Shown here: positions 1-64,000 of the stretch, in pieces
Position numbering within the stretch: the stretch's first letter is position 1
How the letters are laid out: each line of letters starts with the position of its first letter
DNA from: Ostreococcus lucimarinus
Lineage: Eukaryota
Assembly (NCBI GenBank): GCA_000092065.1
Contig: CP000582.1
Strand: one strand, 5' to 3'
Length of the DNA stretch: 64,000 nucleotides
The notes under the pieces: generated by a model
Seen by the model: only the letters and a program-made list of their open reading frames with translations
The model's database searches: none
Told to the model about the DNA's origin: nothing
Program-made: the position numbers and the translations under genes

Positions 1-803
1 AAAACGCTGAGGACAATGTTGTGATGTATCTCCTTAGCCTTTCCTTCGCTCGTGAGCTGATTGAGCAAGCGCACCGCGCGCTCCCACTGCAAACTCTTTT
101 CGTACGCGTGCAACATGGCGCTATACGTGTGGTCGTTCGGCGCCGGTCCGTCGCGACGCATGTCCTCGAACAAAGCCTCGGCGAGCTTCCAATCCATCGC
201 CTCAGCGTACGCCTTCATGACCGCCGTGCACGTGAAAGTCGTGCGAGGCACGCGCGTGAAGGTTTCTATCGCCTCTTCGTAGTTCCCACATCGACACATC
301 GCCGTCATGTAATCCACGTACAGCTTGCTATCCGTCGCCCGCCCGCTCGACTCGATGGCTCGCAACATCGCCCTCGCGTTGTCTTCGCTCCCCAAAACCC
401 CGAAAGCGCTGATGAGCGCCGACGCGATCGCCAAGTCCGGTTCCACGCCATCGCGTTTCATCTCTGGAATCAACTTCACCACCGCGCGCGCCCCCGCGCG
501 CCCGCCGTTCGCCCCGGCTCTGACCAACGCGCTGTACGTGTGCGCGTTTCTCGCCGTCCCCGCGCGCTTCATCTCCCCCAGCATCCCCAGCGCCTCCTCC
601 CACCGTCCAGCGCCGTCCAGCGCTTGCACGCACGTCGTATACGTGTGCGTCGTCGGCGCCACCTCTCGCGCGTCCGCGCTCCGTCTTTTCATCCACTCCA
701 GCGTCGCCAACGCCTTATCCGCGTCTCGCGCGCGCGTCGCCAACGACATCATCGTCGTGCACACGTGCGCGTTCGGCCACACCTCAGAGTCATCCGCCGT
801 CAT
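1..803 (-). CDS. Pentatricopeptide repeat (PPR) protein, 3' partial (runs off the window start)
   Basis: Manual minus-strand translation (codon phase 0 mod 3 on + coordinates) gives PPR-type 35-aa repeats: VWPNAHVCTTMMSLATRARDADKALATLEWMKRR, HTYTTCVQALDGAGRWEEALGMLGEMKRAG, NAHTYSALV..., EPDLAIASALISAFG..., KLYVDYMTAMCRCGNYEEAIETF, TFTCTAVMKAYAEAMDWKLAEALFEDMRRDGPAPNDHTYSAMLHAYEKSLQWERAVRLLNQL. There is an in-frame stop at 870-872 and the first Met is at 803-801. It is absent from the ORF track because its stop lies outside the window. Confidence 0.5.
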   Translation of the reverse strand, partial: MTADDSEVWPNAHVCTTMMSLATRARDADKALATLEWMKRRSADAREVAPTTHTYTTCVQALDGAGRWEEALGMLGEMKRAGTARNAHTYSALVRAGANGGRAGARAVVKLIPEMKRDGVEPDLAIASALISAFGVLGSEDNARAMLRAIESSGRATDSKLYVDYMTAMCRCGNYEEAIETFTRVPRTTFTCTAVMKAYAEAMDWKLAEALFEDMRRDGPAPNDHTYSAMLHAYEKSLQWERAVRLLNQLTSEGKAKEIHHNIVLSV

Positions 804-1277
804 CGCGTCGAATATTCCGCTCGCCACGTCTCGCGCGCCTTTCGCGCCTCGCTCGCGTCCGACGCGCTTCAGCTCTTGTATCAACCACGTCGCCGCGCCG
901 CGCTCGAGCGCCGTCGACGCGCCTCGCGCCCCCTCCTCCTCGCGCGCGCGCCTCGCCGCGCGATCGCGCGTCCGCGCGCCGTCGACGAGTCGCTCGACCT
1001 CGTCGTCGACGTCTCGCGCGCCGTCGCGCGCGTCGCGCGCGTCGCGCGCGTCCGCGACCGCGCGCGTTCGCGACGACGTCACGCGACGGCGGCGCGTCGC
1101 GCGCGCGCCGCCGCGCGCGTCGCGCGCGCGCGCGGGCGACGACGACGCGCGCGACGTCCGCGCGGACGTCGACGCGCGCGCCGACGCGCGCGGCGCGGAC
1201 GCGACGCGCGCCGACATCCGCGCGACGGTTCGCGGCGAAGTGACGATTTCGACGCGTCGAGGTCGCCGCAGAGCGCG

Positions 1278-2684
1278 ATGCGGCCGACGCCGCCGCGCGC
1301 GCGCGCGCGCGCGCGCAAAGCCACGCGCTCGCGCGCGCTCGCGACGCGCGCGATCGCGACGATCGCGGCGACGATCGGCGCGCGCGCGGTCGATGTCGAT
1401 TCATATTTTTCGCGAAGCGAATCTTCCGCGTTCGTGCGCGCGACGTCGAACGGCACGTTCGCGGTCGGGTGCGAATCCCGAAACGTCGCCGGGATGAATT
1501 TTTACCCGCTCGTCGAGTTCGCGGGGGAATTCGCGCGCGCGAGCTTCGGGTTCGACCACGGAGACGGACGCGGACGCGCCGCGGCGAGGGACGTTTTCAA
1601 GCTCGCGCGCGAGAGCGGGATGACGACGATTCGCGCGTGGGCGTTTTCGGTGAACCCCGCGGTGCCGACGTGGGTGCGCGTGGGTGAGAGGCATCGCGAG
1701 GACGTGCTTCGAGGATTGGATTGGGCGCTCGCGGAGGCGGCGAAGCACGGATTGGATTTGCTCTTGGCGTTCGGCGACTACTGGCACACGACGGCGGAAA
1801 TCGTGCGAGAGTGCGCGCCGGAGGACGCGGAGACTGAGGACGCCGATCGCGCATTTTTCTCGCGTGAAAGCTGTAGGGAATTGTTTAAATGGCACGTGCG
1901 CACGATTTTGACGCGGAACAACACGTTCACGGGCGTGACGTATTCGACGACGCCGAACGTCTTCGGGTGGAATTTGATGAACGAGCCGCGGTGTCGAGGA
2001 TGCGACGACGCGCTTCAGGACTGGATCGACGACATGGCTGCGTACGTCAAGGCGTTCGATTCCAATCACATGCTGACCGTGGGTGAGGAAGGATTCTACG
2101 CGCACGACTCGAGTTCAGAGGGAGGCGCCGCCGCCAATCCCGCGGCGTGGGCCGCGACGACTGGGCAAGATTTCATTCGCAACCACGCGTCGAAGCACAT
2201 CGACTTCGCGACGATTCACGTGTGGCGAGACAATTGGGCGGTGTATTCGCCGAACGTGCGATTCAACGCGCAGAGATTCACTCGAAATTGGATCGCAACG
2301 CACGAGCGCGATTGTCGCACGAAGCTCCGGAAGCCGCTCTTAATCGAGGAATTCGGCGCGGCGCCCGGCGGGGTTCGCGCGCTGTCTCGCGTCAGCCGCG
2401 GCGTGAGCCGAAGGGCGTCGTTTCTAGAGGAGCGCGACGTCGAAGATTACTACCGCGCACTTCTATCACAGGTGTACCGAAGCATCGCGAGCGACGACGG
2501 GAAATTCGTTCGCGGCGCGTTATTTTGGGGGATGTTCCCGGAGGACCACCGCGGGGTAGTGGACGCGTACGATCCCTACGCCGTGTACCCGAGCGATGGC
2601 GCGTTCGCGCAGGCGACTCGTTTTGCGAAGAGCGTGCGCCGAGTCGTGCGTTCGATGTCGTGCGAGGAAGACGGGCGCGATTAA
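1278..2684 (+). CDS. Glycoside hydrolase family 5 mannan endo-1,4-beta-mannosidase
   Basis: The C-terminal part of ORF 21..2684 carries a GH5 mannanase signature (FGFDHGDGRG...RAWAF, WNLMNEPRC catalytic acid region, LLIEEFG nucleophile region). I place the start at ATG 1278, the first Met before the catalytic domain, with a signal-peptide-like ALATRAIATIAATIGARA. The upstream 21..1277 is Arg-rich low complexity antisense to the PPR gene. Confidence 0.55.
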   Translation: MRPTPPRARARARKATRSRALATRAIATIAATIGARAVDVDSYFSRSESSAFVRATSNGTFAVGCESRNVAGMNFYPLVEFAGEFARASFGFDHGDGRGRAAARDVFKLARESGMTTIRAWAFSVNPAVPTWVRVGERHREDVLRGLDWALAEAAKHGLDLLLAFGDYWHTTAEIVRECAPEDAETEDADRAFFSRESCRELFKWHVRTILTRNNTFTGVTYSTTPNVFGWNLMNEPRCRGCDDALQDWIDDMAAYVKAFDSNHMLTVGEEGFYAHDSSSEGGAAANPAAWAATTGQDFIRNHASKHIDFATIHVWRDNWAVYSPNVRFNAQRFTRNWIATHERDCRTKLRKPLLIEEFGAAPGGVRALSRVSRGVSRRASFLEERDVEDYYRALLSQVYRSIASDDGKFVRGALFWGMFPEDHRGVVDAYDPYAVYPSDGAFAQATRFAKSVRRVVRSMSCEEDGRD

Positions 2685-2727
2685 ATCATGGTAAGTTTGG
2701 TGATGTAATGAAAAGTACGATGGCGGT

Positions 2728-4119
2728 CTACGCCGTCTTGAGTTTCTCGGCTTCGATCGAAGAATCCGGGAGTTTGGCCATCAACGCCGCGCCGGCGGTG
2801 GCGGCGACCGTGGACGACGCCAACACGGCGAGTTTCGCGACGTTGGCCGCCGAGGGCTGACCCGCGAGCGCCATCTCAACGAGGAACAAGCACATCGTGA
2901 AACCGATACCGCCGAGCAAACCGACGATGATGAGGTGGGAGTTGTTCATTCCGCTCGGAAGCTTGCCGATTTTGGACTTGACGGCGAGCCAGGACAAACC
3001 GGCGATGCCGACGGGCTTACCCAAGAGCAAGCCGAGCATGATGCCTTGACCGACGGGTTCGGTGAACACCTTGCTCACCATGCTTGCGTCTAAAGGCACG
3101 CCCGTGTTCGCCAACGCGAAGAGAGGCATGATGACGAGCGCGGAGAGCGGGGCGAACTTGTGCACCAAGTGATCCAAGAGCGTCGGTTCGCCGCCTTCGT
3201 GTTCGGGCGTCGCGTCGCTCCCGGCGGGCGCCATCGCGTGCGCGGGCACCGCGAACGCGGCGATGACGCCCGCGACATCGGCGTTGATGCCGCCTTGCAA
3301 CAGACAGTACCACAGGGCCACGCCGAGGGCGGCGTAAACAGCCATGTTGGTGACTTCCTTTTTGCACGCGACGAAGAGCGCCGCCGTGGCCGCCGCCGCG
3401 CCCGCTATGTACGACATCGTCAACGATTTCGCGAAGCACACGGCGATCACGGCGATCGCGCCCAGGTCGTCCACGGTGGCGAGGGTGAGCAAAAACGCCG
3501 CCACGCCGCCCGGCATTTTATTTTTAAAAAAGTTGTACACTCCCATGGCGAACGCGATGTCCGTCGCCATCGGAATCGCCCAACCCGCCGTCACCGCCGC
3601 CGCCGTCGCGCCCGGATTATTACACGCCAAATACACCCCCATGGGCACCAGCATCCCGCCCAGCGCGCCGATGCACGGCAACGCCGCCTGTTGCAGGCTT
3701 CGCAGCGAGCCGTGCACGAACTCGCGCTTGATCTCCAGCCCGACGGCGAAGAAGAAAATCGCCATCAACCCCTCGTTGACCCAGTGATGCAGGCTCATGT
3801 GCAGCGCCAGCGCCGCCGGCCCGACTTTTGCGTGCCAGAACGACAGATACGCCCCAGACATCGCGCTGTTCGCCAGCGCCAGCGACACCGCGGTGGCTCC
3901 GAGGAGCGCGATCGAGCCGAAGCCCGCGTCGAGCGCCGCGTGCACGTCGACGCCCTTCATGAACGTCCCCTGCTCGCTCTCCGCCCCGTCCGTCGTCGCG
4001 CGTGCCGCGACGCGCGCCCCGACGCGCGCGGATTTTTCCACGCGTCGCGTCGCGACGCCCGCGACGCCCGCGAGCGACGCCCGCGCGCGCACCGACGGTT
4101 TCCGCGTCGCTCGCGCCAT
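2728..4119 (-). CDS. nhaA: Na+/H+ antiporter, NhaA family (bacterial type), with N-terminal transit-peptide-like extension
   Basis: NhaA hallmarks: HHWVNEGLMAIFFFAVGLEIKREF, PMATDIAFAMGV, FLLTLATVDDLGAIAVIAV, with roughly 11 TM segments. ORF 2728..4488 is trimmed to Met at 4119 (MARATRKPSVRARASLAGVAGVATRRV..., Ala/Arg/Ser-rich like an organellar presequence). An alternative start is at 3960 (MKGVDVH). Confidence 0.6.
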   Translation of the reverse strand: MARATRKPSVRARASLAGVAGVATRRVEKSARVGARVAARATTDGAESEQGTFMKGVDVHAALDAGFGSIALLGATAVSLALANSAMSGAYLSFWHAKVGPAALALHMSLHHWVNEGLMAIFFFAVGLEIKREFVHGSLRSLQQAALPCIGALGGMLVPMGVYLACNNPGATAAAVTAGWAIPMATDIAFAMGVYNFFKNKMPGGVAAFLLTLATVDDLGAIAVIAVCFAKSLTMSYIAGAAAATAALFVACKKEVTNMAVYAALGVALWYCLLQGGINADVAGVIAAFAVPAHAMAPAGSDATPEHEGGEPTLLDHLVHKFAPLSALVIMPLFALANTGVPLDASMVSKVFTEPVGQGIMLGLLLGKPVGIAGLSWLAVKSKIGKLPSGMNNSHLIIVGLLGGIGFTMCLFLVEMALAGQPSAANVAKLAVLASSTVAATAGAALMAKLPDSSIEAEKLKTA

Positions 4120-4278
4120 CGAAATTCGACATTCGCGCGGACTTTTCCGCGCGTCGCGCGCGATCGAAGCGCGCGTCGGTCGCGCGCTCGCGCGCGCCGC
4201 GAGCATCCCGTCGATTCGCGTCGGTCGTCGATCGCACCGCGCGGTTCTCGCGCGCGCGTCGCGGTGCGACGCCGACGA

Positions 4279-5466
4279 ATGGCGCGAGCGGGACAAACTG
4301 CAAAAAGCGTCCCGCGACACTCGACGGCGCGCATGCGCGCGTCCGCGCGTCCGCGCGCGATCGTCGCGCGCGCGTCCAGCGCGTCGTTCGAGGATAAGTT
4401 GGCGCGCGCGCGCGGGCTGTTCGGCGTGGACTCCATCGACGCGCACGCGTCGCCGAAATCCGCGGGGTTTCGCGAGCGCGCGAGTCACGGCGTCGAGAAG
4501 ACGCGCGACGGCGCGCTGCGGCTGGTGAGCGTGCGCGCCGCGACGGGTGCGCTGGTGACGTCGGACGCGACGTCGCGCGACGACGCGGCGGGCGTCGAGC
4601 GGGCGAGGGAAATCTTCCTGAGGGTCGCGAACGACGACGCGTGGACGACGACGCGAGCGCGCGTGACGGCGGCGAATTTTTTAACGAATCGAACGTCGGA
4701 TGAGATCGTGATCGCGTGCACGCTGTCGGCGGAGAGCGGCGATGGCGACGACGCGACGTGGATGGAGTTCGCGGAGGCGATGCGAGCGCTCGACGACGCC
4801 GTCGTCGGGTGCGTTCGAAAGCGTAAGAAGACGCCGAAGCTCGTCGTCGGGCGCGATTACGTGACGGAGACCACGCGCTTGGTCGACGGTCGTTCGGTGG
4901 TTTTTAAACACGTCGAGGGGAGCTTTTCAAATCCGAACGGTGGCGTCGCCGAACTCACGGCGAATCATCTCGTTCGGATTTGCGCGGATATCGCCGGCCC
5001 GAAGACGAAATTCATCGAGCTGTACGCCGGTTGCGGAAATCACACGTGTTGCATGGCGCCGCAGTTTCCCGGCGGCGCGTTCGCGGTGGAGATTGATCCG
5101 GTTTTGGTGGAAGCGGCGCGAGAAAACTTTGCGCGCAACGGCGTTCGAGCGGAAATCGTGTGCGAACGCGCCGAGGATTGGATCGCGTCTCGCGAAAGTC
5201 CCACGAACGACCGCGACGTCGTCCTGCTCGTCGATCCACCGCGCGGTGGGTTGGACGCGCGCACGCTCGACGTCGTCACGCGCGAATTCGACGACGTCAT
5301 TTACGTCGCGTGTGACTGCGAATCACTCAAGCGAGACATCGACGACGAGCGCGTGGGATTCGCGGCGAGAGGGTTCGAACTGACATCGCTCGCGTGTTTC
5401 GACCACGCGCCGACGTCGCCGCGATGGATCGAAACCGTGGGGGTTTTTAAGAGGCGAGAGGCGTAG
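4279..5466 (+). CDS. tRNA (uracil-5)-methyltransferase, TrmA/RumA (TRM2-like) family
   Basis: Class I SAM MTase m5U motifs: ELYAGCGNHTC, LLVDPPRGGLD, VIYVACDCESLKRD. I take the first ATG (4279) in this frame after the divergent NhaA start. The last ~55 nt of the CDS plus the 3' flank form copy 1 of the 160-bp tandem repeat. Confidence 0.55.
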   Translation: MARAGQTAKSVPRHSTARMRASARPRAIVARASSASFEDKLARARGLFGVDSIDAHASPKSAGFRERASHGVEKTRDGALRLVSVRAATGALVTSDATSRDDAAGVERAREIFLRVANDDAWTTTRARVTAANFLTNRTSDEIVIACTLSAESGDGDDATWMEFAEAMRALDDAVVGCVRKRKKTPKLVVGRDYVTETTRLVDGRSVVFKHVEGSFSNPNGGVAELTANHLVRICADIAGPKTKFIELYAGCGNHTCCMAPQFPGGAFAVEIDPVLVEAARENFARNGVRAEIVCERAEDWIASRESPTNDRDVVLLVDPPRGGLDARTLDVVTREFDDVIYVACDCESLKRDIDDERVGFAARGFELTSLACFDHAPTSPRWIETVGVFKRREA

Positions 5467-5891
5467 GAATAGACCGAGTAGCCGTAGCGAAAGACTTAAT
5501 AGCTATACACAATGCACAAATCACGTGATGACGTCGTCGTCGCGACTCGTGTCGGCGGCGTTTCGATTAAAGACGTCGCCGCGATGGATCGAAACCGTGG
5601 GGGTTTTTAAGAGGCGAGAGGCGTAGGAGTAGACCGAGTAGCCGTAGCGAAAGACTTAATAGCTATACACAATGCACAAATCACGTGATGACGTCGTCGT
5701 CGCGACTCGTGTCGGCGGCGTTTCGATTAAAGACGTCGCCGCGATGGATCGAAACCGTGGGGGTTTTTAAGAGGCGAGAGGCGTAGGAGTAGACCGAGTA
5801 GCCGTAGCGAAAGACTTAATAGCTATACACAATGCACAAATCACGTGATGACGTCGTCGTCGCGACTCGTGTCGGCGGCGTTTCGATTAAA
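5412..5891. repeat. Perfect tandem repeat, 3 x 160 bp
   Basis: Copies at 5412-5571, 5572-5731 and 5732-5891, marked by gcgatggatcgaaaccgtgg at 5421, 5581 and 5741. The only difference I see is ggaatag (copy 1) versus ggagtag (copies 2 and 3). Copy 1 holds the stop codon (5464-5466) and C-terminal codons of the tRNA methyltransferase gene. Confidence 0.9.
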
Positions 5892-6746
5892 TCCCACCGC
5901 ATCCATCACCCCCGCGTGCGCGTTCAACGCCTCGGCCATCTCGCGATTGCTCGGTTCGTCGACCCACTCTTTCACGACCTCGGATCCGTCGTCGTTCCAC
6001 AAATACCATCTCCCCGGCCACCTTCGCACGAGCGTTCCCTCCGCGCCGGCCGCGGATCTCGTTCGACGACACGCGTACACCTTCTCCCACGCGTCCGTCG
6101 TCAAACACGCTCTCGCCGCCTTCTTCAACCCAAACTCCCACGGCTGTCCCACCTCCTCGCCTCGCCCCGTCCAAAACGCGTTCACCGCGACGACGATTTT
6201 CGACTCCACCTCGCCGTGCTCTCCCGCCAACAGTTTCAAAAAGTACCCGAACGTCACGTCGCTCACGTGCGTCACCACCACCGCGAACGCTTCGTCGCTC
6301 GCGTCGTTCGCGCGCAGGCTCCACAGTCCCACGCCCTCGGCGTCGCGGTCGAGCCGCCCGTGATACTCGCTCGCGTACCCGTCGAACGCGTCCCGCTCGA
6401 GCAGCGCCCGCGTCGCGCGAAACCGCTGCGCCATCCCGCCCGACCAATCCGCGGCTTGTCCGTGCAGGCCGAGGTAGACGACGTCGTCCGTCCCGACGTC
6501 GATCGACGGCAGCGGGAGCTCGACGCGCGCGCGTCGAGGCGCGGCGTCGGCGTCGCGGAGCGCGCGAAACGTCGCGCGCGCGTCCCGCGCGGCGTCCGCG
6601 CACGTCCGAGGCGGTGGCGCGCGGGACGACGCGACGATCGCGCGACGCGCGGGCGCGCGGGCGTGCGCGACGATCGCGCGACGCGCGGGCGCGCGCGCGA
6701 CGCCGCGCGGGACGCGCGCGCGCGGCGACGACGCGCGGCGCGCCAT
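5841..6746 (-). CDS. Hypothetical conserved protein with Arg/Ala-rich presequence
   Basis: A 301-aa ORF whose C-terminal 200 aa are non-low-complexity (VVYLGLHGQAADWSGGMAQRF..., FGYFLKLLAGEHGEVESKIVVAVNAFWTGRGEEVGQPWEFG, RWYLWNDDGSEVVKEWVDEP). The N-terminus has an internal 9-aa duplication (ARAPARRAIVA x2). The C-terminal ~17 codons lie inside copy 3 of the 160-bp repeat. I do not recognise the family. Confidence 0.4.
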   Translation of the reverse strand: MARRASSPRARVPRGVARAPARRAIVAHARAPARRAIVASSRAPPPRTCADAARDARATFRALRDADAAPRRARVELPLPSIDVGTDDVVYLGLHGQAADWSGGMAQRFRATRALLERDAFDGYASEYHGRLDRDAEGVGLWSLRANDASDEAFAVVVTHVSDVTFGYFLKLLAGEHGEVESKIVVAVNAFWTGRGEEVGQPWEFGLKKAARACLTTDAWEKVYACRRTRSAAGAEGTLVRRWPGRWYLWNDDGSEVVKEWVDEPSNREMAEALNAHAGVMDAVGFNRNAADTSRDDDVIT

Positions 6747-6889
6747 GACGCGCGGCGAACGCGACGCGCGCGACGACGCGCGCGCGCATCAACCCGTAAC
6801 ACGAACGCGGTGGAGGTCGCGGGTGTCGTCGGGCGATTTATTCGTGTTGTGTCGTAGTGTAGACGATTTCGTCCTATCATCAATCACAA

Positions 6890-7033
6890 GGGGCATTGGT
6901 CTAGTGGTATGATACTCTCTTAGGGTGCGCGCGACGACGCGTCACACTCGAGACTCGAGCTCGGCTCGCGCCGAGCGCTCGATCGGCTTCACTGACGTGG
7001 GAGTGGTCCGCGGTTCGATTCCGCGATGCCCCC
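6890..7033 (+). tRNA. tRNA-Pro (anticodon AGG) with ~72-nt intron in the anticodon loop
   Basis: Manual fold: acceptor GGGGCAT/ATGCCCC plus discriminator C; D-arm GTCT-AGTGGTAT-GATA; anticodon stem CTCTC/GGGAG (one G-U); loop TTAGGG[intron]T with anticodon AGG; variable loop TGGTC; T-arm CGCGG-TTCGATT-CCGCG. The exons (6890-6925 and about 6998-7033) closely match eukaryotic tRNA-Pro(AGG). The intron sits at the canonical 37/38 position. Confidence 0.8.
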
Positions 7034-7098
7034 TCTTTCTCTTTTTTTTATATTAATGGTGTGATGCTACTGATGAACCCGCGTGAATGTCGCGGCGT

Positions 7099-8331
7099 TC
7101 ACATCGGAACGTAATGCGTGTCCTCCCTGTGCGCGCCGTTTTCGTAGTACTTCGTGTACCAGCGCACAAAGTTTTGCAAGCCCTCGTCCAGGCCGACGGT
7201 GGGATTGTATCCCAAGTCTCGCTTGGCCGCCGAAATGTCGGCGTGCGTGAACGGGACGTCGCCGGTTTTCGGCATCGGGACGTAGTTTCGCTTGGCGGTC
7301 TTACCGAGCGCCTTTTCGAGCGACGACACGAAGTCGCTCACCGTCACCGGTTTGGTGTTTCCTAGGTTGTATACCCGGAACGGCGGCTTGGAACCGTCGG
7401 AGTTTTTCCCGCTCTTCTCGCTCGTGTCACACGCCGCGATCGTCCCTCGAACGACGTCGTCGATGTAGGTGAAATCGCGAGCGAGCTCGCCCCCATCCGG
7501 GCCTTTGAAAATTTTGATCGGCTTGTCTTGCATGATGTTGTTCGCGAAGGAGAAGTACGCCATGTCCGGGCGCCCGTACGGCCCGTAAACCGTGAAAAAT
7601 CTCAACGCCGTCAACGCCACGCCGTGAATGTGGTTGTACGTGTGCGCGAGCAGTTCGTCCGCTTTCTTCGTCGCCGCGTACAAGGACGCCGGGGAATCCG
7701 TGACGTCGGTTTCGCTAAACGGCACCTTGGTATTCAACCCGTACACGCTCGACGACGAGGCGAAGATGACTTTTGGCATGCGTTTCATGTGAACGATCTC
7801 TTCCATCAGCGTCACGAACCCGGCGACGTTGGAGTGCACGTACGCCCCCGGATTTTTCACCGCGTATCTCACCCCCGCCTGCGCCGCCAGGTGCACCACC
7901 GTCGTCACCTCGCACGTCTCCAAAATCTTCCGCACCGTCACCGCATCGTTCAGATCCGCCTCCACCACGTGCACACCGATCTCGCTCAACTTCCCCATTC
8001 GACTCCGCTTCAATCCGCGCGGGTAATAATCGTTCACGTTATCCAGTCCCACGACGCCCGCGCCTCGTCGCTTCAGCGCCGTCGCCACGTTCGATCCCAC
8101 GAACCCCGCCGCGCCCGTCACCAGATACACCTCTCCCGACGCGCTCGCGCACGATTTCACGAGCGCTCGCGTCGTCATCTTCCTCGCCGTGATGCTGAAC
8201 GCGCTCAGCGGTCCCGCCTTGAGCACCTCCTCGCCGTACGACGTCCCGCGCGCGCTCGACCTCGCCCACAGCGACGCGCAGATCACGAATCCGATCAGCA
8301 CGCTGCACGAGTGTCGCCCCAGCCTGCGCAT
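7099..8331 (-). CDS. GAE: UDP-glucuronate 4-epimerase (plant GAE-type, type II membrane anchored)
   Basis: Near end-to-end similarity to plant GAE1 from my memory of that family: VTGAAGFVGSNVA Rossmann motif, HLAAQAGVRYA, SSSSVYGLNTKVPFSE, YAATKKA (YxxxK), FFTVYGPYGRPDMAYFSF. There is an N-terminal TM segment (VLIGFVICASLW). ORF 7099..9333 is trimmed to Met at 8331; the upstream 1 kb is Arg-rich filler. Confidence 0.8.
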   Translation of the reverse strand: MRRLGRHSCSVLIGFVICASLWARSSARGTSYGEEVLKAGPLSAFSITARKMTTRALVKSCASASGEVYLVTGAAGFVGSNVATALKRRGAGVVGLDNVNDYYPRGLKRSRMGKLSEIGVHVVEADLNDAVTVRKILETCEVTTVVHLAAQAGVRYAVKNPGAYVHSNVAGFVTLMEEIVHMKRMPKVIFASSSSVYGLNTKVPFSETDVTDSPASLYAATKKADELLAHTYNHIHGVALTALRFFTVYGPYGRPDMAYFSFANNIMQDKPIKIFKGPDGGELARDFTYIDDVVRGTIAACDTSEKSGKNSDGSKPPFRVYNLGNTKPVTVSDFVSSLEKALGKTAKRNYVPMPKTGDVPFTHADISAAKRDLGYNPTVGLDEGLQNFVRWYTKYYENGAHREDTHYVPM

Positions 8332-8809
8332 CGTCGACGCGAAGTTCCCACCGCTCTTCTCGCGCGGTCCCTCGCCGCGCGCGCGTCCGTACGCGAACCG
8401 CGCGCCGTCGCGCGAGCCCATCGCGCGCGCGCGATCGACACGCGTCGCGCGTCGCGTTTCCCGACGCGCGCACCGACGCGTCGCGCGTCGCGAGCGTCCG
8501 GCGTCGTCGCGCGCGCGCGCTCGTCGCGCCGCGCTCGAATCGCCCCGCGCGCGGCGACGTGCGGACGCCGCGCGACGCGAAGGCGTCCCGAGCGATCGCA
8601 TCGGAACGCGCGAATCGCGACACCGCGACGCGCCGATCGCGGCGATCGCGCGATCGACGACGCGAAAGCGCGGCGCGCGCATTCTTTGACGCGCGACGAC
8701 GCGCGACGACGCGCGCGGGCGATCGAGCGCGGCGCGCGAGGACGCGTTCGATCGCGAATCGGCGCGAAGGATTCGAGCGGCGAATCTCGATCGAGCGTCG
8801 ACGCGCGCG

Positions 8810-10345
8810 ATGGCGCCCGGAACGCCGACGCTGCGGCGGCAGGGCACGGCGGAGTTCTTGGGCGCGCTGCTGCGGTCGGAATCGGCGCACGACGTGGCGC
8901 AGGAGGCGGACGTGGACGACGGGAGGGTGGGGACGCTGACGAAGACGCGCGTCGACGGCGACGACGACGCGTGGGCGAACGCGAGCGAACCTGGAAGCCC
9001 GTTCACGGGCGCGCGCGTGGGAATGCGACGACGGGGGAGCGGGCAGAGCGCGCGAGGGCTGCCGGTGGATCCGTTTCCGCTGAGCGAGGTGAGTAGGTTC
9101 GAGAGGGGGGACAGTCTGCGGGGAGGCGACGGGTTCGGCGAGGCGACGACGACGACGACGGATGGGCGCGAGACGGTGACCGAAGACGTCAAACGCGCGA
9201 CGACGGCGACGGTGACGATGGTGAAGAGCGTGCGGAAGAGCGCGAGGAACGCGGGGAAGTCTGGAACGAGGACGACGGCGGGGAAGAAGGCGTCGGGAAG
9301 CGCGAAGAGCGCGGCGCCGAACGCCGGATTCAAGTCCGCGGCGTTCGGTAAGGTGAACGCGCAACACGGGGCGAACGATGCGGGCGATCATCACGGATGG
9401 ACGTACATTCCTAAACGTGCCGATCGTCGACGCGCTATCGCGCGATTTACGACCGCGATCATTCGCGCCGCGGGGCATCAGAGTTTCATAAGTCGCGAGG
9501 GCGTGGGCTATCGCAGAGCTTTCGATAGATTTCTTTTGGAGACGTACGGGGACACGTTCGCGGAGGGTGGATACTGGTACAAGAACGCCGAAATCGAGCC
9601 GTTTTTTCGTATGATTCTCTTCATCGCCACGGAAGGGAAGATGAACATAGCGAACGACGACGTGAAGTATTTATTCACGAAGAAGGAGGAGCGACAGGCG
9701 GCGGAGTGGGTGCTCGACGAGGACGTCTTGGCCAGACTCGGACTGACGGCCAAGGATGTCGCGCTGGTGTACGAGGGTCAACCGAGAAAGACGTCCAAAG
9801 GATTCGTGCGCGGCACGCCTCTGAAGGTCCCGCCTTCGACGCACATGCCCCCGGAGCCCGCGCCGTCTTTGGAAGCCGTGGTGCGCGCCAAGACGACCAA
9901 CTCCGCCGCCATGCCACCGCCACCGCCTCGAGCGCGCACGCCCTCCATCGTGCAATCGGCGGCGATGAGCGAAACCGGCGACGCGGCGAGCTCCATGATC
10001 GGCGTTCCGATGGAGATTCAAAAACTCTTTGAGCAAATTCCGAAACCAAACATTCACCCCGGATTGAGCGCGACGAAATCGAGACAAATGTCTCGACAGT
10101 ACTCGAGCGATCTCTCTCGGCTGATGAGCGAATTCAACACCGATCCCGCGCAAGGCGATGAATTCGTGCGCCAGTATCTCCAGCGCAGCGCGAGCGAACT
10201 CGACGCCATCGCGGCGATTCAAGGCAGCGAGAGCAAGGCAAAGTCGCGCGCGGCGGCGGCGGCGAACAAGAAACCCGCGGTCAAGAAATCGACACCCACT
10301 AGCACCACAACCAGCGCGTCTCGCGCGTCTAAACGTAAGCGCTAA
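8810..10345 (+). CDS. Hypothetical protein with basic C-terminal tail (KRKR)
   Basis: A 511-aa ORF with a non-repetitive central region (GWTYIPKRADRRRAIARFTTAIIRAAGHQSFISREGVGYRRAFDRFLLETYGDTFAEGGYWYKNAEIEPFFRMILFIATEGKMNIANDDVKYLF) and locally lower GC at 9420-9700. The tail is Lys-rich and NLS-like. Family not recognised. Confidence 0.4.
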   Translation: MAPGTPTLRRQGTAEFLGALLRSESAHDVAQEADVDDGRVGTLTKTRVDGDDDAWANASEPGSPFTGARVGMRRRGSGQSARGLPVDPFPLSEVSRFERGDSLRGGDGFGEATTTTTDGRETVTEDVKRATTATVTMVKSVRKSARNAGKSGTRTTAGKKASGSAKSAAPNAGFKSAAFGKVNAQHGANDAGDHHGWTYIPKRADRRRAIARFTTAIIRAAGHQSFISREGVGYRRAFDRFLLETYGDTFAEGGYWYKNAEIEPFFRMILFIATEGKMNIANDDVKYLFTKKEERQAAEWVLDEDVLARLGLTAKDVALVYEGQPRKTSKGFVRGTPLKVPPSTHMPPEPAPSLEAVVRAKTTNSAAMPPPPPRARTPSIVQSAAMSETGDAASSMIGVPMEIQKLFEQIPKPNIHPGLSATKSRQMSRQYSSDLSRLMSEFNTDPAQGDEFVRQYLQRSASELDAIAAIQGSESKAKSRAAAAANKKPAVKKSTPTSTTTSASRASKRKR

Positions 10346-10450
10346 TTGATGACCGATGCCACACCGTTACTGTAACACCGATCGATAAACGAAGACGAAG
10401 ACTTCGCGCTCGCCCGCTCGCGTCGCGTCACTCGCCGCCTCCCCTTTCCG

Positions 10451-11443
10451 ATGTCGATCGCCCCTCGCCTCGACGCGCCCGCGCCGTGTCCTTCGCACCG
10501 TTTCGTGCGGTTCACCCACGGCGCGTCCTCGACCGCGCGCGTGGGCGTGTTGCTCGCCGAGGACAAACACTCCAAGGCATCACCCAGTTCGGGACATCAC
10601 CAAACAGTGTACGCCGCGAAATTCCGCGATAAACGCCGCGACGGCGCGCAAGCGGTCGTCTCGCGAACGATGCGCGAGTTATTGACGATGTTCTACGCCC
10701 TCGATGCGTACGAGATGACGCTGGACGCGGACGATGGATGGACGCTCGGAAACGTGACGCTGCTCGCGTGCGCGGACGACGACGCAAAGGTGTGCTGCGT
10801 GGGGAAGAATTACGTCGAGCACGTCGGTGAGGTGGACACGCAGATGCCGGGAATAAGTAAAACCGCGATACCGGAGCTGCCGATTATTTTTCCCAAGGCG
10901 TCGACGTCGTTGTGTGGGTCGGGGACGTCGGTGGAGTTGCGCGAACGCGAGGACGTCGATTACGAGGGCGAGCTGACAGCCATCATAAAGCGCGAGTGCA
11001 AGGACATCTCGGACGACGCGAGCGATGTGGATGTCATCAGCACCTACGTCGCCGGTTGGACGATCGCCAACGACGTGACGGCGAGAGTACTGCAAAAGAG
11101 TCACCAGCAGTGGTATCTGGGCAAGAGCTGTGACGGATTTTGTCCTCTGGGGCCGTGGATCGTGGCCGGGCACGACGCTCTCCCATCCGCCGCATCATTG
11201 GTCACAAAAGTTAACGGTGAGATCCGACAAAACTCCACCGTCGACAAGATGATTTTCAGCACCGCGGAACTGATCAGATGCGTGTCCAAATATCAAACCT
11301 TGCGTGCCGGCGACGCGATATTAACGGGAACGCCGAGCGGCGTCGGCGCCGGTTTCAATCCCAAGCGATTCCTGCGCCCTGGCGACGTCGTGGAGATTGA
11401 AATAGAAGGCATCGGCGCGCTCGTGAACGACTTTGTAGCGTAG
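10451..11443 (+). CDS. Fumarylacetoacetate hydrolase (FAH) domain protein, FAHD1-like
   Basis: FAH-fold motifs: VGKNYVEHVGE, IFPKASTSL, DYEGELTAII, GWTIANDVTAR, WYLGKSCDGFCPLGPWIV, GDAILTGTPSGVG. Confidence 0.7.
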   Translation: MSIAPRLDAPAPCPSHRFVRFTHGASSTARVGVLLAEDKHSKASPSSGHHQTVYAAKFRDKRRDGAQAVVSRTMRELLTMFYALDAYEMTLDADDGWTLGNVTLLACADDDAKVCCVGKNYVEHVGEVDTQMPGISKTAIPELPIIFPKASTSLCGSGTSVELREREDVDYEGELTAIIKRECKDISDDASDVDVISTYVAGWTIANDVTARVLQKSHQQWYLGKSCDGFCPLGPWIVAGHDALPSAASLVTKVNGEIRQNSTVDKMIFSTAELIRCVSKYQTLRAGDAILTGTPSGVGAGFNPKRFLRPGDVVEIEIEGIGALVNDFVA

Positions 11444-11503
11444 CACCATAGAATTGTAAAGTCGTCGTCGAAATCCGCGCGCGACGCCGCACTCCGCGAC
11501 GCC

Positions 11504-12227
11504 ATGGCGTTCCGCCTGCCTTTGGCGCACCCCGAATCCGCCCGCGCGCGCGCGCGCGTGATCTCTAACGCCAAGGGACGCAACAGTCGCGCGCGAGGCG
11601 GCGAATACAACAAGAAGCGCGCCGGCACGGAGGACGAGAGCGAAGATGCCTTAGCCATTGAAAGATTGGAATCTACCGCGCGTTCATCGCGTTCGAGCGC
11701 GTACGACGCCAAAAAGTTGGCGAAAATGAAAGGTACGAGCGCGTTTCGTGTGTGTGCGCCACCGACTGACGAGGATGATCGTTTCGCGCGCAGCGCAAGC
11801 GGATATCCGTCAACGCGAGGAGTCGACGAAGCGCGCGGCGTTCGACACCAAGTACAAAGCGCGCCAGCGAGAGGGCTTGCCGCAAGTCGTCACGGATAGG
11901 ATGTTGAAGCGAGTCGGGATCTTTTGCGGGACGCCGTTGGTCCTCGGGTTCATGACGGGACCGGCGTTTTATTACGCCAAAGTCATCGCCAAACTCGAGG
12001 TGCCGAGCTGGGTATTCTTCGTGTCTTCCACGGCGACGTTCGGGGCGGCGGTGGTCGGGATCAGTTACGGTGTTTTGAGCGCGAGTTGGGATCCTCGAAT
12101 GGAGGGGTCGTTTTGGGGTGGGAGCGAATTCAAACAAAACGTGCCGATAGTCGTGTCCACCATCATGGGTAAAGCGCGCGGGGAGGTTCCGATCGAGTGG
12201 GACGACGAGACGGACGAGGATATTTGA
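11504..12227 (+). CDS. PAM68: PAM68-like thylakoid protein (DUF3464), two exons
   Basis: Proposed model is join(11504..11732, 11794..12227) with a 61-nt GT-AG intron (gtacgagcg...ttcgcgcgcag), donor after AAA ATG AAA G, phase 1. Exon 1 supplies a presequence (MAFRLPLAHPESARARARV...) and a KKLAKMK basic stretch. Exon 2 matches the PAM68 core: KARQREGLPQVVTDRMLKRVGIFCGTPLVLGF...YYAKVIAKLEVPSW, GISYGVLSASWDP.EGS. Without splicing, only an ORF with no plausible N-terminus remains. Confidence 0.5.
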
Positions 12228-12275
12228 TTTGAAATAGAAGAACTAATGGTTACATTCGTTGATCCACGTCTAGCG

Positions 12276-13643
12276 CTAGATGAACTTGCCAGCTTCAGAC
12301 GCGGCGACGACGCGCGTCGATCGGACCACAGATTCCGGTCGTTGCGCGACACCGAGTTGGCTCTCCTTTACCGACTCTGCGCTCGCGTCGGCGACGCTGG
12401 CGGTGACGTTTTCAGCACTCTCTACGACGGCTGGAGTCGCGTCGACCTTCGGCGTCGTGTCCACGATGGGCGCACGAGCGTGCGGCTCGCCCATCTTTGC
12501 CTTGCGCTCCGACGTCAACCCATCGTACCAATTCTCAGCGTTGTACGAGAAGCACTCTAAATCTCCGTTTTCACACAAACGATTGATCCACCAATCGACG
12601 TTTGTGAGCGGTGTAGCCTTCAAGTGCGCGGAGATGCCGTCCATAAATGATTTGGACACCATGTAAAAGTTCGACGGCAACGCCTCGCCGACGATCGTCG
12701 CTGTGTTCTTGTAGAGCACGTAAGGCTTTTCCCACGCCTTGTTACTAAACAATGCCTCGGGATGACGCAAATTATCTTCGTTCACCCCACGTTCGCCGCG
12801 ATCGAGGAACAAAACGTCCCACTTCTTCGGCCCGCGGAGCAAAAAGCTCAGGATGAAGGAATCAAACTCGAGCGGAGGTCCGCAGTGAGAGTTAATGTAT
12901 GCATCCGGCGTCGCGATGATGAGCGAGGACAATCCTTCCTCTTTCGCTTTTTCCCACGCCAACAGCGCGCTAAACGCCGGTCCGACATCTGCCCTAGCGT
13001 TGATTCTATCCGCGTTCAACCGCTCAAACTCGCTGTGAATGGCGTCAAACGCCTCGTACGCCGCCGAATCCTTCACCTTGAGGTTGATCGACGCCTCACG
13101 AAGCTCATCCGTGGGCCAATCTGCGAAATCGTGCATCACTCCGCGTTCAACGTCCTTGTCGCCGTCGACGTGATACAAATTCCAGTTTGATTTCGTCGTT
13201 TCAAAAGCGCGCTCTGGCGCGTCTCGCGGCAGCAGCTTGACCGTGCGAGGAAACTTCGTTTGACCGATGAGTAAATCCACCCCTTTCGCGTCCCCGAGCG
13301 CCGCCGTAGAGGATGACGACGCTCGTGCGTGCATCGCACATCCGGCGAGCGCGCTCAAACCGACGCAAGACGCGACGAGCGCGCGACGAAGGTTGAAGTC
13401 GAGGACGGTGTTGACGAACGACTTCGAGTTCGCGCGCGCGTCGCCGCCGTGAAGCAACGAGGAAGTCGGCGCGCTCGACGGAATGTCCGTGACGACGGTG
13501 GCGACAGATGTTTCTCGCATCGCGCGCGAGTGCCGGACGTCCGGCCGTGCGCGCGCGCGTGTGCCGTGATGATCACAGCCCACCGGCAGGGTGTTGGGGC
13601 GCTCGACGAGGCTCAGGAAGTCGATTCCGGGACGCTCAAACAC
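12276..13643 (-). CDS. Hypothetical type-II membrane/secreted protein (possible glycosyltransferase-like)
   Basis: A 455-aa ORF with a hydrophobic anchor (LVASCVGLSALAGCAMHA) followed by a conserved-looking luminal domain (LIIATPDAYINSHCGPPLEFDSFILSFLLRGPKKWDVLFLDRGE, WEKPYVLYKNTATIVGEALPSNFYMVSKSF). I cannot assign a family with confidence. Confidence 0.4.
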   Translation of the reverse strand: MFERPGIDFLSLVERPNTLPVGCDHHGTRARARPDVRHSRAMRETSVATVVTDIPSSAPTSSLLHGGDARANSKSFVNTVLDFNLRRALVASCVGLSALAGCAMHARASSSSTAALGDAKGVDLLIGQTKFPRTVKLLPRDAPERAFETTKSNWNLYHVDGDKDVERGVMHDFADWPTDELREASINLKVKDSAAYEAFDAIHSEFERLNADRINARADVGPAFSALLAWEKAKEEGLSSLIIATPDAYINSHCGPPLEFDSFILSFLLRGPKKWDVLFLDRGERGVNEDNLRHPEALFSNKAWEKPYVLYKNTATIVGEALPSNFYMVSKSFMDGISAHLKATPLTNVDWWINRLCENGDLECFSYNAENWYDGLTSERKAKMGEPHARAPIVDTTPKVDATPAVVESAENVTASVADASAESVKESQLGVAQRPESVVRSTRVVAASEAGKFI

Positions 13644-13693
13644 GTCATGGGATTAGATTTCAACGATACGCTAAACTAAGAAACATCATCAAA

Positions 13694-15982
13694 TCAATTA
13701 CCGCCCACGAGGGAGTCAAAGTCCATGAGCTCACGGTTGTCCTCGTAAAACTGCTTGACGGCGTCGAGGGAGCGAGTGCGAATGGTGGAGCTAATGGCGA
13801 CAAAATCCTTGCCGTATTGGAGCAGACCGGAGACGAATTTAGTCTTCTCCATGTCGGTCCACTCCGGACCTTTGCTTGGTGTCTTGGATGCGTTTTGTTT
13901 CGCCTCTTCAGCTTCCTTGGCGGCTTTGATTTTGGCCTTCTCGGCGCGCGCTTTGGCCTTGGCGGCTTTGGCGGCGGCGGCGAGCGCGGCGCGTTCCAGA
14001 CGCGCCTCGGCGGTGGGCGCCGCGCGCTCTTCGCGCTGAGCCTCGATGGTGGCCGGATCAATCGCTCGCATGCGCTGCGCATCGGCGAACGCGCGGCGTT
14101 TCTTCATCGCGGCACGACGACGACCGCGGAAACCATCGTCCGTCTTTTGGAATTTGTAGTAGTACATGACGCAGTCGCCCGTGTCGCGTCCCTCCAAGTG
14201 CTCGGCGATGCGACGGAAATTCTTGCCGTAAGACGCAAACCTTTCGTGAAAGATTGCCTTCTCTGCCTTGGTCCAAGGCCGGATGAGGTTGATGCGATCT
14301 CGCTCCGCCACCGGGTCTTCGACGAGGCCGTTTCTGCTGTCGAATATGGCGCAGCGTCGTTCCTCGGGGTCGAGAATCATGTTCGGAATCGTCGTCATGT
14401 GACGCAACTCTTCCGTGCGCTGCAATGCCTTGATCATTTGCATCTCTTCGTACTCCGAGCGCGCGACACCGCTGAGATCGTTCGTCGAACGATTTCTGCC
14501 GCTCGCTCTCGAGCCCGGAGTGAAAGTTTTCTTGCCGCCGACAAACTCCTTGGCGAGCCTGTCGTTCGCCTCTTGAATTATCTTTACTCGCCAGATCTCG
14601 CGCTGCTTGAGGTAAGCCAGTGCGTTGGTGTAATTCTTATCGGCGACGGCGTCCTTGCGCTTTTGCAAAACCTCTGTCACCTTGCGAGCGACTTCCTGCA
14701 TGTACGGAGTCTTTGCGCCCTCGACCACGTGAGCGACGACGGCGTCGAAATCGACTCGAGCGATGTCTTCCGGCAACGGTAGCCCGTATTCGTTCTTCAC
14801 GCGAACGATGGATTTCGCCGCGAGTTCCTTGTTGTGCTCCATATCGCGCTCGATGCGATCGCGTCGCGCCTCCTGACGTTCGAGCATTTTTTGAATCGCG
14901 CTCGCGGCGAACACCGCGGCGTCTTTGTTCAAACGCTTTACGTCATCCGAACCTCGCTGTTGTGCCCGTTTCATACTCGCGTCGCGCGCGAGCACCGACG
15001 CCTCGCGCATCTTCTGCGCCGCAAAATCCTGTGCTCGCTGCGCCGAACGCTCGGCGTTGCTCAGACGCTGACGAAGCGCCTCCGTCTCCTTCTTGTGTCT
15101 AGAAATCTCATCCTTTGACCCAGCCGCCGCGCCGAGCTTCTCTTCCTCGGACGAGTTCTTCAAAGCTTGCAATTCTTTTTCCAAGCTCGCGACTTCGCCG
15201 TCGACGCGTTCCATCTGCCCCAGAAGCGCTTCCTTGGTCACCTTTAAGCGTTGCTCCGCCGCCTTGGCCTTCTTCACCGTCTCCGGATCAACGGAGGCAG
15301 CCTTCGGCGTCGCCTTCATTTCCGCCGTCGCCGGTGTCGTCTGCGCGCGCGCGGTCGCCGCCCCCCATCCACCGCGATCGCTCGTCGGCGTCGAAGCGTC
15401 TTTGAATTGCGGCGTCGCCGTCGCGGACGCCGGCGACCCCGCTTTGGCGCGCAAATCTCCAAACGATCCCATGGACTCCTCCCCTCGACCCAAGCCCGGC
15501 GCCCCTCGCACTTCACCCTCGTCCGCGACCTCCTCTCCTCGCAGCGAACTCGGCGCGTCCGTCCCTCCCGCCGTGGTCGGCGTCTTCGCCCTCGCCAACG
15601 CCTGTCCCCAACCCCCGATTTTCCGCTTCTTCGGCGTCGCATCGCTCGTCGGCGTCGGCGTCGGCGTCGCCCGCGCGCTCCCGATCCCGATCTCCCCGCT
15701 CTCCATTCCGCTCGACGCCCCCGTCCCGCTCCTCGCCGCCTCCACGCGCACCGCCGGCGGTCGCTGCTGACTCAACAGGCTCGGCCTTTCCCGCACGCTC
15801 GCCAGCAAACTCGGTCGCGCCGCCCCCATTCCCGGCGGCGGCGCCGCGTCGAACCCCGGTCGCGGCGCCGCGTTCATCCGTCCCATCGTCGGCACCGCGG
15901 GCGTCATCCCCGGCGGCGGTCCTCCCGTCGCCGTCGCCGCGCGCGCGCGATCGTCGTCTCGTCCCCTCGCGTAGTCAAACAT
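13694..15982 (-). CDS. Dual SANT/Myb-domain coiled-coil protein, NCoR/SMRT-like corepressor
   Basis: Two SANT domains near the C-terminus (WTKAEKAIFHERFASYGKNFRRIAEHLEGRDTGDCVMYYY and WTDMEKTKFVSGLLQYGKDFVAISSTIRTRSLDAVKQFY) are preceded by a long Lys/Glu/Ala coiled-coil. ORF 13694..16663 is trimmed to Met at 15982 so that it does not overlap the divergent peptide deformylase gene. Confidence 0.5.
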   Translation of the reverse strand: MFDYARGRDDDRARAATATGGPPPGMTPAVPTMGRMNAAPRPGFDAAPPPGMGAARPSLLASVRERPSLLSQQRPPAVRVEAARSGTGASSGMESGEIGIGSARATPTPTPTSDATPKKRKIGGWGQALARAKTPTTAGGTDAPSSLRGEEVADEGEVRGAPGLGRGEESMGSFGDLRAKAGSPASATATPQFKDASTPTSDRGGWGAATARAQTTPATAEMKATPKAASVDPETVKKAKAAEQRLKVTKEALLGQMERVDGEVASLEKELQALKNSSEEEKLGAAAGSKDEISRHKKETEALRQRLSNAERSAQRAQDFAAQKMREASVLARDASMKRAQQRGSDDVKRLNKDAAVFAASAIQKMLERQEARRDRIERDMEHNKELAAKSIVRVKNEYGLPLPEDIARVDFDAVVAHVVEGAKTPYMQEVARKVTEVLQKRKDAVADKNYTNALAYLKQREIWRVKIIQEANDRLAKEFVGGKKTFTPGSRASGRNRSTNDLSGVARSEYEEMQMIKALQRTEELRHMTTIPNMILDPEERRCAIFDSRNGLVEDPVAERDRINLIRPWTKAEKAIFHERFASYGKNFRRIAEHLEGRDTGDCVMYYYKFQKTDDGFRGRRRAAMKKRRAFADAQRMRAIDPATIEAQREERAAPTAEARLERAALAAAAKAAKAKARAEKAKIKAAKEAEEAKQNASKTPSKGPEWTDMEKTKFVSGLLQYGKDFVAISSTIRTRSLDAVKQFYEDNRELMDFDSLVGGN

Positions 15983-16259
15983 GCTCGGTCTTCGCGGCGC
16001 CGGCGCCGCGCCGCGTCCCGGTTCCGTCCGCATCGCGCGCGCGAGATGTTCCTGCGCCGATTGATCGCGATTCGGCGTCGCGCCCGGCGCGCGCGGCGCC
16101 GCGCGACCCCAATTCCCGACCGCCGACCCGCGCGCCACCGGTCGCGTCGGCGCGCCCGCGGCGTCGCGCCGCATCCCCGGCGGCACCGCCGGCGCGGTCG
16201 ACGCGTCCGGCGCGCCTTCGCCGCTCGTCGGCCGCGCGCGCGGCGGCGAACGATCGCGC

Positions 16260-17132
16260 ATGTCGCGCGCGCGTCGCGATTTGATGTCGATCGCCACACC
16301 TCGACGCATGGCGACGCGCGTTCGCGCCGCGCCGACGCCGCGCGCGGCGCCGCCGCGACGCCGCGTCGCGCGACGCGCGTACGGGACGTCGACGCGCGAC
16401 GGGACCTTCGTCGAGGGGCCCGGAAACGCGTTCGGGCGATTGATCGACGCCGCGCGAGGCGCGCGCGACGTCGTCCAGGCGGGCGCGCCGGCGCTGCGAG
16501 ACGTCGCGCGCGCGGTCGACGTCGACGAGATCGACTCGACGGAGATCCAGGAGTTGATCGCGGAGATGCTGCGCGTGTGCAGAGCGCGCGGGGTGGGGCT
16601 GGCGGCGCCGCAGCTGGGGGCGCGGCGACGCGTCGTGGTGCTGGAGGACACGACGGAGGGCATGTCGGACGAGACGAGCGAGGCGCTGGCGATGAAGCGA
16701 CGCGAGGCGTTCAGAGCGAAGGTGATCGTGAATCCGACGCTGACGCCGATCGGGGACGCGAGCGCGGCGTTCTTCGAGGGATGCCTGTCGGTGGCGGGAT
16801 ATCGCGCGGTGGTGCGGCGACACCTCAGGGTGCGGTGTCGAGGGTACGGCGGCGACGGGAAGCCGGTGGATTTCGAAGCCGTGGGGTGGGAGGCGAGGAT
16901 TTTGCAGCACGAGGTCGATCACCTGGACGGGGTGCTGTACACGGATCGCATGGAATCGCGAACGCTGCGAAGGGTGGATTTGCTCGACGAGCCGCTGCCG
17001 GGGGATCACCCAGAGTTCGGCGAGGCGGTGGTGCTCGGGGAATCGACCGCGCCCGTGCGGCGGGGCCCGGGCGCGAGCGCCGCGGAGGACGTCGAGGCGC
17101 GCGTCAAGGCTCGGAAAAATCGTAAAAAGTAG
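16260..17132 (+). CDS. PDF: Peptide deformylase, organellar
   Basis: The three PDF motifs are present: GVGLAAPQLG (motif I), FFEGCLSVAGYRA (motif II, EGCLS) and QHEVDHLDG (motif III, HExxH). The N-terminus is presequence-like. An alternative start is at 16308. Confidence 0.75.
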   Translation: MSRARRDLMSIATPRRMATRVRAAPTPRAAPPRRRVARRAYGTSTRDGTFVEGPGNAFGRLIDAARGARDVVQAGAPALRDVARAVDVDEIDSTEIQELIAEMLRVCRARGVGLAAPQLGARRRVVVLEDTTEGMSDETSEALAMKRREAFRAKVIVNPTLTPIGDASAAFFEGCLSVAGYRAVVRRHLRVRCRGYGGDGKPVDFEAVGWEARILQHEVDHLDGVLYTDRMESRTLRRVDLLDEPLPGDHPEFGEAVVLGESTAPVRRGPGASAAEDVEARVKARKNRKK

Positions 17133-17836
17133 AGTCGGCGGCGAGAAATCGAAAAGGAGCGCCGTCGGCGAGAAATCGTACAAAGGAGAGCCGCGAGTGT
17201 CGGCGTAGAATCTTAGCGACTCTTTAGCGCATCATTTTTAACGCATCGAACATTCGCGCGACCGCTCGCGTCTCGAGCTCGCGGAGCGTCGTCTTCGTCG
17301 GGTTTTCGCGCCGTTCGCCGCGCGACGCGAGGGCGAGGGTTCGCGCGCGCGCGCGAACCGCACTTCTCGGCGCGCGTCGCACGTCGAGGTCGTCGCCGAC
17401 GTCCCGTTCGCCCCAAAGGTGACAGACGACGGCTTGCGCGACTGTTAAGCCCCACGCGCGCGCGTGGTGACGCGATCGACGCGAGATTCAACGCGAATTC
17501 GCGTGAATTTCAAGAAAGCGAGATCGCGACACAAACGGCTCGCGCGCGCGTTCAAAGCGAACTCGCGAGCGAGACGCGCGCGCAAAGCGTGAAAAGGTTT
17601 GTGTTCTTTCGTTTGAATCGGTAGCGCCGCCGAGTGGCATAGCACGTGCTCGAGCATATCGGTGAATACACATACAGCAGTTGTCGTAGCAGACGCGCGA
17701 GAGATCTCGAGCGCGGTTTTCGTCGATTGACTCGATTCCTCGCTCGCTCGCTCCCGGCGTGCGTGCTGACGTTTGACTTTTGGCTTTTGCGCACGCGTTC
17801 GCGTCGTGTTGTTGTTCAATCGTAGCACTCGCGAAG

Positions 17837-19234
17837 ATGTCTGGAGAAGAGTTTGAAGAGTACGCCTCGGCGTTGAGCGAACTCGTGATCAATAGCAAAC
17901 CGATCATCACATCGCTCACGATTTTAGCTGGAGAGATTGCGGGGAACGATGAAGCGCGAGCGGAGGCGATCGCTGAATTGATTCGTGGCCACATCAGAAC
18001 GGCGCCGGCGAAGACGAAACTTTGCGGATTTTATCTATTAGACAGCGTGGTGAAGAATCTTAGAGGACCTTTCGTCCGTTGTTTTGCGACCGGTTTGAGC
18101 GATTTATTCCTACCCGCGTACGCTAAAGTCGACATCACACAGAAAAAAAGCATGGCGCGCCTGTTTAACACGTGGAGGCCCGTCTTCCCAGCTAGCGTTT
18201 TAGATGAAATTGAACCGCACATCGCGCCGCGCGCCGCGGCGCCGACGCAAGCGCCTCGAGCGATCGCACCGGCGCCGACGCAGTGGCAAGCGCCGCAGCA
18301 GCAACAGTGGGCACCAACTGCACAGCAATGGACGGGTTACGGCGCCCCAGCGGTGCAGCAACCTTATGCAAACTATGGTCACGTGCCACCGCCGCCGCCC
18401 ACGTTGGCGGGAGCAGCGGGAGGTCACATGCTCGCAAACATGCTCCAGAGTGGGAGCGGTGGCGACCTTTCCGCGCTTATCGCTTCTTTGGAGGCGAAAA
18501 AGGCGCCTCCATTGGCCGTGCCGATCGCCACCGCTCAGCCAATGGCTACGACGCGACCGGGTGAACTCCCGGCGTTGACGGCGGATTTCGACCCGAAGAA
18601 AGATTTAGGTGAGCTTAGCAAACGGCGAGAGAGCGTCATTCGCTCGCTTTACTTTGAACTTCCATTTCAATGCGTCCAAACCGGTCGTCGTTTCCGACAA
18701 CGGGCCGAGCTCGACGCGCACATGGATTGGCTGCACGCTCGTCGCCGCCGCCGCCGAGACGGCAAGGTGAGCCGCAAATGGTTCGTCGATGTCAACGCCT
18801 GGCTCAAGGGGTTGAAGACGATGGCCGAGGACGCGTTGAACTTCTTCGGCGGTGAAGACAAGGACAGCGCCGCCGAAGTCGAAGCGGCAGCCGCGGTGGA
18901 TGAGAACGTGAGCGTCCCCGTGGACGAATCCCAACCGACGTGCGCGCTCTCTGGGGAAGAGTTTGAAACCTTCTGGAACGAGGCCGAGCAGGAGTGGCAC
19001 TATCGCGGCGCTATCGTGCTCGATCGCGCCGTCGGTGGCGCCAAGAAAGGTTCGATCGTCCTCGCGCGCGCCGTGCCGAAGAAACGCGTTGCGGCGAAAG
19101 GCAAAGCCAAGGCGACGGCGACGGTGAAAACCGAAGACGCGGGCGCGAGGCGAAGCGCGCGAGGCGTCAAGACCAAGGCTGACGACGAACCCTTGGAAAC
19201 GAGCCCGGCAAAACGCACGCGAACGCGCAAGTGA
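17837..19234 (+). CDS. PCF11: PCF11-like cleavage/polyadenylation factor (CID domain)
   Basis: N-terminal CID/RPR domain (EEFEEYASALSELVINSKPIITSLTILAGE..., CGFYLLDSVVKNL). A Gln/Pro-rich middle region is followed by Pcf11-type C-terminal zinc-binding segments (FQCVQTGRRFRQRAELDAHMDWLH; CALSGEEFETFWNEAEQEWHYRGAIVL). The start is at the Met beginning MSGEEF. Confidence 0.6.
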   Translation: MSGEEFEEYASALSELVINSKPIITSLTILAGEIAGNDEARAEAIAELIRGHIRTAPAKTKLCGFYLLDSVVKNLRGPFVRCFATGLSDLFLPAYAKVDITQKKSMARLFNTWRPVFPASVLDEIEPHIAPRAAAPTQAPRAIAPAPTQWQAPQQQQWAPTAQQWTGYGAPAVQQPYANYGHVPPPPPTLAGAAGGHMLANMLQSGSGGDLSALIASLEAKKAPPLAVPIATAQPMATTRPGELPALTADFDPKKDLGELSKRRESVIRSLYFELPFQCVQTGRRFRQRAELDAHMDWLHARRRRRRDGKVSRKWFVDVNAWLKGLKTMAEDALNFFGGEDKDSAAEVEAAAAVDENVSVPVDESQPTCALSGEEFETFWNEAEQEWHYRGAIVLDRAVGGAKKGSIVLARAVPKKRVAAKGKAKATATVKTEDAGARRSARGVKTKADDEPLETSPAKRTRTRK

Positions 19235-19332
19235 ATGAGTGATTAGTACGAAGTAGTACGAGGCTTAGAATTGAAATCAATGACTAGGAACGCAGCCGAA
19301 GAGAATCCCGACGCCGACGCGACCTTTGCGCC

Positions 19333-20025
19333 TCACTCCTCCTCCTCGTCCATCTCTCTCGCCGCCGCCTCCGCCTTGGCCTGATCGTCGAACCGCGCCA
19401 GATCCAACTCATCGTACATATATTTTGGCACCATCCCCATCTCCACGTAATAATGCTTCCCATCCGCCTCCCACGACACCAAAGGTCTCGAGCTTTCGCT
19501 CTCCTTCATCGCGCTCGCCGCGAACGTCGTCTCGTATTCGCTCGCGTTCCACTTCAATTTCCTCGCCGTCACCGTCCCTTTGCTCGCGTCCAATCGCATG
19601 CTCCTCACGTACGGCGATATGAACCACTGCAACAGCGCCGTCGTGAACCCTCCGAACCCGATCACCGTCGCGTTCACCGCCGCCTTGGCCTCGAACGCCA
19701 GCTCCGGCTGCGACAGCTCCACGAACGTCGGGCACCCCACCACCGTCACCGCCAGCGACGCCAGCGACAGCACCTTCACCTTGCGCACCGTGTCCCCCAG
19801 CGCGGCGACGTACGCCTCGCGCGTCGTCGCGTCCGTCGCTCGCTTCCGCGCGTCTTTCTCGTCGTCGTCGTCGTCGTCGCGCCTCCCGCCTCGATTCGTC
19901 CCGCGTCGCCGCGCGTCGCGCGCTCGATTCGCGCCCTCGACCGCCGTCGACGCGCGCGCGCTCGACGACGTCGCCCGCGCCGCCGTCGACGCGAGCCTCC
20001 GCGCGCGCGTCGCGCTCGACGACAT
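19333..20025 (-). CDS. Hypothetical two-TM membrane protein (possibly TMEM70-like, mitochondrial)
   Basis: Arg-rich presequence and an acidic stretch, then two hydrophobic helices (LSLASLAVTVVGCPTFVEL; VNATVIGFGGFTTALLQWFISPYV) and a conserved-looking tail (KHYYVEMGMVPKYMYDELD). The family call is tentative. Confidence 0.35.
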   Translation of the reverse strand: MSSSATRARRLASTAARATSSSARASTAVEGANRARDARRRGTNRGGRRDDDDDDEKDARKRATDATTREAYVAALGDTVRKVKVLSLASLAVTVVGCPTFVELSQPELAFEAKAAVNATVIGFGGFTTALLQWFISPYVRSMRLDASKGTVTARKLKWNASEYETTFAASAMKESESSRPLVSWEADGKHYYVEMGMVPKYMYDELDLARFDDQAKAEAAAREMDEEEE

Positions 20026-20077
20026 CGCGCGCGCGCGTCTGCGGCGCCGACCGGGACGCGCGTCGCGTCACATCGCG

Positions 20078-20524
20078 ATGGCGACGCCCGCGAGCGACGC
20101 CGCGGCGCGGTTCCTGCGCGACGCCGCGAGCGCCGGGACGTACGACGCCGCGCCGCTGCGCCGGTGCTCGAACGCGGCGAGCGCGACGCGCGGGAGGTTC
20201 GCGTGCGACCTGACGGTGACGCGCGAGCTCACGAATCGCTTCGGCACGCTGCACGGCGGCGCGATCGCGACGATCGTGGACGTGCTCACGACGGCGGCGC
20301 TGCTGACGATGACGACTCGCGGTGGGGTGAGCGTGGAGCTGTCGTGCGCGTACTGCGCGCCGGCGACGCTGGAGGAGACGGTGCGCGTGGAGTGCGAGGT
20401 GGTGAAGATGGGCAAGACGCTGGCGTGGATGGAGTGCAGGATGACGCGGGCGAGCGATGGAGAAGTGGTGGCGACGGGGAAACACACGAAGTTTTTACCC
20501 GTGGGAACGACGTCGAAGCTCTGA
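20078..20524 (+). CDS. Hotdog-fold thioesterase (PaaI/THEM2-like)
   Basis: NRFGTLHGGAIATIVDVLTTAAL and the spacing of the following strands fit the PaaI/4HBT thioesterase family. ORF 19580..20524 is trimmed to Met at 20078. Confidence 0.5.
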   Translation: MATPASDAAARFLRDAASAGTYDAAPLRRCSNAASATRGRFACDLTVTRELTNRFGTLHGGAIATIVDVLTTAALLTMTTRGGVSVELSCAYCAPATLEETVRVECEVVKMGKTLAWMECRMTRASDGEVVATGKHTKFLPVGTTSKL

Positions 20525-20604
20525 GGACGGACGTCGGGCGCGCGGCGCGTAGTCTCGTAGTTGCAATTTATTCACGGCGCGGGTACTGTAGATATTTCTA
20601 TCCG

Positions 20605-21639
20605 CTATCGAAAGCGCGCGAACGCGGACGAGGCGGGGCCGAGCGTCGCCTCCGGACCGAGTTCGGTGTCGAGGGTGTCTCTGATCTTGGCTAGGAGGTC
20701 GTGATGCTCGCCGAGAGCGCGCTTGACGACGTCGACGTCCGCCTTGACGGCGGCGTCGCGTCTGGCGCGCAACGCGGATTTTTCCTCGAGCGCGGTGAGA
20801 CGCGTTTGCTGCGCCTTCAACGCCAGCTCGGTGGCTTTCACGGATGTCGCTAACTCTCCCTTGCGCCGAGCAGCGCCGTTTTCTTTGTCGCCACCTTCGT
20901 GAGAAGTCTCGCGCTCGAGCGCGGCGAGTCGACGGTTTTGGTGCGCCGCCGTCTCCTTCGACCACTTGGCCAACTCTCGCACGTCCGACGCGAGTCCGCC
21001 GATCTCTTCCGCCTTGCTCGCCGCCGTCTCTGCGTGCAGCGAGCACGCGCGCACGGTCTCGATCTCATCCCGCAACAGCGCATCGGCCGCGCGCGCGCGG
21101 CGTTCAAACTCCTCCACCGCGCGCGCGCGCGCGACGTCTCGCGCCTCCAACTCCCTCGTCCTCTCCTTCGCCTCCTGAATCACCCGTTCCACCGCCACGA
21201 ACTCATCCCGCACATCCTTCACGTATCTCAACCCCTCGCTCACTCTCGCATCGATCGCCAACGCCTCCGCTCTCGCCCGCTCCGCGTCTCGTTCTCTCGC
21301 CTCGGCGCGCGTCGCCGCCGTCGTCGCCGCCCTCGCCGCCACCTCCACCGCCGCCTTAATCTCCCGCCGCTCTCGCGTCCACGCGTCGTGATCGCACGAA
21401 ATCGCCTCCATCGCCTCTCGAAACGTCGCCGCGAGCGCGTCCACGGACTCCGTGACCCGCGCCAGCGCGTCCCGGTCCCGCGCGCGCGCGTCCCGCTCGC
21501 GCCTCGCCTCCGCCTCCATCCTTCGCGCGCGCGCGTCCAGCGCGCGCAGCGCCTCCCCGACCGTCGCTTTCGTCGGTTCGCCTTTCGCCATGATCGTCCG
21601 CGCGTCGCCGCTCCGTCGCGTCGTCGTCGCGCGTTCCAT
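20605..21639 (-). CDS. Coiled-coil protein (Ala/Arg/Glu-rich heptads)
   Basis: About 340 aa of continuous predicted coiled coil (EAEARRERDARARDRDALARV...LKAQQTRLTALEEKSALRARRDAAVKADVDVV). I take the start at Met 21639; Met 21591 is an alternative. The (CGAAT)7 microsatellite lies just upstream in the presumed 5' UTR. Confidence 0.4.
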   Translation of the reverse strand: MERATTTRRSGDARTIMAKGEPTKATVGEALRALDARARRMEAEARRERDARARDRDALARVTESVDALAATFREAMEAISCDHDAWTRERREIKAAVEVAARAATTAATRAEARERDAERARAEALAIDARVSEGLRYVKDVRDEFVAVERVIQEAKERTRELEARDVARARAVEEFERRARAADALLRDEIETVRACSLHAETAASKAEEIGGLASDVRELAKWSKETAAHQNRRLAALERETSHEGGDKENGAARRKGELATSVKATELALKAQQTRLTALEEKSALRARRDAAVKADVDVVKRALGEHHDLLAKIRDTLDTELGPEATLGPASSAFARFR

Positions 21640-21690
21640 GTCGCGCGCGCGCGCCGTCGCGTCGAACTCGCGATACCAACGGTCGCGTTT

Positions 21691-21725
21691 CGAATCGAAT
21701 CGAATCGAATCGAATCGAATCGAAT
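21691..21725. repeat. Microsatellite (CGAAT)7
   Basis: Direct reading: cgaatcgaatcgaatcgaatcgaatcgaatcgaat. Confidence 0.9.
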
Positions 21726-22116
21726 CGATCGCGCGTTCGTGTCGATCGCGCCGTCCGCGACGCGTCGCCGAGTGGCGCGACGCCGCGCGCGTCGCGCCGT
21801 CTTTCGCGCGTCGTCTCAACCCTAGGCCAGGGTCGCCGTCGCCGGCGTCGTCGTCGTCGTCCGCGCCCGAGCGCGCAGGCTGGACAAAACGCGCGCGATG
21901 GTTTTTATCTCATGGGTCTACATTTCACTGAATACGTAGAAAACAAAACGACATTCGCATGTGTATTACATACACATTTTGTTGCACGCGCGTGTAATGA
22001 TCACGGGTCACGACTCAAGAGTATACATGTACGTATGGGTAAACAGTGACGATGCGTCGTCCGTCCCGACGGACCGACGCCCCGCACACCGACGCGCGCC
22101 GACGGTCGACCGCGCG

Positions 22117-24087
22117 ATGGCGCGCGCGCGCGCGGCGCCGACCTCGCGCCTCGCGACGCCCCGCGCGCGTCTCGCGACCGCGCGACCGCGCGCGCGCGTC
22201 GCGAGACGCGCGGCGACGCCGGACGACGACGCGACGCACTGCCGGCGGCTCTTGGTGCGCGAATTGCGCGAGCGATTGATCGCGTCCGGCGCGCACGACG
22301 CCGCGATCGTGCGTCGAACGAACAAGGCGGAGTTGGTGGAGATGTGCGAAGCGCTGGTGAGGCGGGAGCGCGCGCGCGAGCGCGGCGCGGCGAGCGGGGG
22401 GGGGGGGACGCGCGAGGACGAGGGGGAGACGGCGGAGGCGGGCGACGAGGACGGCGAGGCGACGGCGACGGGGGACGCGATTCGAGCGCACGGGGGAGGG
22501 TATCAGCGCACGATGTTTAATGGGAAGGTTGTAGACGCCGTTTCGGGGGGGTCGACGGCGTTGGAGGAGGATATGAAGTCGAATTTTAGCGGCGCGGAGT
22601 TGACGTTTCTCGGCACGTCGAGCGGGGCGCCGAGCTTTACGCGAAACGTCTCGTCGGTGGCGTTGAGGTTAGAGAACGAGGTTTGGTTGTTTGATTGCGG
22701 TGAGGCGACGCAGCATCAGTTGATGCGGTCGAAGCTGAAGTATGCGAAGATCACGAGGATTTTTATCACGCACATGCACGGGGACCACATCTTCGGTTTG
22801 CCCGGGTTGATTTGCGCGATTAGCGGCGCGCGCACGGCGCACTCGAGGTCGTACGGTGGTTCTGTCGTGCCTTTGCACATCATAGGCCCGCCGGGGATAC
22901 GGCAGTTCATTTACTCATCCATCACGTGGTCGAGATCGGTGCTCGGGATGCCGCTGATCGTGACAGAGTTGAGGCAGCCTGCGCGCGCGAGCGGCGGCTC
23001 GCCCGCGGCGCACACGTCGGTCGATCCGCGAGGGAAGATTTTCATGGGCGAATATTGGCCCGATAACGTCTCCGAACCGCTGCCGCACTTTAGAGACGCC
23101 GCACGATGGAACGAACTCGGGATGAGCGAGCAGCTGCCGATTTGGACCGCGTATAACGATGGAAACTTTTGCGTTCGCGCCTCGGTGCTGCGACATCCCG
23201 TGCCGTGCTTCGGTTACGTCATCGACGAGTGTGACGCCAGCGGTCGGCTCGACGCCGAGAAGTGTGTGGAGATGGGACTGCCTCCAGGGCGCGAATATGC
23301 CATGCTTAAAGCAGGGCAGTCGGTGACGACGAAGGATGGACGCGTGATTCGTCCCGAAGACGTCATAGGCACGCCTCGACCGGGGCGTCGACTGGTGCAT
23401 CTCGGCGACACGTGCGACAGCAGCTCGATGGTTTCCCTGGCGCAGGGTGCGGATTCCTTAATTCACGAATCTACGTTTGAAGCAAAGAAAGTGTCAGAGG
23501 CGCTGTACAAAGGACACTCCACGGCGCGCATGGCTGGGAAGTTTGCCGCGCAAGTCAACGCGCGCGCGTTGATTTTAACGCATTTTTCAAATCGCTACGC
23601 CGGCGGCGTCCATCGCGCTGATTCAAACAGCGATGATCTCGGTGCTAGCGGAGACGACGACGACGACGACGAAGATGATTGTGAAGATATGTCGCCACCC
23701 GATGTCGACTCCGACGGCGAAGCACTCGCCGAGGGCGATCGCATGAACGTCGAGCGTCTCGTCGAGGAAGCCAAGGAGGCCAAGGGCGACTCGCGCGTCA
23801 TCGCCGCGAGCGACTTCTTCGTCTTCAACGTCGGTCGGCGCGAAGAGTTCGACGATTTCGATTTCTCCAAGGGTGATCGATCGGTGTTATTCGCCAGCCC
23901 CCGCAAGACGACCCCAGAGACGTTCGTCGTCGATCAGGACGACGGCCGCGCGTCGTCGTCATCGGGTGGCGACGATCGAGACCGTCGACCGCGGCGAGGC
24001 GGCGGCTCCGCCGACCGTGGCGGTCGCGGCCGCGGCGCCCGGGCCCCGGTCAGTGGACGCTATCAGCGGTCGCCATCTTCGCAATAG
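22117..24087 (+). CDS. tRNase Z (RNase Z, metallo-beta-lactamase) with N-terminal SAP-like motif and C-terminal acidic + RGG tail
   Basis: RNase Z core: LTFLGTSSGAPSFTRNVSSVALRL, FDCGEATQHQL, ITHMHGDHIFGLPGL (HxHxDH), HLGDT...LIHESTF, ILTHFSNRY. Upstream sits a SAP-like helix-extended-helix (CRRLLVRELRERLIASGAHDAAIVRRTNKAELVEMCEAL). The tail has DDDDDDEDD and RGGGSADRGGRGRG. Start at Met 22117. Confidence 0.65.
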   Translation: MARARAAPTSRLATPRARLATARPRARVARRAATPDDDATHCRRLLVRELRERLIASGAHDAAIVRRTNKAELVEMCEALVRRERARERGAASGGGGTREDEGETAEAGDEDGEATATGDAIRAHGGGYQRTMFNGKVVDAVSGGSTALEEDMKSNFSGAELTFLGTSSGAPSFTRNVSSVALRLENEVWLFDCGEATQHQLMRSKLKYAKITRIFITHMHGDHIFGLPGLICAISGARTAHSRSYGGSVVPLHIIGPPGIRQFIYSSITWSRSVLGMPLIVTELRQPARASGGSPAAHTSVDPRGKIFMGEYWPDNVSEPLPHFRDAARWNELGMSEQLPIWTAYNDGNFCVRASVLRHPVPCFGYVIDECDASGRLDAEKCVEMGLPPGREYAMLKAGQSVTTKDGRVIRPEDVIGTPRPGRRLVHLGDTCDSSSMVSLAQGADSLIHESTFEAKKVSEALYKGHSTARMAGKFAAQVNARALILTHFSNRYAGGVHRADSNSDDLGASGDDDDDDEDDCEDMSPPDVDSDGEALAEGDRMNVERLVEEAKEAKGDSRVIAASDFFVFNVGRREEFDDFDFSKGDRSVLFASPRKTTPETFVVDQDDGRASSSSGGDDRDRRPRRGGGSADRGGRGRGARAPVSGRYQRSPSSQ

Positions 24088-24213
24088 CTTTCACGCGCGA
24101 GCTCATGTAAACATACACACCGTCGAGTCGACGCGCCGTCCCGAAGCCCCTATCCACGACGTCCCCTTTCCACGCGGTCATCACTGTGCGCCGCGGACCC
24201 GAATTCGCGCGCC

Positions 24214-25263
24214 ATGTTCGCCGCCCGCGCGCCCGCGAAGCTCGCCGCGTCGCCCGCGCGCGCGTCCCGCGCCTCTCGCGCCGTCGTCACGTGCGGCGCG
24301 TCTCGTAAAGCGCGCCGAGCGCAAACCGGCGGCGGCGGCGCCGACGCGGCGACGAAACCCAAACCCGCGCTGAGCGCGGCGAACAAAGCCGCGCGCGATA
24401 AAGCTCGCAAAGCCGCGGCGACTAAAGCGCGCGGATTGGTCAGCGAACAAGGGAAGGCGTACGAAAAAATCGTGAACGAGATGGGGCGAGAGGCGTCGCG
24501 CGAGTACGTGCTGAGCGTGCGACACGCGCCGAAGAGTGGAAACGCAGAAGACGTCGTCGGGGTCATGAGCGATTGGTTACCAGTGTGTGAAGTCGTCGTC
24601 GCGGATCGGAAGGCGTACGAGGCGCAGATGTTCTTTAAAAAGCAAGGAATGAGCGTGCCGGAGACGGAGACGCAGACGCTGGAGAACGCGCAAATCGAAG
24701 GCGTGCCGGCGGTGCGGATGATGTTGCCGAAATACGAGCAACACGTGGCGGCGATGGCCTTCGTGATGAGTGGAGTCAAGGATTTGAACATGGATGAGGT
24801 CGAGTACGGATTGGAGGATTGGGGATCGTTCGAGGTCGCCGTGGACGCGCTGGCGGCGCAGACGAACCAGCGAGGGAAATTTGAAGCCGCGGCGAAGCTT
24901 CTCGGCGTTTCTGTGGACGATGAGCCGAGCGATATTAAGCGCGTGTATCGTAAACTCATCGCTGAGGCGCACCCCGATCGTAATCCGGACACGACGCAAG
25001 AGAAGTTTAACGCCATCAAGGATGCGTACGAGCTCTTGTGCGGTCGCGGCGATACCGCGGGGACAACGTTCGAAGGACTCGGTGACCACCGTCGCGACTT
25101 CGTACCGCTCGACAAAGGTCACTTTGGGGTGACGAGCGCGGACAAAGGTCAAACCGATCCCGCCTCGGTGGCGTTCGCCATGCGCACGCTTACCATTTAC
25201 GACCGCGTCGGCACGGTGTTCTCGACGAGAAATCTCAAGCTCGCGCAAAAGCAAAAGGCGTGA
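24214..25263 (+). CDS. J-domain (DnaJ-like) protein with transit-peptide-like N-terminus
   Basis: C-terminal J domain (IKRVYRKLIAEAHPDRNPDTTQEKFNAIKDAYELL) with an HPD tripeptide. The N-terminus (MFAARAPAKLAASPARASRASRAVVTCGASR) resembles a plastid presequence. Confidence 0.6.
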   Translation: MFAARAPAKLAASPARASRASRAVVTCGASRKARRAQTGGGGADAATKPKPALSAANKAARDKARKAAATKARGLVSEQGKAYEKIVNEMGREASREYVLSVRHAPKSGNAEDVVGVMSDWLPVCEVVVADRKAYEAQMFFKKQGMSVPETETQTLENAQIEGVPAVRMMLPKYEQHVAAMAFVMSGVKDLNMDEVEYGLEDWGSFEVAVDALAAQTNQRGKFEAAAKLLGVSVDDEPSDIKRVYRKLIAEAHPDRNPDTTQEKFNAIKDAYELLCGRGDTAGTTFEGLGDHRRDFVPLDKGHFGVTSADKGQTDPASVAFAMRTLTIYDRVGTVFSTRNLKLAQKQKA

Positions 25264-25500
25264 GCGCCGAGCGCGCGTTGTACCATCATCAACTAATTAT
25301 TTGTCGAGTAATAAGTATGATTCTTTCTAAGCTCTCAGCTTAACGAATGCGTTCACTCAATTTGTTACAAATCGATCATCACTCGTCTATCTTTTCTTCT
25401 TGCTATACCTCTTTCTAGCCTTCGAATCGCGAGGACAAAACTGTCTCGCGAACCGACCACACACCTCCCCGCACAACATTCAAACAAGTGACAAAAGCAT

Positions 25501-26243
25501 TTAGGGCTTCTTGTCCTTCTTGTCCGTGTTCGCGCGGAAGCGACGCGGCGGTTCGCGGATGCGGCGCGCTTCGCGGGAGCGAACGCGCACGACCTTGGAG
25601 TGAATCGCAGCCGAAATCGAATAGTAAGCCTTTCTGTAAAGCTTCGGGAGCGTGTACGCCTCGAAGGCGCACGACTCTTGCAAATCCCGAATCGCCGCGC
25701 TCTCCACGATGTTGCGAACCATGAATCGCTTCACCGCCTTGTCCTTCGGCACGAGCGCGCCCGAGGATTCGCAAAACACACGCTTCACCTGCGAGGTCAA
25801 ACGAAATCATTCCCGTCAGTCTTCAGCACATAGATCCATCGCGTCACGCGCGCCGTTCACGCGCCACGCATCCGTCCGCGGCTTCGCGCCTCGCCGCGCG
25901 TCCCGAGCCAACCCTAGTGCCTCGCCGCGCCCCACCCATCGCGCTTCCCCACGCGCGCGCGCGCGCCCGAGCCACCATCCACGCCCCCCCCGCGACGCAT
26001 CGATATCCATCGATCGCATCGCCGCCTTCATCGTCGATGAATCACGCGCGCGCGCATCGCAAACCGCGTCGGTCCGCGCGCGCGCGATCGCGCCTAGGGC
26101 TTTCCCGTCATCCACCGTTTCTCCGTCGCGCGCGCGCGCGCGACGTCGCGATTCGCTCGCGCGCGCGATCGAGCGATGGTACGCACGTGACCTCGAGCCC
26201 CGGCGGGCTTGTTACGACCGTTCGCGCGACGTTTCTTGGGCAT
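25501..26243 (-). CDS. RPS26: 40S ribosomal protein S26 (eS26), two exons separated by a 398-bp intron
   Basis: Model is join(complement): exon 1 26243..26187 ([19 protein letters not shown]) and exon 2 25788..25501 ([85 protein letters not shown]...). The spliced 115-aa product aligns along its full length with eukaryotic eS26, which I recall as [39 protein letters not shown].... Donor GTGCGT, acceptor CTCGCAG, phase 0. Confidence 0.75.
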
Positions 26244-26510
26244 CTTGACGTTCCGATGCGTCGCGAAGAGAGGCCGCGCGCGTGGCGCGTCGTTCGTCTC
26301 GTGGGCGCTCGCGCCGTATTGCACCACGCAAATCGCCATCTGACACGTCTAGAATTTCACCACACAGCGTATCGACTTGATATAATACGAGAATTTGAAA
26401 TACACCCAGTATAAATAGTACCTCACTGCTGTCTGTCCGAATACCGAACGGTCGGTCGCCGCGGTCGCGACGCGCGACGCGCGACGCGCGGCGCGCACAC
26501 GCGCGCGCGC

Positions 26511-27131
26511 ATGTCGCGCGCCGACGGCGACGCGCTCGAGACGCGTCGCCTGTTCGGCGGCGCCGTCGTCCTCGACGTCCCGAGGCGGTTTCGCGATCTC
26601 TCGAGCGTCGTCCCGGTGCCCGACCACCAAGAGGTGTTCGCCGACGGCGCGCGCGACGAGACGCTCGTCGTCGAGCTCGTCGACGCGATCGCGCGCGAGG
26701 GCGAAGATTTGCGCGCGTTCGCGTTCGCGGACGCGTGCGAGGAGATGGAAGCGTCGAGCGCGACGTACGTGCGCGGACGCGAGCGCGCGCGAGGCGAGGA
26801 CGACGCGCGCGGGCGCGGGACGAGCGAGACGCACGTCGCGTACGGCGTCGCGCGCGTGCGACGGTCGCGAGAGACGAGCGCGAACGATATTGATTTGTGG
26901 GGCGGAATCGTGCGCGTGGCGTCGAAACGAACGGACGCGTTGATTTGGCACGCGCGACCGTTCGCGTTTGACGGCGACGCGACGACGCCGGGAGGGGAGC
27001 GCGCGAGACCGAGCGACGCCGACGCCGTGCGCGCGGGCGCCGTGGAGTGCTCGGACGTGTTAGACGCGGCGTTGAATTCGTTCGAGATCGTCGATTGGGG
27101 GTTATTCGGCGACGAGGCCGGCGAAGGGTAG
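26511..27131 (+). CDS. MOG1: MOG1/RANGRF Ran guanine-nucleotide release factor (Mog1p/PsbP-like fold)
   Basis: LFGGAVVLDVPRRFRDLSSVVPVPDHQEVFADGARDETLVVELVD parallels the Mog1 N-terminal signature I remember (LFGGA..., DLSDIRQVPDNQEVF..., SLIVELLE). The length, 206 aa, fits. Confidence 0.6.
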   Translation: MSRADGDALETRRLFGGAVVLDVPRRFRDLSSVVPVPDHQEVFADGARDETLVVELVDAIAREGEDLRAFAFADACEEMEASSATYVRGRERARGEDDARGRGTSETHVAYGVARVRRSRETSANDIDLWGGIVRVASKRTDALIWHARPFAFDGDATTPGGERARPSDADAVRAGAVECSDVLDAALNSFEIVDWGLFGDEAGEG

Positions 27132-27271
27132 CTCGTATTGTATTCGGTAAAGTCGCTCGAGACGCGCGCGACGCCTGACTCGCCACATCTCGACGCGCAT
27201 CTTCGTTCTCGCGAGCGCGCGAGCGCGCGCGGCGCCGCACGATCGACGAACGACGCACCGCACGCGTCGAG

Positions 27272-29185
27272 ATGTCCTTATCACTCGATCCCGCGCGTGA
27301 ACGCGACGTTTTCGTTGAATGGGTGCGAAAGATGCACCTCCGCGCGCCAATCTTGCCGCCCGCGTACGTCCCGTACGACGACGCGAAGGCGGTGAGATCG
27401 CCGCGGGCGATCGCGCGTGATGCGCTGCTCGCGTTCGGTGCGGCAGTGAAGATCGAAAAGCTGCGCGATGGAGACGAGGACGCGGACGGGACGGAAAGCG
27501 AGACGACGAGCGGGACGACGACGGAGACGCTGTATAGAATCAAGGCGACGACGTCGCGAGGGTTAGAGTTGTTCGATAGCGACGTCACGGGCGTACCGAG
27601 ACGAGTCGTTTTGAACGATGAACACTGTGACGTGACGCGTGGGGTGGAAGTGGCGCTGATGAATATGGCGGCGGGGGCGCGGTGGCGCGCTCGATGCGAC
27701 TGGAGCGCGACGTACGGACACGACACGGCGAAGGCGCGAAGGTTGATCCCAGACCCGCGTTTGCGCGAGGGAGATGCGATTATATACGAGCTGGAGGTGG
27801 TGAACCGCATGCCCGTTCACGTGGTGCGCGTTCGAGAGCTTGAAGATGGATCCTCGGTGGCGCTCGCCGGAGGCGGTTGGGCGAGATGCACGAAAAAGAC
27901 GACTACAAGTGGAGGCGGGTGGGAGACGCCGAGACCACCTTTTGAGGTGACGATAGAGACTAGCGCGATGTTGGTGAAAGGTAAAACGAAAACGGGCGAC
28001 GAGCACGGTGAAGATGAGTTTATGGAGAAGAGGGTGGTGAGTTACGTTGTCGGAGACGGGCGGGTGCCGCTGGCGCTCGACGCGGCGGTGCGTACAATGC
28101 GCTTGAACGAAGAGGCGTTAGTGTGGAGCAACTACAGCGGATTCGGCAAAAACGTCACAAAGGCGTCGAAGCTTCGACGACTGATTCCGGCGCTTCCGAG
28201 CGATGGTTCCGAGCCCCTTCACGGCGTGGCGTACAAGGTGAAACTCGCGGCGATGCGACACGTGCGAGACGTCTTTAACGACGGCACGACAAAGAAGACA
28301 CGAACGCGCGAAGGTTTGGGCCAGTTCCCTTCTGACTGTCCCATGAATGATTGCATGGTGCGTGTGCACTTCATCCTGTCCACCGCGACAGCGATTGGCG
28401 CGCACAGCTCCTTGGCAGAGCGCTACGACACGCGCTCTGACGCTTCGTTGAAAGGCGCGCCATTCGAGTTTCGTCTCGGTTGTGGAGCGCTCCCTGAAGC
28501 TGTGGAAACGTCGATTCGCTTGATGATTCCAAAAGAAGAATCACGCGTAGTTCTCGACTTGACACTTGGCGAAGAAGCTCGTCAGCGAGGATACGGCGCG
28601 AAGAATTGTCGTCCAGACGCGCCGGGGAGCAAGTTCGGCGTCGTCGCGAACCTCGCCATGATTCAATGGGACGTCGTTCTCGAATCGTTCGACGCGGCTG
28701 TGAATTGGTATCAAGCAGATGTGAGCGACATGCTCGAAGAGGCGTTGTTGATCAAAGAAGAGGCGAATGCACTATTCAAGACGGAGGTGTACGAACTCGC
28801 GCGAGCCAAGTACGAAAAGACGCTCCACAAACTTGAGAGTCTTCGAGGGTTAGAGTCTAGCGATTTCGATCGCGTGGAAGCGATGAAATGTACTCTTGCG
28901 CTCAATCTCGTGGCAAGCTTACAGAAACTCCACCGACACGTCGACGCTCTGAAGCGAGTGAACAAGATTTTGGACTCGGATCCGGTGAACGCCAAGGCGT
29001 TGTTTCGACGATCTGTCTCCTACCTCGCCCTTCACGAGTTTGTCGCCGCGCGAGACGATTTATTCGCGTGTTTAGATGCGAATCCTAGCTTACAGAGCAC
29101 CGTAGCGAAACAATTGGACTTAGTCAAGCGCACCGAGGCGCAAGAACTCGAGTGCGAGCGCGCCGTCTTTCGAGGCAAATTCTAA
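27272..29185 (+). CDS. FKBP-like domain protein with C-terminal TPR repeats
   Basis: The C-terminal ~150 aa form three TPR-like repeats (EEANALFKTEVYELARAKYEKTLHKL; LALNLVASLQKLHRHVDALKRVNKILDSDPVNAKALFRRSVSYLALHEFVAARDDLFACLDANPS). The upstream beta-rich domains look like degenerate FKBP folds. This architecture resembles large plant FKBPs (FKBP42/62 type). Confidence 0.45.
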   Translation: MSLSLDPARERDVFVEWVRKMHLRAPILPPAYVPYDDAKAVRSPRAIARDALLAFGAAVKIEKLRDGDEDADGTESETTSGTTTETLYRIKATTSRGLELFDSDVTGVPRRVVLNDEHCDVTRGVEVALMNMAAGARWRARCDWSATYGHDTAKARRLIPDPRLREGDAIIYELEVVNRMPVHVVRVRELEDGSSVALAGGGWARCTKKTTTSGGGWETPRPPFEVTIETSAMLVKGKTKTGDEHGEDEFMEKRVVSYVVGDGRVPLALDAAVRTMRLNEEALVWSNYSGFGKNVTKASKLRRLIPALPSDGSEPLHGVAYKVKLAAMRHVRDVFNDGTTKKTRTREGLGQFPSDCPMNDCMVRVHFILSTATAIGAHSSLAERYDTRSDASLKGAPFEFRLGCGALPEAVETSIRLMIPKEESRVVLDLTLGEEARQRGYGAKNCRPDAPGSKFGVVANLAMIQWDVVLESFDAAVNWYQADVSDMLEEALLIKEEANALFKTEVYELARAKYEKTLHKLESLRGLESSDFDRVEAMKCTLALNLVASLQKLHRHVDALKRVNKILDSDPVNAKALFRRSVSYLALHEFVAARDDLFACLDANPSLQSTVAKQLDLVKRTEAQELECERAVFRGKF

Positions 29186-29238
29186 ATTTAAATTCACTCT
29201 TGTGCACGATTGCACGCTAACAGCGCTAAACGAAGCCG

Positions 29239-29829
29239 CTAAACAAAGTATTTCGCCATCTGAATCTCCTTCCTCACGTATCCGCATCGCTCATAAAATC
29301 CGGCGTTTGCCTCCGAGCAGTCCAGAATCACCTTGTAACAACCGGCAAACTCCGCCGCCTTCGTCAACGCTTCAATGATTACCCTACCCAGATCCTTGCC
29401 TCGTTCGTTCGAATCCACCACTACGTCTTCAATGTGTCCACACGTCCCGCAATTCCGCGTAAACTTTCGTTCGAGCAGCAGCGTCCCGCTCGCCACCACG
29501 CGCGTCCCGCACGCGCTCTCGATCACGTACACGTACTCCGGGCCATCCGCGATCGCGCGGAAGCGACGCTTAAAATCGCCCTCGCCGACCGTGGTGAGTT
29601 GACTCAGAAGTGCGCGGAAGCCCTTGCGGTCGTCGTCGGCGCGCAATCGGCGCACGGTGATCGGGGAGGCGTCGGGACCGGCTTTATGGTTAGTCACTCG
29701 GAGTCGCCTGGGCGGCGCCCGGAGCGAGTCCCTGATGCGGTTGATGCGCCGGAACAGCGCGCTGGTGAACAAACCGAGGACGAATGTGAAGGAGCCGCGC
29801 TTGGAGACGTACATGGCGGCACCGGACAT
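29239..29829 (-). CDS. GNA1: Glucosamine-6-phosphate N-acetyltransferase (GNA1, GNAT family)
   Basis: GNAT motifs with GNA1-specific residues: VRRLRADD, GHIEDVVVDSNERGKDLG, CYKVILDCSEANAGFYERCGY. The N-terminus has a hydrophobic segment (FTFVLGLFTSALF). Confidence 0.65.
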   Translation of the reverse strand: MSGAAMYVSKRGSFTFVLGLFTSALFRRINRIRDSLRAPPRRLRVTNHKAGPDASPITVRRLRADDDRKGFRALLSQLTTVGEGDFKRRFRAIADGPEYVYVIESACGTRVVASGTLLLERKFTRNCGTCGHIEDVVVDSNERGKDLGRVIIEALTKAAEFAGCYKVILDCSEANAGFYERCGYVRKEIQMAKYFV

Positions 29830-29947
29830 GACTGCGTTCGGGACGCGCGAGGCGAAGACTGGCGAGCGGCGGTTACCAAACGTCGAGAAAGGCTCTGACT
29901 AGGAATGAATGTCACTATTAAATGAACGCGCGAATGCGTTCAGTCGT

Positions 29948-31360
29948 TTAGGGCTGCGTCGATTCTACGTCGTTTTCCGCGAGGTCGTCGTCGCCGATGC
30001 ACTTGATGGAGCCGCACCAAAGCCCGCCCGCATCGTCGTCGATGTACAGCTCGAGCGCGGCGGAGATCAGGACGAAGGCTGAGCTCGCCCAGAAGCATGC
30101 GGCGAAACCTTCGACGGTGGAGCCGACGTAGGAGTAAAGCGCGCCGCTAATGATGGTGCCTATGAGTCGGCCGAATGCGTTGGCCATGTAATAAAAGCCG
30201 ACGTTTATCGCCACCTTGTTTCCGTCGGCGTACTTGACCACCAAGTAGGAATGAATGGCTGAGTTCACGGCGAATAAATACGCGAAGACGAAGACACCGA
30301 CAAAGATGACGACCGTTTTCGTCGTCGTCGCGCCCGAATGGTTTTGAAACGCGCTCGATTGTATGAAACCACCGAGGAAGAGCGGTACGCTCACCAGCGC
30401 CACGTTCCAAATCACCGCCACGTGCTTGTTCGGCGGATTTTGATTGAGCGGTTTGAGAAACAGTTGCGGCGTCCACGCTTGCAACTGCCCGTAAACGATG
30501 ATATAGCCCGCGAGAAGCGCACCGACGGCAGAGCGCGGCCAACCCATTCCCTCGGCGCTTCGCAAGAAGAACGGCAGCGGCACCTCAAACCACAAATCTC
30601 GGCTCCCGAACAAAAACATCCGACTCAGCGAGAGAATGTTCATATTATAGCTTTGTTTAAACACCGTACTCATGGTGATGTTCGCCTTCGCCACTCGACC
30701 GAGGGAATTATCCAGTCCGAACACCGCGAACGGTAACGCCGCGGCGACGAGCGCGATTTGCATCCAAAGCGCCGCCTCGTAACTCACCCCGAGCATCGCC
30801 GCGCCGATGAAGTACCCCACCCCCTTAAAGCTATTCTTCAATCCGGTGATCGCGCTCACGAGCTTGAATAACGACTTTTGCTTATCCTCAGGCGTCACGA
30901 GTTTCGTCACCGTCTTCCCTCCCAGCTTCGTCAAGTCCTTCGCGACGCCGCAAATCGCCTGCGCGACGGTGACGAACGCGATCGCCTCGCGCTTCGACCA
31001 CCCGTCGTCCCACGCGAACAGCATCCCCAACCCCACCACTTGCAATCCCAGCCCCGCGCACAGCGTCTGTCGCACCCCAAATCGCGCGCCCGCGACGCCG
31101 GCGCACAGATTCGTCGCCGCGCCGCACAATTCGTACAGCGTAAACATCGTCGCCACCTCCATCGCCTCGAACCCTCGCGCGTACGCGTGCATGAGCACCA
31201 GCATCCGCACCGCGCCGTCCGTCATCGTAAACAGAACGTATGAGATGGAGATCACCGCGAACGGACCCAGGAACGTTTTCTTCGCCTCGCGCGCCGCTCG
31301 TCCGTCGTCCATCGCGCGCGCGCGCGTCGCCGATGCGGCGTCCGGTCGGCCGTCCGCCAT
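29948..31360 (-). CDS. Major facilitator superfamily (MFS)-type transporter
   Basis: About 12 predicted TM helices in 470 aa with the paired 6+6 arrangement and a central hydrophilic loop (KLVTPEDKQKSLFK). The N-terminus is Arg-rich. No subfamily assignment from sequence alone. Confidence 0.5.
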   Translation of the reverse strand: MADGRPDAASATRARAMDDGRAAREAKKTFLGPFAVISISYVLFTMTDGAVRMLVLMHAYARGFEAMEVATMFTLYELCGAATNLCAGVAGARFGVRQTLCAGLGLQVVGLGMLFAWDDGWSKREAIAFVTVAQAICGVAKDLTKLGGKTVTKLVTPEDKQKSLFKLVSAITGLKNSFKGVGYFIGAAMLGVSYEAALWMQIALVAAALPFAVFGLDNSLGRVAKANITMSTVFKQSYNMNILSLSRMFLFGSRDLWFEVPLPFFLRSAEGMGWPRSAVGALLAGYIIVYGQLQAWTPQLFLKPLNQNPPNKHVAVIWNVALVSVPLFLGGFIQSSAFQNHSGATTTKTVVIFVGVFVFAYLFAVNSAIHSYLVVKYADGNKVAINVGFYYMANAFGRLIGTIISGALYSYVGSTVEGFAACFWASSAFVLISAALELYIDDDAGGLWCGSIKCIGDDDLAENDVESTQP

Positions 31361-31570
31361 CGTCCGCGAAACGTCCTCGCGCGGCCAGCGATCGCGCGTT
31401 TCCGGCGCGCGCGCGCGAGCGAGAAATCACCGCCCGCGCGCCCGCGCGCCGCGCGACGCGCGCGTCGAGCGCGCGTCCCGCGCGATTCCGGCGCGCGTCG
31501 AGAGGTGAGGAATATTCCCGTCGAACTTCGTAACGACTCGAATCGTCACATCGCGACGACTTCTCGAGGC

Positions 31571-32965
31571 ATGCCGCGCGTGCGCGCGCTCGCGGACGCG
31601 CGCGATCTGACGAATAAAATCGTTCTCGTCCGCGTCGATCACAACTGCGTGAAGCGCGGCGTCGTGCGCGACGTGCACAGGATCGAACAGTCGCTGCCGA
31701 CGCTGTACAACATCGTCGAGCGCGGCGGACGACCGATCCTGATGACGCACGTCAATCGACCGCGAAGCGCGAAGACGGGGGAGATCGCGCGCGATGACGA
31801 CGAGGACGGCGTGGCGGCGATCGTGGACGTGCTGCGGATGAAACTGGGGGTGACGTTCGCGGCGCCGAGCTTTCGAAGCGACGGCGCGCGAGGGATACGA
31901 AGCGTGGACACGAGCGTGAACTTCTTGCTGGACGATCTGCGAGCGCGGAGGATCGGAGGGATATACCTGCCGAACACGCGGTGGTTCGAGGGCGAAGAGG
32001 CGGGAGAGGGGACGGAGGCGTACGAGGCGCTGGCGAGACAGCTGGCGGGGTTGGCGGACGTGTACGTGAACGACGCGTTCGGGTCGTGGCAGGCGCACGC
32101 GTCGACGGTTGGGATCACGAAATACTTGCCGAGTTACGCCGGGTTGTTGATGCAGAAGGAGCTGCGCGCGGTGGAGGCGGTGCTGAATCCGAAGCGACCG
32201 TTCGTCGCCGTCGTGGCGGGGGCCAAGGTGGACACGAAGCTCGGAACGCTCAAGGCGGTGGCGGCGCGGTGCGATTCGTTGATTCTCGGTGGAGTGGTTT
32301 ATAACGCGTATTTATGCGCAAAGTATGACATCGAGGTCGAAGGCGTGAGCGAGGGGGACGTGGAGCTGGCGAGGGAGCTTCTGTCGCCCGAGGCGCAGGC
32401 GAAAATCATCGAGCTCCCGGTGGTTGTGGAATCCACGTCGCTCAAAGGGTGCGGTTGCATCCCTAAAGAGGGCGAGTGCGGAGACCCGAAAGAAACGCTA
32501 GGGGCCACGCGCGCGCTTCGAGTGAGCGATCTCCAGCGCGGGGCTAGTTACGGATACTTTCTCGACGTCGCCGCGAGTTCGTTTGAAGACGAAAAGGTGA
32601 AAAACGCTCTGCACGGAGCAAAGTGTATCTTCGTCAACGCCGTCATGGGGTTCACATCCAGTGGATTTCACGAAGGCACGACCGCGCTGGATCACGCCAT
32701 CGCGGCGAATAAGGGCGCGCGTAAATATTTTGGCGGCGGCGACACGATTCAAGAGTTCAAGTCGCTCACGCCCGCGCTGTACTTATCTGCCGCCGTAGAC
32801 CCGACGTTTTACTTATTCACCGGTGGTGGTACCGTGCTCAGAGCGTTAGAGTTGGGTGGCGCCGAAAAATTGGAAACTGTGCAGTGTCTCATGGCGGATG
32901 ACGACGAGGAGATTGAGCCGCACGCCGAACCAAAGTGCATGCGATTCGCCGATTGCGCGTGTTAG
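31571..32965 (+). CDS. Phosphoglycerate kinase family protein (divergent, with insertions)
   Basis: PGK N-domain motifs are present but altered: KIVLVRVDHNCV (compare RVDFNVP) and RPILMTHVNRP (compare ILxSHLGRP). C-domain nucleotide-binding motifs: GFTSSGFHEGT, YFGGGDTIQEFKSL, FTGGGTVLRALELG. The 465 aa length is 50-60 aa longer than canonical PGK. Start at Met 31571. Confidence 0.55.
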   Translation: MPRVRALADARDLTNKIVLVRVDHNCVKRGVVRDVHRIEQSLPTLYNIVERGGRPILMTHVNRPRSAKTGEIARDDDEDGVAAIVDVLRMKLGVTFAAPSFRSDGARGIRSVDTSVNFLLDDLRARRIGGIYLPNTRWFEGEEAGEGTEAYEALARQLAGLADVYVNDAFGSWQAHASTVGITKYLPSYAGLLMQKELRAVEAVLNPKRPFVAVVAGAKVDTKLGTLKAVAARCDSLILGGVVYNAYLCAKYDIEVEGVSEGDVELARELLSPEAQAKIIELPVVVESTSLKGCGCIPKEGECGDPKETLGATRALRVSDLQRGASYGYFLDVAASSFEDEKVKNALHGAKCIFVNAVMGFTSSGFHEGTTALDHAIAANKGARKYFGGGDTIQEFKSLTPALYLSAAVDPTFYLFTGGGTVLRALELGGAEKLETVQCLMADDDEEIEPHAEPKCMRFADCAC

Positions 32966-33048
32966 AGACGCTCATTCGTGTAATAAATAGTATTCATATT
33001 GAAATTCTTCGAAGGTTCGCTACGTCTAAACCGACGAGTAGCGCTTTC

Positions 33049-34113
33049 TTACAACGACGCGGCGACCATTTTCACGCAGTCGACCATGCGACAGCTGTAG
33101 CCGTACTCGTTGTCGTACCAAACGTAAAGCTTCAAGTGCGTGCCGTCGACGACCATCGTGGACTGCGCGTCGACAATGCCCGATCGCGGATCGTTGACGA
33201 AATCCGTGGACACGAGAGGTTGTTCTTCGTAACCCATGATGCCGACCAAAGGTCCTTCCTCGGATTTCGCCTTGAGCAAGGCGTTCACCTCTTCCACCGT
33301 CACCGCGCGCTTGGTCTCGAGAACGATATCCGTCAGAGACCCGTTGATGAGCGGCACGCGCACCGCGAGTCCGTTCAATTTACCCTTGAGTTCCGGAATG
33401 ATGAGCTGCACCGCCGTGGCGCTCCCCGTGGACGTCGGCGCCAAGTTTACCAACCCGCTCCTCGCCCGTCTCAAATCATCCTTCTTCGTGTTCGGCGCGT
33501 CCACCATCGACTGCGTGTTCGTCACGTTATGCACCGTCGTTATGCTTCCCCGATGCACCCCGATCTCCTTATGAATCGTGTAAATCACCGGCGCGATGCA
33601 ATTCGTCGTGCACGACGCCGCCGTCACCACTCGATGCTTCTCCGCGTCGTACTCCCCGTGATTCACCCCGTACACCACGTTCAGCGCCCCCTCGCACTTC
33701 ACCGGCGCCGACACCACCACCTTCTTCACCACCCCCCCGTGTTTCTCGCCGAAATACGCGCTCTCGAGCTTTTTCATCTTCAAAAACGCCCCCGTGCACT
33801 CCATCACCACCTCGCACCCCGCGCTCGACCACGGCGCGTCCTCCGGATCCTCGCACGCGCTGAACCCGATCCTGCGCTCCTCCCCGGCGTCCCCGACGAC
33901 CAAACACCGCGCGCCCTCGTCGTACCGCAGCGTTTTCGTCCATCGTCCGTGCACCGAGTCGAACTCGCCGAGGTACGCGCACGACGCCCCCGACCCGGGC
34001 GTCTCGTTCACGTGCACCACCTCGAGCGTCGGGTCGTCATACGCCACGCGAAACGCCAGCCGACCGATGCGACCGAAGCCGTTTATCCCCACTCTCGTCC
34101 TCGCGCGCGGCAT
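33049..34113 (-). CDS. GAPDH: Glyceraldehyde-3-phosphate dehydrogenase (GAPDH)
   Basis: MPRARTRVGINGFGRIGRLAFR (NAD-binding GxGxxG), ASCTTNCIAPV (catalytic Cys), and WYDNEYGYSCRMVD at the C-terminus. The 354-aa protein is taken from Met at 34113; the upstream part of ORF 33049..35334 is Arg-rich filler. Confidence 0.8.
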   Translation of the reverse strand: MPRARTRVGINGFGRIGRLAFRVAYDDPTLEVVHVNETPGSGASCAYLGEFDSVHGRWTKTLRYDEGARCLVVGDAGEERRIGFSACEDPEDAPWSSAGCEVVMECTGAFLKMKKLESAYFGEKHGGVVKKVVVSAPVKCEGALNVVYGVNHGEYDAEKHRVVTAASCTTNCIAPVIYTIHKEIGVHRGSITTVHNVTNTQSMVDAPNTKKDDLRRARSGLVNLAPTSTGSATAVQLIIPELKGKLNGLAVRVPLINGSLTDIVLETKRAVTVEEVNALLKAKSEEGPLVGIMGYEEQPLVSTDFVNDPRSGIVDAQSTMVVDGTHLKLYVWYDNEYGYSCRMVDCVKMVAASL

Positions 34114-34491
34114 CGTCGCGCGTCGCGCGTCGACGTCGTCGATCGATCGCGCGCGTTCGAGTGACGATTGGAATATTCCGCCGTCGCGCGCGATCGACGC
34201 CTCGACGCGGTCGTCGATCGACGAGTCGAGGTTCGACGAGATCGATCGATCGACGCGACGCGGTTCGAGCGCGCGCGCGTCGGCCCTGGATGTCTGAAAC
34301 GAGACTCGGTTCACACACGGATTTCGGGACGACGCATCGCCATCCGGTCGCGGTCGACGCGGCGCGCGCGCGCGACGCGCGCGCGAGACGCGCGCGCGCA
34401 TCGCGAGCGGCGCGCGAGCGAGGCGCACGCGAGGCACGCGCGCGCGAGATCGACGCGGTCGAGCGCGACGGGAAACGCGCGCGCGAAGGCG

Positions 34492-35277
34492 ATGATGTCG
34501 ACGACGCTGGGGCGATCGGTGGTGGCGACGACGACGCGACGCGGCGACGCGGCGCGAGCGCGGGCGAAGAAGAAACGGAGCGGCGGCGGACGGTCGGGGA
34601 ACGATGATTACGCGCAGGATTTCGCGCTGTATGGGTCGTTCGATGAGTCGTACACCGAGGGCGCGGGGTTGTTGCTCGGGAAGGGGGAGCTGCGGTCGAG
34701 CGGGACGCGCGCGAAGGGGCGGTCGGGAGCGGGATACGACGCCGTCGCGGGCGTGCTCGACGCGCTGGCGGAGGTGAAGAGTGAGAGGAAGTCGCGGGGG
34801 GGAGGAGGGAGGCGCTACGATGCGTATGGGGATGATGACGAGGACGCGGCGGACGAGGGCGCGGCGGCGGACGGGACGGCGGCGGGCGAGGGCGAAGACT
34901 TTGACGCGGAATCCGCGCCGAAGGCGAAGGCTCGACCGGTGCGATCGGCGCCCGCGATGGCGGCGCGACCGGTGCCGACGCAACCGCAAGCGCCGAGACC
35001 GAAACCGAAGGTTGTGGTGAAACCGAAGAAACCGGCGCCGGCGGCGACGATGGATCCGGCGCAGACCAAGGCCAAGGCGAGCCAAACTTTGAGCAAGTGG
35101 GGTTTCTCCGCGAGCGACGTGGAGACGGCGATCGAGGCGACGAGCGCGAGCGCTGGCGACGGCGCGACGGCGAAAAAACGGCAAATTGCCGCGCTCGATT
35201 GGATGTTGGCGAATTTGCCCATCGACGACGTGCCGGATGAATATAAATTGGAGGCGCAACAGGCTCAATCCGCGTGA
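34492..35277 (+). CDS. Hypothetical low-complexity protein with conserved C-terminal helical segment
   Basis: Start at MMSTTLGR (34492). The body is Ala/Gly/Asp/Lys-rich. The C-terminus (KASQTLSKWGFSASDVETAIEATSASAGDGATAKKRQIAALDWMLANLPIDDVPDEYKLE) looks like a small UBA/CUE-like helical domain. The call is weak. Confidence 0.3.
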   Translation: MMSTTLGRSVVATTTRRGDAARARAKKKRSGGGRSGNDDYAQDFALYGSFDESYTEGAGLLLGKGELRSSGTRAKGRSGAGYDAVAGVLDALAEVKSERKSRGGGGRRYDAYGDDDEDAADEGAAADGTAAGEGEDFDAESAPKAKARPVRSAPAMAARPVPTQPQAPRPKPKVVVKPKKPAPAATMDPAQTKAKASQTLSKWGFSASDVETAIEATSASAGDGATAKKRQIAALDWMLANLPIDDVPDEYKLEAQQAQSA

Positions 35278-35349
35278 TTCAATCGATCGATTCTTTTGTA
35301 ATACAGAGTACGAACAAGCAGTAGAAAACAACAAACGTTTCGACGAATT

Positions 35350-36770
35350 TTAAAACTCGCGATCGGGGAAAAGCGCTGGGGCGATGAGGCACCACAGGTA
35401 AATCGCGCCCGTCGCCCAGACGCTAAAGAATTTCACCCACACGCTCGCCCAGCCGCTGCCGATCGCTTCGGTGTCGTCCTCGTGTCTGGTGCCCCAACCC
35501 GTGAGTAACATTGACGTGTACATCGCGGCTAGGGCAAACATCAAATGGAAAAAGCTATAGTTGTACTTGACTGGACCGGAAGCGTCGCCTTCGCTCGCTT
35601 CCTCTTCGTCGCCGTCGTTGAGCGCCTCGCGAAGCTCGCTCTGAAAACTCTCGTCGACTTCCATGTCCCAAAAGTTGCTCTCCCCGGCGCGCATGGCGGC
35701 GTACACCACCGAGACGAGCGTAAACGCGGTCGTGACTAAGTTTGCCGGTTTCTTCAACTCCTCGTTGGCGTCGATGAAAGAGCGCGGACGACAGGCGTAC
35801 GTCGACGGTTCCGAAGTCAAAGCCGAGTAGCACAAGTACGTGCAGTACAGCGTCACGGCCGCGGACGGTAACAAGCACCCCTCACGCGCGGCCGGGTGAA
35901 GCGTGATGACCGTCAAGACGACGCACAAAACCACCGTGCAAGTAATCATCGCGATGTTTCGATGACACTCTCGATTCGGGGCGTACGACTCGTACATCTC
36001 CACAAACAACGCCACAGACGTCGCGTACATCGCGAGCGTCGACACCAACAGCCCCGCGACCCAACCCCAATGCTCACCGCTCGCCCAGGATTCGTTCCAC
36101 GCGAACGCAAAGTCCAAGACGATGATCATCTGAATCACCAAGAAGAGCCCCGATCCCAGTCGCGCCGCCGCCGCGTACGCCTCCATTCCCTCATCCGTCG
36201 CCCACAGAAAGAAGAACGCGTGCAGCGCGACGAACGCCAGCACCTTCAACATCCAATTCCCTCGATGCAACGCCTTATCGCGAAAATCGGAACGATCTTT
36301 CGTCCCGATCAACGCCGCGCTCATCGCGAAGAAGAACGTCGACGTCGCGCACGACGCTCGATACACCGCCTGCGTCTTAAACCACGCCGCGCTCGCGCGT
36401 CCGTTCGCCCCGATCCCTGCGCGCGCATCCCACGTTCGATCGTTCGCATCGTCAGTCGCGCGTCACTTTGCGTCGCGCGCGTCCGCGCCGTTCCCGTCGT
36501 CTCGCCGCGCCGAATCTCAATCCAAATCCGTTCCCCTCGCGCCTCGCCTCGCCTCGCCTCGCCGCCGCACGCACAGCTCAACCGCTCGAGCGCCGTCTCG
36601 GAGCCGTAATCGCGCAGCGCCCACTTCAGCGCGACCGCGCACGCGAACATCGCCGCGTGCGTCGCGCGCGCGGGCGGCGACTTTGGCATCGCCGCGCACA
36701 CCGACGACCCGACGCACGACCCCAGGCACGACATCGCGGGCGTCGCGACGCACGCGAGGAGCGATGCCAT
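35350..36770 (-). CDS. SERINC: Serine incorporator (SERINC/TMS) membrane protein, at least two exons
   Basis: ORF 35350..36366 matches SERINC from about residue 90 to the C-terminus (AVYRASCATSTFFFAMS compares with AVYRISFAMAIFFF; FAWNESW compares with FAHSWNESW; the terminal WVKFFSVWATGAIYLWCLIAPALF compares with [23 protein letters not shown]). The Cys-rich N-terminus (MASLLACVATPAMSCLGSCVGSSVCAAMPKSPPARATHAAMFACAVALKW...LSCACGGE) is in another frame starting at ATG 36770. There is an acceptor at ...TTTAAGACGCAG|GCG GTG TAT. I could not find a phase-compatible GT donor, so it is probably a GC donor or a second small intron. Internal junctions are unresolved. Confidence 0.55.
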
Positions 36771-36893
36771 CGCGCGCGCGTCGACGCGCGACGCGCGCGC
36801 GACGGCCGCGTCGCGCGAAGCGACGTAAAGTGACGCGTCGATTCGTCTCAACGCTAACCGTCGCGTCAGAGCGCGACGACGCGCGCGCGACGG

Positions 36894-37988
36894 ATGTCGA
36901 CGCTCGACGCGCTCGAGCGATGCGCGAGAGAAACGCGCGAGTACGTCGGCGCGCGCGTGACGCGCGCGACGTCGCCGCCGAGCGCGCTGGCGTTCGCGAT
37001 GGCGCACATCGCGGCGAACGTGCCGCTGTTGACGGCGAACGCGACGACGCACTGGCGCGCGCACGACGCGTGGCGCGCGAACGAGGGCGTGATGGAGGAT
37101 TTCGGAGGCCCCGATGCGGTCGTCGAGGTGAACGCGACGCCGAACGGGCGAGGAGACGCGGTGCACAGGGTGGAGAAAGATGGCTGGGCGCGACTCGGGA
37201 CGGGGACGCGGTGCGAGACGACGGGACGAGGCGAGACGCGCGACGCGTTCGACGCGTTCGTGGAGCCGGCGAAGAGGGAAATGACGATAAAGGAATTGTT
37301 TGAATCGCTCGAGGACGGCGCGGGGACGGGGACGGCGTGGTATCTGTCGGGGCAGAACGATAATTTGAGGTCGAGCGAAGCGTTGGCGCGCGCGGGCGCG
37401 CGAAACGACTTCGACGTCCCGTTCGCTCGCGAAGCGTTCGCGAGCGTGGGGAAAGCCGGTCGTGACGGTTTAGGGGAGGCAGTGAACCTGTGGATCGGGA
37501 ACGATGCGTCGCAGACGTCGTATCATCAGGATTTCTATGAGAATATTTACACCGTCGTGCGCGGGACGAAGGTCTTCTCGCTTCGACCGCCGTGCGACGT
37601 GTTCGACATGCGCGCGACGGAAGCGGTTCGCGGCGTGTTCGAAACCGACGACGCGCTCTCATGGCGAATTAAACTCCGTCCTTCGTTCGAACCGCGCGTT
37701 GTCTGGAGCGCGGTGGACCTCGATCCAGTCACGGGCGAGCCGATTTTCGGCGACGACGACGCGTTACGATACCGTCGACCGCGTCCCGAACCGTGCTTCG
37801 ACGTCGAAGTGCGCGCGGGCGAAACACTCTACATCCCCGCGATGTGGTTCCATCGCGTGCGTCAAAAAGGGATCGCGATCGCGGTGAATTCGTGGTTTGA
37901 CATGCATTTCGGCGACCGATACGCGACGCGTCCGCTGTGGGAGCCGTCGCGACGCTCCATGTCAAGTTCTAGCGTAACTCTAGCGTAA
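36894..37988 (+). CDS. JmjC-domain (cupin) protein, JMJD7-like
   Basis: JmjC core: LWIGNDASQTSYHQDFYENIYTVVRGTKVFSL (HxD/E metal triad region) and ETLYIPAMWFHRV. Upstream, VEVNATPNGRGDAVHRV parallels the JMJD7 pattern VSVAVTPDGYADAV. The stop codon lies inside the 11-bp tandem repeat. Confidence 0.55.
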   Translation: MSTLDALERCARETREYVGARVTRATSPPSALAFAMAHIAANVPLLTANATTHWRAHDAWRANEGVMEDFGGPDAVVEVNATPNGRGDAVHRVEKDGWARLGTGTRCETTGRGETRDAFDAFVEPAKREMTIKELFESLEDGAGTGTAWYLSGQNDNLRSSEALARAGARNDFDVPFAREAFASVGKAGRDGLGEAVNLWIGNDASQTSYHQDFYENIYTVVRGTKVFSLRPPCDVFDMRATEAVRGVFETDDALSWRIKLRPSFEPRVVWSAVDLDPVTGEPIFGDDDALRYRRPRPEPCFDVEVRAGETLYIPAMWFHRVRQKGIAIAVNSWFDMHFGDRYATRPLWEPSRRSMSSSSVTLA

Positions 37989-38013
37989 CTCTAGCGTAAC
38001 TCTAGCGTAACTC
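37970..38013. repeat. Tandem repeat (TAGCGTAACTC) x4, 11-bp unit
   Basis: Direct reading. Each unit carries TAG and TAA, so across the array there are stop codons in all three forward frames. The array overlaps the stop of the JmjC gene. Confidence 0.85.
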
Positions 38014-38105
38014 CGAACTCCACACCGCGCCTCGTCGGCGTCGCTCGTGAGACGGTAGACGGACGGACGTAGCGACGCACCTCGCGTCGTCGCTCGCGAG
38101 CGACG

Positions 38106-39476
38106 ATGCGTCCGAGCGATGCGTCGGCACGTCGAAATCCGTGCGGGACGCGCAAGATGCCATCGGGACAAACACGAGAACGTTCGCGACGAGACACGCG
38201 CGCACGCGCGGCGAATAAGGCGAAGAAAGCGGTGGGTGAGAGAACGTTTGTCATAGAACCGTTTCACGCCATCGTGGGGGATCGAAACGGGCGACGGGCG
38301 TTGAGACATAGAGATTTTGAAGAGGTGCAGCGCGTGGACGCGCGAGGGAGCGGCGGCGTGGACGCGCTACGCGAGGCGCTCGAGCGCGAAAAGCGCGCGC
38401 ACGCGAAAATCAAAGCTGAACTTAGCGAATTAGAATCGCACTACGCGAGTGACTTGGAAATACGCGCGATGAAGACGAAAAAATTGCGGTTGAAGGATGC
38501 GGTGGCGGCGCTCGAGCGAGACGTGCGGCGCGCTGAATCGTCCGAGGCACTCGGCGCGGGCTCGTACGGGAAAGTTTGGAAGGCGAGAGATTCAAAAACG
38601 GGTGCTGAGGTGGCGGTGAAGATCGAACCGGTCGATGATAGTGCGAACGGTGTGGCGAGTGCGCTTGGGCGAGAGTTTGAGTTGATGCGTCGAGTCAAAG
38701 CTTCCGATCCGCGATGTTTTCCCACGCCGTTGTTTTTCGGGGAACAAAGCGTCATGGGCAAACGTTCGCGAGTGTTGGTCATGGATTTGCTCGGCTCTAG
38801 TTTAGAAGACATCTCACAAAGCGTGATGCTTGGCACTGGATTTACGCGAGTGACGACGGCGCGGATCGCGAAGCGGCTGTTTACGGCGCTCGAAGCGATG
38901 CAGCGAGTCAGCGTCGTTCACGGCGACATCAAGCCGGACAACTTGTGCACAGAAGTCCAAGCGAACGACGGCAAGAAAAGGAATGGAATTCTCCTCGTCG
39001 ACTTTGGAGAAGCCGTGATTTTCGACGACCCATCGTACTCGCCGCGCATTCATGAGGAAGTCCCTCGGCATCTTTGGCGCGGCACGTGGCTCTTCAGCAG
39101 CGCCAACGTCGACGGCGGCTCTGCTCTCGCCCCTCGTGACGATTTGGAGAGCGCCATCTTCACCCTCGCCTACCTGCGCACTGGTCGTTTACCATGGACC
39201 CACGTCATCGATGATTTCGGCGACACCGAGCTCGACGTGCGAGTTTTAGCTCCAATCAAGCGCGCCGTCGATTCCGGCGCCGCGTTGCTCTCGCCTCGCG
39301 GCGCCGAAGCCCCGGCGCCCGAATGCGACGACGCCGACGTCGTCTTCTTCCACCGCGTACTCACCCACGCTCGCGGTTTAGCCATAGAAGATCTTCCCGA
39401 TTACCAGTTTTTGCAGCGATGCGTCCAGGATTGGCGGGACGCTTTGGACGCGCCGTACGACTGGCAACGGCGCTGA
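38106..39476 (+). CDS. Casein kinase I-family Ser/Thr protein kinase with N-terminal coiled-coil extension
   Basis: CK1-type kinase motifs: LGAGSYGKVWKA (Gly loop), VAVKIE, LVMDLLGSSLEDI (the CK1-diagnostic LVMDLLGPSLEDL), VHGDIKPDNL (catalytic loop), GTWLFSSANV. The start is uncertain; the ORF starts at 38106 and internal Mets exist. Confidence 0.55.
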   Translation: MRPSDASARRNPCGTRKMPSGQTRERSRRDTRARAANKAKKAVGERTFVIEPFHAIVGDRNGRRALRHRDFEEVQRVDARGSGGVDALREALEREKRAHAKIKAELSELESHYASDLEIRAMKTKKLRLKDAVAALERDVRRAESSEALGAGSYGKVWKARDSKTGAEVAVKIEPVDDSANGVASALGREFELMRRVKASDPRCFPTPLFFGEQSVMGKRSRVLVMDLLGSSLEDISQSVMLGTGFTRVTTARIAKRLFTALEAMQRVSVVHGDIKPDNLCTEVQANDGKKRNGILLVDFGEAVIFDDPSYSPRIHEEVPRHLWRGTWLFSSANVDGGSALAPRDDLESAIFTLAYLRTGRLPWTHVIDDFGDTELDVRVLAPIKRAVDSGAALLSPRGAEAPAPECDDADVVFFHRVLTHARGLAIEDLPDYQFLQRCVQDWRDALDAPYDWQRR

Positions 39477-39517
39477 GATTTTTGGAATGCAAACGACCAA
39501 CCTCATTGTCGCGCGCC

Positions 39518-42100
39518 ATGCCGCCCGCGACGTCGTCCGACTTCGCTCGTCGCGCGCGCGCGATAGAAAATGCGATACTGCGCCTCGCCGGAGACAGCAC
39601 GCGCGCCATCACGCCCGAAATCGCGCGCGAGACGGTGGCGAAGCTCGACGAAGCGCCGCGATTGGATGCGCGATTGGACGAAAACGACGCGCGGTGCGTC
39701 GAACACGCGTGGCACCGCGCCGCGGTGGCGCTCGTGCGCGAAGCGCAAACGCGGGGCGTCGGAGTGATGCGGTATGGCGGTGGGAAGGAGGTGGTGGAGG
39801 CGACGGATCGGGACGGGACGAGCGGACGCGCGGCGTTGGCGCGGTTGTTCGAACACGCGTTGACGCTCGTTGAAGCGAGCGAGAGCGCGGTGAGCGGAGG
39901 GATGATTTTCACGACGATTGAGATCGTGCTCGAGGCGTGCACGATCGCGGAGGCGGAGGACGTGCTGCTGTGGTGCGATGAGAATAAGACGCGCCTGCGA
40001 GAGACGACGATTTGGAAAAAGGGCAAACTGCCGACGCTTCGAATGTTGATCGCGCTCGCGAAGCGGTGCGTGGGGCGAAGCTCGGACGAGGCACGGGTGA
40101 AAGGGCGGGCGTTGGTTTTGATAAGCTGGTTCATGGGTCTGAGCGATCGATCGGGGATGAATAAGAATGGCGATAGTAATCCGGAGACGACGGCTATTTT
40201 TGAGCAAGAGGAGTGGTTGCGGGAAGAGCTCGAGGACGGCGTCGGGGTGGATGCGGACGCGAAGATTAAGATGGAGGTCGACAGCGGCGAAGGTGATGTA
40301 GCAGCAGACGACGACGACAACGAGTTTGGCGTAGACGACGCGTTTCATCGCACGTTTTGGTCGCTCCAGCAGTATTTTCAAGACCCGCCGACGACGATGT
40401 CCAAAAATGGCGCGTGGAATAGCTTTCACGCCATCTTGTGCGTGGTTCTGGACAAGTTCGAGGCGTTCCCTCTGGGTGAGACGGCGGGAACGATTGACGA
40501 GGAGCCAGAATCGGAAAAGCGAAAAATGATTGGGCATCGCTTTCTCACCGCGAGACGCCTGCTGCCTTTGCAGATGCAGGATTTCGTGTTTCGTCGTCAA
40601 ATTTTAATTCAGGCGGTCTTCTTCTTACAGTATATGGATAACGAAAAGTTTAAGGAGCACGTCGTGGACGACGAAGTCACGGAATTGTCCGAGCGAGTGA
40701 TGAAGATCTTGAAACGCACCGGACCGAACGCCGTCGCCGACGCTGGCATCATCGAGAACGCCTTGGAAGACGAGTTGAGTTGGCGCAAGTGGAAAGAGCA
40801 AGGTTGCCCGAGCTTTGAGAAGCAACCGATCGATTTCGAGACCGAACCGATGCCTGATAATTGGGACAAAAAGTATTCGAACTGGCCGCCCGATCAGTAT
40901 CCACCCGATGATCCAAATCTGAAACACGATTTCGATCACCCAGAGCTCAACCGATTGTGGAATTTAGGCGAAGACGATCCGAATGGGACGTCTGTGGACG
41001 CCTTGAAAGAGGTGAGCGTGGAGGAGTTCTTGAAACCGTGCCTGGAAGAGATGGATCCTTCGCAACAAGTTGAAGCTGAATACAGAAGAGTCAATGACCC
41101 GACGTTTAGATGGAAAGCCATGCGCATGCTCTCAAAGAACCACTTGCACTTGTTCCCAAAAATCGCCGCGGAGGGATTGGAGAGCGTCGTTCCAGATATT
41201 TTGGGAGTCCCAGACCCTCGGCCGCCGAAAGAAAAGAGTGAAGAAGAGCTGGCAAAGGAATCAAAACCCGCGGAGGAAGGTAATGTCGGCACTGGCGGCA
41301 AGCATAACCTTCTCGGTTCTCACGACGAGGTGCTCGACGGCGCGCTGGAGCCAATCGAAGGTGACGTCGACATGGAAGAGGAAGAGAAGCAACCTCCGGT
41401 AGTCGAGAAAGCTACAGACGAAGCGAAAGTTGAAGATAAGCCGAAATTCACGCCACCACCACCGCGTCATACAGTGCCGAAGGATGCTCCGGCCACGGAA
41501 TCGGCCGCCAAGGAAACGCCAGTTAAAGACGAACCCGTTCAGGACAAGAAGAGAGAGCGGTCACCGGAACCGAGCCAGGAGACGATAAAATCAGACGATA
41601 CGGCGCGCCAACAAGGCGGTCGAGGTGGTCGAGGCGGTCGAGGTGGCCGAGGTGGTCGAAGTCAAGGCAATGGGCGCGGAGGAAGAGGCGGAAGACAGCG
41701 AGTGACTGCGGTGCGACCGCCGCCACGCCAACGTTCGCCGCCGCGTCAACGTTCGCCGCCGCGTCAACGTTCGCCGCCGCGTCAACGTTCGCCGCCGCGA
41801 CAGCCGCAGTCGCAGCATAATCGTCGCGAGCCTGCCGGCGGACGCGGTGGGCAGCGATACTCCAATCCTCGCCAACAGGGCGGACAACAGCAACAGTATC
41901 AGCGACAAGGCGGTCGTGGGCAGCAGCAAAACGCGCCCGCTCCTCCTGCACGTCAGCAGCAAAATCTCGGTAAACGCCGACGAGACGATGGTCCAGATGC
42001 TGGTTCGCAACAAGCGCCGGCGGACCGAGGCAGACCCCGTGCGCGTGGAAATCAAGGTCAGAGATTCTCTCGACCGCAACATAGAAATAATAGGCGATAG
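39518..42100 (+). CDS. THOC1: THO complex subunit 1 (THOC1/HPR1) with C-terminal RGG and (PPRQRS)4 tail
   Basis: Multiple collinear THOC1 blocks: RALVLISWFMGLSDRSGMNKNG (compare GRIQLFLARLFPLSEKSGLNLQ); FHRTFWSLQQYFQDP (compare YRKFWSLQDYFRNP); FVFRRQILIQAVFFLQYM; WRKWKEQGCPSFEKQ (compare WNSWKNEGCPSF); LNRLWNLGEDD (compare LTRLWNL). Start at Met 39518, 42 bp after the kinase stop. The tail is RGGRGGRGGRGGRSQGNGRGGRGGRQR followed by an 18-bp x4 coding repeat at 41720-41791. Confidence 0.7.
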   Translation: MPPATSSDFARRARAIENAILRLAGDSTRAITPEIARETVAKLDEAPRLDARLDENDARCVEHAWHRAAVALVREAQTRGVGVMRYGGGKEVVEATDRDGTSGRAALARLFEHALTLVEASESAVSGGMIFTTIEIVLEACTIAEAEDVLLWCDENKTRLRETTIWKKGKLPTLRMLIALAKRCVGRSSDEARVKGRALVLISWFMGLSDRSGMNKNGDSNPETTAIFEQEEWLREELEDGVGVDADAKIKMEVDSGEGDVAADDDDNEFGVDDAFHRTFWSLQQYFQDPPTTMSKNGAWNSFHAILCVVLDKFEAFPLGETAGTIDEEPESEKRKMIGHRFLTARRLLPLQMQDFVFRRQILIQAVFFLQYMDNEKFKEHVVDDEVTELSERVMKILKRTGPNAVADAGIIENALEDELSWRKWKEQGCPSFEKQPIDFETEPMPDNWDKKYSNWPPDQYPPDDPNLKHDFDHPELNRLWNLGEDDPNGTSVDALKEVSVEEFLKPCLEEMDPSQQVEAEYRRVNDPTFRWKAMRMLSKNHLHLFPKIAAEGLESVVPDILGVPDPRPPKEKSEEELAKESKPAEEGNVGTGGKHNLLGSHDEVLDGALEPIEGDVDMEEEEKQPPVVEKATDEAKVEDKPKFTPPPPRHTVPKDAPATESAAKETPVKDEPVQDKKRERSPEPSQETIKSDDTARQQGGRGGRGGRGGRGGRSQGNGRGGRGGRQRVTAVRPPPRQRSPPRQRSPPRQRSPPRQRSPPRQPQSQHNRREPAGGRGGQRYSNPRQQGGQQQQYQRQGGRGQQQNAPAPPARQQQNLGKRRRDDGPDAGSQQAPADRGRPRARGNQGQRFSRPQHRNNRR

Positions 42101-42163
42101 CACTTCAGAAATAATACTGTAGATACAATCACACCTAACTTTTTGACTAAAAGTTGACACTCG

Positions 42164-43111
42164 CTAATCGCTATTGCTATCGTTATCGCTGTCGTAAGCC
42201 GCGAAGAATCCCATATCTGGCCGATCTTGGTGTCGTTTCTCTTCGACAGAGTCCGCCGGCGCCACTGGCGGCGGGGCGACTTCGTCTTCGTCGTCTTCGT
42301 CGTCCACGGGCGACAAAGATGCCAAAGCCGCACGTCGGTCGATGACCTTCTTACCGGAATCCGCCCATGGGAACATCCACAGCGGCTCATCCACACCCTT
42401 CGTGCCGGTGAAGAAGTCGTTGTTCACGAAGAAACGAAACAGTTGCAACAAACGCTGTTCATCGCGCTTAATCTCCTTGTCCAACAATTTCTTCAGTAAC
42501 GTCTGGGGATTGCCACCTCCATCTGCCGCGGATGATTTTCTTTCCGTCACCTCATGCTTGAACGGACATCGCGCGCCCGCCTTGCACCGACCTCGGGCAA
42601 AGAATCGACACTTTTGATCTTTATTCGGCGCAGATTCGTGTTTGAAATCGCACGCCGAACCTTTTCGACACCCACCCTGCAACCAAAATCGACACACTTT
42701 GCTCCCATCCGCCGCGCGCGCTTCTACACCCTTACCATCAAGCGCGGCGGGCGCCGCGACACCGCCCTCCTCTTCGCCAATTTCTTGCGAAGCTTCAAAA
42801 TGTCCCATCTCGCGCTGTTTCGCCAAAATCTCCCTCAACCGTTCCCGCCGCGCCGCTCTCGCACGCTCTTCCTCCTCCCCCGCCTCCGTCTTCGCGCGCA
42901 CGTTTCGATCGCTCGGCCAATACTTCGCTCGTTCCTCTCGATACCGTCGCACGTCCTCGGGCAACGACGATGGATCGACGACTTTAACTTCCGCCATCAT
43001 CGCCGCCGCATTCGCGTCGGCGATGGATGCGCTCTTCATCTCTCGTTTCGCCTTCGCCTTCGCCTTCGCCACCGACGCGTGACGATCGCCATCAGCACCC
43101 TTACGTTTCGT

Positions 43112-43144
<33 letters not shown>

Positions 43145-43426
43145 GGGGCCCGCGCCTCGCGCCGTCGTAACCGCCGCGCCGCTCGCCGTCGCCGGCGCCA
43201 TCGCTCCCGGCGGCACGTACCCCAACGGCGCCCCCGGCGGCACGTACACGTTCGCGTACGCGCCCACGCCGCTCGCGACGCCGCCGACGTACACGTACGT
43301 CGCGTGCGCGGGCGGCGCGCCCGCGATGGGCGCGCGCGCGGCATCATAATTCAACGCCGCGTCGCGTCGCCCGTCGATCGGTGGCGGCGGCGGCGGCGGT
43401 GGCGGTGGCGTCCTGTTCGTCGACAT
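42164..43426 (-). CDS. CCCH-type tandem zinc-finger protein with N-terminal poly-Pro
   Basis: Two C-x8-C-x5-C-x3-H fingers (CRFWLQGGCRKGSACDFKH; CRFFARGRCKAGARCPFKH). The N-terminus has PPPPPPPPPPP; the C-terminus has a conserved-looking segment (FFTGTKGVDEPLWMFPW) and an acidic tail. Confidence 0.55.
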
Positions 43427-43597
43427 CGTCGCGCGCGCGCGACGGCGCGCGATCGCGGTGCGCGTCGAGATGTGACGCTCCCCGCGCGGCGGCGGCGGCG
43501 GCGTTCGCGCCGTCGCCGCGCGCGCGTCGAGGCGGCGCTCGATGGGCGATGAAACGCGACGGAAACGCGATGTGCTGACTACAAGCGAGAGTTGGGT

Positions 43598-44572
43598 TTA
43601 GGGGCGAGCAGGGGCGATCGCGCGCTCGAGCCTGTCCTCTCTCGAGCGCACGGTTTCGACGCGCGCGGCGACGATGCGTTCGTACGCGGCGCGCGCCGCC
43701 GGCGGCGCCGCGTCTTTAAACTTTTCGATTCCCAACACGCCCGCGGCTAAGACTTGAGATTGGAAGAATTCGACGCGTTTTTGAGCGTTCGCCGCGCCGC
43801 GAACGCCGGCCGGAGGTGGCTTTAAAGTCAGACCGTATCCCGGTTTGGTCTTCTCGCGCGCGCCGCGCGAGCCGCCCAGGGGCACGGCGACGTTGAGCAC
43901 GGTGAGCGGACGGTGTCGCATCGGCCGCTCCTTCGTCGCCGGCGCGTACCCCGCCGCGAGTAAAGCCTCGGCACCGAACTGCGCCGTCATCGCGTCTCGA
44001 TCGTCGTAATCCACGCCGCTCCGTCGCGCCGCTTCGCACAAAATCATCCCCGGCGAGCACACGTCGAGCACCTTGCCCTCGATCTCCAACCACGCGTGCG
44101 CCGTCGCCTCGCTCGCGTCCTCCGTCATCGCGCACAGCGCGTACCCCACGCGCACTCGCACCTCGCGCCGATCGCCGTTCCTCTTCATCGCCTCCTCGAG
44201 CGCGAGCGAAATCAACAAACTCTCCGCGCCTCGAAAATCCTCGTCCTCCGCCCCGAATCCACCCTCCGCGGGATCCATCCCCGACGCCACCACCGCCTCG
44301 ATCGCCGTCGCCGCGAGCGCGCACGCGACGCGATCTCGCAATCGCATCGTCGCCGACGTCGTCGCCGTCGCGTACGCGCAATCCGCCAACGAGTGCGCGC
44401 GCGACGTCGGCGTCGCCGTCGCGATGTCGCGCGCGATGTCCCGCACGTCCTCGCGCGTCGACGCCGACGTCGCGCCGCGTCTCGCGCGCGTCCCTCGTCC
44501 CGCGCGGTGTCTCGCGCGCGTCGTCGGCGTCGTCTTCGTCAGACGCGTCGGCATCGGCATCGGCATCGTCAT
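43598..44572 (-). CDS. Hypothetical protein, possible transglutaminase-like Cys-protease fold
   Basis: The segment GYALCAMTED...ATAHAWLEIEGKVLDVCSPG fits the Cys...His-Ala-Trp-x-Glu...Asp pattern of transglutaminase-like domains. The rest is unassigned. A (GTC)n run lies at 44571-44600. Confidence 0.3.
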   Translation of the reverse strand: MTMPMPMPTRLTKTTPTTRARHRAGRGTRARRGATSASTREDVRDIARDIATATPTSRAHSLADCAYATATTSATMRLRDRVACALAATAIEAVVASGMDPAEGGFGAEDEDFRGAESLLISLALEEAMKRNGDRREVRVRVGYALCAMTEDASEATAHAWLEIEGKVLDVCSPGMILCEAARRSGVDYDDRDAMTAQFGAEALLAAGYAPATKERPMRHRPLTVLNVAVPLGGSRGAREKTKPGYGLTLKPPPAGVRGAANAQKRVEFFQSQVLAAGVLGIEKFKDAAPPAARAAYERIVAARVETVRSREDRLERAIAPARP

Positions 44573-45138
44573 CGCGTCGTCGTCGTCGTCGTCGTCGCGC
44601 CCGCGAGCCCGTCCGCCGTCGTAGACGCGATCGCGTCGCGCGCGCGTCGCGCCGTGTCGACGCCCGCGCGCCGGCCGGCCTACGCGCGGGTCGACCGAAC
44701 GCCGTCGACCGCCCGCGCGCGCGGGCGACGCGACACAAAGAGACGTCTGTTGACCATATTAAAGACGATGTAAAGTCTATGAAAAAACACAGCAGACGTC
44801 ATACATAAACCACCACCAAGCGGCGCGGAGGGGGACGACGCGGCGACCGACCGACCGAAAACACGCGAATGCATACATCGACGCATTATACACATATATA
44901 TCCCCATATACATCACAAACCAACGGTATTTATTTTATGCGCGTCTACGCGAAAACACCCACCGCCGGCGAAAAAAAACGCGCGTCGCCCGTCGACACGA
45001 CCGCGACGCGATTCCATCCGTTGGGATTCAATTCATTCGCGCATTCGCGCGCGTCCGCACAGCACGCCTCGTCGCGCCCGCGCTCGCGTCCCTCGACGTT
45101 CGGCGCTTCAAGCACTCTCAAACACTTACGACCGCACG

Positions 45139-45782
45139 ATGGTGGCCAAGGCCCCGGCGAAGCGCAAGCCCGCGGCGAAGAAACCGGCGGCGAAGAAGAA
45201 ACCAGCGGCGAAGAAGAAGCCCGCGGTGAAGAAGACGACGGCGACGAAGAAGAAGGCGGCGCCGAAGAAGAAGCCGGCGGGTGCGTATACGTGACGCGGC
45301 GGTGATCGCGCGACGCGGGGGCGCGCGCGGCGCGGCGCGCTCGACGCGCGACGACGCGCGAAGAAGAATTGTGCGCGAATGCGATCGCGCGCGAAATTAA
45401 GGGATTGCGCGCGCGCGCGAGACGCGCGAGCGAAGGGGGAGAAGAGGGACTGACGACGTGTGATTTGAACGCGACAGCCAAGAAACCGGCGGCGAAGAAG
45501 AAGCCGGCGGCGAAGAAGAAGCCGGCGGCGAAGAAGAAGCCAGCGGGTGCGTGTAGAGGGGGGGCGGCGCGCGACGACGCGGAGGCGCGAATCGCGCGCG
45601 CCAGCTCATCTCGAAATCGCCGCGCGCGAGGAAGAAGAGAGGACTGACGAGACGATGATTTTCGCGCGATCGCAGCCAAGAAGAAGCCCGCGGCCAAGAA
45701 GAAGCCGGCGGCTAAGAAGAAGCCGGCGGCCAAGAAGAAGCCGGCGGCCAAGAAGGCCAAGGCCAAGGCTTCCAAGAAGTGA
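45139..45782 (+). CDS. Lys/Ala/Pro-rich basic protein (histone H1 C-terminal-tail-like, no globular domain), three exons
   Basis: Model is join(45139..45280, 45478..45546, 45676..45782), giving 105 aa: MVAKAPAKRKPAAKKPAAKKKPAAKKKPAVKKTTATKKKAAPKKKPA / A KKPAAKKKPAAKKKPAAKKKPA / A KKKPAAKKKPAAKKKPAAKKKPAAKKAKAKASKK. Both donors are identical (CCGGCGG or CCAGCGG|GTGCGT, phase 1). The acceptors are ...gacag|CC and ...tcgcag|CC. The six-frame track only shows the pieces as separate short ORFs. Confidence 0.5.
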
Positions 45783-46301
45783 GGCGTGTTTCTGCGCTCG
45801 GCCGAGCGTTTACGAACGCTTCTCGCCTCGGCGGGAATTGAAGTGGAAATAGAGCGAGACAACACTTGTCGCGGGTTTGAAGTTTTCGTGGACGACGTCG
45901 CGGTCGTGTCCCTTTTGGACATGCCCCGACCGTTCGTGAAGCTTCGAGCGCTCGATCTCGAACGAGTCGCAAAGGATGTAAGTTCTTTGTGCGCGTAGTA
46001 GATCGAGTAGCGACGGCGTCGTCTGGACGCGCGTCCCGAATAAAATTTTAACGTAATAATGAAGACACACTCTGGTCTCATGCATGATACTATATAACGA
46101 CGACTACGACGCGCGATCGATCGAGTGACGCCGCGGAGGCTAAACTCGCGATTTCGCGAGCGTTCCCGCGGTCGATTGAACTTCGAAAGGTTGCGTCATT
46201 CTAGAGACAATTGTAACGAAGGATTTCGCGTCTCGTCGAAAACCCCGTTTGAACGCGCGCGCGAGCGGAGTGGAATGAACGACAATGCGCGCGCGCGTCG
46301 A

Positions 46302-48512
46302 TCACGACGCGCGCGAAAAGAGAACGCGATGCAAACCCTTAATCTCTCGCACGTCCGCGCGCAAGAGTTCGCGAACGTCATCGTCTGCGAACACGCTCGG
46401 ACGCTCCGAACCGCCCGCGCCCTCTCGCCGCTCGAGCTCGCGGAGCGCCTCGGCTATGGCCTCGCCTTTGCTCTCGCCTCGACGCACGCGACGGACGTTT
46501 GGCGCGCGAACGCCGTGTGTTTTCAAATACACCTCGATCGCTTCGACGTTCGAGTTCCTCGTGATCACGAACGCGCGCGCGTCGTGCGAGGTAAGCAAGC
46601 CCACCAAGTCGGCGTCTCGCGACTTGAGCTCGCACGCCCGGCGCAACCCCGCGGGATCGAGCTCGCGGAAGTTCTTTGGAAGCGGCGATGCGCCGGCTTT
46701 TGTGGCGCATATCGTGCGGTCGAAATCTAAGAAGACGCAGTACGCGTCGAGTGTTTCCACGAGCTGGACGACGTCCTCGGCATCGCCGCGTGATATGCCG
46801 CAAATTTCGCAAGAGGCCTCGCGCTCGCACTTGAGGCACCGCCTCGAGTGCCGGCACCACGCCTCGCGAAGACACGAAGAAGTCACGGGACAGCGCCCTT
46901 CGTTTCGCGCGGTTTCTTCGCACACCATGCACGTGTTCGCCGTGACCCACAAATTTGAGAACGAGCGCTCGCACGTCCCGCAACGATGGGTGCCGGTGAC
47001 GTGGAGTAAGCGCCCGTCGCTCGCGCCGGCGAGGTCGCTCGAGGCGACCGCCGCCGTCATCCCCGCGTAGAATTTTTGCGTCGTCTGGGTGTACTGATTG
47101 ATGATCTTGGCCAGCGCGAAATCATCGGGCACGAACGACGTGGTATTAATACTATCTCCCGAAGCGAACAAAACCTTCGTGGGCTCATCGAGGATCTTCT
47201 GGATCCACTTTGTCGTCTCTCGAAGCGCCGGCGCCGCCCCCTCGAGGGCGTTCGCCCCTCGGTCGACCACGCACGCGCGTTGAAGTTTGTCCAACGCTTC
47301 GCGCGATGGAGGTATTTTCGCCCCGCTCGTGTCGAAGTCGTCGCGTAAGATATCGTCCGGTGTCGCGTGATCTTTGCGAAGCCTCGCGGCGAGCGTCTCA
47401 GAGTTTTGGGCGATTTCATTCGCGAAGCGTAAAAACTCCCTCAGTTCGGCTCGAATCCAGAGCGCCTTCGTCGCCCCTCGAGCGATGAGAGAAAGCTCGA
47501 TAAATCGAACGTAATGCGCCGGGAGATTGAGCTCTTCGCGCACGCGAGTCATGATATGCTCGAAATCTTTCGTCAGCGCAGGCGTCATCGCCCGCGCGTC
47601 CATCGCCGCCGGCGGCGCGACGGTCAAATCTTTCAATGATTCCTCGACGGCGTCCGATGATGACTCAGCGCCGCCGATTCGAGCGGCATCGGCGGCGGCT
47701 TTGCCGACGTATCCGTGCGTCACCAACGACCGTGGCATCGACGCCAACCGACGCGGACGACTCAAATTTGGATGTCTCGGCACGCAGCATATCTGCTTCG
47801 TGAAAACGCGCCCATCGAAGATCGCTTTGGCGGCGCCCAAACACCGCCCCCTCGCCGTGCAAATCTCGCGATATCTCGCCGCGTCGACGTACCCGGAGGC
47901 TTGCCCAAAGTCTCCTCTATAAAATGTCATCAATCGTCGCAAACGCATCTCCAACACCTCTATCTCGTATTGCGAATGTAACAACACCTTCTTTAGGTTC
48001 ACGCAATTCCTCCTCGTCCCGAACGCATCGCTCACCGCGCCCGCGCGGTCGATGAATTCCGCCACCGCGCCGCCGAGCCGCGAACCGAAGACGCCGACGA
48101 CGTCTCTTCGCACTAAATCCCACCTTCCTTGCTCAAAAGTCAAGATATTTCTCGCGTCAACGTCCAGCACACACTGTCCAGGTATCGCATCGCGCGTCTC
48201 TCCGCCGTAAAGCGCCCTCACGCGCCGTTCGAACGTCTCCGCGTCCTCGTCGCCGCGACGCGCCGCGAGCGCGTTCGCGGCGTCTGCGAGCGTCGTCGAG
48301 ACCACCATCGATGACGTCGTCCGCGCGCACCACCGCGCGCGCGTCTCGCGCCGCCGAGCGTCGACTCGAGCGCAATCACCCACGACGCGCGCGCGCGCGT
48401 CGCTCGTTCGCGCGCTCGCGTCGCGCGCGCGCCTCCGGACCGCCGCTTTCGTCGCCGCGCGTCGTCGCGCGTCGTCGTCGACGCCGAGACGTTCGATTTC
48501 GCGCGCATCCAC
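46302..48512 (-). CDS. Hypothetical large protein with Cys-rich segment and C-terminal HAD-like (DxDxT) motif
   Basis: A 736-aa ORF with a complex, non-repetitive sequence. It has a Cys-rich block (HRCGTCERSFSNLWVTANTCMVCEETARNEGRCPVTSSCLREAWCRHSRRCLKCEREASCEIC) followed by CVFLDFDRTICATKAG, a HAD motif I-like DxDxT. The N-terminal start is uncertain. I did not recognise the family. Confidence 0.4.
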   Translation of the reverse strand: MDAREIERLGVDDDARRRAATKAAVRRRARDASARTSDARARVVGDCARVDARRRETRARWCARTTSSMVVSTTLADAANALAARRGDEDAETFERRVRALYGGETRDAIPGQCVLDVDARNILTFEQGRWDLVRRDVVGVFGSRLGGAVAEFIDRAGAVSDAFGTRRNCVNLKKVLLHSQYEIEVLEMRLRRLMTFYRGDFGQASGYVDAARYREICTARGRCLGAAKAIFDGRVFTKQICCVPRHPNLSRPRRLASMPRSLVTHGYVGKAAADAARIGGAESSSDAVEESLKDLTVAPPAAMDARAMTPALTKDFEHIMTRVREELNLPAHYVRFIELSLIARGATKALWIRAELREFLRFANEIAQNSETLAARLRKDHATPDDILRDDFDTSGAKIPPSREALDKLQRACVVDRGANALEGAAPALRETTKWIQKILDEPTKVLFASGDSINTTSFVPDDFALAKIINQYTQTTQKFYAGMTAAVASSDLAGASDGRLLHVTGTHRCGTCERSFSNLWVTANTCMVCEETARNEGRCPVTSSCLREAWCRHSRRCLKCEREASCEICGISRGDAEDVVQLVETLDAYCVFLDFDRTICATKAGASPLPKNFRELDPAGLRRACELKSRDADLVGLLTSHDARAFVITRNSNVEAIEVYLKTHGVRAPNVRRVRRGESKGEAIAEALRELERREGAGGSERPSVFADDDVRELLRADVREIKGLHRVLFSRAS

Positions 48513-49259
48513 CGCGCCGACGACGCGATCTCACCGCCCGCGCTCGCCGCGCAGACGCGCAAACGCGCCCCTTCTTTTCGTCCCGCGCGCCTCCCGCGCC
48601 CGGCGTCCCGCGCCCGCGTCGCGCACTCGCGCCGCGCGCCGCGCGCGACGCGCGCGCGTCGATCCCCTCGCGCGCGCGCGCGTCCGACCGACCGCCTCCA
48701 CGTATTCCGCGCGCGAAACGCCCATCAAAGTGGAATCAGAACCGACGAACGCCGATCGTCTCGCGCGATGGCGTTCGCGACGCGCCGAGTACGGCGTTCG
48801 CGACGCGCGTCGCGCGCTAAATTCGCGAGTCCCGCGCGTCGAGTCGCGACCGGTCGCGGGGGCGCGGGCCCCGCGACTCTTTGAATTCTTAGACGTTTCA
48901 GACCTTGAATACGAGATCATCGATCGTTCGGGACTCAACAGCGTGGGACTCCCCATCGGCGCGATTCAAATTCGCCCGTTGGCCGCGCTTCGGTCCCCTC
49001 GCGTCACAGCGCGACGCGACATGTCGTCGCCGGCGAAGGAGAACCCCGCGAGCGGGGACGGTGGCGTCAAGACGCCGTCATCGGTGCGCGCCGCGGGCGA
49101 GCGCGCGATCGCGAGCGCGACGAGATGCGAATCGCGACGACGATGACGACGCGGTTTGATTTGAACGCGCGTCGGATGGACGAATGCGGGGACGACGATG
49201 GCGCGCGCGCGCGCGAACGCGAGACTGACGGAGACGACGAACGGATTCGAACGTAGATA

Positions 49260-52200
49260 TTGAAACGACAGTCGCGATCGGCGCTCGCGGCGTCGCCGTC
49301 GTCGCAGGCGGTGTTCGGGGAGAATGGGTCGGCGGCGCGGTCGACGCGCGCGACGCGCGCCTCGGCGCGAAGAGATTCGTCGGCGAGTCAAGGCGAGGGT
49401 GCGCCGGCGTCGCCGGCGTTCACGAAACGAAAGAAGCAGCGACAGTCGATGGGGCGACGCGTGTCGTTCGCGGATCCGGCGCAGTTGGAGAGCGTGCGAG
49501 AGTTTATTAAGGAGGAGGAGGAACGAGAGAAGAGCGGAGAGTCGTACCAGAGCGGCGCGCAGAGCGAGGGTGTGCCCGCGGGGTTCGGACTCGTGGAAGA
49601 GACGAGCGTGGACGTGATACCCATGGTACAAGGTGATCGCACGGAGACGTTCGAGTTTAAGGCTGCGCAGGAGACTTTGACGACGAACGTCGCGGCGGCG
49701 GGAGAAGGGACGCCGTCGCCGCTCGAGCGTGGCGATGGAGTATCTTTTTCCTTGTCTCCGGTCATCGAGAGCGATGGTGACGCGTCGAATAGCGCCCAAT
49801 TAAATAGTGAGGGGAAGCACACGCCGGGCAAGCGACGCGCGAGCATTGGACGCGTGGCGACGCCGAACTCGGCGGATCAAACGGGGACGTTTACGTTTAA
49901 CGCTTCGCAGAATATGGATGAAGTCACGGGTGAGGTACCGACGATGGGTGCGTTAATCGACGCCGACGACGTGACGGAAAATATCACCGGTGCTGTTCCG
50001 TCGTTGGCGAATCTTTTGAGCGCCGATGAGTCGCCGCTTGGGTACAGACCGACGCCGACGCGGGGCTCCAAGGCGGACGCGACGGAGGACATCACGGGCA
50101 CTGTGCCGTCGCTCGCCGCGCTCGCTGACGAAGACGAGGAACAAAACGCCTCCGCGGCTCAGAGTGATCAAGAAGGTGGTGAGATGGACATGGACATGGG
50201 TAACACCACCGACGGTCTTCCCACGTTCGATCCGTTGGTTGACGCCACGCAACGCGCCGTCGATCAGGCGCACGCGAGCGCGCTCAACTTGGCAAACACT
50301 GTGATGATGGACGAAGCGACGATGGCGTTCACTGTGGGTGCGCCCACGCCTAGTTCCGTCGCGCCCGGTCCGACGCCTTCGTTGACGTTTGCATTCGACG
50401 ATAAGAAGGATAACCGAGCGAGCGTTGGGGCGCCGCCGCCATCCGTCACCGCAAACACGCGACCGTTCAATTTGACCGATTCCACGAATTTGGATTTGCA
50501 GCGCCAAGCCAAGGGTGGCATGGGCACCGATACCTTCAACTACGTCTACGGACCGAACGGTGATATGGTACCGACTGAGGGTACGACCGCGACGCAATCA
50601 GTCGCCGCGCCGCAACCCTCCGCGATGGATTTTCCAACCGCGGAAGTCACGGGTGCTGACGTGCAGGTGGCTGTCGGGGTCACGCCCGCGAATACCGCCG
50701 GTGTCACGGCGACGCCGAACACTGACGGATCCATCGCGAGCTCACACGATGGCTTTACGCCTGGTGACGAGTCTTTGCGCATGGCGGAGCTCTTGCGTCA
50801 AAAGCAGCACGGCGACGAGGCGTTGATGAGCATGAGAAAGGTGTACCAAGATAGAACGACACCGATGCACGGACGTTACGGCGCGCCGCCGGCGATGCAA
50901 GCGTTCACGCCTTCGAGGACGATCACGATGGGTGGTACCAATTTCATGCAGTTTGGTGGTATCGGTACGCCGGGCGCAGCGATGCACAACCCGCTCTTTG
51001 GCACGCCTGGCGGTCACACGGGCACGATGTTGCAAGGCCTCCCCACGTCGCTTCCGCCGATTCCGGACGCCTTGATGCACTCCAAACCGATCGATTTGGA
51101 GACGTTCTTCTACGCTTGTGAGATTTCCTTCATGGAAGCGAAGAACTTAGGACGTCGTTCATCCATTGCCATGGGCGCGCTTGCCACAGCGCCGCCGCCG
51201 GAGACGCAACCCGAAGCTTTGAAGCTGTGTTGCCTGACCGCACCGCTCATCGAAGCGCTGGAAGGGTTCCACGAGCAGCTCCAAGAGCGAATGACGACGC
51301 TCACTAGCGAAACGGACAAGTTGCGATCGACAGTCGAGGCGACGCAGCCGCCATTGTTACGTTACGCCGCGTCCGACGATCCGGCGCACGTCAACGAGTT
51401 GCGTCGTGCGGGCAAGGCGCTGAAAAAGGAATGCCAACTCGCGGCTAAGGAGCGATTCGCGCAGCAGCGATTGGAGACAGAAGAACTCGTGCGCGAAAGT
51501 TTGAACTTCCACAGCGATATCCTGGCGAAGAGCGCGCAAAGCATCGCGAACTCGCGAGCCATCGCGGCGGAGGCGATTTCGAGCGCCAATGGCCACATCA
51601 TCAAGCTCCGGGCGCAGCGAGCGGCGAGCTCTAAGCGTGCTGATGCGGCGAAATCCGCCTCAGCGACCAAGGAACAAGTTTTGGAAGCTCTTGCGATCAA
51701 ACGCGCTGCGATAGCCGCCGCACGTCGCGCTTTAACGACCAGTGATGAAAATTTGGTTCGCATGAAGTCGCGAAAGACGACCATCAAGTCTGAGCGCGAG
51801 CGTTTGCAAGAAGAACTTGACGCCATGCGTGAGGCGCAAGACGCGGCGGCGGACGCGACGGTGAGTTTCAAATCGTTCGGCGGTGTTGACATGGACGACA
51901 CGCCTTCTCGATTACGCAGAGCGAGTCAAGTGAGGCTTCGCGCCAAGGCAAAGAATGCTCAAAGTGCGAGCGAAGAGCTCGGCGTGTTGAGCGGACTCGC
52001 GCCGTGGCGTCTCGAAGGCGTCGGTGGACCGGTGGGGGCGGAACTGACGATGCGTGTCGGTACACTGTTCCGAGTGACGCTCGATGCGAGCACTGGTGCC
52101 GGTCGTGTCACGTTGATCGACGGTCCGGAGACCACGCCGAAGGGTGGACGTCAGTTCGCCGCGGCTTTGGCTGGCGCGCCTATCGCTTGGGACGAAGACG

Positions 52201-52673
52201 CCGTGCCCGCAGGACATGTCGCTGGTGTCTTACAAGAGCTCGCGCCGAAGCTTTCTCGCGCCGAGCGCGTGCTGGAAGAAACTGAAGGATGCCGAAACGA
52301 GTTTCCTCGACTGAATAGAATCAAGTGTAGCCCCAATGGTGTGCTCGAGCTCACCTTCGTCGATTTTGCCAACGAGCGCTTGTTTAGCGTCAAGCTCAAC
52401 ATGATGGGTGGTGCCTATCCCTACGGAGCTCTGAGCCCCGAGGTCACGGTGCAACTCACTGGGAAGAAGGGTGTCAGCGAGTTACCGAGCGTTGAAGCGA
52501 TTCAACGCGCCGTGAACGCCGTGCCCGTCGGACCGCGCCGTTTGACAAACGTGTGCCGCATTTTAGATTCCATAGTCAGCACGGGGAAGAACGCTTTGAC
52601 GTCGTTCGCGTCCATGCCCGCCCCGGCACCGCGAAGACCGTCACACGCACCTTCGCTCCTGTATGCTCGTTAG
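49260..52673 (+). CDS. Large disordered protein with PP1-docking RVSF motif, acidic TG-repeats, C-terminal coiled coil; KNL1/Spc105-like kinetochore scaffold candidate
   Basis: Near the N-terminus is KRKKQRQSMGRRVSFADP, a classical RVxF PP1-docking site positioned as in KNL1. Three degenerate repeats (MDEVTGEVPTMGALIDADD, TENITGAVPSLANLLSADE, TEDITGTVPSLAALADEDE) recall MELT-type motifs. Residues ~700-870 are coiled-coil (LTSETDKLRSTVEAT...ERERLQEELDAMREAQ). The C-terminal ~250 aa could be an RWD-like domain. Assignment is by architecture, not strong identity. Confidence 0.4.
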   Translation: MKRQSRSALAASPSSQAVFGENGSAARSTRATRASARRDSSASQGEGAPASPAFTKRKKQRQSMGRRVSFADPAQLESVREFIKEEEEREKSGESYQSGAQSEGVPAGFGLVEETSVDVIPMVQGDRTETFEFKAAQETLTTNVAAAGEGTPSPLERGDGVSFSLSPVIESDGDASNSAQLNSEGKHTPGKRRASIGRVATPNSADQTGTFTFNASQNMDEVTGEVPTMGALIDADDVTENITGAVPSLANLLSADESPLGYRPTPTRGSKADATEDITGTVPSLAALADEDEEQNASAAQSDQEGGEMDMDMGNTTDGLPTFDPLVDATQRAVDQAHASALNLANTVMMDEATMAFTVGAPTPSSVAPGPTPSLTFAFDDKKDNRASVGAPPPSVTANTRPFNLTDSTNLDLQRQAKGGMGTDTFNYVYGPNGDMVPTEGTTATQSVAAPQPSAMDFPTAEVTGADVQVAVGVTPANTAGVTATPNTDGSIASSHDGFTPGDESLRMAELLRQKQHGDEALMSMRKVYQDRTTPMHGRYGAPPAMQAFTPSRTITMGGTNFMQFGGIGTPGAAMHNPLFGTPGGHTGTMLQGLPTSLPPIPDALMHSKPIDLETFFYACEISFMEAKNLGRRSSIAMGALATAPPPETQPEALKLCCLTAPLIEALEGFHEQLQERMTTLTSETDKLRSTVEATQPPLLRYAASDDPAHVNELRRAGKALKKECQLAAKERFAQQRLETEELVRESLNFHSDILAKSAQSIANSRAIAAEAISSANGHIIKLRAQRAASSKRADAAKSASATKEQVLEALAIKRAAIAAARRALTTSDENLVRMKSRKTTIKSERERLQEELDAMREAQDAAADATVSFKSFGGVDMDDTPSRLRRASQVRLRAKAKNAQSASEELGVLSGLAPWRLEGVGGPVGAELTMRVGTLFRVTLDASTGAGRVTLIDGPETTPKGGRQFAAALAGAPIAWDEDAVPAGHVAGVLQELAPKLSRAERVLEETEGCRNEFPRLNRIKCSPNGVLELTFVDFANERLFSVKLNMMGGAYPYGALSPEVTVQLTGKKGVSELPSVEAIQRAVNAVPVGPRRLTNVCRILDSIVSTGKNALTSFASMPAPAPRRPSHAPSLLYAR

Positions 52674-52707
52674 CTCGTACATTGGTACAATAATCAAATC
52701 AAACATT

Positions 52708-54087
52708 TCACAGACTAAAGCTAGTAGCCGCGCCGTCGAACGCTATACGAAGCTCCGGCGGTGAAGCTGCCGCGACGCGCGCTTCATCACCGTCACCAAT
52801 CGTTCTAAACGCTAAACAGTGCACACTTCGCAGTCGTTCGTAGAGCACGCGATCGAAGCCCAACTGTCGAAGCGCGGCGCGCCATTCGCTAAGGATGGGG
52901 AGGGCTTTATGTCCGCAGTGCCCTTTGTCCGTCGAATGCGGGGTGATGATGAAAAGTAAGCCACCGCCGCGATTTTTCAACGCTAAACGCGCGCGCCGCA
53001 CCATCTCTCCTCGCTGTTTCGGCGTTGGAAGGTAACTTAGAACGAGACTGAACACGACAACGTCCGCGGCGTGCTGCGCGACGGCTTCGAGGCGTCGATC
53101 CGTCACTCTTTGCGCGTTACCAAACTCCACCTTGAGCCAATCGCATTCGTACACCGATGGTACCGATGGCATTAGATCGCACGCAGTCGTCTCTACGCTC
53201 AACCTTCCCGGCCACGGTCCTTTAAAATGCAAATTAAAGTAATCCCAACAAGAGCCGACGTCTAAAATCTTTATCGACGTCCCCGCGGCGGCGCTACGAT
53301 CGGGTGTCCCTCTCGGCCCATCGCTTTCGACGACGTCTCGCATCATCATTTCTATCGTCGCTTTTGACGACGTCATCGCTCGCTTCAACTCTCTCGCGCG
53401 CCGTTTGTTCGCCAGTTGCCACGAAAAGGACGTCGTCGCCGCCTTCAACGACCCTTCGCCATCGCTAAAATACCGCCCCATCGCGTCGACGCACCATTCA
53501 AGCGCGCTCACCACCCACGCGCGATTCCCAACCTCCGTAGCGGCTTCCGCGTACGCGCGCAACGCCGGTTTCTGTTCCACGATCGTTCGTTCCCACGTCT
53601 CGTCGACGTCCTCAGCCTCTCGCGCCGCCGCTCTCAACGCTCGATGATGATTGACGATCACCCCTCGTCGCCACACCGCCCGCGCTCTGTCCCGCGCGCT
53701 CTTCGCCGTCGCGCGCGCGACTTCTCGTCTCAACGCCTCGTCGTCGCCGTTCGTTTTCGCCGCCTCCGCGAAGACGCCCGCGCACCGCGCGCGCCGGTCC
53801 GCCGCCGCGTTCGCCGCCAACGCCTCCGTCGTCTCTCGCACCCGCGCCAGCACCGCCGACCGCGCGCCGTCGTCCGCGCCGTCGTCCAGCGCATCTTTTT
53901 CAGCGACAGCCAGGGCGAAGAGCGCTCGCACGACGCGCTCGCACGACCGCGAATCCCCGAACGAGGCCCCGACGTCGCGCTCGATCTCGCGGCGCTCCTC
54001 CGCGGACGCGCGCTCGAGCGCCGCGCGCGCGGCGCGGCGCAAGCGGCGCGCGCAGTGCGCGAAGAGCGACGCCGGGAGCGCATCCAT
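52708..54087 (-). CDS. BMT2/SAMTOR-family SAM-dependent methyltransferase
   Basis: C-terminal class I MTase: IKILDVGSCWDYF, CDLMPSVPSVYECDWLKV, VVVFSLVLSYLPTPKQRGEMVRRARLALKNRGGGLLFIITPHS. This is the BMT2 family pattern (LVLEYMP...QR, GLLFLVTP). ORF 52708..55005 is trimmed to the Met beginning MDALPAS at 54087; the upstream 900 nt encode Ser/Ala/Phe filler. Confidence 0.55.
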   Translation of the reverse strand: MDALPASLFAHCARRLRRAARAALERASAEERREIERDVGASFGDSRSCERVVRALFALAVAEKDALDDGADDGARSAVLARVRETTEALAANAAADRRARCAGVFAEAAKTNGDDEALRREVARATAKSARDRARAVWRRGVIVNHHRALRAAAREAEDVDETWERTIVEQKPALRAYAEAATEVGNRAWVVSALEWCVDAMGRYFSDGEGSLKAATTSFSWQLANKRRARELKRAMTSSKATIEMMMRDVVESDGPRGTPDRSAAAGTSIKILDVGSCWDYFNLHFKGPWPGRLSVETTACDLMPSVPSVYECDWLKVEFGNAQRVTDRRLEAVAQHAADVVVFSLVLSYLPTPKQRGEMVRRARLALKNRGGGLLFIITPHSTDKGHCGHKALPILSEWRAALRQLGFDRVLYERLRSVHCLAFRTIGDGDEARVAAASPPELRIAFDGAATSFSL

Positions 54088-54211
54088 GGGACACTTCGCG
54101 GCGCGCTGTGACGCCCCGCGCGTCGACGACGACGCGCGAGGCGACGCGCGCGCGTCGGACGCGCGGTATAATAATCGCGACGACGTCGTCGACGCGCGAC
54201 TCGAGCCGGGC

Positions 54212-57004
54212 ATGAAACGCGGGAACGCGGGCGATGGGAAGCGCCGCCGCCGGCTGGGCAAAACGAACAAAGCGCCGCCGCCGCGCGCGCCGGTCGTCGA
54301 ACGCGATGCGAACGACGACTCGGAGAGCGACGTGAGCGATGAGGATGTGAAATTCGTCCGACGGAACGCGGCGTACGCGTCGTTCATCGCGAAAGGGAGC
54401 TTTGAGGAGGAAGAGGGGGGGAAGCGACGGCGAGCGGGACGCGAGCGCGACGCGGACGACGACGATTTGGAGGGGGCGCACGCGCGCGCGTTGGCGGAGA
54501 AACGACGAAAAGTTGAGGAGGAGAAGAAACGGATCGCGAATTTGCCGGATGAGGAGAAACCGATGCGGTTGCCGGTGAAACGATTGGACGGGACGGTGGT
54601 GCGAGACGCGGTGGCGCCGCCAGACGCGCCGGCGAGCGACGAAGAGGAGGCGGGAGGAAGACGGAATGACGCGGACGAGGGCGAGGGACGGTGGAAAAAC
54701 GTTGGCGATGGCGAAGGTAAGGGTTTGGGCAAGAAGGCGCTGGCGAGAGAGATTCGAGAGAGTGATCTTGGGCGGGAGACGACGAAATCAAAGAAGAACG
54801 AAAAGTGGTGGGAAAAGCGCGAGGAGGAAGAAGCCGCGGCGAAGGCGAAGGCGAAGAAGCGCGCAAAGGGAGATTCCGACAGCGCTAGCGACTCAGAAGA
54901 CGCGCGAGCGAACGACCCGGCGATGAAACTCGCGGACAAGCGTCGAGCCGAGCGATTGGCTCTTGAGGCGGAGATGAGCGCAGAGGCGCGACGCGAGAGC
55001 GTCAAGGTACGAATTGCGTCGACGTGTCAGAGCGTCATCGAGGATCCAGAGTCGAAGTGGAAAGAGCTCAAAGACATCGGCACGCTTTGTGAAGACCGAG
55101 ACTCGGAAATCGCTCGATTAGCGTCGCTATCGCTCACCTTGGTCTACCGCGACATTTGCCCGGGCTATCGCATTCGACCTCCGACGGAAAAGGAGTTGTC
55201 CATGAAGGTGAGTAAAGACGTGCTCAAGACGCGCGCTTTCGAGACGGGCTTGCTTGAGCACTACAAGTCGTACGTGAAAATGCTAGTGAGATGCTCTGGG
55301 GCGAAGAAATCTCGCGCACAGCGTGGCAAAGGCGGACCAGATGCGGAGTCTGCGATCAAGTGTTTGTGCGCCTTGCTCATCGGATTGCCGAGCTTCAACT
55401 ATCGCACGGATATTTTATCCGCCATCGTGCCCGTCTTCGATAAGCGAGACACCAGTCACGCGCAGATCGTCACTGATGCTCTGGTTGAGGTCGTGTCTAA
55501 CGACATTCGCGGCGATCTCACGCTCGAGGCGTTGCACATGACGGCGCAGCTCGTGAAGCAGAGTAAATGCAACATTCAGCCGTGCGCGTTTGCGTACTTC
55601 CTCAAGGTTCGCTTCGATGAGGGCATATTAGTGCCTATGGTGCGTGACAGGAAAGAAATTCTTTCTCGTAAGCAGACGTTCAAGAAGAAGCAGGAAGAGC
55701 GTGATAAGATTCGCAGAGCTCGCGCGGAGAAGACGAGGAAGCAACAAGACAAGGAACGCATGAAATCATTCGGGCACGTCGCGGACTCTTCAGACGATAG
55801 CGAAGACGAAGAGGCGGCGTTTCATCGAGATTTAGACGAAGGTTCAGCGGTGATGAGTTTCGGCGAGAAGAAAAAAACGCAGAGTCGATTATTAGAGGCG
55901 ACTTTCGAGATGTACTTTCGCGTATTGAAGAACGCCGCGAGTCCGGCGCCGACGCCCGGGTTGCCGCTCTTGAGCGCCGCGCTCACGGGTTTGGCAAAGT
56001 TCACGCATTTAATCTCCATCGATTTCTTGGGTGATCTCATGGAAGTGTTTAGAAAGTTATTGGCCCAGGAAGACTTGCTCTCGGACGCGCTCAAGGCGCA
56101 AACTTTGCTGACGGCGTGTGAAATTTTGAGCGGTCACGGAGAGGTTTTGCAAGTGGATACCGGGGAATTCTACCGTCAGCTCTATACGATGCTCGGCAAG
56201 CCCAGCGTAGGTGCAGCGGGGTGGCAAGATGGTATGTCTATAACCGATCAACGCGCGCTCAATCACGGCACGCTGCGCGTTCGTGCCATTCAAAAGTTCA
56301 TCGGCGGTTTCAAGCAAGTCGATCAAGCACGCATGGCGGCGTTTTCCAAGCGCCTCACCTCGGCGTCGATCGGCATGGAAGCTGGCGAATGCCTGGGTTC
56401 GCTCGGTGTCGTCCGCCAAATTCTCGCGTCGTATCATCGCGTGCGTAACTTGCTCGAGAACGAGCGGATTGGGAACGGAGTGTTTCAGATGGATTTAGAC
56501 GATCCCGAGCACGCACAAGGCATGTCCGCCGTGCTCTGGGATCTTTGTCTACTTTCGCAACACTACCATCCCACGTGCGCGGCGGCGGCTCACGAGGTTG
56601 CCAATTTACCACTCTCGGGCGCGATAGCTCCACCTCCCGGCTCACACGCCCCGAGCGAGCTCGCAAAGGCGTACTCCACGCTCCGTGGAGACTTCAACCC
56701 GCCGATTCCCGAGCCGCCGACGCAACGCAACAAACCGCGAGCGCCGATCGATCAGAAAAAGTTCGTCGACGCCTACGACGAATCTTTCAAACGGAACGTC
56801 ATCAGTAAGCTCGGCGACACCGTCGACACCGTCGAAGCGCGTGCGTTCCGCCGACATTTCCGTCGCGTTCGAGCGCACGGGGAAAACTTTCGGTTACGAA
56901 GGGAGCGCGACGCCCTCGCGCGAAAAATTAGCGCCATGCGCGCGCACGAGCTCGAAGCCAAGTCGAAGTCGAAATCTAAAAAATCGTCGTCCAAACGCAC
57001 GTAG
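54212..57004 (+). CDS. NOC3: Nucleolar complex protein 3 (NOC3)-like
   Basis: Basic/acidic N-terminus (KRRRRLGKTNKAPPPRAPVVERDANDDSESDVSDED). NOC3 N-domain block: LTLVYRDICPGYRIRPPTEKE...VSKDVLKTRAFETGLLEHYKSYVKML. A large helical-repeat (CBF/Mak21-like) C-terminal region, and a Lys-rich tail (KSKSKSKKSSSKRT). The start is the Met beginning MKRGNAG at 54212. An alternative start at 54086 lies inside a CCATGG shared with the divergent gene. Confidence 0.55.
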   Translation: MKRGNAGDGKRRRRLGKTNKAPPPRAPVVERDANDDSESDVSDEDVKFVRRNAAYASFIAKGSFEEEEGGKRRRAGRERDADDDDLEGAHARALAEKRRKVEEEKKRIANLPDEEKPMRLPVKRLDGTVVRDAVAPPDAPASDEEEAGGRRNDADEGEGRWKNVGDGEGKGLGKKALAREIRESDLGRETTKSKKNEKWWEKREEEEAAAKAKAKKRAKGDSDSASDSEDARANDPAMKLADKRRAERLALEAEMSAEARRESVKVRIASTCQSVIEDPESKWKELKDIGTLCEDRDSEIARLASLSLTLVYRDICPGYRIRPPTEKELSMKVSKDVLKTRAFETGLLEHYKSYVKMLVRCSGAKKSRAQRGKGGPDAESAIKCLCALLIGLPSFNYRTDILSAIVPVFDKRDTSHAQIVTDALVEVVSNDIRGDLTLEALHMTAQLVKQSKCNIQPCAFAYFLKVRFDEGILVPMVRDRKEILSRKQTFKKKQEERDKIRRARAEKTRKQQDKERMKSFGHVADSSDDSEDEEAAFHRDLDEGSAVMSFGEKKKTQSRLLEATFEMYFRVLKNAASPAPTPGLPLLSAALTGLAKFTHLISIDFLGDLMEVFRKLLAQEDLLSDALKAQTLLTACEILSGHGEVLQVDTGEFYRQLYTMLGKPSVGAAGWQDGMSITDQRALNHGTLRVRAIQKFIGGFKQVDQARMAAFSKRLTSASIGMEAGECLGSLGVVRQILASYHRVRNLLENERIGNGVFQMDLDDPEHAQGMSAVLWDLCLLSQHYHPTCAAAAHEVANLPLSGAIAPPPGSHAPSELAKAYSTLRGDFNPPIPEPPTQRNKPRAPIDQKKFVDAYDESFKRNVISKLGDTVDTVEARAFRRHFRRVRAHGENFRLRRERDALARKISAMRAHELEAKSKSKSKKSSSKRT

Positions 57005-57114
57005 GGCGCACGTAGCTATCTCGCCGCCATTGTGATGCAATCGACACGCATTTAGTTCGTCGCGTCGCCTCCGCCTCCGCGCGCTCGAGGTGAACACCCC
57101 GCATTATTTATCGC

Positions 57115-57849
57115 GTGCTGCGCCGACGCCGATTCCGCGCCATGGCGTGGCAATCGCGCGTGCGCGATATGGAACGCGCGTACGAGCAGTCGACGACGTC
57201 GATCGCGACCGCTCGTCGACGCGGCGCGACGAAGTCGCGCGACATTGGTCGCGGCTTGCAGAAAGATTACGTCAATATGATCCGCGACGACGTCGAATCC
57301 GCCTCGGGCGATCGCGCGAAAACGTTCGCGACGAACGGTGTTTCGTCCTCGACCGCCGCGGCCGCGGACTCGGGGACGCCGAGCAAAGATCCAGAGCTAA
57401 AAGTTAGAGACGGCGACGTCGGCGCGAGCGTCGACGACGAGAGCGCGCGCTCTGGGCGCGAAGACGTCCCGGGACTGGATGATTTCGGCCCAGTCGCGGT
57501 AGATGATGATGAAGAACCCGTGCTGACGCGGTTGAAACCGAACGAGGACGTACGGCGGCCGAGTCTGTTGTTGAGGGCGCTAGATTTTTCGCGTCGCGTC
57601 GGCTTGATTGGCGCGTCGATTTTGTTTGGGATATTTCTCGTCTTTGTAGCGATGTCGGTGTACGAAGAGATGCAAACGAGTGGAAACCACGATCCACTGA
57701 GACCGAAGTTCGCGCCGGGGGTTGCGGTGACGGTCGACGAGCGGACGGTGGCTGAGGAAGCGGCGGCGCGAGGCGAGAGCGCGAAGAATGCGTTTTTAGA
57801 CGTCGAACGGGAAGCGGGCGTGGACGGCGCGAGTGCGATGAACACGTAG
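57115..57849 (+). CDS. Hypothetical single-pass membrane protein (tail-anchored-like)
   Basis: A 244-aa ORF, probably starting at the second Met (57142, MAWQSRVRDMERAYEQ). One strongly hydrophobic helix (VGLIGASILFGIFLVFVAMSV) is followed by ~60 aa. The topology is reminiscent of Sec20/Use1-type SNARE-like proteins, but there is no motif-level support. Confidence 0.3.
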   Translation: MLRRRRFRAMAWQSRVRDMERAYEQSTTSIATARRRGATKSRDIGRGLQKDYVNMIRDDVESASGDRAKTFATNGVSSSTAAAADSGTPSKDPELKVRDGDVGASVDDESARSGREDVPGLDDFGPVAVDDDEEPVLTRLKPNEDVRRPSLLLRALDFSRRVGLIGASILFGIFLVFVAMSVYEEMQTSGNHDPLRPKFAPGVAVTVDERTVAEEAAARGESAKNAFLDVEREAGVDGASAMNT

Positions 57850-57926
57850 GATGTAACAATATCATGAATGCGCGTTGTAGTACAGTTGGTTCCCCGATAA
57901 CCGAAACCGAAAGACGGTGTCCTCCG

Positions 57927-58793
57927 TTACGGCGTTCGGCATAGCCAGAAATGTATGAATGGCTGCGCGACGACGACGGCGAGCAACACGTAGTTTTGTG
58001 ACATGCTCTGCGAATAACCGCTGTGTCTCGCCTCGCTGAAGATGATTCGCTTCAAAGTTTTCGCCATGAACACCGCGTTGCACAGCGCAGACCAAATGAG
58101 GAAAAACCAAAACACGTACGTCTTGTTGAACATTTTCGACATGAGCGTCATCGAGCCGTACGTAAAGGTGTACCCGACGTACGCCGCGACGTCGAGAATC
58201 GGCGCCGACACGATGTGGTTCGCCGAGCTCGTCGAACGCAGCGCCACCCAAATAAACGCCGACTCGCCCGCCCACAGCAGCCCGCTCCACCACGCGTGCG
58301 TCGCGAGCGCCTCGGGCGTAAACGAACCGCTCTTGGACGAAAACACTTCGCGAATCGAAGCCGTGAGCACGTACGTCCAGAACGCCATGAGTGGAATGTA
58401 CAAATCCGGCGCGTTGATATCGTTCCGCGGCGGTTTGTACGCCGTGCCTCCCGCCACGCTCTCGGGCAATCGCGCCCACGAACCTTTATGCAAAAACGGA
58501 CACAACACCAATCGCATCTTGTGAAACACGTACGACTCGGTGACGTCGAAGTACGCCCGCATCGACGCCGTGCTGAAATACTTGGCGTAATTCGAACTCA
58601 CGAACGACGCGCCGTCGTTCAAAAACTTCCCTCCGTACACCCCCAATCCCGCCGCGGCTAAGCTCCGCGGACTCGTCGGCGCGCCGAACCCCCCGCCGAA
58701 CCCTCCGCCGAACCCTCCGCCCTGACTCGAGCTCGCCTCGCGCCCCCCCATCCCGTCGTACGCGCCCGGCGCGCGCCCGTACCCCCCGTCCAT
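57927..58793 (-). CDS. YIF1: YIF1 (Yip1-interacting factor) family membrane protein
   Basis: Gly/Phe-rich N-terminus (GGFGGGFGGGFG), then the YIF1 core (YFDVTESYVFHKMRLVLCPFLH, KPPRNDINAPDLYIPLMAFWTYVL) and 4-5 TM helices. Confidence 0.6.
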   Translation of the reverse strand: MDGGYGRAPGAYDGMGGREASSSQGGGFGGGFGGGFGAPTSPRSLAAAGLGVYGGKFLNDGASFVSSNYAKYFSTASMRAYFDVTESYVFHKMRLVLCPFLHKGSWARLPESVAGGTAYKPPRNDINAPDLYIPLMAFWTYVLTASIREVFSSKSGSFTPEALATHAWWSGLLWAGESAFIWVALRSTSSANHIVSAPILDVAAYVGYTFTYGSMTLMSKMFNKTYVFWFFLIWSALCNAVFMAKTLKRIIFSEARHSGYSQSMSQNYVLLAVVVAQPFIHFWLCRTP

Positions 58794-59404
58794 CGCTCCC
58801 GGCGCGCCGTACGCCGTCGCCGTCGCCGTCGCCGCGCCGTCGCCGCGCGCCGCCGCGCGCGTCCCGTTCGCGTTCGCCGCGTTCGCCTCGTTCGCCCCGT
58901 GTCCCCATCCCGGCGCCGCGCTCTGGCTTTGCCATCCCCCGTGATCACTCTGCGCCGCGCGTCGTCCGTCGTTCGTCCCTCGTCAGTCGTCGCGACGCGC
59001 GAGACGCGCAAAGTTTCGCGAATCCGTGCCGTTCGCGCTTTCAAACATTCATCGCGCGCGCGCTCGCGACGTCGCGCGCGTCGTCGCGCGCGCACCTGCG
59101 GCGCGCTCGACCATCCCTGCTGCGCCATCGTCGCGCGTTCGCGCGGTCCGTCCTCGCGCGCGGTCGCGCGTCGCGCTGCGTCGTCGCGATCGCGACGGGA
59201 CGACTCGACTTTATGCTTCGTCTCACTGTTTGCCCATACGAGAGACAGATTTCGTCCCGAACCCTATCGCGCGACGCGCGTCGTCGCCGCACTCGCGCGC
59301 GCGACGATCGACGCGCGCTCGACGAGCGGTCGACGCGCACGCGCGCGCGGTCGACGTCCGGCGCGGTCGCGACGTCAGAAGTCGCGATCGCGACGACGAC
59401 GACG

Positions 59405-59893
59405 ATGCGAACGAAGGCGAAGGCGCTGCGAGCGCTGATGACGGCGCGGCGACGCGCGTACGCCACGAGCGAGGCGCTGAGCGCGGCGAGACCGACGGAG
59501 ACGCCCTCGGCGTCGTACGCGGAGGCGCAGAAACGCGGCAGGGGGTTCTACCGCGCGGTGTGTCGCGAGGTGCCGTGGGTGCTGGATAATTACGCGCTTC
59601 GCGAGGTCGCCACGGAGACGCACGTGCGACGCGTGCTCAAGGATTTGATGCGAGCGCACGCGGAAAAGATCGATGGGGCGTCGAACGATGACGCCGTGCG
59701 AGCGGGACTGCTCGATCGGGCGCTGATGCGAGGACGCGAGGAGTTGGTGGCGCTCGAGGCGCACCACTTTCAGCGACACCACATGATCACGCAATTCGTC
59801 AACGCCAAGTGCGTGGACGCGGTGCGAGGACGCGACGGCGAGAGCGTCTTCTTGAGCGAATTTTTGAGCGGCGGGCGGAAGGAATTGAACTGA
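59405..59893 (+). CDS. NDUFA6: NADH dehydrogenase [ubiquinone] 1 alpha subcomplex subunit 6 (NDUFA6/B14, LYR family)
   Basis: LYR-type motif (GFYRAVCREVPWVLDNYALREV, compare LYRRALR...IPRWLHNYKL), plus the downstream HHFQRHHMITQFV block typical of B14. ORF 59213..59893 is trimmed to Met at 59405. Confidence 0.5.
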   Translation: MRTKAKALRALMTARRRAYATSEALSAARPTETPSASYAEAQKRGRGFYRAVCREVPWVLDNYALREVATETHVRRVLKDLMRAHAEKIDGASNDDAVRAGLLDRALMRGREELVALEAHHFQRHHMITQFVNAKCVDAVRGRDGESVFLSEFLSGGRKELN

Positions 59894-60023
59894 GCGCGCT
59901 CGAGCGCGAGCCGTTTGTATTTCAAATTTGAACTTTTACGACGCGTCGCCCGAGACGACGCGCGCGTCTCGCGTCGAGGGCGACACACGCGCGCGCGCCG
60001 ACCGCGCCGAGCGACCGCGCGCG

Positions 60024-61111
60024 ATGGACGCGATCGATGTCCTCGCGGCGCGCGTGGCGAACGACCCCGAGCGCGCGTGGGGCGCGGTGATGAAGCGCAT
60101 TAAAGTCGCGAAAGATGCCTTCATCGACGGTGGAGCGCGCGCGACGGATACGCCCGCGCACGCGGTCGCCGCGGCGCTGCTGCCGATCGCGGACGCGCTG
60201 GACGACGCGCGAAGAAGCGCGCTCGCGTTCAAGACGACGAACGACGGCGCGAACGCGCGCGCGGTGGCGACGGCGGCGACGGCGGCGCGCGCGTCGACGA
60301 AGGACGCGGCGTTCGTCGCGCGAGGCGTCGGTTTCAACGCGCCGAGAGGGAAATACGACGCGCACGTGATGAAGAACGGAGACTTGGTGCTGGAAAATAC
60401 GAAAGGGGCGCAGATAGTGATCGAGGGGCGGGACGTGCGACGGGTGCTGCGATTGGAGACCGGAGACGCGAATCAGACGAGTCTCGTCGTCGTGGGCTTG
60501 CGAGGCGAAGGCGCGCAAAACGGAAAGAGTCGATTGAAGACGCTGTGTGCGACGTTCAGAGGGAAGGATAAGCTCGTGATCGAAAGAGGTGGAGACGGTG
60601 ACGGCGCCGAGGACGACGAGGGCGACGGTGAGGAGGGATCGACGCACGCGGCGCGGTTGTTTTTTCGCGCGCTCGAACGCGAGTACGGCGCGGAAACGTG
60701 CGGGACGACGAATCCCGTCAAAGTGTTCGCCGGAACGAAGGGTTTCGGTCACGTGCAAGCGACGAAAGGGTTCAACTCGGGACACTTATTCTTTCTCAAA
60801 GAAGGCGTGGCGTTCGGACCGAGCCCGGCGATGTACGTGCACTTTGACGATTTGGAAGACTTGCGCGTGCTTCGCGCCGAAAACGCCGGTTCGAGCACGT
60901 TTGATTTGTCCATGACGCTCGAAGACGGCGTCGCCGTCGAGTTCTCGAACATTTCCCGAGATGAGCTCGAACACGTCAGTAGGTACTTGGCCAAGCGGTG
61001 CACGAGCGCGGACGACGCGCCGAGTGCGGCGGGCGCGCTCGGCGACGAGAGCGACGACGACGAGAGCGACGAAGACGACGAAGATTTCACTGGCCAAGAA
61101 CCGGATTCGAG

Positions 61112-61143
<32 letters not shown>

Positions 61144-61376
61144 GCAACGAAGGTAATGATATGGAATATTCGTTCGACAACTCGGACGAAGTGCGCGGTG
61201 ACGCCTCGGATGCGAGCGACGCCGAGGCCGCGACGGACGATCGAGCCGAAAAGCGTCGCCGCGTCGACGCCGAACGACCGTCCACTCAAGCGCAAGCGCC
61301 CGCCGCCGCGGATTCCAGCGGAAGTGATTCCGAATCCGACGACAACGCCTTCACCGTGCAAGTCGCGAGGCCGTAG
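60024..61376 (+). CDS. Double PH-domain histone chaperone, Pob3(SSRP1)/Rtt106-like, with acidic C-terminal tail
   Basis: PH-like blocks: RGKYDAHVMKNGDLVLENTKGAQIVIEGRDVRRV, and AMYVHFDDLEDLRVLRAENAGSSTFDLSMTLEDGVAVEFSNISRDELEHVSRYLAKR. The latter is collinear with the Pob3/SSRP1 middle domain IHIRFDEISCVNFARG...FDFEIETKQGTQYTFSSIEREEYGKLFDFVNAKK. Long Asp/Glu/Ser tail (DDDDDDDDDGNEG). No HMG box. Confidence 0.5.
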
Positions 61377-61770
61377 ACGCGATGACGTTGATATTGAAAT
61401 TCGAACCAACTTTGTTCGCCCGCCTCGTCGCCTCCAGCGCGCAAACTTCACTTCGCGACGACGCGCGCGCGCGGCTCATGCCGCCCAAACGCAAAGCCGC
61501 CGCGACGGACGCGAAACCATCATCGGTGCGCGCGCGCGACGCGCGATTCGCGCCGATCGACGCGCCGTACGCGTCGCGCGACGCCGAAATGGACGAATTC
61601 GCGACTGACGACAAACCATCATTTCCGACGATTCGCAGGCGAAACGCGCGAAGAAAGCGCCGAAATCCACCGAAAAGGCTGCGGACGCGAGTGCGGACGA
61701 CGCAGCCGTCGAGGGCGACGCCGATGACGACGCGGAGAACGAGCAAGGCGGTGAAAACGATGACGGTGAG

Positions 61771-62193
61771 ATGGTGGACGGCGAGGATCTCGACCACCGG
61801 CGGCGCGACGACGACGCCTCGATCGAGGCGCAGCGCGATGCCGATCGAGCGCGCATGCTGGAACTCTTGAAAACGTTTACACCGAGTCAGATGGAGCGAT
61901 ACGAGTGCTTTCGCAGGAGTAATCTGAGTAAAACGATGTTGCGAAGGTTGTTCAAAGCGGCGAGCGGGGTGACGCTCAACGCGAACGGATTGATCATATT
62001 AGCGGGGGTGTCGAAGATGTTCGTCGGAGAAATGGTGGAGACGGCGAGGGAGATCATGAAATCGCGAGGGATGAACGAGTACGAGGAGATACGACCGGAA
62101 CACTTGCGAGAGGCGGCGGCTGTGATCGACGCGAAGGATGGGCTGTTGCGACGCAAGCGACAAAAGTCGTTGTTCACGCGAGGTTACGCGTAG
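61771..62193 (+). CDS. TAF11: Transcription initiation factor TFIID subunit 11 (TAF11) histone-fold protein
   Basis: FTPSQMERYECFRRSNLSKTMLRRLFKAASGVTLNANGLIILAGVSKMFVGEMVETAREIMKSRGMNEYEEIRPEHLREAAAVI is collinear with the TAF11 histone fold (FSEEQLNRYEMYRRSAF...ISKVFVGE...HMREA). The frame is open upstream to 61609 with no ATG, and an Arg/Lys-rich ORF in another frame begins at 61382, so an upstream exon is possible. Confidence 0.5.
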   Translation: MVDGEDLDHRRRDDDASIEAQRDADRARMLELLKTFTPSQMERYECFRRSNLSKTMLRRLFKAASGVTLNANGLIILAGVSKMFVGEMVETAREIMKSRGMNEYEEIRPEHLREAAAVIDAKDGLLRRKRQKSLFTRGYA

Positions 62194-62347
62194 GGACGAC
62201 GTTGGATAGATGATGCGAACGCGTGTTTCAGTAGCCTTAGCTGTATTAAATATACGATTGGATGCGTGCGGAATCGGGATTTTGACTCGTCGAGCGCGCG
62301 GTGGATTGACTTTCGTGGCTCTGACGCGCGTCGCTCGACGTCGTCGC

Positions 62348-63526
62348 TCACCCGCGACCAATCATCACGCTCGGTTTCCAGCGATAATCACGCGCGGGGA
62401 TGTCGACGAACGATGATCTATCACTCGACACTCGAATGGACGCGACGCCTCGCGTGCCGGCGTGCTCGAGCGCCTCCAAGCCGGCGTCGCCCTCGAACGC
62501 GGCGCGCGTGTGCTTCACCACGTACGTCGCTCGACGGTCCGCCATGGGTGTCGCCTCGACCGCGCGCTTCTTCTTCGTGAAGGCTTCTTTCGCTTTGACG
62601 AGCGCATTTTGTGACACCTTTTGCGCCGCACCGGCGGCGCGTCGCTTAAACGCGCCCATCTTCAACGCCGCGAGCGCCTTGAGCGCGGCGACTTGCGGCG
62701 TCGCCGCGGCGCGCATGAGCCCCGCCGCCGCGATCGCACCGAGCGCCACAGCCACCCACGCGCCACCGTTGTGCGTCTTACTCGCTTTGACCGCGCCCTT
62801 TTTCGCATCCGCGTCGTCCTGCGCGCCGTACGCGCTGTCTTCACTGATACCCCCCGGCGAGTCGCCGTAGCGGTTGGATTTCACCTCGCTCTCAAACGAG
62901 TCCAACTGATAGCCGTTGTGATGATACGTTCTCGGCGTCATCGGTTGCGAATACGCGTTAAACGTCTCAAACAATCGCACCGCCTCCTCCTCGCTCACAT
63001 CTTCGTCGCTCACCGCTAGATCGTCGCGTTCCTTCGCTCCCAAGAATGACGTCGGCGTCTCCGCCGCGCGCGTCGCCTCCGTCGCCGCTCGCAGCGGACT
63101 CTCCGAAGATTTCATCACCTCAAATCCACCGTCCATCATCCGCGCGTACATCTCCAGATCTCCTGGCATCTCCAAAAATTCCCGCACTCGTCGCAGCGCC
63201 TCTCGCTCCTCGCTCACGCTCTCCAGCGCCTTCATCGTCGCCGCGAACGCGCGTCGCCGCGCCCGCTCCAGCGCCGCGCCCGCGCGTTCCGTCTCTCGTC
63301 CATTCTCCCGCGTCGCCGCCATCGCGCCGTCCAGCGCTCGAGCCATCACTTCGAGCGCATCGCGCGCGTCGCACAGCGCTCGAAGTTCGAGCTCGACCGT
63401 CGTCGTCGCGACGCCGCGCGACCACTGATGGACCTCCTGGCGCTGAATCGCATCGGTGAGATGCATCGCGAGGCGACGCAGCGTCGCGCGCGCGGCGGCG
63501 TGCGCGGCGCTCGCGTCGGCGTGCAT
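62348..63526 (-). CDS. Hypothetical protein with one predicted TM helix
   Basis: A 392-aa ORF: helical N-half, acidic/Ser middle, and a hydrophobic segment (GGAWVAVALGAIAAAGLMRAAA) before a basic tail. No family recognised. Codon usage and length make it likely real. Confidence 0.35.
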   Translation of the reverse strand: MHADASAAHAAARATLRRLAMHLTDAIQRQEVHQWSRGVATTTVELELRALCDARDALEVMARALDGAMAATRENGRETERAGAALERARRRAFAATMKALESVSEEREALRRVREFLEMPGDLEMYARMMDGGFEVMKSSESPLRAATEATRAAETPTSFLGAKERDDLAVSDEDVSEEEAVRLFETFNAYSQPMTPRTYHHNGYQLDSFESEVKSNRYGDSPGGISEDSAYGAQDDADAKKGAVKASKTHNGGAWVAVALGAIAAAGLMRAAATPQVAALKALAALKMGAFKRRAAGAAQKVSQNALVKAKEAFTKKKRAVEATPMADRRATYVVKHTRAAFEGDAGLEALEHAGTRGVASIRVSSDRSSFVDIPARDYRWKPSVMIGRG

Positions 63527-63784
63527 GGTGCTTTTTTTTTCTTTTTTACGTCTCGATCGCGTCTCTCGCGCGCGCGGTCCTCGGTCGGCGCGCGGCGACG
63601 TGTCGCGCAGGGGGGACGAACGAACGAACCGAACCGTCGCGATGTCAACGGCTTTTTTCCTCGGCGGTTTTTCGGCTGGTTTTTCGGCGACGAGGGGCTC
63701 TTTCGAGGACGGCGAGCGATCGTCGGGCGATGCGAGCGCGGGACGAGCGAAGCGAAGCGAAGAAATCGATCGAAGGGCGAGGTC

Positions 63785-64000
63785 TCACAAGTTGACGAGG
63801 ATGGGGTAGTCGCGCAAGAGCTCGGTTTGGGTGAGGACGTCGCCGTCTTCCTGCGGCGTCCATAAGACTTCGACGGCTTGTAAAGCCTCGACGCGCACGG
63901 CGCCGAGACGCTTGAGCGCGGTCTTTAAGTCGTTGGCGTCGGTGATGTCGGGCATTTTGACGCCGCCGTCCGCGGCGGCGATGATGGTGACGAGGATGTA
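63785..64000 (-). CDS. Conserved plastid-lineage protein, C-terminal fragment (DUF1517-like), 5' partial at window end
   Basis: Minus-strand translation: YILVTIIAAADGGVKMPDITDANDLKTALKRLGAVRVEALQAVEVLWTPQEDGDVLTQTELLRDYPILVNL*. The AVEVLWTPQ...DYP.L motif matches what I recall of the DUF1517 C-terminus. Stop at 63787-63785. Confidence 0.4.
   Translation of the reverse strand, partial: YILVTIIAAADGGVKMPDITDANDLKTALKRLGAVRVEALQAVEVLWTPQEDGDVLTQTELLRDYPILVNL

Follow-up and report, generated by a model that had tools for sequence, protein, structure and literature searches.

A probable recent, haplotype-specific tandem triplication of a convergent 3'-3' gene junction in Ostreococcus lucimarinus

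Introduction

The Ostreococcus genome is among the most compact eukaryotic genomes known. In the stretch of O. lucimarinus DNA analyzed here (64,000 nucleotides, hereafter the window), which comes from strain CCE9901 or one almost identical to it, a 160-bp segment is present three times in direct succession where a TrmA-like tRNA methyltransferase gene and a DUF1995 gene meet with their 3' ends. The locus raises the question whether such an array is a real feature of the organism or a product of assembly and, if real, what exactly was repeated, how the copies arose and what they may mean for the two genes. We consider it probable that the array is real and evolutionarily recent, belongs to a particular haplotype and arose by tandem triplication of the whole 3'-3' junction between the two convergent genes of O. 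lucimarinus.

Structure of the array

Tandem Repeats Finder reports window positions 5412-5891 as a repeat of period 160 with 3.0 copies, 99% matches, no indels and a score of 953. The copies are arranged head-to-tail without any intervening sequence, and direct comparison shows that the repeat stops exactly at both array edges, with not one base of extension beyond either, so that the array holds exactly 3.0 copies. Chance is ruled far out as the source of a 160-bp triple with one mismatch. The original prediction of three 160-bp copies with a single substitution is upheld by both approaches. The components of the array are:

5412-5571: copy 1; A at unit position 58; sequence of the single-copy allele of 25 environmental contigs
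5572-5731: copy 2; G at unit position 58 (window 5629); derived, identical to copy 3
5732-5891: copy 3; G at unit position 58 (window 5789); provides the functional 3' end and the stop codon of the DUF1995 gene
5469: the sole variable site of the array (unit position 58); A in copy 1, G in copies 2 and 3
5558-5585: unit-to-unit junction, ATTAAA/GACGTC at 5571/5572 and again at 5731/5732; 0 nt microhomology

The variable site lies 3 nt past the TrmA stop codon. Copy 1 represents the ancestral sequence state, because it is identical to the single-copy allele of the 25 environmental contigs. From the ancestral 54 bp, the stop-to-stop distance of the two genes has grown to 374 bp in the window.

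Gene content of the repeated unit

The unit consists of the final 55 nt of the TrmA-like CDS, the 54-nt spacer and the final 51 nt of the convergent DUF1995 CDS. It had been described as a duplicate of the 3' end of the methyltransferase gene; this piece is present, with 17 sense codons and the stop falling in the unit and the gene ending inside copy 1, but the description is incomplete, as the last 16 codons and the stop of the minus-strand gene also belong to the unit. Each copy is therefore the entire convergent 3'-3' junction of both genes and not just the TrmA end plus flank. That the minus-strand gene terminates in copy 3 and that copies 2 and 3 create small open reading frames (ORFs) was likewise found, the former as ORF 5841-6746 and the latter as two 32-aa ORFs. 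The features of the region are:

4333-5466, plus strand: TrmA-like tRNA (uracil-5)-methyltransferase CDS (PF05958); last 55 nt in copy 1
5841-6746, minus strand: DUF1995 CDS (PF09353); last 51 nt, including the stop codon, in copy 3
5467-5520 (unit positions 56-109): original 54-nt spacer between the stop codons; repeated at 5627-5680 and 5787-5840
5520-5529, also 5680-5689 and 5840-5849: 10-bp palindrome ATCACGTGAT, overlapping the DUF1995 stop codon
5446-5450, again 5606-5610 and 5766-5770, plus strand: UUUAA, putative variant of the poly(A) signal of O. lucimarinus; precedes the TrmA stop by 14 nt
5825-5829, again 5665-5669 and 5505-5509, minus strand: UGUAU, putative variant of the poly(A) signal; follows the DUF1995 stop by 12 nt
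5512-5610, repeated 5672-5770, plus strand: junction-spanning 32-aa ORF, a by-product of the duplication

Both proteins are unaltered by the array, since each gene enters its nearest copy and meets its own stop there. The poly(A) signal of O. lucimarinus is UGUAA with variants (PMC6413133), and pentamers resembling such variants occur for both strands in every unit. The spacer region also harbors a degenerate tandem repeat of 21 bp that is older than the array (5455-5495, 81% matches). ARAGORN with default settings found no tRNA in 1-12000 and, with introns allowed, one at 6890-7033, outside the array.

The perfect palindrome ATCACGTGAT has the core CACGTG, and each unit contains two GACGTC palindromes besides. 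Together with the ORFs of 32-33 aa that cross the junctions, these motifs are what would speak for a functional array, in which the unit encodes a small RNA or peptide or multiplies a protein-binding site, the palindrome being G-box-like. Several results speak against such a function. At E<=1, no Rfam match lies in the array (the sole match in 5200-7300 is at 6767-6835, outside it, with E = 0.33), the DNA fold is no better than that of shuffled sequences (z = +1.25), an exact look-up of the 32-aa ORF yielded no gene with this product on record, the palindrome is not kept in the sister lineage, and the location is between two gene 3' ends, away from promoters. A functional array is thus highly improbable, and a structured RNA or an unusual DNA structure was rejected, as there is no Rfam match in the array, the fold equals that of shuffles and the palindromes are short. 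The palindromes are retained only as a possible stall site.

Occurrence at a single locus

A search of the 64-kb window with blastn recovered only the three copies, the next-best match being 36 nt at 81% identity. In the JGI metagenome contigs a 32-nt core of the unit was found at the orthologous locus only, in one contig, and in viral contigs it was not found. The search for further loci thus speaks for a local duplication and not a satellite.

Introner elements of similar unit length are known from the related genus Micromonas, and the unit is, like these, of about nucleosome length. This resemblance could suggest that the unit belongs to a dispersed family (a satellite, an introner-like element or other mobile DNA that had inserted between the two genes), but it is limited to the approximate unit length and the taxonomic neighborhood within the Mamiellophyceae. 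Unlike the Micromonas introners, the array was found at a single locus in the sequences searched, lacks both GT..AG splice-site ends and a target-site duplication, and did not come in as an insertion: the single-copy allele consists of the same 160 bp with the same flanks, holding the conserved C-termini of both proteins, so that the 'empty' allele already has the whole unit once. A dispersed element was rejected, being effectively refuted by the single-copy allele and by the single-locus occurrence in the window and in the metagenome and viral contigs, and its probability is negligible.

Alleles in environmental contigs and in the sister lineage

As a population sample, 35 environmental contigs with at least 99% identity at the locus were compared. 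One copy is present in 27 of these, always of the A type, and 25 of the 27 match copy 1 at every base. A single, diverged copy is present in the sister lineage (about 92% identity), where the spacer is longer (115 nt between the called genes) and unalignable. Copy number thus differs among genotypes, with one in the 27 contigs, at least two in contig L015 and three in the window.

Contig L015 (ENA ERZ23496822), from a metagenome, contains the left flank, the unit, the ATTAAA/GACGTC junction and 55 nt of the next unit; the junction establishes two or more copies. Over 3,911 flanking sites it has 6 differences from the window and hence represents a different genotype. Among the 32 contigs that cover position 5053, it is the only one to share the A of the window. 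G at unit position 58 is confined to the alleles with the 160-bp duplication, namely the window and L015, and occurs in none of the 31 fully spanned alleles of other types (27 single-copy and four with smaller duplications); contig L019, discussed below, also has A. Both L015 and L019 end exactly 55 nt beyond their junctions, which we attribute to an assembly graph with k=55 that had run into a repeat. The G of L015 was set aside as a sign of a G-first array, because such a graph cannot tie position 58 to the left flank. A 28-mer across the junction gave no match in the JGI metagenome contigs, where just one contig carries the unit at all.

These alleles bear directly on the possibility that the three copies are an assembly error, made from one 160-bp segment or from a true duplication, for example by joining overlapping contig ends head to tail. 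The single copy in 27 of the 35 near-identical contigs would agree with such an error, and so would the one mismatch between copies, a pattern given by false joins of slightly different overlaps. However, the independent environmental assembly L015 has the same junction on the same flanking haplotype, and it is this combination of junction and flanking SNP that marks the duplication as real and haplotype-specific. Single-copy sequences had been named beforehand as a sign of an artefact; they do exist, but all of them differ from the window at 5053 and 6048 and are hence other haplotypes, not a collapsed version of the window. In addition, the C-terminal 234 aa of the TrmA-like protein of the window are identical to those of XP_001416256.1 of O. 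lucimarinus CCE9901 at NCBI, and a clonal haploid culture has no heterozygosity from which an A/G false join could arise. The CCE9901 reference is presumably a finished, Sanger-sequenced assembly, with reads that could span 480 bp. A false expansion is accordingly very unlikely, and of the two readings offered by the original prediction, recent expansion and assembly error, the former is favored. The 160-bp duplication is rare in wild populations, and the reference allele is the minority state.

Other tandem duplications at the same position

Further tandem duplications were found within the same approximately 175 bp:

44 bp: contig L005; 2 nt junction microhomology
82 bp: contigs L013 and L026, from two samples; 1 nt
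82 bp plus 31 bp: contig L036; the 31-bp duplication is nested
149 bp: contig L019; 0 nt

Both ORFs are intact in all duplication alleles. Across the five duplication types, the stop-to-stop gap rises from 54 bp to 98, 136, 167, 203 and 214-374 bp. In 233 kb of aligned sequence, other indels of at least 10 bp are confined to low-complexity repeats rich in CG and to an N-gap of a scaffold. An apparent deletion of 102 bp in L005 at window position 7049 was not accepted, as it is most likely such a gap: the blastn alignment breaks there and the scaffold contains 200 N. This probable artefact lowers the trust in L005, the sole carrier of the 44-bp duplication. The locus appears to be locally prone to tandem duplication, a recurrence seen in metagenome assemblies (that of L005 an N-gapped scaffold) and in contigs sampled through protein look-ups and not at random.

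All five tandem-duplication intervals of the population have in common a 19-nt segment (unit positions 104-122) that contains the palindrome ATCACGTGAT. It is followed by GACGTC, the center of which (unit 122/123) is the right breakpoint of two different duplications. A search for earlier literature on the array, or on small tandem duplications where Ostreococcus genes converge at their 3' ends, returned nothing specific.

The tandem duplications of human FLT3 in leukemia (FLT3-ITD) range from 3 to about 400 bp, are in-frame and coding, and are positively selected in tumors. As in FLT3-ITD, individuals at the present locus differ in the duplication and its breakpoints, all of which overlap one short segment; in contrast to these in-frame coding changes under positive selection, every duplication here spares both proteins.

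Origin of the copies

The breakpoints lack pre-existing direct repeats and coincide with no unusual DNA fold (z as given above); slippage between pre-existing repeats would thereby be excluded as the source of the first duplication. The latter may have come from a break whose staggered ends were filled in and joined, or else from a template switch that used 0-2 nt of homology. Small tandem duplications with near-blunt junctions are a known outcome when staggered breaks are filled in and then closed by non-homologous end-joining (NHEJ) (PMC8355091). The alleles resemble the duplications attributed to Pol alpha-primase/CST and NHEJ (PMC8355091) and those linked to Pol theta (PMC5730883) in being head-to-tail and tens to a couple of hundred bp long. 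They also resemble fill-in and end-joining duplications, including the paired-nick duplications of plants, in their blunt junctions or microhomologies of 0-2 nt and in requiring no prior repeat. They differ from these systems in that the mechanism is deduced from the anatomy of the junctions alone, and in being natural alleles of a haploid alga that recur at one spot.

Once there were two copies, a third could readily have been gained by unequal exchange between sister chromatids or homologues, or by slippage of replication from one 160-bp repeat to another. For the A-G-G pattern, either the distal copy would have had to change from A to G ahead of this second step, or a crossover would have had to take place with an A allele of the single-copy type. 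Like a minisatellite or VNTR locus, the array is tandem with a unit longer than 10 bp, nearly identical copies and a polymorphic copy number (1, at least 2, and 3), and as for such loci more change by unequal exchange would be expected in it. Unlike these, it has three copies only, its unit is native single-copy sequence with two coding 3' ends and no repetitive core motif, and the other alleles at the locus are out-of-register duplications, not copy-number variants of one unit.

Transcript ends of the convergent genes

According to the gene table, convergent spacers in this genome typically measure 43-98 bp, and overlapping UTRs are known from O. tauri (PMC4378021). In the array, the putative poly(A) signals occur three times on either strand. 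Each mRNA would most likely still end in the first unit that it meets, while the two 3' ends would no longer abut or overlap. That the array alters the 3' UTRs and the putative terminators of the flanking genes is plausible; its effect is probably near neutral.

An adaptive explanation holds that selection keeps duplications which part abutting or overlapping convergent 3' ends, reducing transcriptional interference or antisense pairing and adding back-up termination signals. It would account for the lengthened stop-to-stop gap and the preserved ORFs of all five duplication types, for the longer spacer of the sister lineage with 115 nt between the called genes, for the signal-like pentamers on both strands of each unit and for the presence of the 82-bp allele in three samples. 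However, single-copy alleles are the large majority (27/35), other convergent pairs on the same contigs are equally short (43-51 bp) and have no duplications, and purifying selection would by itself preserve the ORFs. We therefore regard selection for longer spacers as improbable.

Tentative, and less likely than not, is the idea that the convergent meeting point with its 54-bp gap is a mutational hotspot, where stalling or paired nicking at ATCACGTGAT/GACGTC may lead to blunt duplications of 31-160 bp, and that this may be the main route by which 3' spacers of Ostreococcus are remodeled. Two different duplications have the breakpoint at unit 122/123 in common. Under a hotspot, duplications would re-grow minimal 3' spacers and uncouple overlapping 3' UTRs, and the 21-bp repeat (5455-5495) as well as the longer, unalignable spacer of the sister lineage could be earlier rounds of the same process.

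Instability at convergent genes has been reported for plasmid-borne genes in yeast (PMC3273821) and for hotspots of structural variation (PMC4951197). The present locus is similar in its recurrent rearrangements exactly where transcription units meet head-on. It is dissimilar in that the events described there are deletions, recombination and breaks, whereas here they are short, blunt tandem duplications. In addition, other convergent pairs nearby have no duplications.

Significance

Taken by itself, the array is a recent tandem duplication of an ordinary kind that leaves every protein as it was; the recurrence of duplications at the locus is mildly interesting. In the reference sequence of O. 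lucimarinus the array represents a confirmed length polymorphism and provides a PCR-sized marker with which one haplotype may be followed at sea; at the same time it is a caution that the reference carries a minority allele at this position. With at least five different blunt-junction duplications in a convergent 3' zone of about 175 bp, the locus offers a natural system for the creation and remodeling of spacers and terminators, and it could reveal whether convergent transcription or the local palindrome triggers the breaks.

Structure of the array

The array at window 5412-5891 is a real, recent tandem triplication of a convergent 3'-3' gene junction, specific to one haplotype of Ostreococcus lucimarinus. 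Tandem Repeats Finder (TRF) reports a period of 160, 3.0 copies, 99% matches, 0 indels and a score of 953, and direct comparison of the three copies places their sole difference at position 58 of the 160-bp unit (A versus G), with repeat identity ending exactly at the two outer boundaries. By blastn, the unit's closest match elsewhere in the 64 kb covers 36 nt with 81% identity, and an array of this kind cannot be a chance feature. The left gene encodes a TrmA-like protein (PF05958, tRNA (uracil-5)-methyltransferase, E = 4e-24; Pfam), and the right gene, on the minus strand, a DUF1995 protein (PF09353, E = 2e-11).

Features of the array (window coordinates, or positions 1-160 of the unit)
5412-5571, copy 1, A at unit position 58 (window 5469)
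5572-5731, copy 2, G at unit position 58, identical to copy 3
5732-5891, copy 3, G at unit position 58, identical to copy 2
Unit, + strand, final 55 nt of the TrmA-like CDS with its stop at 53-55
Unit, spacer of 54 nt between the two stops
Unit, - strand, final 51 nt of the DUF1995 CDS with its stop at 110-112
5512-5610 and 5672-5770, 32-aa junction ORFs (ORF listing)

The original prediction of three head-to-tail copies with one substitution, a TrmA-like gene ending inside copy 1, a minus-strand gene terminating in copy 3 and small ORFs in the repeat agrees with these data: the TrmA-like ORF ends at 5466 and the minus-strand ORF is 5841-6746. Its account of the unit as TrmA end plus flank is incomplete: each copy is a complete 3'-3' junction of the convergent pair. 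Both proteins are unchanged because the outermost copies stay joined to their genes, as in any tandem duplication. An exact look-up of the junction-ORF product among recorded genes gave no match.

A sister lineage at about 92% identity conserves the coding portions of the unit, which confirms the unit ends as true C-termini; its spacer cannot be aligned and, at 115 nt from one called gene to the other, is longer. Most of the 54-nt spacer is a degenerate 21-bp x 2 tandem repeat (5455-5495, 81% matches), which suggests that the spacer is itself partly the product of an older small tandem duplication.

A dispersed satellite or introner-like family, which the original prediction had left open, and an insertion were rejected: in the window and the contigs searched the unit occupies a single locus, the "empty site" already contains it, and it has neither splice-site ends nor a target-site duplication. 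The window holds no other copy, and a search with the 32-nt unit core found one orthologous JGI metagenome contig only and no viral contig. A structured RNA was likewise rejected (no Rfam match in the array, fold z-score +1.25).

Organism and haplotype

The TrmA and DUF1995 proteins of the window are both present in the public protein collection. The TrmA cluster includes XP_001416256.1 of O. lucimarinus CCE9901, all 234 aa of which are an exact substring of the window's TrmA ORF. Base composition (63% G+C and CpG observed/expected 1.71 over the whole window) and gene neighbourhood fit a Mamiellophyceae alga. CpG is strongly over-represented, not depleted, and many TRF hits are mere CG-rich low-complexity tracts. 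Other near-perfect short tandem repeats lie at 37968-38013 (11 bp x 4.2, 100%), 21690-21728 (TCGAA x 7.8, 100%), 41718-41799 (18 bp x 4.6, 96%) and 17117-17193 (27 bp x 2.7, 82%).

At 5053 the window has A, which gives Met in place of Val in TrmA; of 32 environmental contigs only L015 shares it. The G at 6048 is private among 33. To the left and to the right of the array, the reference allele thus belongs to a minority haplotype.

Environmental alleles and the reality of the duplication

Around the locus, 35 environmental contigs from ENA, JGI and Logan, representing many samples and assemblers, are at least 99% identical to the window; they were gathered by exact-protein look-ups, except JGI contig L014, which came from a sequence scan. 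Exactly 160 bp, or one copy, separates the flanks in 27 of the 35. All 27 carry A at position 58 and 25 are identical to copy 1, which therefore has the ancestral sequence; the other two (L024, L027) have T at position 87. The G of copies 2 and 3 is either derived or taken from a rare haplotype.

The original prediction weighed recent expansion against an assembly artefact. Scaffold L015 (ENA ERZ23496822, sample SAMD00080429) favours the former: it encodes exactly the window's TrmA protein, then extends across one whole unit and the junction ATTAAA|GACGTC and ends 55 nt into the next unit, and 6 of 3,911 flanking sites differ from the window, marking a separate genotype. The same junction on the same haplotype in independent data speaks strongly against an artefact confined to the assembly of the window, and indicates one origin. 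L015 and L019 both end exactly 55 nt beyond a tandem junction, as would a path of a k=55 de Bruijn assembler re-entering a repeat; with such an assembler, the G at position 58 of L015 would not be phasable to the left flank. The copy number in the source strain would be three, as assembled, L015 supporting the junction and not the exact count. A junction scan of the JGI metagenome contigs found none, a negative of little weight because only one contig there carries the unit at all.

Other duplications at the same place

Further alleles with altered or interrupted units
L005, 44-bp tandem duplication of unit 104-147, in a scaffold with N-gaps elsewhere
L013 and L026, identical 82-bp duplication of unit 41-122 in two samples of different projects, position 87 reading T and then A
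L036, 82-bp duplication with an additional 31-bp copy that again has its right breakpoint at 122|123
L019, 149-bp duplication that begins 11 nt left of the unit and reaches unit 137, contig end 55 nt past the junction
L010, contig start inside the unit at position 59, just 3' of the A/G site
L038, contig beginning at unit position 92, where the 31-bp duplication has its left edge

For alleles that are complete or bear a junction, simple models of duplication leave only 1-2 SNPs to explain. Junction microhomology is 0 nt (160 bp), 1 nt (82 bp), 2 nt (44 bp) and 0 nt (149 bp). The segment common to all five duplicated intervals, unit 104-122, includes the DUF1995 stop as well as a palindrome, ATCACGTGAT, at window 5520-5529; directly after it comes the palindrome GACGTC. 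The starts of L010 and L038 are expected if their samples hold branching sequences there, and suggest that each of these samples contains more than one allele, perhaps with a single-copy G allele among them. L010 (Logan DRR894024) has 3 mismatches to the window in 10,957 nt and runs unbroken into the right flank; L038 is ENA ERZ12300341.

As a control, the array was collapsed in the window, all contigs were aligned to it (233 kb in total) and indels were called. CG-rich low-complexity repeats account for a 75-bp insertion at 1432 and for 30- and 156-bp deletions at 6661-6719 (DUF1995 N-terminal region), and one indel lies at a presumed N-gap in L005; apart from these and the duplications at the array locus, none of at least 10 bp was found in the 233 kb. 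The 75-bp insertion, in L013, falls in an intergenic or low-complexity stretch and is missing from the window and the other contigs covering the site. The spacers of further convergent pairs on these contigs are just as short (43-98 bp), and no duplication was seen in them among the 8-18 contigs covering each.

If protein-neutral duplications are spread by coverage over about 14 spacers, the share of this one is about 1/5, and the probability of four further independent junctions all landing here is about 1e-3, a rough figure from non-random sampling and metagenome assemblies. With that reservation the calculation is suggestive of a local duplication hotspot. The wider reading, in which such a hotspot regrows the spacer, is rather improbable.

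Neighbouring features

The transit-peptide-like N-terminal region of DUF1995 (6520-6790) contains a length-polymorphic, CG-rich 36-bp coding repeat (TRF period 36 at 6616-6787). At least nine contigs carry a 156-bp in-frame deletion allele (249 aa, protein P0112) and L002 a 30-bp deletion; cluster members have 282-293 aa versus 301 aa in the window. An intron-containing tRNA gene at 6890-7033 (+ strand), between the DUF1995 and epimerase genes, is missed by default ARAGORN and by Rfam. When introns are allowed, ARAGORN reports a tRNA-Val(AAC) whose 72-nt intron lies at a non-canonical position; judged by eye, the exons are more like those of a tRNA-Pro(AGG) interrupted at the canonical position.

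Mechanism

The copies are arranged head to tail on a single haplotype, the junctions are blunt, no repeat existed beforehand where the breakpoints lie, and the ORFs are intact. The first duplication probably arose when a staggered break was filled in and its ends were joined, or through a template switch with little homology; small tandem duplications are known to form in this way (PMC8355091; PMC5730883). Once two 160-bp repeats were present, unequal exchange or slippage probably produced the third. The order A-G-G requires one of two histories. Either the distal copy changed (A>G) ahead of the second step, or the progenitor carried G and a crossover inside copy 1 then brought in the common A allele. 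A crossover of this kind also accounts for the T-A order of the 82-bp allele, T at position 87 being a segregating SNP of single-copy contigs (L024, L027).

Consequences for 3' ends

The poly(A) signal of O. lucimarinus is UGUAA with variants including UUUAA and UGUAU (PMC6413133). The unit has UUUAA 14 nt before the stop on the TrmA strand and UGUAU 12 nt after the stop on the DUF1995 strand. With a single copy, the ends of the two mRNAs must therefore abut or overlap, which fits the overlapping UTRs reported in O. tauri (PMC4378021). The stop-to-stop distance is 374 bp in the array versus 54 bp in the single-copy allele. In the array, the first unit that each mRNA meets probably still provides its end, and copy 2 would be extra spacer with spare signals. 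The single-copy majority and the lack of duplications at equally tight neighbours argue against a strong selective advantage; the effect of the array is most likely neutral or nearly so.

The array adds one more case to a well-known class of mutation, and recurrence is the only feature worth following up. At least five different blunt or near-blunt duplications occur within about 175 bp in wild populations, with a shared breakpoint beside a palindrome; they may point to a site of local breakage or stalling at the collision of two transcription units.

What the first reader, a model, noticed from the sequence alone, without database searches (positions are those of the whole stretch)
25501..26243. 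RPS26 is split by a 398-bp GC-rich intron after codon 19, and is invisible as a single ORF
The eS26 N-terminus ([19 protein letters not shown]) and the remainder ([22 protein letters not shown]...) lie 398 bp apart on the minus strand, joined by GTGCGT...CTCGCAG in phase 0. The intron is unusually long and GC-rich (CGCGCG runs) for such a compact genome. In Micromonas-type genomes, long repetitive introns can be introner elements.
Basis: partly seen in the sequence, partly recalled or inferred. Interest (0 to 1): 0.5.

Follow-up and report, generated by a model that had tools for sequence, protein, structure and literature searches.

The report
Old ordinary intron in ribosomal gene RPS26
The ribosomal protein gene RPS26 of the tiny marine green alga Ostreococcus lucimarinus really is split by a 398-base intron, but it is an ordinary, ancient and already-annotated intron rather than a mobile "introner" element.

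Summary
On the minus strand, exon 1 is 26243-26187, a 398-nt GT...AG intron is 26186-25789, and exon 2 is 25788-25501. Splicing gives a full-length 114-aa eS26.

The window is Ostreococcus lucimarinus CCE9901, not a Micromonas-type genome. The spliced protein is 100% identical to the GenBank model XP_001416505.1, so the intron is already annotated.

The intron carries the canonical Ostreococcus signals: GTGCGT donor, extended branch point GACTGACG 27 nt before the CAG acceptor. It has no second copy in the 64-kb window. All 7 metagenome hits to an intron 22-mer are the RPS26 locus itself. It has no terminal inverted repeats or target-site duplication.

An intron sits at the same codon-19, phase-0 site in four Ostreococcus lineages, three Micromonas-like lineages, Bathycoccus and Cymbomonas (259-625 nt). 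It is therefore ancient, not a recent insertion.

It is about twice the species' mean intron length (187-188 bp; range 26-1773). Its GC of 0.70 is only the 84th percentile locally.

One by-product may merit follow-up. A plant telo-box-like motif, TAGGG(T/C)T, is conserved inside this otherwise unalignable intron in all seven GC-rich lineages.

The parts
26187..26243 (-). RPS26 (eS26) exon 1 coding part: ATG plus 18 codons, [19 protein letters not shown]
   Evidence: Pfam PF01283 match starts at residue 1. 100% identity to XP_001416505.1.
25789..26186 (-). 398-nt canonical U2-type spliceosomal intron, phase 0, GC 0.70, with five (CG)n runs
   Evidence: An orthologous intron occupies the same site in 8 other lineages.
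26181..26186 (-). 5' splice site GTGCGT
   Evidence: The same or a near-identical donor (GTGCGT/GTGAGT/GTACGT) occurs in all orthologues.
25814..25821 (-). Extended branch-point motif GACTGACG (branch A at 25816, 27 nt before the 3' splice site)
   Evidence: PMC3879977 names this motif as the extended branch point of canonical Ostreococcus introns.
25789..25791 (-). 3' splice acceptor CAG
   Evidence: An in-frame CAG explains the '...Q|VKRVFCE' read-through ORFs in other species.
25501..25788 (-). RPS26 exon 2 coding part (95 codons plus TAA)
26094..26102 (+). Telo-box-like motif, site 1: CTAGGGCTT, antisense to the gene, at intron nt 86
   Evidence: The only CTAGGGYTT in the 64-kb window (expected 0.11). 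Shares the 13-mer CTAGGGCTTTCCC with the O. tauri-like intron, where it is in sense orientation.
25910..25916 (-). Telo-box-like motif, site 2: TAGGGTT, sense, at intron nt 271
   Evidence: A second site lies at nt 257-271 in L008, L010 and L019 as well.
25816..26115 (-). Spurious 99-aa ORF inside the intron, called as a gene by metagenome pipelines
   Evidence: No Pfam hit. Substitutions are spread 9/6/9 over codon positions and the sister lineage has a stop. Not called in L006, which carries a 1-nt indel.
26265..26273 (-). Pyrimidine tract CCTCTCTTC 22-30 nt upstream of the ATG; inferred TOP/TCT-like transcription start region
   Evidence: a comparable tract in all lineages. Tara unigene translations start 'LF...' (= CTNTTY). 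This is inference only.
26511..27131 (+). Divergently transcribed neighbour (Mog1/PsbP-like, PF04603) sharing a 267-nt promoter region with RPS26
   Evidence: The same head-to-head arrangement occurs in the Micromonas-like and Bathycoccus loci.

Best explanation
This is the single-copy cytosolic ribosomal protein gene RPS26 (eS26) of Ostreococcus lucimarinus. It is interrupted after codon 19 by one regular, ancient U2-type spliceosomal intron.

The pre-mRNA is spliced using the species' canonical signals: a GTGCGT donor, the extended branch point GACTGACG 27 nt upstream of the acceptor, and a CAG acceptor. This joins 19 codons to 95 codons in phase 0.

The intron was already present in the common ancestor of Mamiellales and Cymbomonas. 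It has been kept, always at above-average length, while its sequence drifted and its GC content followed each genome's GC. This is the usual pattern of 5'-proximal introns retained in highly expressed ribosomal-protein genes of intron-poor genomes. It is not a mobile introner.

Shown: coordinates, signals, product, orthology of position, absence of repeats, and splicing of the orthologues. Inferred: splicing at this very locus, and the reason for retention.
For: - Product: full-length Pfam S26e match and 100% identity to the annotated protein XP_001416505.1.
- Organism: the neighbouring 637-aa FKBP is identical to XP_001416264.1 of O. lucimarinus CCE9901.
- Signals: GTGCGT, GACTGACG with the branch A 27 nt from the CAG. 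The motif is described as canonical for Ostreococcus (PMC3879977).
- Orthology: an intron at the identical site and phase in the sister Ostreococcus lineage (398 nt), lineage L022 (363 nt), O. tauri-like (363 nt), three Micromonas-like lineages (490-528 nt), Bathycoccus (259 nt) and Cymbomonas (625 nt). Taxon names come from 90% clusters.
- Splicing: MMETSP transcripts of Micromonas and Bathycoccus read ARGH|VKRVFCE contiguously. A Tara unigene carries the O. lucimarinus-type 5'UTR joined to exon 1 and exon 2.
- No repeats: blastn of the intron against the window finds only (CG)n matches, and all 7 metagenome hits to a 22-mer are the same locus.
- Selection pattern against the sister lineage: exons 99-100% identical, intron 92.5%, flanks 83-90%.
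- Published context: mean intron 187-188 bp, range 26-1773 bp, with more and longer introns in highly expressed genes (PMC2367439).
Against: - No RNA-seq or EST reads from O. lucimarinus itself were available here, so splicing at this locus rests on the annotation, orthologous transcripts and one chimeric unigene.
- The full 13.2-Mb genome could not be searched. A low-copy family of diverged relatives is excluded only indirectly, by the orthology of the intron position.
- The intron is consistently longer than average in every lineage, and it shows no indels against the sister lineage while the flanks have many. 'Ordinary' may therefore hide a functional constraint; see the telo-box-like motif.
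Confidence: 0.9

Rival explanations
1. The intron is an introner element: a recently proliferated, transposon-like repetitive intron of the kind seen in Micromonas pusilla.
For: Only circumstantial. The intron is longer than average, GC-rich and contains CG repeats. Introners exist in the related genus Micromonas (PMC4815162).
Against: - No second copy in 64 kb.
- All 7 metagenome 22-mer hits are the RPS26 locus.
- No TIR or TSD.
- The intron is present at the same site in 9 lineages spanning Mamiellales and Cymbomonas. It is present in all 13 environmental O. lucimarinus-type copies fetched, with no presence/absence polymorphism.
- In the three introner papers read here, no introner is reported from Ostreococcus. 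Ribosomal-protein genes are the only class lacking introners in M. pusilla.
- The organism is not Micromonas.
Confidence: 0.02
2. The intron is retained, and kept long, because it carries a DNA-level cis-regulatory element. This would be a plant-type telo-box (interstitial telomere-repeat motif), acting as an intronic enhancer of ribosomal-protein gene transcription.
For: - TAGGG[TC]T is found in 7 of 7 GC-rich Mamiellales introns, although the introns are otherwise unalignable between genera. The per-intron chance is 0.002-0.046.
- Position is conserved: nt 64-86, with a second site at nt 257-271.
- In six other loci there are 9 hits inside the introns and 1 outside (binomial P=7e-8).
- CTAGGGYTT occurs once in the 64-kb window, in this intron.
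- Site 1 is inverted in O. lucimarinus but its 13-mer is kept. This fits an orientation-independent DNA site and not an RNA element.
- Both sites are untouched by the 30 substitutions against the sister lineage.
- In plants, telo boxes concentrate in 5'UTRs and the first two introns, and occur in 83% of rice ribosomal-protein genes (PMC3022908).
- O. lucimarinus POT1 binds plant-type TTTAGGG telomeric DNA (GGGTTTAGGGT is its best substrate), which is consistent with plant-type telomeres (PMC2794166).
Against: - The motif was noticed post hoc.
- The Ostreococcus versions differ from the canonical AAACCCTA at one base; exact matches occur only in two Micromonas-like lineages.
- The motif is absent from the low-GC Bathycoccus and Cymbomonas introns.
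- No other ribosomal-protein gene could be examined, so a regulon-wide role is untested.
- No binding or expression data exist.
Confidence: 0.3
3. The intron hosts a non-coding RNA (such as a snoRNA), or a conserved RNA structure that bridges the 5' splice site and branch point, as in long yeast ribosomal-protein introns.
For: The fold is somewhat more stable than shuffles (z=-2.6, 1 of 100 shuffles). No indels against the sister lineage.
Against: - Rfam at permissive thresholds gives only CG-hairpin noise, best E=1.2.
- 0 of 138 predicted pairs show compensatory change.
- 11 of the 17 pairs touched by substitutions are broken in the sister lineage, and substitutions do not avoid paired positions (P=0.11).
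- There is no conserved block between genera apart from the 7-9-nt motif.
Confidence: 0.03
4. The locus is a decaying or unexpressed copy, and the functional eS26 is an intron-less gene elsewhere.
For: None found.
Against: - Exons are 99-100% identical to the sister lineage while the intron and flanks diverge.
- The locus is identical across environmental populations.
- Only one eS26 locus is present in the window, and only one O. lucimarinus eS26 model appears in that protein cluster.
- Synteny with Mog1 is conserved across genera.
Confidence: 0.01

Closest known systems
Annotated O. lucimarinus CCE9901 gene for 'Ribosomal protein S26, component of cytosolic 80S ribosome and 40S small subunit' (XP_001416505.1 / ABO94798.1)
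   Same: The identical 114-aa product, and therefore the same exon-intron structure.
   Different: Nothing detectable. The finding rediscovers this model.
Canonical ('regular') spliceosomal introns of Ostreococcus: GT-AG with the extended branch point GACTGACG (Irimia and Roy 2008, as cited in PMC3879977)
   Same: GTGCGT donor, exact GACTGACG, branch point 27 nt before the CAG, phase-0 restoration of the ORF.
   Different: About twice the mean length of 187-188 bp.
5'-proximal introns retained in ribosomal-protein genes of intron-poor eukaryotes (for example yeast; Parenteau 2011, as cited in PMC3879977; Lanier 2008, PMC2367439, for O. lucimarinus)
   Same: A highly expressed ribosomal-protein gene with a single intron near the 5' end, longer than the genome average and conserved in position over long times.
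   Different: No regulatory role has been shown here, and no intron-encoded snoRNA was detected.
Micromonas introner elements (D-IE1, D-IE2, ABC-IE; PMC4815162, PMC3879977, PMC4540971)
   Same: A spliceosomal intron in a Mamiellales alga with a clear branch point.
   Different: Not repetitive, not lineage-specific, no polymorphism for presence, a different genus, and located in a gene class that lacks introners even in M. pusilla.
Atypical short introns of the Ostreococcus chromosome-2 low-GC region (40-65 bp, non-canonical signals; described in PMC2367439)
   Same: Same genus.
   Different: This intron is 398 nt, GC-rich and has canonical signals.
Plant telo box (AAACCCTA[A]) in 5'UTRs and first introns of ribosomal-protein genes (PMC3022908, PMC2576244)
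   Same: A telomere-repeat-like motif about 170 nt downstream of the inferred transcription start, in the first intron of a ribosomal-protein gene, in either orientation. Exact AAACCCTA occurs in two Micromonas-like orthologues.
   Different: The O. lucimarinus copies are one-mismatch variants (AAGCCCTA, CAACCCTA). No association with site II or TEF boxes was checked. The motif is known only from this one gene here, and binding factors are untested.

Membership tests
eS26 / Ribosomal_S26e (PF01283) | Full-length match to the family profile above the curated cut-off | tested here: met
   151.7 bits against a cut-off of 27, residues 1-109 on profile positions 1-107 of 108. 100% identical to the annotated eS26.
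Canonical U2-type spliceosomal intron of Ostreococcus | GT donor and AG acceptor that restore one open reading frame | tested here: met
   GTGCGT...CAG, phase 0, 57+288 nt giving 114 aa.
Canonical U2-type spliceosomal intron of Ostreococcus | Extended branch-point motif GACTGACG a short distance upstream of the acceptor | tested here: met
   Exact motif at 25821-25814 (minus strand), branch A 27 nt from the 3' splice site. The motif definition comes from PMC3879977.
Canonical U2-type spliceosomal intron of Ostreococcus | Removal from the transcript, shown by split reads or cDNA | tested here: inconclusive
   Orthologous junctions are contiguous in MMETSP transcripts of Micromonas and Bathycoccus. 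One chimeric Tara unigene carries the O. lucimarinus-type 5'UTR plus exon 1 plus exon 2. No RNA-seq or EST data of CCE9901 were accessible.
Introner elements | Many copies with high sequence identity within one genome | tested here: not met
   No copy in the 64-kb window beyond (CG)n matches of 60 nt or less. The 7 metagenome contigs sharing an intron 22-mer are all the RPS26 locus. The whole genome was not searchable.
Introner elements | Recent, lineage-specific insertion: absent from the orthologous site in related species, often polymorphic in populations | tested here: not met
   The intron is present at the same site and phase in 9 lineages and in all 13 environmental O. lucimarinus-type copies.
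Introner elements (DNA-transposon type) | Terminal inverted repeats and target-site duplication | tested here: not met
   First 40 nt against the reverse complement of the last 40 nt gives 15 of 40 matches. The longest shared junction word is 4 nt.
Chromosome-2 atypical Ostreococcus introns | 40-65 bp in length and lacking canonical splice and branch signals | tested here: not met
   398 nt with canonical signals. The definition comes from PMC2367439.
Intron-hosted snoRNA or other Rfam family | Match to a covariance model, or a conserved structured core | tested here: not met
   Best Rfam E-value 1.2, far below gathering scores. No covariation.
Plant telo box | Sequence AAACCCTA(A), identical to the telomere repeat unit | tested here: inconclusive
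   Exact in L008 and L012. One-mismatch variants occur in O. lucimarinus, O. tauri-like and L010. Absent in Bathycoccus and Cymbomonas.
Plant telo box | Preferential location just downstream of the transcription start (5'UTR, first introns) | tested here: met
   Site 1 lies 64-86 nt into the first intron, about +170 from the inferred start. Nine of ten motif hits in the other loci lie in the intron.
Plant telo box | Enrichment across ribosomal-protein and translation genes, and binding by telomere-repeat-binding factors | not testable with these tools
   No other Ostreococcus ribosomal-protein gene could be fetched, and there are no binding data.

The most novel reading that the evidence does not exclude
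The RPS26 intron has been kept for hundreds of millions of years across Mamiellales because it houses an orientation-independent, telomere-repeat-like (telo-box) transcriptional element. On this reading the telo-box control of ribosomal-protein genes, known from flowering plants, would already have existed in early-diverging marine green algae, and intron retention in these minimal genomes would be partly explained by intron-resident enhancers.
Probability: 0.25. Interest if true: 0.45.

Novelty: already known. Interest (0 to 1): 0.15.

Why it matters
As stated, the finding matters little. It re-derives a gene model deposited with the 2007 O. lucimarinus genome, and the introner idea is refuted.

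It has some practical value. This intron makes eS26 invisible to bacterial-style gene callers: hundreds of metagenome contigs carry truncated 92-99-aa calls plus a spurious 99-aa 'gene' inside the intron. It also misled at least one O. tauri GenBank model (221 aa).

The only point of wider interest is the conserved telo-box-like motif. If it is general to ribosomal-protein genes, it would give a concrete, testable reason why the most compact free-living eukaryotic genomes keep long 5' introns in highly expressed genes. It would also extend a plant regulatory element to prasinophytes.

Tried and rejected
I used neighbouring ORFs and cluster look-ups instead.
- An Rfam scan at E up to 10 found only CG-hairpin noise.
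- I attempted a signal-based census of other introns in the window, to give a local length and GC baseline. The high-GC sequence gives long spurious open frames in all phases, so most candidates were ambiguous. I abandoned this in favour of published statistics and a composition percentile.
- The TAGGGTT hit at 59260 first looked as if it lay in a second long GC-rich intron. The ORF layout shows a divergent promoter/5' region instead, so it is not used as evidence.
- The Palenik 2007, Derelle 2006 and Piganeau 2009 papers are not held.
- A conserved RNA structure is rejected.
- The intronic 99-aa ORF as a real gene is rejected.
- Global alignments of the intron between O. lucimarinus and the more distant Ostreococcus lineages were unreliable and are not used.

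Full report
**1. Observation**

Reading the minus strand and translating confirms every coordinate given.
- The ATG is at 26243. Exon 1 ends at 26187 after 19 codons ([19 protein letters not shown]).
- The intron runs 26186-25789. It is 398 nt, GTGCGT...CTCGCAG, phase 0.
- Exon 2 runs 25788-25501 and ends in TAA.

The joined 114-aa protein matches Pfam Ribosomal_S26e over essentially the whole profile (E=1.1e-44). No single ORF spans the gene. tblastn shows this is the only eS26 locus in the window.

**2. Organism and prior knowledge**

Exact-sequence look-ups identify the source.
- The neighbouring 637-aa ORF (27272-29185) is identical to the FKBP-type isomerase XP_001416264.1 of Ostreococcus lucimarinus CCE9901.
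- The same protein cluster contains a 114-aa 'Ribosomal protein S26' (XP_001416505.1/ABO94798.1). It is 114/114 identical to the spliced product.

The window is therefore O. lucimarinus or a near-identical strain, not a Micromonas-type genome.

Metagenome contigs from many marine samples carry the same locus at 99.2-100% identity. Their bacterial-style gene calls show only the exon-2 ORF and a spurious 99-aa ORF inside the intron.

**3. Anatomy of the intron**

The splice signals are canonical.
- The donor is GTGCGT.
- The acceptor is CAG.
- The branch A lies 27 nt upstream of the acceptor, within an exact GACTGACG. Verhelst et al. (PMC3879977) give this as the extended branch-point sequence of canonical Ostreococcus introns.

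Internally the only repeats are (CG)n runs that pair with one another. There are no terminal inverted repeats, and no target-site duplication beyond a trivial 4-mer.

The 99-aa ORF inside the intron is not coding. The 24 substitutions against the sister lineage fall 9/6/9 on codon positions, and the sister lineage has a stop.

Rfam finds nothing, with a best E-value of 1.2. The RNA fold is modestly more stable than shuffles (z=-2.6). No predicted pair shows compensatory change (0 of 138), and 11 of the 17 pairs touched by substitutions are broken in the sister lineage.

**4. Is it unusual?**

Lanier et al. (PMC2367439) report a mean O. lucimarinus intron of 188 bp from ESTs and 187 bp from the genome annotation, with a range of 26-1773 bp. 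Both intron number and mean intron length correlate positively with expression. At 398 nt, this intron is about twice the mean and well within the range, in a gene class expected to be highly expressed.

Its GC of 0.70 is the 84th percentile of 398-nt windows in this 64-kb window. The adjacent Mog1 coding sequence has GC 0.71. The window contains 192 (CG)n runs of four or more units, in more than 20 clusters. Composition is therefore not diagnostic of anything special.

**5. Introner test**

(a) Repeats. blastn of the intron against the window (word size 7, no low-complexity filter) returns only the self-hit and short (CG)n matches. At the M. pusilla density of roughly one introner per 2 kb, dozens of copies would be expected in 64 kb.

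All 7 are the RPS26 locus itself. Five are O. lucimarinus populations and two are a sister lineage.

(c) Orthology. I fetched DNA for homologues whose bacterial-style ORFs read '...Q|VKRVFCE'. An intron lies at exactly the same site and phase in:
- an O. tauri-like lineage (363 nt);
- a further Ostreococcus lineage, L022 (363 nt);
- the sister lineage (398 nt);
- three Micromonas-like lineages, including an M. polaris-like one (490, 510 and 528 nt);
- Bathycoccus (259 nt, GC 0.46);
- the NCBI gene model of Cymbomonas tetramitiformis (625 nt).

The site is uninterrupted in Pycnococcus, in Coccomyxa and in a land plant (Anisodus), which instead has an intron directly after the ATG. The intron therefore predates the divergence of Mamiellales and at least one pyramimonad. 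It is not a recent insertion.

(d) Polymorphism. All 13 environmental O. lucimarinus-type copies carry the intron at 397-399 nt. There is no presence/absence polymorphism.

(e) Literature. In the three introner papers read here, no introner is reported from Ostreococcus. In M. pusilla, ribosomal structural genes are the one category entirely lacking introners.

The introner reading is rejected.

**6. Expression and splicing evidence**

CCE9901 RNA data could not be accessed.
- MMETSP transcript-derived proteins for M. pusilla-type, M. bravo, M. polaris and Bathycoccus read ARGHVKRVFCE without interruption. The orthologous intron is therefore spliced at this junction.
- A Tara unigene (P0003) begins with LFATHRNVK, which is the translation of the O. 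lucimarinus-type 5'UTR. It runs straight through exon 1 into exon 2. Its 3' half is Bathycoccus-like, so it is probably an assembly chimera and counts only as suggestive.
- One O. tauri GenBank model (OUS42129.1, 221 aa) reads into the intron, which is an annotation error at this site.

**7. Evolutionary pattern**

Against the sister lineage:

| Compartment | Identity | Gap events |
|---|---|---|
| Exon 1 | 100% | 0 |
| Exon 2 | 99% (2 of 62 four-fold sites differ) | 0 |
| Intron | 92.5% | 0 |
| 255 nt upstream | 83% | 13 |
| 230 nt downstream | 90% | 18 |

The intron evolves faster than the codon-biased coding sequence but is cleaner than the intergenic DNA. Between genera the introns are unalignable.

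**8. A by-product: a conserved telo-box-like motif**

The multi-genus alignment exposed a recurrent CTAGGG(T/C)TT.
- TAGGG[TC]T occurs on the sense strand at intron nt 64-77 in the O. tauri-like, L022 and three Micromonas-like lineages.
- In O. lucimarinus and its sister lineage it occurs at nt 86 on the antisense strand. It shares the 13-mer CTAGGGCTTTCCC with the O. tauri-like intron.
- A second copy lies at nt 257-271 in four lineages.
- The per-intron chance from dinucleotide shuffles is 0.002-0.046.
- In the six other GC-rich loci, 9 hits lie inside the introns (2.65 kb) and 1 outside (18.4 kb), binomial P=7e-8. The outside hit is the CCCTAA of the RPS26 stop-codon context.
- CTAGGGYTT occurs once in the whole window, in this intron.
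- Neither site is touched by the 30 substitutions against the sister lineage.

The reverse complement in two Micromonas-like lineages is an exact AAACCCTA, the plant telo box. In Arabidopsis and rice this motif is concentrated in 5'UTRs and the first two introns, and it occurs in 83% of rice ribosomal-protein genes (PMC3022908; positional ranges in PMC2576244). O. lucimarinus POT1 binds plant-type TTTAGGG telomeric DNA, with GGGTTTAGGGT as its best substrate, which is consistent with plant-type telomeres (PMC2794166).

The inversion with retention of the motif argues for a DNA-level, orientation-independent site. There are caveats:
- the motif was found post hoc;
- the Ostreococcus versions are one-mismatch variants;
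- it is absent from the low-GC Bathycoccus and Cymbomonas introns;
- no other ribosomal-protein gene could be examined.

I rate a regulatory telo-box role at about 0.25-0.3.

**9. Verdict**

The feature is an ordinary, ancient, canonical spliceosomal intron in a ribosomal-protein gene, and it is already annotated. Interest is low. The conserved telomere-like motif inside the intron is the only element that might merit follow-up.

Noticed in passing
window 26094-26102 (+) and 25910-25916 (-); L007, L008, L010, L012, L019, L022 introns: A telo-box-like motif, TAGGG(T/C)T, is conserved at similar offsets inside the RPS26 intron of all seven GC-rich Mamiellales lineages. It is inverted in O. lucimarinus, and its reverse complement is an exact AAACCCTA in two Micromonas-like lineages. 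It is nearly absent from the flanking DNA (9 hits inside against 1 outside, P=7e-8).
   Followed up: partly
window 26265-26273 (-), and the equivalent region in L007-L012, L019, L020, L022: A pyrimidine tract (CCTCTCTTC and variants) lies about 22-35 nt upstream of the RPS26 ATG in every lineage. Tara unigene translations begin 'LF...' (= CTNTTY). This suggests a TOP/TCT-initiator-like transcription start, typical of ribosomal-protein genes.
   Followed up: no
window 26244-26510; L008, L009, L010: The head-to-head RPS26-Mog1 (PF04603) gene pair, with a short shared promoter (267 nt here), is conserved in Ostreococcus, the Micromonas-like lineages and Bathycoccus.
   Followed up: partly
window 25816-26115 (-); L001-L005: Metagenome pipelines call a 99-aa 'gene' inside the intron, and call only the 92-99-aa exon-2 ORF for eS26, on hundreds of contigs. 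The O. tauri GenBank model OUS42129.1 (221 aa) reads into the intron. These are systematic annotation artefacts caused by this intron.
   Followed up: yes
window intron 25789-26186 compared with L019: Against the sister lineage, CpG positions in the intron are substituted less often (6 of 172) than non-CpG positions (24 of 226). The intron has no indels, while the flanks have 13 and 18 gap events. The cause is unexplained: possibly maintenance of the (CG)n runs, or a constraint on length or chromatin.
   Followed up: no
window 45281-45477 and 45547-45675 (+): A lysine/alanine/proline-rich (AKKKPAAKKKPA repeats, histone-H1-like) ORF appears to be interrupted by two similar GC-rich introns (197 and 129 nt). 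Each has GTGCGT and GACTGACG signals and separates near-identical short repeat exons. This may be a tandem exon-intron duplication.
   Followed up: no
window 21818-21824 (-) and 59260-59266 (-): The two other non-stop-codon TAGGGTT hits in the window lie in 5' regions. One is about 180-200 nt upstream of the tRNase Z-like (Lactamase_B) ORF that starts at 21997/22027. The other is at the 5' end of the 59213-59893 (+) ORF, in a divergent promoter shared with the 57927-58793 (-) gene.
   Followed up: partly
window-wide; for example 637-1743, 3792-4647, 33872-34787, 48243-49038: There are more than 20 clusters of (CG)n runs (192 runs of four or more units in 64 kb). Several sit next to GACTGACG branch-point motifs (9 in the window against 4.2 expected), so CG-repeat-rich introns and spacers appear to be a general feature of this genome.
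   Followed up: partly

Follow-up and report, generated by a model that had tools for sequence, protein, structure and literature searches.

A phosphoglycerate kinase-like gene of Ostreococcus lucimarinus in a putative arsenate-detoxification cluster with ArsJ and an ArsJ-associated GAPDH

In a 64,000-nucleotide stretch of Ostreococcus lucimarinus DNA (the window), two neighboring genes encode a phosphoglycerate kinase (PGK)-like protein and a GAPDH, and a first-pass annotation had read them as consecutive enzymes of a glycolytic or Calvin type. Judged from the sequence, it is secure that this pair represents two of the three members of an arsenate-detoxification neighborhood, the third being ArsJ, and does not belong to glycolysis or the Calvin cycle. 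The ArsJ-GAPDH3-PGK4A neighborhood has already been published for the Mamiellophyceae (Foflonker & Blaby-Haas 2020), so the pair as first noted adds little. Relative to that paper (PMC7826186), what we describe here in addition is a WQ/no-Glu343 signature in PGK4A, two lineage-specific cysteine triads and a shared P1BS-type promoter motif. In it we found neither the bacterial relatives of PGK4A nor the triads nor the motif, and term searches returned no mention of active-site residues or cysteines. We think it probable that PGK4A has kinase activity and works together with GAPDH3 within an arsenate-detoxification cluster and that the cluster is jointly regulated by phosphate starvation.

The convergent arrangement was as first reported, with a PGK-family open reading frame of 464 aa on the plus strand, a GAPDH of 354 aa on the minus strand, and stop codons 83 bp apart. 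The ArsJ gene lies head-to-head with the PGK4A gene, giving the order <-ArsJ, PGK4A->, <-GAPDH3, such that gapdh3 and arsJ fall within 4.2 kb with PGK4A in between. The features of the locus are as follows.

29948..31360, minus strand: MFS exporter, probably ArsJ-type (homologue of organoarsenical efflux permeases), 470 aa, NF033734
31361..31570, no strand: divergent intergenic region, 210 bp, GC 0.71, presumed bidirectional ArsJ/PGK4A promoter
31571..32965, plus strand: PGK4A-type PGK-like protein, 464 aa, Pfam PF00162 at 260 bits, equal to XP_001416265.1
32966..33048, no strand: AT-rich convergent spacer, 83 bp, at the 3' ends of PGK4A and GAPDH3
33049..34113, minus strand: GAPDH3, ArsJ-associated type I, 354 aa, NF033735 and TIGR01534, SCTTNC and TVH motifs

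The plus-strand frame listed at 31505..32965 has its first ATG at 31571, and its 464-aa product is identical to the annotated protein of O. lucimarinus CCE9901 (XP_001416265.1; UniProt A4RSD5), and so the start is not mis-called. The 83-nt spacer had no notable structure (folding z-score of -0.48), and no tRNA or Rfam family was found in the window. A neighboring GNAT gene (29239-29829) was rejected as an ArsN-type arsenic gene; it matches ArsN only at noise level and is a glucosamine-6-phosphate N-acetyltransferase (PDB 3t90, E 4e-39).

For the GAPDH, called canonical at first, a pairing of glycolytic or Calvin type is not supported. It passes the model for ArsJ-associated GAPDHs, NF033735, at 460.8 bits (cut-off, 450), belongs to the ArsJ-associated clade, and shares 58% identity with a GAPDH encoded in a bacterial arsR-acr3-gapdh-arsJ operon. 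It also scores 375 with TIGR01534 (cut-off, 367) and 94 and 188 bits with Pfam Gp_dh_N and Gp_dh_C, respectively, and it carries the catalytic SCTTNC and TVH motifs. For the ArsJ open reading frame, the sole NCBIfam match was NF033734 (MFS_ArsJ), at 390.9 bits (E 7e-117) and thus slightly below the cut-off of 400, and Pfam MFS_1 matched as well. With the same model, the Micromonas-like and Bathycoccus orthologues score 400.7 and 379.4 bits, and the ArsJ of a bacterial acr3-gapdh-arsJ operon, to which the window protein is 39% identical over 413 aa, scores 578 bits. PGK4A adjoins ArsJ and/or GAPDH3 in five further loci, and because this linkage recurs in Ostreococcus clade 2, two Micromonas-like lineages and Bathycoccus, the adjacency is not a matter of chance. 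In the Micromonas-like loci, gapdh3 and arsJ are directly adjacent and divergent.

In bacteria, a GAPDH of the ArsJ type uses arsenate in place of phosphate to convert G3P to 1-arseno-3-phosphoglycerate, and ArsJ exports this product, which breaks down outside the cell (Chen, Yoshinaga, Garbinski & Rosen 2016, via PMC7826186). The window shares an ArsJ-associated GAPDH with that system and has an MFS protein that is probably of the ArsJ type, and, by analogy, the window cluster would confer arsenate resistance through export of 1-arseno-3-phosphoglycerate. The two differ in that the bacterial gapdh-arsJ operons have no PGK gene, whereas the algal locus has PGK4A; in that the algal genes are separate, divergent and convergent transcription units rather than an operon; and in that no ArsR or ACR3 lies near the algal cluster, in contrast to the arsR-acr3-gapdh-arsJ operon. 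Closer to the window is the algal neighborhood of Foflonker and Blaby-Haas (2020, Mol Biol Evol; PMC7826186), in which PGK4A stands next to ArsJ, GAPDH3 or both in O. tauri, M. pusilla and B. prasinos; the gene families and the lineage are the same, and the window holds the O. lucimarinus copy. According to that paper, green algae hold canonical PGKs besides the extra subfamilies, and a different subfamily, PGK3, which resembles homologues from Actinobacteria, Chlamydia and Deinococci, adjoins ArsJ/GAPDH3 in Chlorophyceae as PGK4A does in Mamiellophyceae. Chlamydomonas arsJ and PGK3 mutants are arsenate sensitive (PMC7826186); this genetic evidence concerns PGK3 and not PGK4A.

The PGK-like protein proved to be, as proposed, a long and divergent member of the PGK family. 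It matches Pfam PF00162 at 260.4 bits (cut-off, 27; E 3.5e-77), reaches no NCBIfam PGK equivalog, and falls outside the canonical PGK clade in an NJ tree and an identity matrix. When its AlphaFold2 model (pLDDT of 89.6) was searched with Foldseek, the top matches were all PGKs with a probability of 1.00, the best being 1php, 3uwd and 1v6s with target-normalised TM-scores of 0.84 to 0.86. Canonical PGKs (EC 2.7.2.3; human PGK1, 2xe6/2wzb; Chlamydomonas plastid PGK, 7zy7) share its two-domain fold at ~25 to 31% identity. Aligned with human PGK1, it has 77 residues that the human protein lacks and lacks 30 that the human protein has, a net gain of 47. Family-wide internal insertions lie at aa 67-71, 93-105, 313-317 and 401-407, and the remaining extra length comes from a Cys-rich insert of 14 aa peculiar to the lineage (aa 294-307) and from 24 aa that form a tail at the C terminus. 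The added residues are thus internal or C-terminal, and an intron artefact or a mis-called start was rejected as their source, the open reading frame being the annotated 464-aa protein. PGK4A is a structurally intact PGK-fold kinase of a distinct, ancient "WQ-type" clade.

The active site is described here in human PGK1 numbering, in which K215 and K219 correspond to K219 and K223 of the window protein. PGK4A keeps D23, N25, R38, H62, R65, R122, K215, K219, N336, D374, T375 and the Gly (GGG) loops, and across 120 homologues conservation at all of these is 98% or more, in agreement with the earlier statement that the Gly-rich nucleotide/phosphate loops are retained. It further shares the hinge residues E192, T393 and G394 with the canonical enzyme. 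The sequences RVDHNCV and MTHVNRP, which had been taken as substitutions of substrate-binding positions, are indeed present, but the ligand positions D23, N25, H62 and R65 are kept, and the G-to-N change in THVNRP is confined to Ostreococcus and Bathycoccus, the family consensus being THVGRP. The changes that had been missed are R170Q, H169W, the loss of E343 and a remodelled adenine pocket. The first two fall in one pair of codons.

32087..32092, plus strand: W173-Q174 codons replacing canonical H169-R170; W/Q in 120/120 homologues, H/R in canonical PGKs

PGK4A keeps six of the seven residues that bind 3-PGA/1,3-BPG (D23, N25, R38, H62, R65, R122 and R170; PMC3900376), with R170 being Q in every family member, and the alignment does not bear out conservation of all of the 3-PG-binding basic residues. 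R170 is a ligand of the substrate phosphate of 3-PG/1,3-BPG (PMC3900376) and also a partner in the closure salt bridge (PMC7729029). At the position of E343, which domain closure is reported to require (PMC3900376), the window protein has S and the family as a whole has P or S. The NGP motif has become NAV in the family, the adenine pocket carries L256G, A240Y, W335V and P338V, and E119P, F123W, G212A, G337A and S392F are further substitutions relative to canonical PGKs. D218T was not retained as a rewired closure salt bridge peculiar to the family, as T also occurs in about half of the canonical bacterial representatives. Since R170 and E343 are replaced and the adenine pocket is remodelled, the substrate or nucleotide specificity of PGK4A may differ from 3-PGA/ATP. 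Literature searches turned up no biochemistry on PGK4A or on its bacterial WQ-type relatives.

The enzymatic role that we infer for PGK4A is that of an active kinase coupled to GAPDH3 via the acyl-phosphate 1,3-bisphosphoglycerate (1,3-BPG). PGK4A may convert abundant photosynthetic 3-PGA and ATP to 1,3-BPG and so supply GAPDH3, and this 1,3-BPG may allow GAPDH3 to charge its thioacyl intermediate, or to form G3P again, for arsenate attack. Alternatively, PGK4A may drain 1,3-BPG as the competing phosphate product and recycle the 3-PGA freed by hydrolysis. The fact that two unlike subfamilies, PGK3 and PGK4A, both stand beside ArsJ/GAPDH3 points to ordinary PGK chemistry as the property recruited. 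A PGK that accepted 1-arseno-3-PGA would counteract export.

Joint regulation of the cluster is suggested by a palindrome that occurs upstream of the genes.

31510..31517, no strand: GAATATTC palindrome (P1BS-type GNATATNC), 54 bp before the ATG of PGK4A and 150 bp before that of ArsJ
34171..34178, no strand: another GAATATTC site, 58 bp before the ATG of GAPDH3

The P1BS phosphate-starvation motif is GNATATNC (PMC2936532, PMC7578391). Only four exact copies of GAATATTC occur in the whole window. In each of the six algal loci (the window and the five others), the motif precedes PGK4A by 48 to 291 bp; it also stands 60 bp upstream of GAPDH3 in Ostreococcus clade 2 and, in Bathycoccus, 134 bp before a gene for a PHO4 phosphate transporter. 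In the Micromonas-like loci it was not found between GAPDH3 and ArsJ. Seven of the 11 exact sites in 131.7 kb fall inside 1.9% of the sequence (post hoc binomial P of ~2.5e-10). As GAATATTC(C) sites stand upstream of PGK4A in all of the loci and of GAPDH3 in both Ostreococcus loci, phosphate-starvation control of the cluster is predicted, and ArsJ, PGK4A and GAPDH3 are probably co-induced by a GARP/Myb-CC phosphate-starvation regulator (PSR1-like) acting at these promoter sites. Arsenate uptake is higher in phosphate-starved cells. Other GARP factors, e.g., NIGT1/HRS1, also recognize GAATATTC, which is a point against this reading. In Micromonas under phosphate deficiency, one GAPDH was up by log2 4.0, an "arsenate permease" by log2 3.3 and one PGK by log2 1.7, with another PGK down, as listed in the S2 table of PMC4864187 under JGI protein identifiers (among them 104954, 56091 and 104803) not mapped to GAPDH3, ArsJ or PGK4A.

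The sister group of the PGK4A clade is bacterial, with at least 587 matches in GTDB species-representative genomes, and the WQ-type clade is widespread in Desulfobacterota and Nitrospirota; the abstract of PMC7826186, by contrast, calls the PGK-like gene algal-specific. The bacterial proteins (e.g., the Desulfatibacillum "phosphoglycerate kinase") have the signature residues and family-wide insertions of PGK4A at 51 to 61% identity but, at 433 to 440 aa, are without its Cys insert and tail; between phyla, WQ-type proteins are 64 to 74% conserved. Unlike PGK4A, the bacterial genes usually stand alone. Within 8 kb of them, none of 85 loci had arsJ or GAPDH3 and none had GAPDH or TPI, so that no gap-pgk-tpi arrangement was seen, and no neighbor was conserved in more than 11 loci. 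An arsenic context for the bacterial WQ-type PGKs was accordingly not supported, and the arsenic link of PGK4A derives solely from algal synteny. In one Nitrospirota lineage, the orthologue lies between a class-II FBP aldolase and phosphofructokinases.

These observations bear on the possibility, which we regard as real though rather unlikely, that PGK4A is neofunctionalised and performs a distinct step, its true substrate not being 3-PGA/1,3-BPG or its donor not ATP. Such an enzyme, of bacterial type and co-opted by the algae for arsenate detoxification, might act on a different acid whose distal group carries less charge, might use another phosphoryl donor, or might handle the arsenylated intermediate directly. 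The family-invariant R170Q change removes one of three phosphate-binding arginines, the new tryptophans (H169W and F123W) and E119P line the distal-phosphate pocket, and the loss of E343 is accompanied by rebuilding of the adenine and ribose pocket. The clade is also deep, being ~30% identical to canonical PGKs yet well conserved between phyla, and both the absence of GAPDH and TPI from the 85 bacterial loci and the failure to reach an NCBIfam PGK equivalog are in keeping with a new activity. On the other hand, R65, R122, H62, D23, N25 and R38 still make most of the 3-PGA site, and the Nitrospirota context is a glycolytic one. Yeast PGK mutants at R168, the equivalent of human R170, reportedly retain activity, which also counts against a new function. 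The presence of the non-orthologous PGK3 in the same neighborhood in Chlorophyceae (PMC7826186) likewise argues for ordinary PGK chemistry. Of the options that the first-pass annotation had offered, a paralogue with altered specificity remains a candidate, and a regulatory pseudo-enzyme is unlikely.

Two further features set the algal members apart.

32450..32491, plus strand: Mamiellophyceae-specific 14-aa insert CGCIPKEGECGDPK with the first triad, C-x-C-x6-C (C294, C296 and C303); pLDDT of ~70
32891..32962, plus strand: acidic Cys-rich C-terminal tail MADDDEEIEPHAEPKCMRFADCAC with the second triad, C-x5/6-C-x-C (C456, C462 and C464)

The insert is absent from bacterial and streptophyte members. 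In a motif scan, 81 full-length algal sequences carried both triads and 94 bacterial and streptophyte sequences carried neither; eight apparent exceptions were truncated or over-extended gene calls. By this comparison, the two triads were gained in the Mamiellophyceae members of the clade, and they probably make up a regulatory element of metal-binding or redox type. A bolder reading, which we hold to be doubtful, is that the WQ-type PGKs are a functionally separate family of kinases whose acceptor and/or nucleotide specificity has changed, and that the Mamiellophyceae obtained one of them from bacteria; the ArsJ pathway would then have a third enzymatic step gated by metal, As(III) or redox state and controlled through P1BS. 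The six-cysteine switch of that reading, just as doubtful, would consist of the CxCx6C insert beside the adenine pocket and the Cx6CxC tail anchored on the other domain.

It is very improbable that the locus is simply a glycolytic or Calvin-cycle gene pair or a housekeeping PGK that lies by chance beside a GAPDH, for although both proteins come from glycolytic enzyme families and the PGK-like protein appears as "phosphoglycerate kinase" in public sources, the GAPDH scores above the cut-off of the ArsJ-associated model and matches GAPDHs of ars operons, ArsJ is adjacent in a linkage conserved across genera, and green algae carry canonical PGKs too (PMC7826186). It is extremely unlikely that PGK4A is a pseudo-enzyme without catalysis that serves in regulation or as a scaffold, e.g., a sensor of 3-PGA or arsenic acting via its cysteines. 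R170 and E343 are lost, and six invariant cysteines have been added in CxC-type triads that recall the As(III)-binding sites of ArsR and ArsD, but the phosphoryl-transfer center and both Gly-rich loops are conserved in algae and bacteria alike, and the cysteines were added only in Mamiellophyceae, whereas the whole family has the WQ signature.

Arsenate mimics phosphate, and the arsenate:phosphate ratio reaches its maximum in surface ocean waters poor in phosphate, to whose primary production Ostreococcus, Micromonas and Bathycoccus are major contributors. For each arsenate exported, the ArsJ route uses up one three-carbon unit, and its supply and regulation therefore bear on the carbon and phosphorus economy of these algae. 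Whether a PGK without R170 and E343 is an ordinary PGK or has a new activity is a question that reaches hundreds of Desulfobacterota and Nitrospirota genomes, and the conserved GAATATTC sites raise the question of whether arsenate efflux belongs to the phosphate-starvation regulon.

The convergent arrangement proposed in the first-pass annotation, a phosphoglycerate kinase (PGK)-like gene and a glyceraldehyde-3-phosphate dehydrogenase (GAPDH) gene with stop codons 83 bp apart, was confirmed by ORF coordinates and Pfam matches. We found, however, that the pair is not the glycolytic or Calvin-type pairing it had been taken for, because it adjoins a gene for an ArsJ-type exporter and the GAPDH falls in the ArsJ-associated class. 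The features of the window are as follows.

29948-31360, minus strand: ArsJ-type exporter, 470 aa, head-to-head with the PGK-like ORF
31505-32965, plus strand: PGK-like ORF (PGK4A), first ATG at 31571, 464 aa (Pfam PF00162 PGK, 260 bits)
32450-32491: PGK4A residues 294-307, 14-aa insert CGCIPKEGECGDPK, extra relative to bacterial orthologues, with the triad C-x-C-x6-C
32891-32962: PGK4A C-terminal tail ending ...EPKCMRFADCAC, extra relative to bacterial orthologues, with the triad C-x5/6-C-x-C
32966-33048: 83-bp spacer between the PGK-like and GAPDH stop codons
33049-34113, minus strand: GAPDH (GAPDH3), start at 34113, ORF end at 33049, 354 aa (Pfam Gp_dh_N and Gp_dh_C)

The 464-aa translation is identical, with no letter differing, to XP_001416265.1 / A4RSD5 of Ostreococcus lucimarinus CCE9901, which excludes a mis-called start for the PGK-like protein. 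In this GC-rich genome, mechanical ORFs extend well 5' of the true starts (33049-35334, minus strand; 31505-31570, plus strand), such that the GAPDH ORF reaches up to 761 aa and the PGK-like ORF begins at a GTG 66 nt ahead of the real start. False N-terminal extensions also occur in several metagenome gene calls (PGKs of 486, 572 and 590 aa; a GAPDH of 421 aa).

The 470-aa protein has a single NCBIfam match, to NF033734, organoarsenical efflux permease ArsJ (390.9 bits, E 7e-117, against a cut-off of 400), and the GAPDH exceeds the curated cut-off of NF033735, ArsJ-associated GAPDH (460.8 versus 450). A close bacterial relative of the GAPDH, also named ArsJ-associated GAPDH by NCBI, lies within an arsR-acr3-gapdh-arsJ operon; it is 58% identical to the window protein, including the C-terminal KMVA(A/S)SL, and the two ArsJ proteins share 39% identity over 413 aa. 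The layout in the window is <-ArsJ, PGK-like->, <-GAPDH, flanked by unrelated genes for an FKBP/TPR protein, a glucosamine-6-phosphate N-acetyltransferase and a Serinc homologue. The acetyltransferase (GNAT, 29239-29829, minus strand; PDB 3t90, E 4e-39) adjoins ArsJ but gives only faint ArsN1/ArsN2 matches, and we place it outside the arsenic cluster. The FKBP-GNAT-ArsJ order is also kept in Ostreococcus clade 2 (L094).

Green algae share a conserved ArsJ-GAPDH3-PGK neighbourhood in which Chlorophyceae have PGK3 and Mamiellophyceae have PGK4A, and insertion mutants of arsJ and of PGK3 in Chlamydomonas are arsenate sensitive (Foflonker and Blaby-Haas 2020, PMC7826186). Those authors describe the enzymatic role of the PGKs as unknown and suggest recycling of 3-PGA from 1-arseno-3-PGA hydrolysis. 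The pair is part of an already-known system that had been mis-assigned to central carbon metabolism. We confirmed the linkage in four more lineages. The gene order of the window recurs in Ostreococcus clade 2, two Micromonas-like lineages carry PGK->, <-GAPDH, ArsJ->, and in Bathycoccus the order is <-ArsJ, PGK->, a PHO4 phosphate transporter gene lying two genes from PGK4A. Synteny of the cluster is thus conserved. A diatom GAPDH3-like gene (Fragilariopsis cylindrus, L093 5819-9263; 59% identity to the window GAPDH) is divergent from an adjoining DUF4147/MOFRL glycerate-kinase-type gene, a different kinase partner for the GAPDH3 clade, and no ArsJ lies within 8 kb of it.

The promoters of the cluster carry an exact palindrome, GAATATTC, that fits P1BS, GNATATNC, the PHR1/PSR1 phosphate-starvation element (PMC2936532, PMC7578391). 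Four copies are present in the 64-kb window, two of them within long ORFs; the copies at the cluster and its counterparts are these.

Window 31510-31517: 54 bp upstream of PGK4A, 150 bp from ArsJ
Window 34171-34178: 58 bp upstream of GAPDH3
Ostreococcus clade 2, L094 5644 and 8236: the window's two promoters again, with no further copy in 15 kb
Micromonas-like L096/L097 (L096 7831): sole copy per locus, 163 bp upstream of PGK4A
Micromonas-like L005 (7703): two copies, one 291 bp upstream of PGK4A
Bathycoccus L006 7836 and 13158: one between ArsJ and PGK4A, the other 134 bp upstream of PHO4

The motif is conserved in orthologous promoters; 7 of the 11 exact copies in 131.7 kb sit in ~1.9% of the sequence (binomial P ~2.5e-10, post hoc), and a C comes next after each of these copies. 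In phosphate-deficient Micromonas, log2 changes are 4.0 for a GAPDH, 3.3 for an "arsenate permease" and 1.7 for one PGK, but -1.4 for another PGK, under JGI IDs (104954, 56091, 104803, 104767) that are unmapped to GAPDH3, ArsJ and PGK4A (PMC4864187, S2 table). If 104954, 56091 and 104803 are GAPDH3, ArsJ and PGK4A, these data would be direct expression support. We predict membership of the cluster in a phosphate-starvation regulon, which would make physiological sense because arsenate is taken up through phosphate transporters.

To compare residues, we aligned human PGK1 (reference identical to PDB 2xe6_A) with the best 120 homologues and deeper 50%-identity representatives. D23, N25, R38, H62, R65, R122, K215, K219, N336, D374, T375, the Gly loops and the hinge residues E192, T393 and G394 are all kept at >=98%. 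The first-pass annotation was right that the Gly loops are retained, but none of the changes it read as substrate-binding substitutions (F to H in RVDxN; SHLGRP to THVNRP) aligns with a ligand position. The clade-defining changes lie close to the distal-phosphate pocket (H169W, R170Q, E119P, F123W) and around the nucleotide (G212A, A240Y, L256G, W335V, G337A, P338V, E343 to P/S, S392F). R170 is listed among the 1,3-BPG-binding residues, and domain closure is reported to require E343 (PMC3900376); R65 together with R170 acts as a latch on the closed state (PMC7729029). We read the phosphoryl-transfer machinery as intact, with both distal pockets remodelled. A pseudo-enzyme is unlikely, given this catalytic centre and a confident PGK-fold model (AF2 pLDDT 89.6; best structural matches all PGK structures).

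A motif scan of PGK4A family sequences for the two cysteine triads found both in 81 sequences, all algal, and neither in 94, bacterial and streptophyte; the eight with a single triad resemble truncated or over-extended gene calls. Judged from these sequences, the triads appear Mamiellophyceae-specific, always co-occurring and missing from bacterial and streptophyte orthologues. In the alignment, the insert comes after the equivalent of human F291, a residue of the adenine pocket. The most obvious candidate roles for the triads are a metal site or a redox switch.

The WQ-type clade, with W/Q for the canonical H169-R170, extends beyond algae: at least 587 stretches in GTDB species-representative genomes, mainly Desulfobacterota and Nitrospirota, encode relatives (51-58% identity, 433-440 aa among the matches listed). 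In a simple neighbor-joining tree, too crude for us to draw a direction of transfer, the clade branches deeply as sister to canonical PGKs (~30% identity) and Mamiellophyceae form their own branch; the member from the streptophyte Spirogloea shares 64-69% identity with its bacterial counterparts. Neither ArsJ nor GAPDH3 lies within 8 kb of the bacterial genes at 85 loci, implying that the link to arsenic arose by recruitment in algae. No neighbour is shared by more than 11 of these loci. The only recurrent metabolic context is in a Nitrospirota lineage (L003 1237-6586, L043, L045 and six more loci), where the gene sits between a long class-II FBP aldolase gene and one or two phosphofructokinase genes; the sole informative bacterial context is thus glycolytic.

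PGK4A is accordingly one of two things, a PGK whose binding is variant or a kinase whose specificity has shifted. Most probably it works as an active kinase and is linked to GAPDH3 by way of 1,3-BPG, which it would either supply from 3-PGA and ATP or remove, recycling 3-PGA. That PGK3 and PGK4A, from different subfamilies, were both recruited to the neighbourhood suggests that ordinary PGK chemistry was what the recruitment brought in. The main rival reading, in which substrate or nucleotide specificity has shifted, draws support from the missing R170 and E343 and from the lack of a gap-pgk-tpi context in bacteria. What remains of interest is the WQ-type kinase, as yet uncharacterised, together with its added cysteines and the phosphate-starvation control that we predict.

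Follow-up and report, generated by a model that had tools for sequence, protein, structure and literature searches.

Roles have been documented in KNL1 for the SILK, RVSF and MELT motifs (PMC10786300; PMC4558858). MELT arrays vary in copy number between species, KI motifs have been reported as vertebrate-only (PMC4558858), and a proline at position +4 from the threonine recurs in KNL1 repeats (PMC10786300; PMC4558858). The KNL1 of flowering plants is reported to carry RVSF only, to lack SILK and the MELT arrays, and to bind BMF through lineage-specific domains (PMC10786300; PMC4558858). For the alga Ostreococcus lucimarinus CCE9901, OLUC006991 is the Knl1 entry of van Hooff et al. 2017 (EMBO Rep 18:1559, Dataset EV1). 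The same orthologue sets show that genes of both the Mis12 and the Ndc80 complexes are present in this species (Mis12, Dsn1, Nnf1, Nsl1, Ndc80, Nuf2, Spc24 and Spc25), and further contain its Zwint-1, Bub3, MadBub and Mps1.

We analysed a window of 64,000 nucleotides of O. lucimarinus DNA (contig CP000582.1), in which an initial annotation had proposed a KNL1/Spc105-like protein at 49260-52673 (plus strand). This ORF encodes 1137 amino acids counted from a TTG. At ORF residues 608-792 (51081-51635, plus strand) the product matches Pfam Spc7 (PF08317) with 40.2 bits (E 3e-10), the gathering threshold being 34.5, and with 45.6 bits when the segment is searched in isolation. Spc7 also exceeds its gathering threshold in Micromonas-like orthologues of about 40% identity and in distant chlorophyte homologues, and the UniRef label of the O. 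tauri orthologue is 'Spc7 kinetochore protein domain-containing protein'. Over residues 86-1159, the spliced protein described below is 100% identical to Ostreococcus_lucimarinus_OLUC006991_Knl1 (1074 aa; Dataset EV1), which is the same gene. The published orthologue sets and this sequence identity agree with orthology, for which KNL1 is expected as a single copy per genome together with Mis12C, Ndc80C and Zwint-1.

The proposed identity is borne out by the Spc7 match and by the identity to the published Knl1, and we conclude with high confidence that the ORF encodes the KNL1/Spc105/Spc7 orthologue of O. lucimarinus, a large outer-kinetochore KMN scaffold. The features on which the proposal drew (RVSF, an acidic region with TG repeats, long helices and a C-terminal domain) are all present. 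The assignment is correct but already known, and leaves knowledge unchanged because the Knl1 orthologue set published in 2017 already contains the protein. The initial annotation held that KNL1 is hard to find and the assignment hence useful, an expectation contradicted by routine Pfam detection of the protein as well as by its earlier publication. Full-text literature searches (KNL1 with Ostreococcus, Micromonas or Chlamydomonas) returned no discussion of the algal protein or its repeat, the Tromer 2015 logos lying outside their scope, and no experiments on the window protein. Of the homologue searches, the exhaustive search of representatives was the productive one; a second, word-indexed search with the C-terminal profile gave two proteins, one of them frameshifted.

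Threonine repeats of the acidic middle region

The middle region is acidic and of low complexity; its repeat-bearing segment (residues 96-360 of the spliced protein) has a net charge of -34 and a pI of 4.05. It contains three related TG repeats on the plus strand: MDEVTGEVPTMGALIDADD at 49914-49970 (MDEVTGEVPTM), TENITGAVPSLANLLSADE at 49974-50030 (TENITGAVPSL, with DDVT before it) and TEDITGTVPSLAALADEDEE at 50082-50141 (TEDITGTVPSL). The first is conserved within Ostreococcus; in the orthologue alignment, the second keeps its T, V, P, L and L in 14 of 14 sequences, and T, V, P, L and A are invariant in the third. The three copies share the form [DE]-[IV]-T-G-x-V-P-x-[LM]-x-x-L-acidic, with an invariant threonine, D/E/N at -2 and proline at +4. 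The pattern [IVL]T..[VIL]P.[LM]..[LIVM] occurs three times in the protein, whereas none of 20,000 residue shuffles contained at least three occurrences (the shuffle maximum was one).

The repeats were proposed to be lineage-specific and MELT-like. In the KNL1 family, MELT repeats (M-[ED]-[ILVM]-T) dock Bub3-Bub1 once Mps1 has phosphorylated them, and the array is a variable feature. The TG repeats are conserved in Ostreococcus, in Micromonas-like sequences and in Chlorophyta, but their distribution is wider than 'lineage-specific' implies, since a unit of the form [DN]-[IV]-T-x-x-[VIL]-P-x-L-x-x-L-acidic occurs in one to at least five copies in KNL1 across Chlorophyta and moss. No canonical M[ED][ILVM]T was present in the window protein or in the Micromonas-like orthologues; in the Mamiellophyceae (Ostreococcus, Micromonas) the repeats are preceded only by DDVT and DAT. 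Of 20 other chlorophyte homologues, 13 combine the TG repeat with a canonical MELT, the two being distinct motifs that lie side by side. This indicates that the repeat is a module of its own next to MELT, rather than simply 'the MELT'.

The acidic region with its three repeats is probably a docking platform for checkpoint proteins (Bub3-MadBub), as judged from sequence. The invariant threonines are putative phospho-acceptors, and the repeat may serve as a Bub3 dock or have an auxiliary role next to a degenerate MELT (DDVT, DAT). A broader proposal, which we make tentatively, is that G-[DN]-[IV]-T-x-x-[VIL]-P-x-L-x-x-L-acidic could be an ancestral checkpoint-recruiting module of green-lineage KNL1, found from prasinophytes to moss, that appears to have been lost in flowering plants; it would work next to canonical MELT in most chlorophytes and be the sole module in Mamiellophyceae.

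Alternatively, the repeats might not be Bub3/MadBub docks but some other motif, for example a PP2A-B56 dock (L-x-x-[ILV]-x-E followed by an acidic tail), or might bind another kinetochore protein; in that case Bub would be recruited via other sites, and the protein would still be KNL1. We regard this as unlikely. Many chlorophyte repeats do end in L-x-x-[LI]-x-E plus acidic residues (PSLAAIAEADE, PSLGALAEADE, PGLAALLEEDE), which agrees with the PP2A-B56 consensus, and the presence of canonical MELT alongside the repeat in other chlorophytes means that the repeat need not do the job of MELT. However, the B56 pocket needs a glutamate at position 6 of LxxIxE, and this position is D, S and D in the window copies (MGALID, LANLLS, LAALAD); for want of the required glutamate, we give a B56-docking function of the repeat tail a low probability. 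The most invariant positions (threonine, V-P and two leucines) also define a footprint longer than LxxIxE, and the variation in copy number between species is like that of MELT arrays (PMC4558858). With its wide distribution and its position beside canonical MELT, the repeat is a well-defined object for binding studies.

Two further motifs lie in the middle region. The short motif GMGTDTFNYVYG (50517-50552, plus strand) is conserved, with the Micromonas-like form MGTNTFDFVYGG, and appears as MGD.TY...YG in Chlorella, Chlamydomonas and Coccomyxa. The motif DGFTPGDESLRMAELLRQKQHGDEA (50748-50822, plus strand) consists of GF.PG..[ST][LM] and a likely amphipathic helix; the alignment shows no variation at its G, F, T, P, G, L, M, L, H and G, and most chlorophyte homologues have it as [KR]WGF.PG..DT[LM]. 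The motifs of the N-terminal and middle regions survive about 60% sequence divergence, and are found across Chlorophyta and moss. Note that GFTPG...LRMAELLRQK bears a resemblance of low information content to the vertebrate KI motif (D/E-[ST]-x-x-hydrophobic-x-x-x-L-[KR]).

Predicted gene start, intron and N-terminal PP1 dock

The TTG of the ORF is not the start codon, and the first ATG within the ORF is at 49449. Based on the comparisons given here, the gene begins upstream of the mechanical ORF, with a predicted start at 49021, the first in-frame ATG of an upstream ORF. Exon 1 (MSSPAKENPASGDGGVKTPSS; 49021-49083, plus strand) is followed by an intron of 173 nt (49084-49256, plus strand) with a GTGCGC donor, a branch-point-like GACTGACGG at 49222-49230 and the acceptor ACGTAG. 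The TAG at 49254-49256, which ends the mechanical ORF upstream, is the predicted splice acceptor. Exon 2 (49257-52673, plus strand) runs from ILKRQSRS to SLLYAR and a stop codon, giving a spliced protein of 1159 amino acids.

We predicted the splice from 49083 to 49257 by sequence comparison and from the gene annotation of O. tauri. The end of exon 1, 'VKTPSS', and the GT donor after it are conserved both in a contig from a sister species (L002) and in the gene annotated for O. tauri (L004). The latter spans 3684 nt, 3522 of them coding, and has a single intron of 162 nt (L004:1684-1845) exactly at the homologous KTPSS|ILKR junction. The codons of ILKRQ differ between the window and the sister-species contig by four synonymous and no non-synonymous substitutions, and the intron is unconserved between the two except for a GACTGACG block. 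In Micromonas-like orthologues 'ATPSSILKRRRRS' reads uninterrupted across the junction, so that the spliced 'TPSSILKR' of the window equals an unspliced sequence. Two independent metagenome contigs retain both splice sites, with the same TAG and the same GT; contig L001 (coverage about 3x) was of no help, its assembly being noisy and G-rich where the intron lies. The N-termini of the metagenome-derived homologues (P0001-P0007) stem from prokaryote-style gene calls, P0005 for example starting at GTG, and we did not regard them as a reliable guide to the true start.

These same data bear on whether the TAG is instead a nonsense codon or sequencing error in a damaged allele, the protein starting from Met 49449 (MGRRVSF...) and lacking SILK. 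In favor of this reading, MGRRVSF opens the NCBI/JGI model as well as the published Knl1 entry, and the sister-species contig has CAG at the position of the TAG. CAG and TAG, however, are both canonical YAG acceptors, and the conserved donor, the O. tauri intron at the same junction, the purely synonymous differences in ILKRQ, the recurrence of TAG and GT in independent assemblies and the unspliced Micromonas-like sequence all argue against a damaged allele. We consider it very improbable and rejected it in favor of the splice acceptor. The public models, OLUC006991_Knl1 included, would accordingly miss the whole of exon 1 together with the initial 64 residues of exon 2, which hold SILK and most of the basic N-terminal region. 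The NCBI/JGI and 2017-dataset model is thus cut short at the N-terminus by the SILK half of the PP1 dock, and any motif survey based on it would mistakenly record SILK as missing from Ostreococcus.

With the splice acceptor in place, the dock is bipartite. Its first half is a canonical SILK motif (SS/ILKR, read from the spliced TPSSILKRQS; 49078-49268, plus strand) that is split by the intron, exon 1 contributing both serines, and that is absent from public models. It sits 65 residues upstream of RVSF. Counterparts are TPSSILKRRSRT in O. tauri, TPSSILKRRRRS in Micromonas-like sequences, GSILKRE in Coccomyxa, NSILRKR in Chlamydomonas and HSSILKPP in human KNL1. The second half is the RVxF motif that had been noted near the N-terminus, here RRVSF (ORF residues 66-70; 49455-49469) in a basic context, within the PP1-docking stretch KRKKQRQSMGRRVSFADP (ORF residues 56-73; 49425-49478). 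The basic patch and the RVxF dock extend as KRKKQRQSMGRRVSFADPAQLESVREF over 49425-49505 (plus strand), the downstream extension being conserved among orthologues, and the N-terminal 95 residues have a net charge of +11 and a pI of 11.8. RVxF is retained in every orthologue whose sequence extends to the N-terminus, covering Ostreococcus, Micromonas-like sequences and Chlorophyta: RRVSFA...LESVREF is kept in orthologues of about 40% identity, and the form RRVSFAPD..L....H.F is found in Chlorella, Chlamydomonas, Volvox, Coccomyxa and moss. By analogy with human and yeast KNL1, recruitment of PP1 by SILK and RVSF would silence the spindle checkpoint, and Aurora-type phosphorylation of the RRVS serine would block PP1 binding.

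Predicted helical region and C-terminal tandem RWD

The initial annotation had placed a coiled coil before the C-terminal domain, and an AlphaFold model of the last 539 amino acids (moderate confidence, pLDDT 65.6) predicts such an arrangement. A long alpha-helical, coiled-coil-type region (51207-51989, plus strand) of about 260 amino acids leads into a folded alpha/beta domain; its helices lie at model residues 52-97, 110-201, 206-271 and 284-312 (46, 92, 66 and 29 residues) with a block pLDDT of about 50-75. The label 'coiled coil' is inferred from these long helices and the Spc7 match. The protein could in principle be an unrelated long coiled-coil protein, golgin or SMC-like, with a chance RVSF tetrapeptide, a reading favored by weak matches of the isolated helical segment to CCDC90-like (E 0.013) and Prefoldin_2 (E 0.34), all far below thresholds. 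This is exceedingly improbable: no golgin or SMC family (GRIP/GRAB, SMC hinge, ATPase heads) was found in Pfam at E up to 10 for the whole protein and its segments, and the idea is refuted by the Spc7 match, by the RWD matches and by the identity to the published Knl1.

In the predicted structure, the C-terminus carries a KNL1-type tandem RWD, the fold anticipated for this domain. RWD-N is assigned to 51903-52190 and RWD-C, from the same model and matches, to 52218-52598 (both plus strand). RWD-C is the best-predicted part of the model, with a block pLDDT of 82-93 over most of the domain. The Pfam family Knl1_RWD_C does not reach its threshold, so that the RWD assignment rests on predicted structure. 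A search of PDB sequences with a small profile of the C-terminal 539 amino acids reached no solved KNL1, and yielded chance matches (PriA, Lpp; E 0.1 or worse). If the protein acts as human and yeast KNL1 do, the RWD pair and the preceding helix would anchor it to the Mis12 complex (Nsl1/Dsn1 tails), and the helical region would pair with Zwint-1/Kre28.

Comparison with other KNL1 proteins

A close relative is O. tauri KNL1 (XP_022840780.1/CEG01076.1, 1173 aa; UniRef-named version OUS42145.1); the window protein shares 81-82% identity with its cluster representative (P0004). The two agree in architecture, in the three repeats, in intron position and in SILK across the junction, whereas the O. 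tauri protein has an annotated N-terminus about 35 residues longer and its gene an intron of 162 nt instead of 173 nt. Human KNL1 (CASC5) and yeast Spc105/Spc7 are far more distant, with an RWD identity of only 14-18%. Compared with these, the alga lacks canonical M[ED][ILVM]T and the T-omega/MELT/SHT unit. It has three repeats where human KNL1 has about 19, KI motifs are not identifiable in it, and its protein is half as long as the human one.

Land-plant KNL1 (Arabidopsis, maize) shares with the algal protein RVSF with a similar downstream extension, the coiled coil and the RWD (PMC10786300). Unlike flowering-plant KNL1, the algal protein retains SILK and a repeat array, and moss Knl1 still has two copies of a GIT.AIP repeat. 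If the repeat is an ancestral module as tentatively proposed, the loss of repeat-based Bub recruitment would be dated within the land-plant line leading to flowering plants, and the minimal three-repeat KNL1 of a transformable alga would offer a test system. Chlorophyte KNL1 retains SILK and the threonine-repeat array that are reported lost in flowering plants, which bears on the rewiring of the spindle checkpoint in plants.

Family identity and genomic context

The ORF at 49260-52673 (+), 1137 codons when counted from TTG, was present as described in the initial annotation, which had read it as a candidate KNL1/Spc105-like kinetochore scaffold. Its proposed PP1 dock, KRKKQRQSMGRRVSFADP, was found at ORF residues 56-73, the acidic region spans residues 96-360 of the spliced protein (net charge -34, pI 4.05), and the three TG repeats MDEVTGEVPTM, TENITGAVPSL and TEDITGTVPSL are all present. 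Three matches to the pattern [IVL]T..[VIL]P.[LM]..[LIVM] lie in the protein, a count never reached in 20,000 shuffles of it. The G+C content of the window is approximately 63%, and long spurious ORFs are abundant in its other frames and strands; the ORF at 49260-52673 is set apart from these by its homologues and domain matches. Many Arg/Ala/Gly-rich ORFs of 100-280 codons also run across KNL1 in other frames or on the opposite strand (48218-54481); they are typical of DNA of such G+C content and no evidence of genes.

The one Pfam family assigned to the whole ORF was Spc7 (PF08317), with 40.2 bits where the curated cut-off is 34.5, and the isolated helical segment scored 45.6 bits with this family. 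Knl1_RWD_C matched the C-terminal 277 residues below threshold (22 vs 27.8 bits, E 1.9e-4). To model the C-terminal fold, ten orthologue fragments were aligned to the last 236 structured residues (pLDDT 81.7, pTM 0.72). A Foldseek search with this model gave KNL1/Spc105 chains as its top six PDB matches (in rank order human 8ppr_K, 4nfa, 4nf9_B, 4nf9_A and 8q5h_K, then yeast 9s4q_Kl), with E-values of 4.6e-7 to 7.8e-3, compared to E >0.05 for all other PDB chains. Because KNL1/Spc105 ranked first in this search, the modeled C-terminus can be assigned the RWD fold expected of KNL1. No golgin or SMC family appeared among the Pfam matches at E up to 10. Modeling of the last 539 residues (pLDDT 65.6) placed helices of 46, 92, 66 and 29 residues ahead of the two RWD halves. 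The observation in the initial annotation is thus confirmed, and this domain and motif architecture supports its interpretation as KNL1.

The KNL1 assignment of this gene is already known. Among the supplementary orthologue sets that van Hooff et al. published in 2017 (Dataset EV1 of PMC5579357) is 'Ostreococcus_lucimarinus_OLUC006991_Knl1', whose sequence agrees at 100% identity with the spliced model over residues 86-1159; by this match the window is DNA of O. lucimarinus CCE9901. By cluster look-up the O. tauri orthologue is XP_022840780.1/CEG01076.1, and its OUS42145.1 version carries the UniRef name 'Spc7 kinetochore protein domain-containing protein'; P0102, a 1074-residue protein differing from the window protein at one residue, is labeled 'hypothetical protein' by NCBI and JGI. 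The same dataset answers the question of co-occurrence with Mis12 and Ndc80 complex genes, having O. lucimarinus entries for Zwint-1, Mis12, Dsn1, Nnf1, Nsl1, Ndc80, Nuf2, Spc24 and Spc25, as well as for the checkpoint proteins Bub3, MadBub, Mps1, Mad1 and Mad2 (PMC5579357). Alanine-rich orthologues of 1540-1680 aa and ~40% identity (P0008-P0012, P0016, P0059), found in metagenomes and JGI data, presumably come from Micromonas, for which the 2017 Knl1 set has no entry (PMC5579357). What is left of interest is the corrected N-terminus and the repeat module of the green lineage.

The neighbours of KNL1 are ordinary eukaryotic housekeeping genes. Within 52708-57004 lie a Bmt2-like rRNA methyltransferase gene (-), which ends 34 nt past the KNL1 stop to form a convergent pair, and next a NOC3/CBF nucleolar protein gene; O. 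tauri and other Ostreococcus contigs share this gene order. Upstream, a divergent 736-codon ORF (46302-48512, -) contains the Cys-rich stretch CGTCERSF...CMVCEE...CLKCEREASCEICG and had no Pfam match at E <=0.001.

Predicted first exon and the SILK motif

The mechanical ORF opens immediately after an in-frame TAG (49254-49256) followed by codons for ILKRQ, and its first ATG, at 49449, is the start of the public model (MGRRVSF). In L002, a contig from a sister Ostreococcus species, the ILKRQ codons carry four synonymous differences and are preceded by CAG in place of TAG. Both sequences have an ATG-initiated upstream stretch ending in VKTPSS and followed by GT (49021-49083 in the window), the donor being GTGCGC in the window and GTACGT in L002. 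The annotated O. tauri protein contains ...VKTPSSILKRRSRT..., and its gene, with 3522 coding nt, is 3684 nt long; the sole intron, of 162 nt, runs on O. tauri contig L004 from 1684 (GTGCGT) to 1845 (cgtAG), exactly between KTPSS and ILKR. The three Ostreococcus species compared all keep a GACTGACG block, consistent with a branch point, at ~25-45 nt from the acceptor on its upstream side. At this distance from the acceptor AG, GACTGACGG (49222-49230 in the window, L002:778-786, L004:1805-1813) is the sole conserved stretch of an otherwise divergent intron and is probably the branch point. Two independent metagenome assemblies differ from the window gene at five positions only, both keeping the splice sites. 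Taken together, these comparisons identify the TAG as a splice acceptor and argue for a two-exon gene (+) encoding 1159 aa, with exon 1 (49021-49083) and exon 2 (49257-52673) on either side of the intron (49084-49256).

The predicted splicing of exon 1 to exon 2 forms TPSSILKR, and the window protein consequently has the full bipartite SILK...RVSF arrangement. The same residues occur unspliced in the Micromonas-like orthologues (TPSSILKRRRRS), and HSSILKPP of human KNL1 is comparable. In the public models, the 'hypothetical protein' of NCBI/JGI and the Knl1 entry of 2017, exon 1 is missing together with 64 residues of exon 2 (49021-49448), and so are SILK and the greater part of the basic N-terminus.

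By analogy with established KNL1 biology (PMC10786300, PMC4558858, PMC12526889), the RWD pair would anchor KNL1 to the Mis12 complex and the helical region would pair with Zwint-1. PP1 recruited by SILK and RVSF would serve checkpoint silencing, and Mps1-type phosphorylation would allow the acidic repeat region to recruit Bub3-MadBub.

Distribution of the repeats and their relation to MELT

When aligned with orthologues at ~80% and ~40% identity, the N-terminal half is divergent apart from invariant islands: RRVSFA...LESVREF, two of the repeats (with T, V, P, L and L/A invariant), GMGTDTF.YVYG, DGFTPG..[ST]L.M..L...HG and AFTPSR. Two short motifs are conserved across chlorophyte KNL1, MG(T)D.T[FY]...YG (50517-50552) and GF.PG..[DE][ST][LM] with a likely amphipathic helix after it (50748-50822). 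Neither has a described function; the latter loosely resembles vertebrate KI motifs, a likeness that carries little information.

An exhaustive profile search gave 87 relatives. The full-length distant ones are Spc7-positive and have from one to at least five copies of a unit with the consensus G-[DN]-[IV]-T-x-x-[VIL]-P-x-L-x-x-L, then acidic residues. There are five copies in Cymbomonas tetramitiformis, one in Chlamydomonas schloesseri and, within the van Hooff set (PMC5579357), one each in Chlamydomonas reinhardtii, Volvox and Coccomyxa, two in Chlorella and two in the moss Physcomitrella (P. patens Knl1; GITEAIPKWKDVL and GITAAIPNVQDLLAAD). The repeats had been proposed as lineage-specific, but their presence in other chlorophytes and in moss indicates that they are not confined to Mamiellophyceae, and the two copies of the core in moss Knl1 imply a module older than the chlorophyte/streptophyte split.

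The repeats, proposed as possible MELT-like motifs, resemble MELT without simply being it, because the canonical M[ED][ILVM]T is also present in 13 of 20 non-Mamiellales homologues (e.g. SMDLTNN, SMELTD, DMDITQ). Canonical MELT is carried by many chlorophyte KNL1 proteins, among P0037-P0099 and the Chlamydomonas, Volvox, Coccomyxa and Chlorella Knl1 proteins (PMC5579357). In most of the MELT carriers a TG repeat follows a MELT copy within ~50 residues; in one case the two abut (MDLTENITLNLPDL). This coexistence as neighbours argues that the TG unit is distinct from, and adjacent to, MELT. The Ostreococcus and Micromonas-like proteins have no canonical M[ED][ILVM]T, with DDVT-ENIT and DAT-EDIT instead. 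The TG unit may itself be a Bub3 dock or an auxiliary site like the MELT-flanking accessory motifs of animal repeats, or it may have another role. It is like MELT-type repeats in its Thr after I/V, D/E/N at -2, varying copy number and Pro at +4, the last of these recurring in arthropod, Yarrowia and red-algal repeats (Tromer et al., PMC4558858).
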